From contig BTVV01000121.1 of NCBI GenBank assembly GCA_045863855.1, forward strand, positions 1-18,733: a DNA stretch of 18,733 nucleotides, read 5' to 3'. The stretch comes from Planctomycetota bacterium. Lineage in GTDB: Bacteria > Planctomycetota > SZUA-567 > H5-PLA8. The notes under the pieces are model-generated. The model had not been told where the DNA came from and did no database searches. It saw nothing but the letters and a program-made list of their open reading frames with translations. Of this stretch, positions 1-18,733 are shown piece by piece (within the stretch, counting starts at the first letter, position 1; every line of letters begins with the position of its first letter). The position numbers were made by a program, and so were the translations under genes.

Positions 1-88
1 GGCCCCCGGCCCGCGCGGGGGGGGGGGCCGGGGGGGGGGGGGGGCGGGGGGGGGGGGGGGGGGGGGCGCGCCCCCCCCCCCCCCCCCC
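1..88. other. Low-complexity poly-G/poly-C tract, probable contig-end sequencing or assembly artefact
   Basis: Only G and C, in long homopolymer runs. Normal coding sequence starts abruptly at 89 (gaa ctg ctg caa cgc), in frame with the kinase. Confidence 0.8.
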
Positions 89-3000
89 GAACTGCTGCAA
101 CGCATCGCCTTGGCGACCATCGGCGGACCCGAGGAGACGCCCGATCTGCCCGATACGCTGCGCGTGGAAGGCAGCCTCGCCGGCCACGTCCTGCTCAAGA
201 ACGAAGTCACCCTGATCGAGCAAGGCGTGCGCAAACATCCCCTGATTCAGAGCGGGCAAGCCTACCTCGAAGCGTGGCAGTCCGAAGCTTTCATCGGCAT
301 TCCCATCGGCGGAAAAGCCGCGCCGCGCGGCGTCATCTCGATCTTCATCAGCCGCGCCTACGTGCGCGACGAAGAAGAACTGCGCCTCTTCCGCCTGATC
401 GGGCAGGCCGTGGGCGCCGCGCTGGAACGCGCCGACCGCTACGCGACTTTGCAGCGCCGCTCCGTGCGCCTCGAAGCTATGGGCCGCCTGCAGCACGAAC
501 TGGCCGGCGTGACCGAAGCAGGGGAACTCTTGCAGCGCGCGGTGGATGCGGCGCGCCGCTACCTCCGCGCCGACGCGGCGCTCGCCTTGCGGCACGAGAG
601 CGCCATGCCCGAACGCGCCGCGCGGATCGAAGTCGCGGCGGTCAGCGCCGCGCCGCAAGCCACGGTGCCCGAAGCCGGGCGTAAATTCGCCGCCGCCGAA
701 GCGGCGCTCCTGGCCGCCTGTCTGCGCGACGGGCAGGGCGCGGATTTCAAAGCTCAGGCCGGCAATCCGGTGACGCTGGCGCCCGGTTGGAGCGCCCGCG
801 CCTGCCAGTTCGTGCCGCTCACGGGCACGGACTTGGGCGAAGTCGGCATTCTGCTCGTCTACGGCGCCGACGGGATTCCCGCCGACGCCGAACACGCCGC
901 ATGGGCCGAAGATCTGGCCGATCGCGCTGGCGCGGGATTGCGGCGCGTACTCCTGCTGGAAGCCTTGCGCAAGCAGGCTTCGGAATTGGCCGTCTTCGAG
1001 CAGATCGGGCGCGCCTTCTCCGCCCAAATGGGCATCGACGAAACGCTCCGCCAACTCGTCCAGAATGTGGGGCAAGTCTTTCCTTGCGACTGGTGCGGCG
1101 TCTTCGAGCACGAGGCCGCTGCCGGCGTCCTGCGCGCGCGCGCCATCACGCTGATGAATCCGCCCGCCGAAGGACTCGGCGTGCCGGTCGCTTCGCACTC
1201 GCTGGTGGCCTTGTGCTTCCGCGAAGGCCGCACCCTGATCTCGCCCGACATGGTCAAGGACGAACGCTGCAATCAGGAATTGATCCGCAGGTTCGGCACC
1301 GCTGCGGGCGTCGTCGTTCCTTTGGGTTCGGCCGCCGGACGCTTCGGCGTCCTCTTGGCCGTTTGCGCGAAGCCTAGGGAATTCGCCTCCGAAGAGGTGC
1401 GGCGGCTTGAGCAGGTCGCGGGGCTGGCCTCAGTGGCGCTGGAACGCGCGCGGCTCTACGAGGAAGTCCGTTTGCGCGCCGACGAGCTGGCGCTTTTGAA
1501 CGAAGCAGGGCGCATCCTGGTGGAGACGCCGTACCTGGAAGCCTCGCTGCGGCGCATCGCCGAACGCGTTTCGGAGCATTTCAAAGTATCGGGTGCGGCC
1601 TTCTTTCTCGCCGACGCACAAGGCGAACGCCTGCGCTTGGCCGGCGCGGCCGGACGCCAACTCCACGCGCTCGAAGGACTCGTCGGGCCTCTCGACGCCC
1701 ACGGACCGCTCGGCGTGGCGTACAAAGAGAATCGCGCGGCGGCGTACCAGTCCGCCGCGGCCGGGATTACGGATGGAGCGGGGGAGAACGCCGCGGGCTG
1801 GGCAGCTTTCAAATCCGGTCAGGCGATCCCGATGCCCTCGGCGCGCGGGCCGCTGGGCGTGCTGGGCCTCTTCGACGACCGCGCGCGCGGATTCACCGTC
1901 GGCGAAGTGCGCAGGCTGGAAGCGGTGGCGCGCCTGGCTGCCGCGGCCGTCGAGCGCGGAGAACTGGGCCGCAGGCTCGAAGCCAGCGAAACGCGCGTGC
2001 GCGAACTCCTCGATACGCTGCCGGCCCTGGTGGTGAGCGTCGACCAGAAGGGCCGCGTGCTGACCTTTAACGCCGCCGCGGAGAAGCTCAGCGGCGTGCC
2101 GCGGGAGGAAATGCTAGGGCGCGATTTCTTCCCCTTGCTGGCCGAAGAACCCGCCGAGGCCGAAACGCGCCGCGCGCAGTTTCTGCGCGTTATGGAAGTC
2201 GGCCGCGCGCAGGAAGACGTGCTGATGCCGCTCTACGCGCGCTCCGGCGATGCCCGCCGCGTCCTTTGGCACCTCGAGCCCCTGCGCGATCCCGGCGGCG
2301 CGATCTCCGGCGTCGTCGGCATGGGCCTCGATGTCTCCGACCGCCAGACCCTCGAAGCGCAGTTGCGCCAGGCCCAGAAAATGGAATCCGTCGGCGCGCT
2401 GGCCGGAGGCATGGCCCACGATTTCAACAATCTGTTGGGCGGCATCCTGGGGCAGGCGCGGCTGGCGCGGGCGCAGGTACCGCCCGATGCGCCCCTGCGT
2501 GGAGCGCTCGAAAAAATCGAATCCGCGGCTCAGCGCGGCGCCGATCTCACCGCGAAACTCCTGGCTTTCGCGCGCAAGTCCGTCCTCCAGCCGCGCCCCG
2601 TCGATCTGCGGGTGCTCCTGCGCGAGACCGCCGAGCTCCTCACCGCCTCCCTGCCCGGCGATATCGAAGTGCGCAGCCAGATCGCCGATACGCTGCCGCT
2701 CGTCGAGGGCGATCCGACGCAACTCCAGCAGGTTCTGCTGAACCTGGCCGTCAACGCCCGCGACGCCATGCCCGAAGGCGGGCGCATGCTCTTCGCCGCG
2801 TCCTGCGAAGCGCCCAACCGCGTGAAGCTGGAAGTGGCCGATTCGGGCGTGGGCATGGGCGAGGAAGTCAAAGCGCACCTCTTCGAACCGTTCTTCACGA
2901 CCAAGGAAGTCGGAAAAGGCACCGGGCTGGGACTCTCGGTGGTCTTCGGCATCGTGCGCAGTCACGGCGGCACGATCGAAGTTCAGAGCGCGCCAGGCGC

Positions 3001-3517
3001 AGGCACGCGCTTCATCGTCCGGCTCCCCGCGCTACCCACTTCCGCCGCCGCCCCGGCCGAACGGCCGCTCGAAGCCGAATACGTGAAAGATATGCCCTAC
3101 TCCGGACAGGAAGAAATCATGATCGTGGACGACAATCAGATCGTCCGCGAAACGACCAAATCCCTCCTCAACCACCTGGGTTACCGCGTCTACGAAGCCG
3201 ATGGAGGCGCCGCCGCGCTCCGCCTGATCGACGAAGAGAGTCTGCGGCCCCAGGTTATTGTGCTCGACGTAGTCATGCCCGGATTGGCCGGCGTGCCCTT
3301 GCTGCGCGAACTCAGATCCCGCCTGCCCAACGTGAAGGTGATTCTGATTTCGGGCTACAGCCGCGACCAGACCGTCCGCGACCTGCTGCGCGAAGGCGCG
3401 CTCGAGTTACTCCCCAAGCCCTTCCACATGGAGGACTTGGGCCGAGTGATCCGGCGCGCATTGGTCCACGTCCCGCGCCCCTCGGGCACGTTGCCGCGCG
3501 TGCAACCACCGGCCTGA
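89..3517 (+). CDS. Hybrid sensor histidine kinase/response regulator (at least 4 GAF, PAS, HisKA, HATPase, REC), 5'-truncated
   Basis: H-box GGMAHDFNNLL, N-box QVLLNLAVNARDAMP, DSGVGM, FEPFFTTKEVGKGTGLGL. REC domain IMIVDDN...LDVVMPG...ISGYS...KPF. PAS domain VVSVDQKGRVLTFNAAAEKLSG. Repeated GAF exit helices (e.g. FASEEVRRLEQVAGLASVALERARLYEE). The frame is open upstream of the TTG at 110 into the artefact, so the true start is missing. Confidence 0.93.
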   Translation, partial: ELLQRIALATIGGPEETPDLPDTLRVEGSLAGHVLLKNEVTLIEQGVRKHPLIQSGQAYLEAWQSEAFIGIPIGGKAAPRGVISIFISRAYVRDEEELRLFRLIGQAVGAALERADRYATLQRRSVRLEAMGRLQHELAGVTEAGELLQRAVDAARRYLRADAALALRHESAMPERAARIEVAAVSAAPQATVPEAGRKFAAAEAALLAACLRDGQGADFKAQAGNPVTLAPGWSARACQFVPLTGTDLGEVGILLVYGADGIPADAEHAAWAEDLADRAGAGLRRVLLLEALRKQASELAVFEQIGRAFSAQMGIDETLRQLVQNVGQVFPCDWCGVFEHEAAAGVLRARAITLMNPPAEGLGVPVASHSLVALCFREGRTLISPDMVKDERCNQELIRRFGTAAGVVVPLGSAAGRFGVLLAVCAKPREFASEEVRRLEQVAGLASVALERARLYEEVRLRADELALLNEAGRILVETPYLEASLRRIAERVSEHFKVSGAAFFLADAQGERLRLAGAAGRQLHALEGLVGPLDAHGPLGVAYKENRAAAYQSAAAGITDGAGENAAGWAAFKSGQAIPMPSARGPLGVLGLFDDRARGFTVGEVRRLEAVARLAAAAVERGELGRRLEASETRVRELLDTLPALVVSVDQKGRVLTFNAAAEKLSGVPREEMLGRDFFPLLAEEPAEAETRRAQFLRVMEVGRAQEDVLMPLYARSGDARRVLWHLEPLRDPGGAISGVVGMGLDVSDRQTLEAQLRQAQKMESVGALAGGMAHDFNNLLGGILGQARLARAQVPPDAPLRGALEKIESAAQRGADLTAKLLAFARKSVLQPRPVDLRVLLRETAELLTASLPGDIEVRSQIADTLPLVEGDPTQLQQVLLNLAVNARDAMPEGGRMLFAASCEAPNRVKLEVADSGVGMGEEVKAHLFEPFFTTKEVGKGTGLGLSVVFGIVRSHGGTIEVQSAPGAGTRFIVRLPALPTSAAAPAERPLEAEYVKDMPYSGQEEIMIVDDNQIVRETTKSLLNHLGYRVYEADGGAAALRLIDEESLRPQVIVLDVVMPGLAGVPLLRELRSRLPNVKVILISGYSRDQTVRDLLREGALELLPKPFHMEDLGRVIRRALVHVPRPSGTLPRVQPPA

Positions 3518-3592
3518 GTTCGAGAATTGTACTCACGTCGGCGCAGTTCGTCTCGTCTAAGTGCTAAGTACACGTACTAGGGGAAGGCGCTC

Positions 3593-4375
3593 ATGCGACG
3601 AATCGGAAGGCTGGCTTGTGCTTGGGCGTTCGCCTGGGGAGCCGCAGCGGTATGCGCGCAATCTGCGCCGGCGCAGCCGGCTGCACGGCCGGCCCTCGTG
3701 CGTCCCGAGAGCGAAATTCCGCGCGTCACCAACGGCTGGCAGCGCATGGTGGAAAGCGGTGCGCTGATCGATCGCTTCAAGCAATCCGAACCGGTCACGC
3801 GCTCAACCCTTACGCCTGCGACGCAGATTCCCAGGCCGCTTCCCGCAGCACTGGAGAAGTCACCGTCCACGTCTACCGAAACGCCGTCCAAGCTTCCTCG
3901 CGTCACCAACGGTTGGCGGCGCATGGTGGAAAGCGGACAGTTGATCGACCGGTTTAAGCAGCCAGAAGCGATTCCTCCGCGGGCTCAAACGGGAACCGTA
4001 CCGGCCCGCTTTGATCTGCGCGGGGACCAGGAAGGCCCCGTTTACATCGGTCGATCGGCGGGATCGCGATTGCCGGAACTGCTGGATCGTACTCGATCCC
4101 AGCCGCCTGCGGCCGGGTTGACGGGTCCGGAATCTTTGCGCCGCATGCAGGTCGGCGCGGATGTGTACCAAGCCGCTCGGCCATCGTCATCTGGCGCCGC
4201 CGATGCGTACGATCCTTGGTCGCTGGCGCTGCCGTTGCAGCTTCCTTCTTACGATACGGTCTCGGTGCCTGGCTTTACGTCGACGCAGAACCCCAGGGTG
4301 GAAACCTTCGTGATCCTGGGTCCGTACAGGCCGGTTCCGCACCACGCGCCGCCGGCGCGCGGGCAGCAGAAATAA
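3593..4375 (+). CDS. Hypothetical secreted protein (260 aa) with a duplicated 25-aa motif
   Basis: GGGAAGG RBS before the ATG. Signal-peptide-like N-terminus MRRIGRLACAWAFAWGAAAVCA|Q. The internal repeat diverges mostly at synonymous sites in this frame. The ORF fills the gap between the kinase and the terminator. Confidence 0.75.
   Translation: MRRIGRLACAWAFAWGAAAVCAQSAPAQPAARPALVRPESEIPRVTNGWQRMVESGALIDRFKQSEPVTRSTLTPATQIPRPLPAALEKSPSTSTETPSKLPRVTNGWRRMVESGQLIDRFKQPEAIPPRAQTGTVPARFDLRGDQEGPVYIGRSAGSRLPELLDRTRSQPPAAGLTGPESLRRMQVGADVYQAARPSSSGAADAYDPWSLALPLQLPSYDTVSVPGFTSTQNPRVETFVILGPYRPVPHHAPPARGQQK
3716..3967 (+). repeat. Two 75-nt coding direct repeats (3716-3790 and 3893-3967)
   Basis: IPRVTNGWQRMVESGALIDRFKQSE vs LPRVTNGWRRMVESGQLIDRFKQPE, 21/25 aa identical, 177-nt period. 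Confidence 0.92.
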
Positions 4376-4405
4376 AAACGGGCAGCTCTCCAAGAGAGCT
4401 GCCCG
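4374..4405 (-). terminator. Intrinsic terminator between convergent genes
   Basis: Perfect 12-bp stem cgggcagctctc-caa-gagagctgcccg (4379-4405). The A-run at 4374-4378 reads as a U-tract on the minus strand, just downstream of the PA14 gene stop. Confidence 0.85.
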
Positions 4406-4428
4406 CGATTCGAGCACGTAAGCAGAGT

Positions 4429-5607
4429 CTACTTCTTCTTCCGGCCTTTCTTTTCGTCGGGCTTTGCCTTCGCTTCAGGTTTGGCTTCCGATTTGGCCGC
4501 CGCTTCTGGCTTCGCTTCGGGTTCTTCGATCTTTTCGCCCGGCACCGTGGCATGGAACACCTGTTCCTGGCTCAAGCGATCTTTCATGCCCTCCGCGTGC
4601 TTCCATGCGAGCCACAGTTCGGCGCCCTCGTCCACGTTGAAGTACTCGACGCGCAATTCGGCTTCGCCTTTGCGCAGCTCGATTTGGCCCCACATCGTCT
4701 CGGTCTTGTGCGCGCCGTCGTTATCGACCACCAAGTCGCCGTTGACGAACAGCCGCGCGCCGTTGTCGGACGTCAGCCAAAACGTATAGAGGCCGTCCTC
4801 CTCGGCTTTCACCTTCCCGTGCATCTCGCCGTATACCTGGACGTGCGGCGCGCCGGGCGGCGGACCTTTGGGCGTCGTGAAGCCGCACACCGTGAGCGGC
4901 AGGATCGCATCGGGCGCGCGATCGGGACGCGCCGGCACCTTGGTGAGCTTTTCTTGCGTATCGGCGAGACTCCACCATTCGGCGCGCAGGCCGGGCAAGG
5001 TCTCGGGAAGCGCCGAAGGATCCGCCTCGGCCGTGCCCGCGGCCGTCGCGGGTGCGGCATCCAGAAGATCGGTGGCCGCTTGCGCGGCGACCGAGGAATC
5101 CGTGGTCTTGTGCAGCAGCGCGCCGGTTACGTATCCGACCGCTAGCATCACCAGCGCCGCCAAAGGCAGCGCGATGCGGCGCGGACTGACCGGATGCGCC
5201 GGACGCTCCTGCGTGGCGGGTGCTGCAATAGGTGCGGTCGAGGACCCCGCCGCCGGACGGCGCTCGGATACCGGAGCTTTCGCGGCCGGCTGGGCCCCGC
5301 TGGCGCGCTTGGGCGCTACCGCCGGAGCCACCTGCTGCGCTCCGCTGGTGCGACGCCGGGGCGTAACCGGAGCTTGCTGCTGCTGCTGCACCCCGCTGCT
5401 GCGCCGAGACGGAGCGGCCGGAGCTTCCGGCGCCACGCGTTCCGACGCGCGCCGAGGCACGCTACCTTGGGCCGGCGTGCGGCGAGCCGAAGGAGCCCCC
5501 GCCGCGGGCGTGCGCCGACCTTCCGAACTGCGCCGCTCCGATCCGCGGGCTGCTGGAGCGGAACCGGTGCGGCGGGACGAAGAACGGCGCGAAGGAGGAA
5601 GGGCCAT
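4429..5607 (-). CDS. Single-pass membrane protein with C-terminal PA14 domain and low-complexity Arg/Ser/Ala/Pro N-terminus
   Basis: PA14-like motifs PGLRAEWW, GLYTFWLTSDNGARLFVNGDLVVDNDGAH, IELRKGEAELRVEYFN, ELWLAW. TM helix IALPLAALVMLAVGYVTGALL. ATG at 5607 is preceded by AAGGTGG; alternative GTG start at 5619. Confidence 0.85.
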   Translation of the reverse strand: MALPPSRRSSSRRTGSAPAARGSERRSSEGRRTPAAGAPSARRTPAQGSVPRRASERVAPEAPAAPSRRSSGVQQQQQAPVTPRRRTSGAQQVAPAVAPKRASGAQPAAKAPVSERRPAAGSSTAPIAAPATQERPAHPVSPRRIALPLAALVMLAVGYVTGALLHKTTDSSVAAQAATDLLDAAPATAAGTAEADPSALPETLPGLRAEWWSLADTQEKLTKVPARPDRAPDAILPLTVCGFTTPKGPPPGAPHVQVYGEMHGKVKAEEDGLYTFWLTSDNGARLFVNGDLVVDNDGAHKTETMWGQIELRKGEAELRVEYFNVDEGAELWLAWKHAEGMKDRLSQEQVFHATVPGEKIEEPEAKPEAAAKSEAKPEAKAKPDEKKGRKKK

Positions 5608-5608
5608 G

Positions 5609-5767
5609 CGGGCTGCCACCTTGATTCAAACCGAAGAAGTCTTGTAGTCCCCGAGGGGCACAACGAGCAAGAGGCCGTCGTCCATTTCCAACACGTGCAT
5701 GCGGTTCTGTTTTGCTTACCCCGATGAATTGAAGGCGTCCGAACTCTTTCGGCTTAAAAATCACCCG
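5609..5767 (-). ncRNA. Candidate structured RNA (long irregular hairpin; 6S-like or cis-regulatory leader)
   Basis: Hand folding: 5763-5742 pairs with 5641-5622 at 19 of 20 positions (4 G-U, one 2-nt bulge). Inner helices ggggta/tgcccc and agcaa/ttgct are separated from the outer helix by a 19/13-nt bubble. No family motif recognised. Confidence 0.3.
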
Positions 5768-5768
5768 T

Positions 5769-5789
5769 GCACCTCACTAAGCGAGGTGC
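5769..5789 (-). terminator. Hairpin downstream of the sigma-54 activator, possible weak terminator
   Basis: Minus strand gcacctcgc-tta-gtgaggtgc (9 bp including one G-U). The U-run is 8 nt away, so it is atypical. Confidence 0.3.
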
Positions 5790-5864
5790 GGTCTGTTGGA
5801 AGTAACGATAGATGAGGAAGATCCTTGCGCCTCAGATCGGCGCTAATACTTGCACGTGTGCAGC

Positions 5865-7355
5865 TTAGGGCTCGTCCGAAGGATCGTCGCCACCCGTCGG
5901 CATCCCGTAGTCGTTCAGCATCCGGTACAGCCGCTTGCGGCTCACGCCCAACAACTGCGCGGCCTTGCTTTTGTTGCCTTGGCTCAATGCCAGCGCGCGG
6001 TTGAGCGCCTCGCGCTCCATATCGTTCATGCTCAACGGAGTGGGCGAAGCCGCCGCAAGGGCCGGCGCCGGTGCAAGCCCTTCGGCGCAGGGCGCCGGCG
6101 TGCCTCCCGCATTCGGGCAGCGCAGCCAGTCGGGCAGATCGGCCGGCATGAGCTGCTCGTCGGCGCCGAGCGCGTAAGAACTCTCGACCACGCTCTCCAG
6201 TTCGCGCACGTTGCCTGGCCACGGGTAGCGCGAAAGCTGGGCGAGCGTTTCCGGCGCGACGCGGCGGATGCGCCGGCCGTTGCGCTTGCCGTGCTTGGCC
6301 AGGAAATGGTCCAGCAAGATAGGAAGGTCCTCGATGCGGTCGCGCAGCGGCGGCAGATGCATGCGTACGACGCCCAGCCGGTAGTACAGATCGTCGCGCA
6401 GGACGCCCCGCGCGCGGGCCTGGTCGATGTCCCAATTCGTGGCGGCGATCACGCGCACGTCGACGGGCAGCTCGCGCGTCGAACCCACCGGGCGGACGCG
6501 GCGGTCTTGCAGCACGCGCAGCAGTTTGGCCTGCGTGTCCTTGGGCATATCGACCACTTCGTCGAGGAAGATCGTCCCGCCGTCGGCGGCGCGGAAGAGC
6601 CCCTTGCTTTCGCGCGTCGCGCCGGTAAACGAGCCCGCTTCGTGACCGAAAAGCTCGGATTCGATCAGGTTCTCGGGCAGCGCGGCGCAGTTGACCGGGA
6701 TGAAGGCGCGCTCTCCGCGCTCGCCCAAGGCGTGAATCGCCCGCGCGACCAGTTCCTTTCCGGTCCCGCTCTCCCCGGTGATCATCACCGTCGCGGCGCT
6801 GCGCGCCGCCGCTTCGATGCGCCGGTACAGCGCCCGCATGATGGGGCTCTGGCCGATCATCCCCACCCGAGCGCTCTCGCCGTCGCCTTCGCGCGCGGCG
6901 GCGGGTTCGCCGGGCGCGTGCGCCTCCACCTTGGCGATCAGCTCCGCCCTTTCGAAGGGTTTGGTGACGTAATCCGCCGCGCCGCGCTTCATCGCCTCGA
7001 CTGCATCTTGAACCGTCGCGTAGCCGGTCATCAGCAGCACCGGGACCTCCGGGGCCAGCGCCTTGACCTCGCGCAGCAGATCCATCCCGTTGGTTTCGCG
7101 GCCCAGGCGTACGTCGGAAAGCACGATCTGGATGGCGGGCTTCCTGCCCGCGAGGCCGTCGCGGATCCGCGCGAGCGCCTGCGCCGCGTGCTCCGCGCCT
7201 TCGGCCAGCCAGCCGCGGCGGGCAAAAAGGTCGCAGCACATCTGCCGCATCGCAGCATCGTCCTCGACGACCAGCAGGGCCATGCTTCCCGGGTGCGCCG
7301 TCGGATCCGGCGCTTCGGCCAAGCTGTGCGGTGAGTCGTAAAAGCTCGCGGACAT
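5865..7355 (-). CDS. Sigma-54-dependent response regulator, NtrC/AtoC family (REC, AAA+, Fis HTH)
   Basis: REC LLVVEDD...VLSDVRL...MTGY...KPF. Walker A GESGTGKE, ESELFGHEAGSFTGA, Walker B IFLDEV, RDDLYYRL, WPGNVREL, HTH GNKSKAAQLLGVSRKRLYR. Start uncertain: ATG 7355 preferred over TTG 7385. Confidence 0.96.
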   Translation of the reverse strand: MSASFYDSPHSLAEAPDPTAHPGSMALLVVEDDAAMRQMCCDLFARRGWLAEGAEHAAQALARIRDGLAGRKPAIQIVLSDVRLGRETNGMDLLREVKALAPEVPVLLMTGYATVQDAVEAMKRGAADYVTKPFERAELIAKVEAHAPGEPAAAREGDGESARVGMIGQSPIMRALYRRIEAAARSAATVMITGESGTGKELVARAIHALGERGERAFIPVNCAALPENLIESELFGHEAGSFTGATRESKGLFRAADGGTIFLDEVVDMPKDTQAKLLRVLQDRRVRPVGSTRELPVDVRVIAATNWDIDQARARGVLRDDLYYRLGVVRMHLPPLRDRIEDLPILLDHFLAKHGKRNGRRIRRVAPETLAQLSRYPWPGNVRELESVVESSYALGADEQLMPADLPDWLRCPNAGGTPAPCAEGLAPAPALAAASPTPLSMNDMEREALNRALALSQGNKSKAAQLLGVSRKRLYRMLNDYGMPTGGDDPSDEP

Positions 7356-7468
7356 GCCTTCGAGATCCCCATTCTCTATACCCAAGTATAGCGGATAGCG
7401 AGGCTAACACGCCACGAAACCGGCCTCCTACAGTCCTGTTTGGGATAATCCTCTAACGTGCTTAAAGG

Positions 7469-7666
7469 CTAGTCGTTACGAGAACCGGAACGGAGCACCA
7501 GGAAAAGGAACAGCGCGAGCAGGAACAACCCCCCCGCCGCCCAGACCATGCGCAAGGCAAGCCGGAATCCGAAGGCTACCGATCGGCCCACCACGCCCAG
7601 CAGCATCAGCCCGGCCAGCAGCAGGACGATCAGGAGCAGCACATTCATGGCGCGTCGCGACGGCAT
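7469..7666 (-). CDS. Small membrane protein (65 aa, two hydrophobic helices)
   Basis: GGAGG 4 nt upstream of ATG 7666. Two hydrophobic segments, VLLLIVLLLAGLMLLGVVG and VWAAGGLFLLALFLFLVL. This start avoids overlap with the divergent gene at 7752. Confidence 0.7.
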   Translation of the reverse strand: MPSRRAMNVLLLIVLLLAGLMLLGVVGRSVAFGFRLALRMVWAAGGLFLLALFLFLVLRSGSRND

Positions 7667-7751
7667 CGTGCCTCCATGTTCCGTAGGGTGAGCCGATTCG
7701 CAAGCGCGCTGAGTTGCGGGCGCCTGCCCGCTTGCGTACTCTTCTGGCTCC

Positions 7752-9524
7752 ATGTCCTCCCTCGCATCGCCGGCCGCGCGCTCCCGCGGCGCCGACCTGC
7801 TTCTCGTCGCGGCCATCGTCCTGGGTGGCGTGCAAGGCGCGCGGCATTGGTGGTACTGCGACGACGCGTTCATCGGCTACCGCTATGCGCAGCACCTCGC
7901 CGCGGGCGAAGGTTTGGTCTTTAATCCCGGCGAACGCGTCGAAGGCTACACCGATCTGCTCTGGGTGCTCTGGAACGCCTTGCCGTTCTATTTCGGTTCG
8001 GGGCCCGAGGTCTGGGCCAACCTATCCGGCCTGACCAGCTACGTCGCCTGCCTGGGCTTGCTGGGTGTGTTGCAGCAGAGCCGTGCGCGCGCGCTCTACG
8101 GCGAACGTGCGGCGCAGACCTGGCCGCTGGCTGCGCTGGCGGGCGCGCTGCATCCCGATTGGAACGACTACGCGACCAGCGGCATCGAGACGACTCCCTT
8201 CGCGCTGGCCGTCCTGGCGGCCTACGCGGTGCTGGTCTGGAAGGAACTCACGCCCCGGCGCGCCGCGTGGGCCGGAACGCTCTTCGCCGTCGCGACACTG
8301 CTGCGCCCCGAAGGTCTGATGCTCGGTGCGTTGGGCGGGCTCTACGTGCTCTGGCAGGCTCCGCGGCGCGTCGCGTGCGCCGCGGCCTTTGCGGCGGCCG
8401 TCGCGCTCTTCTGGGGACCGGCCCAAGTCTGGCGCATGCTGTACTACGGCGACTTCTGGCCCAACACCTACTACGCCAAATCGGCCGAGCTTTCCTGGTA
8501 CGGGCAGGGCGCGCAGTACACCTGGAGCTACCTTGCGAAGTACTGGACGCTCTTGGCGCTACCGCCGCTGGCCGTGTGGGTTTGGCGTAAGGTCTCGCAA
8601 GCGGACGACGCCGCCGGCGCGCCGCGCTCGGCCTGGCCGGAAATCGTCCTCGCACTGGCCCTATGGGGCAGCTACGCCTTTTCGGTCCTGCGCGTGGGCG
8701 GCGATTTCATGTACGCACGCCTCTTCATTCACGTCGCGCCCCTTGGGCTGGTGGCGCTGGAACGGCTTTGGGAATGCGCGGCCCTCTCGCGGCGAGGCGT
8801 GTACGCCGCCGGCGCGCTGATCCTCGTCGCCGGACCCTTCGCAACCCAAGCCGCCTACCCGTACAACTTGCTGGCCTACAGCGTGGCCGATGAAGCGCGA
8901 CTGTACTCGCCCGAAGTCGGCCGCCAGCAGGACGTGAACGGATTGGAACTGCTTCGGTACACCGAAGGCGTCCCTGTTCGCGTCCTGATCTTCGGAAGCG
9001 AAGCGCGCATCGTCTACCGCGCGCGGCTGCACGATGTCCTGGAAGGCCACGGCCTGACCGACCGGACCATCGCGCGCCGGCCGCTGGCGGGACGCGGGCG
9101 CCCGGGGCATGAAAAAATTCCCACGCTGGATTACGTCCTGATCGACCGCAAGATTCAGTTCCTTTTTCGCCCCGACGCTTACGCCGAGCCGATGCAGTTC
9201 AACCGCGTGATCCCGTACTACACCGCGCATTTCGGCTCGATCGAAGCGTTCGTGCTGACGTGGGATCCGGCAATCATGCGCGCGTTGTGGGCGAAGGGCG
9301 TGCGCAGCCGCGATTTCCTGGCCGATCTCGATGCGTATCTGGCGGACCTGCCGAACGTGCCGCGCGCGAAACTCGCCGACGATTACGCGCGTTTCTGGAA
9401 CTTCTACTTTGCGCACACCGACGATCCCGCGCGCGAGCGTCCGTTCCTGGAACGATTGGGCCTGAAGGCGCGCCCCAGCGGGCTGCTCTTCCCCGAACGC
9501 TTCGCGCAGGAGCATGGGCGCTGA
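7752..9524 (+). CDS. AftB-like (GT89-type, GT-C fold) polyprenyl-phosphate-sugar-dependent glycosyltransferase, paralogue 1
   Basis: Polytopic membrane protein. DDAFIGYRYAQHLAAGEGLVFNPGERVEGYT after TM1, LLRPEG, RMLYYGDFWPNTYYAK, GGDFMYARL and GLTD...GRPGHEK all match, in order, motifs I recall from actinobacterial AftB (DD...GPVFN.GERVE, RMGYYG, GGDFMHGR, RIGHDK). Confidence 0.8.
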   Translation: MSSLASPAARSRGADLLLVAAIVLGGVQGARHWWYCDDAFIGYRYAQHLAAGEGLVFNPGERVEGYTDLLWVLWNALPFYFGSGPEVWANLSGLTSYVACLGLLGVLQQSRARALYGERAAQTWPLAALAGALHPDWNDYATSGIETTPFALAVLAAYAVLVWKELTPRRAAWAGTLFAVATLLRPEGLMLGALGGLYVLWQAPRRVACAAAFAAAVALFWGPAQVWRMLYYGDFWPNTYYAKSAELSWYGQGAQYTWSYLAKYWTLLALPPLAVWVWRKVSQADDAAGAPRSAWPEIVLALALWGSYAFSVLRVGGDFMYARLFIHVAPLGLVALERLWECAALSRRGVYAAGALILVAGPFATQAAYPYNLLAYSVADEARLYSPEVGRQQDVNGLELLRYTEGVPVRVLIFGSEARIVYRARLHDVLEGHGLTDRTIARRPLAGRGRPGHEKIPTLDYVLIDRKIQFLFRPDAYAEPMQFNRVIPYYTAHFGSIEAFVLTWDPAIMRALWAKGVRSRDFLADLDAYLADLPNVPRAKLADDYARFWNFYFAHTDDPARERPFLERLGLKARPSGLLFPERFAQEHGR

Positions 9525-9536
9525 ACGCCATACCGC

Positions 9537-10469
9537 TTACGCGTTGCGCAGCGGATTGTGCTTGGTGAAGACCGAGAAAATCTTGATCAACTGCTGGATG
9601 CCCGAATCCATATTGACGTCCGCCTTGTACCCCAGCGCGGCGAGTTTGCTGTAATCGACTTCGTAGTCGCGCTGGTCCAAGTCGTGCCCCACGTCGGCTT
9701 CGTGAAGGTAAAATTCCAGGTACTTGCGCACGTACTCGGCGATCTCGCGCTTGGTGTAGTTCATCGACGTATCGCCGACGTTGTAAACCTGCCCGCGCAT
9801 CTTATCGAAATGATCCATGGTGAACGGGTAGCTGGCCGCCGCGTCGTGACTGTGCAGGAACGTCCGCCGGAAGTGCCCTTCGTACAGGATAATCTGTCGG
9901 TTGTGAATCGCCTGGTAGACAAAATCGTTGACGAGCAGGTCCAGGCGCAGGCGCGGCGAAGGGCCGAAGACGGTGGCGAAACGCAGGATCGCGTGCTCCT
10001 GCCCGCTGTCCTTGACCAATTTCTCGGCGTCGCGCTTGTTCTGCCCGTACAGCGTCAGCGGCGCGATGGGCGTCTCCTCGGTGGCGATGCCCACCACCTT
10101 GCCGTACGTGCTCCCGGTGGACGCGAAGATCAGGCGCTGCCCTTTGCTCATCGCCATCAGCACGTTCCGCGTGCCGTCGACGTTTGTCGTGTGCGCGCGT
10201 TGCGGATCGGCCGCGCACGCCGGGTAGCCCACGATCGCCGCCAGATGCAGGATCCAGTCGTGATCCTTCACCGCCTTGGCCAGCGCCAGGCCGTCGCGCA
10301 CGTCGCCCTTCACGATATTGAGCTTGGGATGCTGGCAGAACCCGAAGAGCGGCTCCGCCCCGTACATGAACGTGTCGAAGATCGTGACCGTATGCCCGCG
10401 TTCGAGCAGCATCGGGGCGAGCACCGCGCCGATGTAGCCGGCGCCTCCGGTAATCAGGACGCGTTCCAT
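9537..10469 (-). CDS. NAD-dependent epimerase/dehydratase-family SDR, Cj1427-like GDP-sugar C4 dehydrogenase subfamily
   Basis: TGGAGYIG and YGQNK (YxxxK). Subfamily motifs LAAIVGYPAC, RFATVFGPSPRLRLDLLVNDF, YEGHFRR, DKMRGQVYN and DLDQRDY resemble C. jejuni Cj1427 as recalled. ATG 10469 lies 8 nt after the GT2 stop. Confidence 0.88.
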   Translation of the reverse strand: MERVLITGGAGYIGAVLAPMLLERGHTVTIFDTFMYGAEPLFGFCQHPKLNIVKGDVRDGLALAKAVKDHDWILHLAAIVGYPACAADPQRAHTTNVDGTRNVLMAMSKGQRLIFASTGSTYGKVVGIATEETPIAPLTLYGQNKRDAEKLVKDSGQEHAILRFATVFGPSPRLRLDLLVNDFVYQAIHNRQIILYEGHFRRTFLHSHDAAASYPFTMDHFDKMRGQVYNVGDTSMNYTKREIAEYVRKYLEFYLHEADVGHDLDQRDYEVDYSKLAALGYKADVNMDSGIQQLIKIFSVFTKHNPLRNA

Positions 10470-10477
10470 GGATGCCC

Positions 10478-11260
10478 TCAGGGTTGTCGCGGCGCTGCGT
10501 TCGCCGCGGGTGCGGACTCCAATGTGGCACCGCGCGCCCAAATCTTCAAGGCCATGCCCACATAACGGAAGGTGCGCCAGAACGTATTCTTCGACTGCCC
10601 CTGCACGCGCGCGGTCCATTTGCTGGGCACCGCGCCGACTTTTGCGCCCAGTTTGATCGGCTTCATCGTCGTCTCGCAGGCGATCTCGTGCAGCGTGCCT
10701 TCCCAGGCGATTCCGCGCGCCAATTCCCCGCGCATCAGCTTGAACCCGTACGTCAAATCGTTGACGCGCGTGAGGTACAGGATGCGGAACAGCTGTTGGA
10801 AGCCCCAGTTGAGCAGGTACTTCTTGCGGTCGTAGCCGCTGAAGCCGCCGCCCTTCATCCAGCGGCTCGCCACGACCATCTCGTAACCGTGCGCTTCCAT
10901 CGCCTCCAGCATCCGCGATACCGTCTCGTTCTCCATCTCGCCGTCGCTGTCCATGTTCAGGACCAGGTTGCCGCGGGTGAGCGCGTAACCTTCCTTCACC
11001 GCGTTGCCCAGGCCGGGATTGACCTGCTGGACGTGAATGCGAAAGCGCGGGTCCGCCGCACACAGTTCGTCGCAGACGGCGCGCGACGCCGGACCGGATT
11101 TGGGGCTCAGTACGATGATCGTCTCGAGCATCCGCGCACCCAGCTTTTCGCGCAGCCAGTTCGCGACTTCGCGCACGCTGTCCGTTTCGGCGAATACGGG
11201 CAGCACGACGCTGATGCGGTAGTCGGCGGGGGCGAGCGGGGGGAGGTTCAGTCGAGCCAT
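10478..11260 (-). CDS. GT2 glycosyltransferase, DPM1/Ppm1-like polyprenyl-phosphate glycosyltransferase
   Basis: ISVVLPVFAE, NPGLGNAVKEG, DxD motif in MDSDGE, MVVASRWMKGG, DLTYGFKLMR. No C-terminal TM pair. ATG 11260 is 11 nt after the upstream stop. Confidence 0.88.
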   Translation of the reverse strand: MARLNLPPLAPADYRISVVLPVFAETDSVREVANWLREKLGARMLETIIVLSPKSGPASRAVCDELCAADPRFRIHVQQVNPGLGNAVKEGYALTRGNLVLNMDSDGEMENETVSRMLEAMEAHGYEMVVASRWMKGGGFSGYDRKKYLLNWGFQQLFRILYLTRVNDLTYGFKLMRGELARGIAWEGTLHEIACETTMKPIKLGAKVGAVPSKWTARVQGQSKNTFWRTFRYVGMALKIWARGATLESAPAANAAPRQP

Positions 11261-11271
11261 GCGCGTCCGGG

Positions 11272-12426
11272 TTAGCCCTGGATGTCCCGGACCGCTTCCT
11301 GCCATGCGGCCATTCCCAGCGTCATCTGGCGCAGGTATTCGCGTTCGGGGCGGTCCAGCGCCGAGTCGGCTTCGAGGCTCTCGCGCAGATGGTACGTCAG
11401 GTCCAGGTAGCCCGCGCTCCAGGTCTTCGAAGCGGTCTTGAACGCGCGCAGGTACGGGATCAGGCGCTCGGTGAGGATGTAGCCGCCCAGCTCTTCGCTC
11501 AGGTCCTTCGTAAAATTATGCGGATTACGGTCCTGCGTGACGACCGGAGGTCCGTACGCGACGTGCCCGCCCAACTGGTCGCCCAGCGCGCGGATAAAGT
11601 AGCTCTGCCAGATGTCGTCCAGCCGGCCGATCTTGTACCCGCGCAGCCAGTCGCCCATCACCACCAGGTACAGCGCAGGCAGCAGATCGCGGTGCAGCGC
11701 CGTGTTCTGGCTGTTGAACGGGCACCACGTTCCGTAGGCCAGCGCGAACCGCGTCGTGCTTTCCACTTCGCGAACCTTCACCACGTTGAGCGGCTCTTCG
11801 ATGTTTGCCGTCGCGTCCACGTCGGGATTCTTGAGCCACAGTCCCGCGTTGACGATCACGTTCACGTCCTGCAGACCCACCGTCTCGCCGCCGAATTCGA
11901 AGGACTGCGCCGACTTCGGATATCCGCGGTGGTAGAAGCGCCGCGGCGGATCGCACTCCAGCCGCTCGCAGACGTTGTACCAGCCCGATTCGTTGCGAAC
12001 GACCGGGATCTTCGCGCGCGTCCCGGTCACCGCGTGCGCGGCGAGGTAATCCACGTCCTCGTGCACGAAGTTGTCGTCGTCGAAGCTGATGATGATCTCC
12101 GCGCCGTCGATCCCCGCCTGCAGGTAACCCACGTTGCGCCGCTGGATGCTGTTCCAGCGGATCACGCCGTCGAGGACCGGCCAGCGGCGCAGCATCGCCT
12201 GCTGCTCGCCGACGTCGAGGTACTTCATCATGCTGCCGAAGCGCTTGTGAAGGTCCTGCAGGAAGGTCGCCGCACCCGCCGGCGTCTTGCGGTCGCCGAC
12301 GACGATCACCTCCACGCGGTCCGAATGCCCGTACTGGGCAATGTTCTCCATGTACGCTTCGATGCAGCGCGGGACGTTGATCGTCGTCGTCACCAGCGCC
12401 ACTTTACGGCGGTCAGGTGCGGGCAT
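11272..12426 (-). CDS. RGP/GT75-family protein (UDP-arabinopyranose mutase/MtdL-like; STELLO-related), putative NDP-sugar pyranose-furanose mutase
   Basis: TTI, VVGDRKTP, RRNVGYL, ISFDDDNF (D116-118), HRGYP (R167), GLWLKNPDVDA, GTWCPFNSQNTA, IGRLDDIW, QDRNPHNFTKDL. AAGGAGG RBS. Overlaps the upstream gene by 14 nt. Confidence 0.8.
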   Translation of the reverse strand: MPAPDRRKVALVTTTINVPRCIEAYMENIAQYGHSDRVEVIVVGDRKTPAGAATFLQDLHKRFGSMMKYLDVGEQQAMLRRWPVLDGVIRWNSIQRRNVGYLQAGIDGAEIIISFDDDNFVHEDVDYLAAHAVTGTRAKIPVVRNESGWYNVCERLECDPPRRFYHRGYPKSAQSFEFGGETVGLQDVNVIVNAGLWLKNPDVDATANIEEPLNVVKVREVESTTRFALAYGTWCPFNSQNTALHRDLLPALYLVVMGDWLRGYKIGRLDDIWQSYFIRALGDQLGGHVAYGPPVVTQDRNPHNFTKDLSEELGGYILTERLIPYLRAFKTASKTWSAGYLDLTYHLRESLEADSALDRPEREYLRQMTLGMAAWQEAVRDIQG

Positions 12427-13354
12427 CGGCCGCCTCCTTGTTCGCGAGATACCAGTCGGCCGTCTGCTTCAAGCCCGCTTCCAGCGAAGTGGGCGGTTGC
12501 CAGCGCAAAACCTGCTTCATCCGCGAAACGTCCAGCACTTTGCGCAACACCCCATCGGGCTTGGACGTATCCCAGACGATCCGGCCTTCGTAGCCCGTCA
12601 CCCGAGCGGTCACTTCCGAAAGCTCTTTGATGCTCGTGCCGATCCCCGTGCCGATGTTGAGCGGCTCGGCGTAATCGGTCTCCAGCAGCCGCGCCACGCC
12701 TTCGGCCGCGTCGCCGCTGTAGAGGAACTCCCGCACCGGCGCCCCGGTGCCCCAGCAGACCACCTCGGGCTTGTTCTCCAGCTTCGCGTCGGCGAACTTC
12801 TTGATCAGCGCCGCGGCCACGTGCGAACGATACTCAGTGAAAACGTCGTACTCGCCGTACAGATTCGTGATCTGCGGGCACTGCACCGTCCAGCCGTGCT
12901 GCCGCGCGTAGGCCCGCGCGCCCACGAGCTGGACCTTCTTCGTGAAGCCGTACGCTTCCACCGACGGATGCAGCGCGCCGGCCCAGAAATCGGTTTCGTT
13001 CATGTCGCCGGCCACCGCGCCGGGATAAGCGCACGCCGAACCGATCGAGACGAAGCGCTTCACGCCTCCCGCCGCGGCCATCCCTTCGAGAAGATGCGCG
13101 GCCATCAGTACGTTATCGTGGAAAATCCGAGCCGGCTCGGCCACGCAGATGCCCAGCCCGCCGTAATACGCCGCCGAATGCACGACCGTATGCGGGCGCA
13201 CTACCTTTAAGGTGCGCGCTACGGAAACCGGATCGAGCAGGTCGAACTCCGGCCGCCCCGGCGCGGCGACTTCGTGGCCGTGCGCGCGCAGCGCTTCCAC
13301 GATCCGTCGGCCGAAGAAGCCCCGCCCGCCCGTAACTAGAATGGTCAATGCCAT
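12413..13354 (-). CDS. fcl: GDP-L-fucose synthase-like 3,5-epimerase/4-reductase
   Basis: TGGRGFFG, GSACAYP (catalytic Cys), YGFTK, TNLYG, SHV (catalytic His), WGTGAPVREFLY, WDTSKPDG. ATG at 13354. Exact substrate uncertain. Confidence 0.85.
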   Translation of the reverse strand: MALTILVTGGRGFFGRRIVEALRAHGHEVAAPGRPEFDLLDPVSVARTLKVVRPHTVVHSAAYYGGLGICVAEPARIFHDNVLMAAHLLEGMAAAGGVKRFVSIGSACAYPGAVAGDMNETDFWAGALHPSVEAYGFTKKVQLVGARAYARQHGWTVQCPQITNLYGEYDVFTEYRSHVAAALIKKFADAKLENKPEVVCWGTGAPVREFLYSGDAAEGVARLLETDYAEPLNIGTGIGTSIKELSEVTARVTGYEGRIVWDTSKPDGVLRKVLDVSRMKQVLRWQPPTSLEAGLKQTADWYLANKEAADART

Positions 13355-13382
13355 ACTCGGCTCTCGTTCCACGACTTCACAA

Positions 13383-13411
13383 GGTGTATCCGGCCCGCCC
13401 GATCTGCGCAA
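13383..13411 (-). promoter_or_regulatory. Possible weak internal sigma-70 promoter for the four-gene cassette
   Basis: TTGCGC-N17-TACACC in the only sizeable gap (105 nt) of the minus-strand run. Poor match to consensus. Confidence 0.2.
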
Positions 13412-13459
13412 TGCGGGGGCACAAGTGCAGGTTGCGCCGCAAAAGACGGCGCCGCTTCG

Positions 13460-15244
13460 CTACGGGATTGAAATTGGCGGCCCTGCCTCGAACGTGGGCC
13501 GGTCCATGCGCAAGCGACGCCGAAACGCTTCCTCGCGCTTGGGATCGGGAACGTGAATGAAATAAAAGTTCGAGAGCTTCCGGTACAGGTCCGCGGCTTC
13601 CTCGTCGCTGAGGCGGTCCAATACGGCGATCGTGCGGTCCAGATCCCCGAGGAAATCGGGCACGTTCACGCCGCGCTCCTGCAGCGCCTTCATGATCTGC
13701 GGATGCCACGTCAACACGAAGACCCGCGCGCGCTCGATGCGGATTTCCATGAAGGGGATATGCCGGTCCCCGCCGACGAACATGTAGTAGCCCGCTTCGC
13801 TGGTTGTGAAATGGACCGAGCGTTCGACCAATATGTAATGCGGCGACGCCACCTTCTCGTGCCCGGGCCGGCCGCGAACCGGCAGCGGCTGGCGAGCGAC
13901 ATGCGCGTCCGTCAGACCGTGGACTTCCAGCGCGTAGGGAACCTCGGCGCGGTAAATCACGCGCGCTTCGGAACCCGGCATCAGCATCCGCACCGGCAAT
14001 CCTTCGAAATACCGCCGGAGCGTCTCGCCCGTGTAATCGAGGTACGGGCCTTGCATGACGTTCATGTAATACAGCCGCTCGTTGGAAATGCCGCGCCCGT
14101 AATCCATCCGGTCCTGCTTGAACGCCGTCCAGAACGGATGCCCCGCCAGGATCAGCACCGCGGCCAAGCCCAGCGCGGGCCATCGACCCAGGAAGCGCAG
14201 CAGCGTGTAATCCAGCACCAGCAGCGCGAAGGGCGTCGCTGGGATCAGCAGGCGCGAGAACATGAAATCGCCGCCCACGCGCGCCACGTATAACGTGTAC
14301 GCCAGCGCTACGGCTCCGGCCAGCACCACCAGCGGCGCGTCCGCGTCGCGGCCGGCAAGCTCGCTTGCGCGGGACTTCCAGCCCGTCCACGCCAACCACA
14401 AAAGCCATAGCGCAGGCAACGCCGCCAGTGGCCAATAAACCTGCACGTACGTCCAGACGTAGTAAAGCCCCTGGCTGTAGTAGGGGAGGTTGGCCGATTT
14501 CGCGTAGTAGGTATTGGGAAAGAAGTCGCCGTAGTACGCCATGCGCCAGGCTTGCGCCGGTGTCCACAACACCAAAAAGGTACCCGCGTAGCGCAACGCC
14601 GTGACGAGCCGCGGAGTGCCGCGCCAAAGCACGAACAGCCCCGCGAGGAACGCGGGCAGCACCCCATCGGGGCGGAGCAGACCTGCTACGGCAAAGCTCG
14701 CACCCGCCGCCCACGGCGCCCAGCGTTTTTCGTTGAGCACCGCCAAGCACGCGAAGCCGCAAACCAGCGCCGCCGTGATAGCCGAGGTCTCCAGGCCGCC
14801 GGTGGCGTAAACCGCCCAATCGGGATGCAACCCCGCCGCCAGCGCCGCGAAGGGCAGCGTGAGCGTCGCGGCCGGATGCGCCTGCCGCGCCCAACGGCGA
14901 TGCAGCCATGCCAACAGCAGGATCGTCGCCCCGAAGCATGCGATCCCCGAAACATTGGCCCATGTCTCCGGGGTGACGCCGCACGGAAACGCGAGGCTGC
15001 ACCACAGCACCCAGAGCAGATCGGTGAACCCTTCCACGCGCTCGCCCAAGTTGAAGACGAGACCGTGGCCTTGGTAGAGATGCTTCGAATACCGGAATAC
15101 GATGTACGCGTCGTCGCTGACCCACCAAAAGCGTACGCTCTGAACGAGGCCGCCCAAAAGCGCCAGCGCGATCAGCGCGCGGGTAAGCCAGCCGCCCCCG
15201 TCGCGGCGGACGGCGGCTTCGGGAGCGGTCGGGGCCGGCGGCAT
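13460..15244 (-). CDS. AftB-like (GT89-type, GT-C fold) glycosyltransferase, paralogue 2
   Basis: DDAYIVFRYSKHLYQGHGLVFNLGERVEGFT, LLRPDG, RMAYYGDFFPNTYYAK, GGDFMFSRL, GLTD...GRPGHEK. Colinear with 7752..9524 over its full length. ATG 15244 is 17 nt after the ALDH stop. Confidence 0.8.
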   Translation of the reverse strand: MPPAPTAPEAAVRRDGGGWLTRALIALALLGGLVQSVRFWWVSDDAYIVFRYSKHLYQGHGLVFNLGERVEGFTDLLWVLWCSLAFPCGVTPETWANVSGIACFGATILLLAWLHRRWARQAHPAATLTLPFAALAAGLHPDWAVYATGGLETSAITAALVCGFACLAVLNEKRWAPWAAGASFAVAGLLRPDGVLPAFLAGLFVLWRGTPRLVTALRYAGTFLVLWTPAQAWRMAYYGDFFPNTYYAKSANLPYYSQGLYYVWTYVQVYWPLAALPALWLLWLAWTGWKSRASELAGRDADAPLVVLAGAVALAYTLYVARVGGDFMFSRLLIPATPFALLVLDYTLLRFLGRWPALGLAAVLILAGHPFWTAFKQDRMDYGRGISNERLYYMNVMQGPYLDYTGETLRRYFEGLPVRMLMPGSEARVIYRAEVPYALEVHGLTDAHVARQPLPVRGRPGHEKVASPHYILVERSVHFTTSEAGYYMFVGGDRHIPFMEIRIERARVFVLTWHPQIMKALQERGVNVPDFLGDLDRTIAVLDRLSDEEAADLYRKLSNFYFIHVPDPKREEAFRRRLRMDRPTFEAGPPISIP

Positions 15245-15261
15245 GCGTGGTCGGTCTCGCT

Positions 15262-16779
15262 CTACGCCTGCACGTCGATCTGCGCCTTCTGCAGCTTGCC
15301 GCTGTAATCGACGTACACGCTCTTCCATTCGCTGAAGACATCCAGCACGGCCTGCCCGGCTTCGCGGTGCCCGTTCCCGGTGTTCTTCACGCCCCCGAAA
15401 GGCATGTGGACTTCGGCGCCGATGGTCGGGCCGTTGATGTACGTGATTCCGGCTTCTAAATCGCGAATCGCCCGGAACGCGCGGTTCACGTCGCGCGTGT
15501 AAATGCTGCTCGAAAGACCGTACGCCGTGCCGTTCAACACCTCCACCGCCTGCTCGAAACTGTTCACCTCAATCGCCGCGGTGACCGGCCCAAAGATTTC
15601 TTCCTGGGCGATGCGCATATCCGGCGTCACGCCGTCGAAGACCGTGGGCTCGTAGTACCAGCCGTGCTTATAGGCCGCTCCGGTTGGACGCCGCCCGCCG
15701 CACAGGAGTTTTGCGCCCTCTTCTTGTCCGATCGCCACATAGCGTTCGACGCGCTCGCGCTGCGCCTCGTTCACGAGCGGCCCGATCTGGTGGCGCTCGT
15801 TCAGCGGATCGCCCAAACGGAGCTTCTGCGCCGCCGCAACCAGCCGCTTCACGAACGTGCGCTTGATCTTGCGGTGCAGGATCAAGCGGCTCGTCGCCGT
15901 GCAGCGCTGCCCGGCCGTCCCGAACGCGCCCCACAGCGCGCCTTCCAGCGCGAGATCCAGGTCCGCGTCGTCCATCACGATCTGCGCGTTCTTGCCGCCC
16001 ATCTCCAGGCTGCAGCGCTTCAAATTCTGCCCGCACGCCCCCGCGATCAGGCTGCCGGTCTCGCACGAGCCCGTAAAGCTGATCAGGCGCACGTCCGGAT
16101 GATGCACCAGCGCCGCGCCGACTTCCTCGCCGAAGCCCTGCACGAGATTCACGACCCCAGGCGGCACGCCGGCGTCCCGAAGCGCCGCGGCGAACGCCGC
16201 GCCGCACGCCGGCGAGTCTTCCGCCGGCTTGAAGACCACCGTATTGCCGCACAGGATCGCCGGAAAAATCTTCCAGGCCGGGATCGCGACCGGGAAGTTC
16301 CACGGTGTGATCATCCCGCACACGCCCACCGGCACGCGCACGGCCATCGCGAACTTGCTGGGCAGTTCGCTGGTGGACGTATCGCCGAAGAGCCGGCGGC
16401 CCTCGCCGCTGTAGTACTCCGCGCAGTCGATCGCCTCCTGTACGTCGCCCCGCGATTCGACCAGCGGCTTGCCCATCTCGAACGACATGAGCTTCGAGAG
16501 CTTTTCCTTGCGATCGCGCAACACCGCCGCGCACTGCCGCAAGACCGCCCCGCGCAACGGAGGCGGCGTCAGCCGCCAGGCATCGTACGCCCCCTTGGCC
16601 GCCGCCACCGCCGCCTCGACCTCTTCCCGCCCCGACCGCGGAAACACCCCCACCACCTTCCGCCCATCCGCCGGACTGCGGCTCTCGAACGTCCGCCCCC
16701 CCGCCGCCGGCACCCAAGCGGATCCGACCAGGTTGGATGGAAGCGATCCGTTGCCGCCCACCAAGCACCCCATGACCAT
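15262..16779 (-). CDS. NAD(P)-dependent aldehyde dehydrogenase
   Basis: ITPWNFP, VFKPAE, SFTGS, LEMGGKN (catalytic Glu), GQRCTA (catalytic Cys), EEIFGPV, PFGGVKNTG. AAGGAG 5 nt before ATG 16779. The longer ORF to 17100 would overlap the divergent gene. Confidence 0.95.
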   Translation of the reverse strand: MVMGCLVGGNGSLPSNLVGSAWVPAAGGRTFESRSPADGRKVVGVFPRSGREEVEAAVAAAKGAYDAWRLTPPPLRGAVLRQCAAVLRDRKEKLSKLMSFEMGKPLVESRGDVQEAIDCAEYYSGEGRRLFGDTSTSELPSKFAMAVRVPVGVCGMITPWNFPVAIPAWKIFPAILCGNTVVFKPAEDSPACGAAFAAALRDAGVPPGVVNLVQGFGEEVGAALVHHPDVRLISFTGSCETGSLIAGACGQNLKRCSLEMGGKNAQIVMDDADLDLALEGALWGAFGTAGQRCTATSRLILHRKIKRTFVKRLVAAAQKLRLGDPLNERHQIGPLVNEAQRERVERYVAIGQEEGAKLLCGGRRPTGAAYKHGWYYEPTVFDGVTPDMRIAQEEIFGPVTAAIEVNSFEQAVEVLNGTAYGLSSSIYTRDVNRAFRAIRDLEAGITYINGPTIGAEVHMPFGGVKNTGNGHREAGQAVLDVFSEWKSVYVDYSGKLQKAQIDVQA

Positions 16780-16819
16780 GAATGCTCCTTCTAGAAAGCT
16801 TTTCCAAAACAACACTAAA

Positions 16820-16828
16820 AGTATATCA
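16820..16828 (-). promoter_or_regulatory. Candidate extended -10 promoter for the ALDH-led operon
   Basis: TGATATACT (TGn + TATACT) about 40 nt upstream of the ALDH ATG, in an AT-rich divergent spacer. No clear -35. Confidence 0.4.
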
Positions 16829-16942
16829 TACTTGCCTTCAAGAGCATGGAAAGCATTACTCGCGGCCAAGCATGGGCCATGATTGTCGTAATGCAGGTCG
16901 CAGAATGGTGGATTTTCACGATCCAGTACGGAAAATAGAACC

Positions 16943-18574
16943 ATGAATGAAATAAAGCCGGGCGGGGAAAAGGCTGCATTAGACGGCCTAGATTGGATTT
17001 TTATTATATTCATGACCGCTTTCACGAGCGCGTTACTAGTGGTTGCGTATTGGTCCATATCCTGGGAAGTCCACTGGGATGCCATGTGGCTGCATCGCAT
17101 CGCTTACTTGATTTTCGAGCGAGACTATGCGCCTTATCGGGATATTTTCGACCCCAATATGTATGGAAGCTTCATTCTGCATGGAATGGTAGGGGCAATT
17201 GGAGGGTATAATGACATAAGCTTGCGCATATTTGACCTGCTTTGGTTGGGCTTGATGTGTTTATGTATGTTTCGAATTCTATGTGTTCATTTTGACTGGA
17301 GATGCGCATGGTTTGCCCCCATTGCATACGCTTGGATTTATTTGAATCAGGATGAAACTCAATGCATTCAGCGTGAGCATTTGATGGTATTGCCGTTGCT
17401 GGCCGCATTGTGGGTTGCGGGAACGCCTTTATTGGCTGGCAAACCGCCGTGGCTGCGCCCCTTTTTTATCGGGATCCTTTATGGTTTAGGAGCTTCGATC
17501 AAGCCGCATTGTGTGGTGAGTTTGCCAGTGTTAGCCATAATTAATTTCGACGCCGCCCATTCGGGCGGATCGATTCTTGACTGGTTTCGATTGCGGAGGC
17601 CGAAAGAGGCTCTCATCGCTGGAATCTCCGCTATCGCAGGTTTCATGATTCCCTTGGCGTTAGGATTCGCATGGCTTTACCAAATGGGTTCACTCGGTGA
17701 TTTTTGGGTTATGGTTTATGAATACTGGCCGCTGCACCGTAAGCTTGCGCTAGTTAACGGCACGATGTATCCAACGCAGCAGCTTCCCAGTCTAGGGGAA
17801 CGCTTCGGGGGGTTTATTCGCTTTCAAAATTTCGGAAATCACGAGCTGCTATTCGCCGGAGTGGCGCTCGCATTGCTGACTGGGTATCGCTACTTCAAGG
17901 AAAGTAGACCTCATCGTTTAGCGGCGACTGCTATTTGCCTTTGTGTTTGCGCTCACGTTGCGGGGCTAATATTCATTGGAATCTATCACCCCTATTCATG
18001 GATGCCAATATTATGTTTTTTATGCATGCTACATTCATTGACATTTTGGCGTGCATCAAAACCTGGATCAAAGCTGATTCAAGTAGTTATATATTTGGCC
18101 TCCATCCTGGCATACGCTCACGGATCTGTTCATATAAACGTGAGCACGCGGTTGCAGTGGTCCGGCTTGCCGCCGAAGACATACTGGTCAAGGCAAGTCG
18201 ATGGAATTATGGCATGCTTGAAGGCCCGATTAAGGCCGGACGATAAGGTGCAACCATTCGACATTTTGGGCGGATCAGACCGCGCGCTGACTCTGCTTGG
18301 CGCCGACAACGGAACATTCTTGGCATGCGAGCACTTCTTGAACTTTCACGTTCGAAATCCAGCTGTCATCAGAATTAGAGATCGGTTTTGGTTAGAATTA
18401 ACGAGGAATAAGCCAAGACTGATTGTCATCGTCAATCAATTAAGGCTTTATTCGCTGGATCCGCAGGACGATGGAGAATATTCCGAAAAAATCAATAAGT
18501 GGCTTTCTGAAAACTACAATAAGGCGTGTCAAGCAGATGGATTTGTCGTACTCGAGCGCAAACCCGAAGAGTAG
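16943..18574 (+). CDS. Low-GC polytopic membrane protein, probable GT-C (ArnT/PMT-like) glycosyltransferase
   Basis: Many TM segments. Acidic loop after TM1 (HWDA...APYRDIFDPNMYG), QREH, GASIKPH, and a soluble C-terminal domain with KPRLIV. Layout is typical of GT39/GT83-like proteins; it is not an AftB-type paralogue. Confidence 0.65.
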   Translation: MNEIKPGGEKAALDGLDWIFIIFMTAFTSALLVVAYWSISWEVHWDAMWLHRIAYLIFERDYAPYRDIFDPNMYGSFILHGMVGAIGGYNDISLRIFDLLWLGLMCLCMFRILCVHFDWRCAWFAPIAYAWIYLNQDETQCIQREHLMVLPLLAALWVAGTPLLAGKPPWLRPFFIGILYGLGASIKPHCVVSLPVLAIINFDAAHSGGSILDWFRLRRPKEALIAGISAIAGFMIPLALGFAWLYQMGSLGDFWVMVYEYWPLHRKLALVNGTMYPTQQLPSLGERFGGFIRFQNFGNHELLFAGVALALLTGYRYFKESRPHRLAATAICLCVCAHVAGLIFIGIYHPYSWMPILCFLCMLHSLTFWRASKPGSKLIQVVIYLASILAYAHGSVHINVSTRLQWSGLPPKTYWSRQVDGIMACLKARLRPDDKVQPFDILGGSDRALTLLGADNGTFLACEHFLNFHVRNPAVIRIRDRFWLELTRNKPRLIVIVNQLRLYSLDPQDDGEYSEKINKWLSENYNKACQADGFVVLERKPEE

Positions 18575-18733
18575 CCGCGAATTTTACGGGAAATGCATAC
18601 CTATATGGACGATACGGATTGCCCCTGTGAATGAGAGGAGGTATTACTCGCTTCCATTGCTATTTCCGTTTAAAATATTCCCGCGCACCGATTCGGCCGG
18701 AAGCCCGTCGGCGATTCGCTTCATTCGAGCCGA

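What the first reader, a model, noticed from the sequence alone, without database searches (positions are those of the whole stretch)
7752..15244. Putative complete nucleotide-sugar to lipid-linked furanose pathway feeding two AftB-like transferases
Seen: four tightly coupled genes (14-nt overlap, then 11- and 8-nt gaps: Fcl-like, RGP/GT75, DPM1-like GT2, Cj1427-like SDR), bracketed by two AftB-like GT-C genes. Known: AftB uses decaprenyl-P-D-arabinofuranose made from PRPP by a UbiA-type transferase and DprE1/DprE2, none of which is in this window. GT75 proteins (plant UAM/RGP, actinomycete MtdL) contract NDP-pyranoses to furanoses without flavin, and DPM1-like GT2s load sugars on polyprenyl phosphate. 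Inference: GDP-manno-sugar -> C4 oxidation -> 3,5-epimerisation/reduction to GDP-L-galacto-sugar -> mutase to furanose -> polyprenyl-P-furanose -> extracytoplasmic transfer. L-Galf and L-Fucf share the C2-C4 ring stereochemistry of D-Araf, which would explain the use of AftB-family enzymes. I know of no description of this combination.
Basis: partly seen in the sequence, partly recalled or inferred. Interest (0 to 1): 0.88.

Follow-up and report, generated by a model that had tools for sequence, protein, structure and literature searches.

The report
Lipid-linked L-galactofuranose envelope glycosylation cassette
An uncultured planctomycete carries a conserved four-gene cassette that likely turns GDP-mannose into a five-membered-ring form of L-galactose and likely loads it on a membrane lipid, and the two flanking relatives of a mycobacterial cell-wall enzyme would then attach it to the cell surface, a route not found in the literature searched here.

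Summary
Observation confirmed: all six genes, the 14-nt overlap and the 11- and 8-nt gaps. The genes match Fcl, MtdL (GT75), a DPM1-like GT2, Cj1427 and AftB. The four inner genes stay together in 9 of 80 GT75 loci. The membrane partner changes: AftB-like, unclassified GT-C-like, or GT87, which is fused to the GT2 in 32 of 33 longer GT2 relatives. This supports a lipid-linked sugar for extracytoplasmic transfer. L-galactofuranose is the best guess: this genome has no gmd or HddA match, and in G027 a GME-like enzyme replaces the SDR pair. Corrections: the pathway is not complete, since no flippase was found. The genome also has a dprE1-dprE2-ubiA operon elsewhere, so the AftB-like pair has a second possible donor. 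Still, among 8 genomes of the family, AftB orthologs occur in exactly the 5 with the cassette, and 2 of these lack DprE1 and UbiA matches. The GT75 differs from MtdL at Asp87 and His287. The scan noted the general idea before on other DNA. Nothing is shown biochemically.

The parts
7752..9524 (+). AftB-like GT-C 1 (590 aa), convergent with the cassette; keeps D38, T67, E146, R185, T239, R323 (= M. chubuense AftB D62, T91, E172, R221, T274, R372)
9537..10469 (-). Cj1427-like extended SDR (310 aa), predicted GDP-mannose C4 dehydrogenase; T118/Y141/K145 kept, Ser at the position of the dehydratase Glu
10478..11260 (-). DPM1-like GT2 (260 aa, no TM helix), predicted polyprenyl-phosphate glycosyltransferase; fused to GT87 in many relatives
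11272..12426 (-). GT75 / MtdL-like protein (384 aa), predicted metal-dependent GDP-pyranose-furanose mutase; MtdL D87 and H287 are replaced by I94 and Q298
12413..13354 (-). Fcl/GFS-like 3,5-epimerase/4-reductase (313 aa); S106, C108, Y135, K139, H178 kept
13460..15244 (-). AftB-like GT-C 2 (594 aa), same strand as the cassette; keeps D45, T74, E152, R191, T245, R331

Best explanation
The four inner genes form a conserved cassette that likely makes a polyprenyl-phosphate-linked furanose, most likely L-galactofuranose, from GDP-D-mannose, and at least one of the two AftB-like GT-C proteins likely transfers it to a cell-envelope acceptor outside the cytoplasm. Steps, all inferred: (1) the Cj1427-like SDR oxidises C4 of GDP-D-mannose without dehydration; (2) the Fcl-like enzyme epimerises C3 and C5 and reduces C4, giving GDP-beta-L-galactopyranose, so the pair does the job of a GDP-mannose 3,5-epimerase; (3) the GT75 protein contracts the ring to GDP-beta-L-galactofuranose; (4) the inverting GT2 moves the sugar to polyprenyl phosphate, giving the 1,2-cis alpha-L-Galf-P-lipid, which has the ring and anomeric geometry of the mycobacterial donor beta-D-Araf-P-decaprenol plus one CH2OH on C5; (5) an unidentified flippase exports it; (6) a GT-C transfers it. 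Shown here: the genes, their families, kept residues, conserved clustering and fusions. Not shown: any activity, the sugar, the flippase, the acceptor.
For: Clustering: all four genes within 10 kb in 9 of 80 GT75 loci (L001-L009; 46-99% identity; several gene orders; Planctomycetota, a Polyangia record and one labelled Alcaligenaceae). A GT-C or GT-C-like gene is inside, beside or fused to the cassette in 7 of these 9: AftB-like x3 in L001; unclassified multi-TM proteins in L002 and L004 (related to each other, E 5e-8; Atlas neighbours of the L002 protein are mannosyltransferase/PMT_2-like, a lead only); GT87 fused to the GT2 in L005, L006, L008; separate GT87 in L009. 32 of 33 longer relatives of the GT2 carry PF09594 GT87. 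Residues: Fcl-like keeps the S/Y/K triad and C/H epimerase dyad described in PMC7949155. GT75 keeps MtdL T13, S86 (guanine-selective), D109-D111, R159, D195, S228, Q229, R257, D260, R289, H292 (PMC9937993). GT2 keeps PfDPMS E12, G68/L69, DxD, R117, R202, K208 (PMC5526996). Both AftB-like proteins keep all six catalytic and donor-binding residues of PMC12041299, including the Glu that binds the furanose C5-OH. Sugar: no gmd over cut-off in G000, G064, G193, G303 (4 of 11 cassette genomes); no HddA-like match in G000, G064, G296, G304, G305 (5 of 11); a ManC-like gene is present (250.7 bits, under the 373 cut-off). The cassette SDR is its own subclade (72% or more within, 45% or less to the Cj1427-type genes, many of which sit beside HddA/HddC). 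In G027 one GME-like SDR (best PDB hits GDP-mannose 3,5-epimerase, E 3e-35) heads a GT75 / GT2 (45% to ours) / AftB-like operon, with no DprE1 or DPPR-synthase match. AftB link: in the 8 genomes of this family, full-length AftB orthologs are in the 5 with the cassette and in none of the 3 without; G193 (93% complete) and G254 (91%) have both but no DprE1 or DPPR-synthase match. Among 230 DprE1-negative genomes GT75 is found in 6 of 19 with an AftB-like gene and 11 of 211 without (kin are not independent).
Against: The own genome and both genus relatives carry dprE1-dprE2-ubiA with no GT-C beside it, so a D-Araf lipid donor is available. AftB-like genes go mainly with DprE1 in the phylum sample (29 of 48 versus 42 of 253). 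The sister clade of these AftB-like proteins (G111, G147, G212) is in genomes with DprE1 and no GT75 match. 13 of 19 AftB-positive, DprE1-negative genomes have no GT75 match either. AftB orthologs are unlinked to the cassette in G296, G193 and G254, and G296 and G193 have another GT-C-like gene at the cassette. 0 of 78 metagenome AftB-like loci had a GT75 nearby (many contigs short). GT75 lacks MtdL D87 (D87N and D87S are inactive in PMC9937993) and the Mn ligand H287. GT2 lacks PfDPMS D39 and has K/N/E at R131/S135/K178. No GtrA flippase match in 5 of 5 genomes. The GME-like replacement in a full operon was seen in one genome only: G082, of the same genus, has GT75, GT2 and AftB-like genes but no close GME ortholog. 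The genome has 18 PMT_2-type GT-C matches that could be the true consumer.
Confidence: 0.5

Rival explanations
1. The cassette makes a lipid-linked furanose, but both AftB-like proteins are ordinary arabinofuranosyltransferases fed by the dprE1-dprE2-ubiA operon on contig C142. Their place beside the cassette is a recent rearrangement, and another GT-C uses the cassette product.
For: Intact dprE1-dprE2-ubiA with no adjacent GT-C. Adjacency is seen only in this species. AftB-like genes associate with DprE1 in the phylum; G263 has two AftB-like genes flanking dprE1-dprE2-ubiA. 18 PMT_2 matches in the genome.
Against: G193 and G254 have a clear ortholog (SH-aLRT 99 clade with both window proteins in a quick tree) but no DprE1 or DPPR-synthase match. 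The three family genomes without the cassette lack the AftB ortholog. GT75-GT2-AftB-like gene runs recur in G027, G082 (split over two contigs) and three Chthoniobacterales loci, none with a DprE1 match. No GT87 or L002/L004-type GT-C was found in the own genome.
Confidence: 0.2
2. The route is as proposed but the sugar differs: D-altrofuranose (C3 epimerisation only), a D-glycero-L-galacto-heptofuranose, L-fucofuranose (via Gmd), or D-arabinofuranose via a decarboxylated GDP-mannuronate.
For: Cj1427 acts on GDP-heptose (PMC10680097, passages). L012 shows a heptose version: GmhA-, HddA-, Gmd-like, Fcl, GT75, GT2. 6 of 11 cassette genomes have an HddA-like match and 7 of 11 have gmd. The GT75 sugar pocket differs from MtdL at D87. 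All four sugars share the D-arabino ring configuration, so the AftB residues cannot tell them apart (inference).
Against: This genome has neither an HddA nor a gmd match. The SDR lacks the T-x-E glutamate of dehydratases and decarboxylases (motif recalled; sequences). The three NDP-sugar dehydrogenases of the genome score best to WecC-, TviB/WecC- and Ugd-type models. The C/H dyad points to 3,5-epimerisation. A GME-like gene stands in the same role in G027.
Confidence: 0.17
3. The GT75 protein is not an active mutase (for example an Arg-glycosylated relay or a scaffold), and the GT2 loads a pyranose, L-galactopyranose or mannose, on the lipid for GT87/PimE-like mannosyltransferase-type enzymes.
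For: I94 for D87 and Q298 for the Mn ligand H287; H287 is also lost in inactive AtRGP5 (PMC9937993). The commonest fused partner is GT87, whose only NCBIfam hit is a weak PimE mannosyltransferase match (35 bits, cut-off 413). The GT2's best solved relative is a mannose synthase.
Against: The catalytic Arg, general-base Asp and DDD motif are invariant in the 49-row alignment. Position 87 is Ser in active plant enzymes (PMC9937993). The cassette clade has an extra Asp (D270) next to D271 that MtdL-like D87 proteins lack, a possible compensation (inference). Gln at the His287 position is nearly invariant over bacterial relatives from many phyla. A mannose route would not need the SDR pair or the GT75. 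GT87 also holds the arabinofuranosyltransferase AftC (recalled, not checked).
Confidence: 0.13

Closest known systems
MtdL (A201A pathway) and Hyg20 (hygromycin A pathway), bacterial GT75 GDP-L-galactose/GDP-L-fucose pyranose mutases (PMC9937993)
   Same: Same fold (TM 0.88-0.89, 33% identity), guanine-selective Thr/Ser, DDD, catalytic Arg and Asp; predicted same GDP-L-Galp to GDP-L-Galf step.
   Different: D87 to Ile, H287 to Gln, N42 to Lys, extra Asp270. Context is envelope glycosylation via a lipid carrier, not an antibiotic cluster. A Cj1427-like/Fcl pair stands where A201A uses a GME-type enzyme (MtdM, recalled).
Three-component extracytoplasmic glycosylation: GtrABC, and the PRPP-based pentofuranose systems of Citrobacter youngae and mycobacteria (PMC11127046)
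   Same: Lipid-P-sugar synthase plus GT-C; a furanose on polyprenyl phosphate as predicted donor.
   Different: In the passages read, furanose donors come from PRPP via a UbiA-type synthase and DprE1/E2, and the paper has 0 occurrences of 'mutase' or 'GT75'. Here the furanose would come from a nucleotide sugar through GT75 and a DPM1-like GT2. No flippase found.
Mycobacterial AftB (PDB 9DLF, PMC12041299)
   Same: Best sequence and fold match; all six catalytic and donor-binding residues kept.
   Different: 22% identity, TM 0.60, 44-45 bits against a 1050-bit NCBIfam cut-off; no arabinan acceptor known here; donor may be a hexofuranose.
Campylobacter jejuni Cj1427/Cj1430/Cj1428 heptose modification (PMC10680097)
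   Same: C4 dehydrogenase followed by epimerisation and C4 reduction, keeping the 6-OH.
   Different: No HddA/GDP-heptose route found in this genome; a bifunctional Fcl-type enzyme, no cupin epimerase in the cassette; C. jejuni makes furanoses with FAD mutases.
Dolichyl-phosphate mannose synthase (PDB 5MLZ, PMC5526996)
   Same: GT2 with DxD, phosphate-binding Arg, acceptor loop Arg/Lys and a C-terminal interface helix region.
   Different: No TM/GtrA domain; Asp39, Arg131, Ser135 and Lys178 are changed; donor predicted to be a furanose.

Membership tests
GT75 / RGP NDP-pyranose mutases | PF03214 match and MtdL fold | tested here: met
   43.9 bits over cut-off 23.8; TM 0.88-0.89 to MtdL
GT75 / RGP NDP-pyranose mutases | DDD motif, catalytic Arg159, Asp195, Ser228, Gln229, Arg257, Asp260 | tested here: met
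   D116-D118, R167, D202, S239, Q240, R268, D271
GT75 / RGP NDP-pyranose mutases | Mn ligand His287 and sugar-binding Asp87 of MtdL | tested here: not met
   Q298 and I94; position 87 is Ser in active plant members
GT75 / RGP NDP-pyranose mutases | Pyranose-furanose interconversion | not testable with these tools
   needs an enzyme assay
GDP-L-fucose synthase (Fcl/GFS) | S107/Y136/K140 triad and C109/H179 dyad | tested here: met
   S106, Y135, K139, C108, H178
GDP-L-fucose synthase (Fcl/GFS) | NCBIfam equivalog cut-off and a Gmd partner | tested here: not met
   239 bits versus 500; no gmd over cut-off in the genome
Cj1427 GDP-heptose C4 dehydrogenase | Full-length similarity, T/Y/K triad, no dehydratase Glu | tested here: met
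   E 1.9e-74 over residues 2-301; motifs
Cj1427 GDP-heptose C4 dehydrogenase | GDP-heptose supply (HddA) in the genome | tested here: not met
   only IspE and a galactokinase-like GHMP kinase; no HddA-like match; genome 93.9% complete
Cj1427 GDP-heptose C4 dehydrogenase | alpha-ketoglutarate-dependent NAD recycling | not testable with these tools
   the two Cj1427 papers are not held
DPM1-like polyprenyl-phosphate GT2 | DxD, Arg117, acceptor-loop Arg202/Lys208, Glu12 | tested here: met
   D104/D106, R133, R218/K224, E25
DPM1-like polyprenyl-phosphate GT2 | Arg131/Ser135 phosphate site and guanine-binding Asp39 of bona fide DPMS | tested here: not met
   K147, N151, and no acidic residue at Asp39: it resembles DPMS but is not filed as one
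AftB (terminal arabinofuranosyltransferase) | GT-C fold closest to AftB; D62, T91, E172, R221, T274, R372 | tested here: met
   (fold modelled for AftB-like 2 only)
AftB (terminal arabinofuranosyltransferase) | NCBIfam NF041481 cut-off | tested here: not met
   44.8 and 44.6 bits versus 1050
AftB (terminal arabinofuranosyltransferase) | Polyprenyl-P-D-Araf donor, retaining beta-(1,2) transfer to arabinan | not testable with these tools
   dprE operon is present, so the donor is possible
Three-component extracytoplasmic glycosylation system | Lipid-P-sugar synthase and GT-C | tested here: met
Three-component extracytoplasmic glycosylation system | Flippase | tested here: inconclusive
   none in the window; no PF04138 match in 5 of 5 genomes; MATE/Wzx-type flippases not searched

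The most novel reading that the evidence does not exclude
Bacteria have a second, PRPP-independent way to make a DPA-like donor. GDP-mannose is turned into alpha-L-galactofuranosyl-phosphoryl-polyprenol, a C5-extended stereochemical mimic of decaprenyl-P-D-arabinofuranose, by a split epimerase (Cj1427-like plus Fcl), a flavin-free GT75 mutase and a DPM1-like GT2. It is used by AftB- and GT87-family enzymes. This genus holds both donor routes and 2-3 AftB paralogs, where its sister genus has one route and one copy, so the paralogs may have split between D-Araf and L-Galf.
Probability: 0.35. Interest if true: 0.82.

Novelty: new variant of a known kind. Interest (0 to 1): 0.64.

Why it matters
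If true, this is a nucleotide-sugar route to a lipid-linked furanose, where the systems in the papers read start from PRPP. It would give bacterial GT75 proteins outside antibiotic clusters a role (2406 relatives at E 1e-20 or better among 7519 candidates). It would put L-galactofuranose in a cell envelope and show that AftB-fold enzymes accept a hexofuranose. Four soluble or peripheral enzymes make it testable in one pot, and they would be tools for making furanosyl lipid donors. It also warns that genes auto-annotated 'arabinofuranosyltransferase' need not transfer arabinose.

Tried and rejected
Pfam gave no family for either AftB-like protein; they were placed by NCBIfam, PDB and fold. Neighbourhoods of AftB-like genes in metagenomes were uninformative: 0 of 78 loci had GT75 or DprE-route genes; 30 of all 108 loci examined reached 8 kb. 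Motif windows around the AftB donor site did not separate cassette-only from DprE1-only genomes; the tree is the quick one, the careful search did not finish, and two G064 copies were left out. The GT87 protein of L009 had no PDB match, so PimE versus AftC could not be decided. No GT2 relative in plasmids at E 1e-20. A look-up for cultured carriers named none among 10 proteins. The promoter/terminator scan showed nothing useful. RNA-library contigs of a roughly 95% identical relative cover the four cassette genes in runs of two studies, one contig spanning 10915-12580, but contigs cannot show transcription and the word share was about 0.1: not used as evidence. A D-Araf route through GDP-mannuronate decarboxylation was considered and ranked low. 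A heptose substrate was ranked low for this genome. No complex prediction was run, as no binding is claimed. Three papers were not held. No supplements were read; Fig. S3 of PMC9937993 (GT75 alignment) may bear on the D87/H287 question.

Full report
1. Observation. The window is contig C121 of a 6.93-Mb genome, 93.9% complete; a 99% identical GT75 lies in a Planctomycetota record (L001). The six genes, the 14-nt overlap and the 11- and 8-nt gaps are as reported. AftB-like 2, Fcl-like, GT75, GT2 and SDR run on the minus strand behind an aldehyde dehydrogenase gene; AftB-like 1 is convergent on the plus strand. GC and GC3 of the six genes match the rest of the window (GC3 0.82-0.88).

2. The proteins. 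SDR: best solved relative Cj1427 (E 1.9e-74, next hit E 1e-27), a C4 dehydrogenase that keeps the 6-OH and recycles NADH with alpha-ketoglutarate (PMC10680097, passages). Fcl-like: best hit E. coli GDP-fucose synthase (E 3e-53), with the triad and the Cys/His epimerase dyad named in PMC7949155 (passages) kept in all nine cassette copies, Thr for Ser in one. GT75: MtdL at E 1.7e-56; the model (pLDDT 95) superposes on MtdL at TM 0.88-0.89 and on rice UAM at 0.64. Against PMC9937993 (parts 1-3 of 7 and passages) it keeps T13, S86, D109-D111, R159, D195, S228, Q229, R257, D260, R289 and H292. It changes D87 to Ile, H287 to Gln and N42 to Lys, and gains Asp270. GT2: PF00535, best solved relative P. 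furiosus DPMS (E 6.5e-12). Against PMC5526996 (passages) it keeps E12, G68/L69, DxD, R117, R202 and K208, and changes D39, R131, S135 and K178. AftB-like: weak NF041481 hits; AftB 9DLF is the best sequence hit and best fold hit for the model of copy 2 (pLDDT 90, TM 0.60). D62, T91, E172, R221, T274 and R372 of PMC12041299 (passages) are kept in both copies; D62, R221 and R372 in 53 of 53 aligned relatives.

3. The cassette is the conserved unit; the GT-C is swappable. Of 80 GT75 loci from GTDB genomes, 9 hold all four genes, in several orders, and a tenth (L013) holds GT2 and a GT75 in two pieces. Seven of the nine have a GT-C or GT-C-like gene at the cassette: AftB-like (L001), an unclassified multi-TM family (L002 inside the cassette, L004 beside it), or GT87 (fused to the GT2 in L005, L006, L008; separate in L009). 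L003 and L007 have none recognised. Among longer relatives of the GT2, 32 of 33 are GT87-GT2 fusions. A lipid-P-sugar synthase fused to a GT-C is the expected mark of a lipid-linked donor used outside the cytoplasm (inference from three-component systems, PMC11127046, passages).

4. Which sugar. The genome has no gmd over cut-off, no HddA-like gene and a ManC-like gene. Of 11 cassette genomes, 4 lack a gmd match and 5 lack an HddA-like match, so neither seems required; the genomes are incomplete. The SDR lacks the dehydratase Glu (motif recalled) and forms a subclade apart from Cj1427-type genes that often sit beside HddA/HddC. In G027 the operon reads GME-like SDR, GT75, GT2 (45% identical to ours), AftB-like, with overlapping or abutting genes. 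A GME yields GDP-L-galactose in one enzyme (established knowledge), which is what C4 oxidation plus Fcl chemistry would give in two. This replacement was seen in one full operon. G112 has GT75 next to the same GME-like gene in an ABC-transporter polysaccharide locus, and G082 has the other three genes but no close GME ortholog. Stereochemistry (my inference): GDP-beta-L-Galf is 1,2-trans, and an inverting GT2 gives 1,2-cis alpha-L-Galf-P-lipid, the geometry of beta-D-Araf-P-decaprenol.

5. Do the AftB-like genes use it? Against: contig C142 carries dprE1-dprE2-ubiA, near the NCBIfam cut-offs, with no GT-C beside it. In 301 Planctomycetota genomes AftB-like genes are in 48, DprE1 in 71 and GT75 in 22; 29 of the 48 have DprE1, against 42 of the other 253. 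The nearest outside clade of these AftB-like proteins is in DprE1-positive, GT75-negative genomes. Orthologs are unlinked to the cassette in three relatives. For: in the family, 5 of 8 genomes have the cassette, the same 5 have the AftB ortholog, and only the 3 of this genus have DprE1. G193 and G254 lack DprE1 and DPPR-synthase matches. Among DprE1-negative genomes GT75 is in 6 of 19 with AftB-like genes and 11 of 211 without (overstated by kinship), though 13 of the 19 have neither route. GT2-GT75-AftB-like runs recur in three Chthoniobacterales loci without a DprE1 match. The genus with both routes has 2-3 AftB copies, the sister genus one. I put it at about 0.7 that at least one copy uses the cassette product.

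6. Gaps. No flippase is in the window and no GtrA match was found in five family genomes; other flippase types were not searched. The acceptor is unknown. No activity is shown.

7. Literature and earlier notes. Ten full-text searches returned no paper on a GT75 coupled to a polyprenyl-phosphate GT2 or on lipid-linked L-Galf; I saw listings and abstracts for most hits, and the library omits most subscription papers. PMC9937993 names MtdL and Hyg20 as the only characterised bacterial GT75s. MtdM as a GME and AftC as a GT87 member are recalled, not checked. The scan's own notes hold nine similar findings in at least seven other genomes, eight shown, one with GME, GT75, GT2, AftB-like and flippase genes; they are unchecked and not counted as support. 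No note matched the words Cj1427, GT75, Fcl, galactofuranose and GT87 together, and none matched this protein by sequence.

8. Verdict. A real, conserved and apparently undescribed variant of lipid-linked extracytoplasmic glycosylation. Rough step odds: lipid-linked donor for a GT-C 0.85; furanose 0.75; L-galacto 0.65; used by an AftB-like copy 0.7. Best explanation 0.5 in its broad form (a lipid-linked furanose used by a GT-C), 0.35 for the full L-Galf/AftB reading. Interest 0.64.

Noticed in passing
G000:C142:8588-11638 (L092): dprE1-dprE2-ubiA (DPPR synthase) operon with no GT-C or flippase beside it; conserved in the two genus relatives, not found in five other family genomes. Its consumer is unknown.
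   Followed up: partly
window 16943-18574: Low-GC (47.6%, GC3 0.52) multi-TM protein with a weak PMT_2 match, apparently a foreign GT-C. The 99% relative has a different module at this side of the aldehyde dehydrogenase gene: GT2, membrane protein, nucleotidyltransferase, SDR, DegT-like, FkbM and transketolase-like genes (L265, L001).
   Followed up: partly
L001:7202-8980 versus window 13355-13459: The near-identical relative has a third AftB-like gene between AftB-like 2 and Fcl; the window has only a 105-nt gap there.
   Followed up: partly
L012:3253-12843: Heptose version of the idea in a marine gammaproteobacterial genome: GmhA-, ManC-, Gmd-, RmlC-like, GT2, HddA-like, Fcl, GT75, second Gmd-like, nucleotidyltransferase.
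   Followed up: partly
L266:8502-12995 (G027): GME-like SDR, GT75, GT2 and AftB-like genes in one tight operon among several other GT-C genes and a Wzx-type gene, a candidate flippase.
   Followed up: yes
L268:1670-13998 (G263): dprE1-dprE2-ubiA flanked by two AftB-like genes: the PRPP counterpart of the window's layout.
   Followed up: partly
L021, L036, L058: Chthoniobacterales loci with GT2, a distant-clade GT75 and an AftB-like gene in a row; no DprE1 match in these genomes.
   Followed up: partly
L013:10001-11208: GT75 ortholog in two frames (frameshift or sequencing error) behind a GT2 ortholog, without the SDR and Fcl neighbours.
   Followed up: no
L009:11302-12237: The cassette's Fcl is only 46% identical where the other three genes are 58-69%: a likely replacement by another Fcl lineage.
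   Followed up: no
window 15262-17100: Aldehyde dehydrogenase gene 17 nt upstream of AftB-like 2; also upstream of the cassette in L001 and L002, not in the others. Link to the pathway unknown.
   Followed up: no
window 3593-4375: 260-aa ORF with no Pfam match and an internal repeat of about 25 residues present twice.
   Followed up: no
window 110-7385: GAF/PAS hybrid histidine kinase, a PA14-domain membrane protein and a sigma-54 response regulator; in G296 an AftB-like gene also follows a similar response-regulator gene.
   Followed up: no
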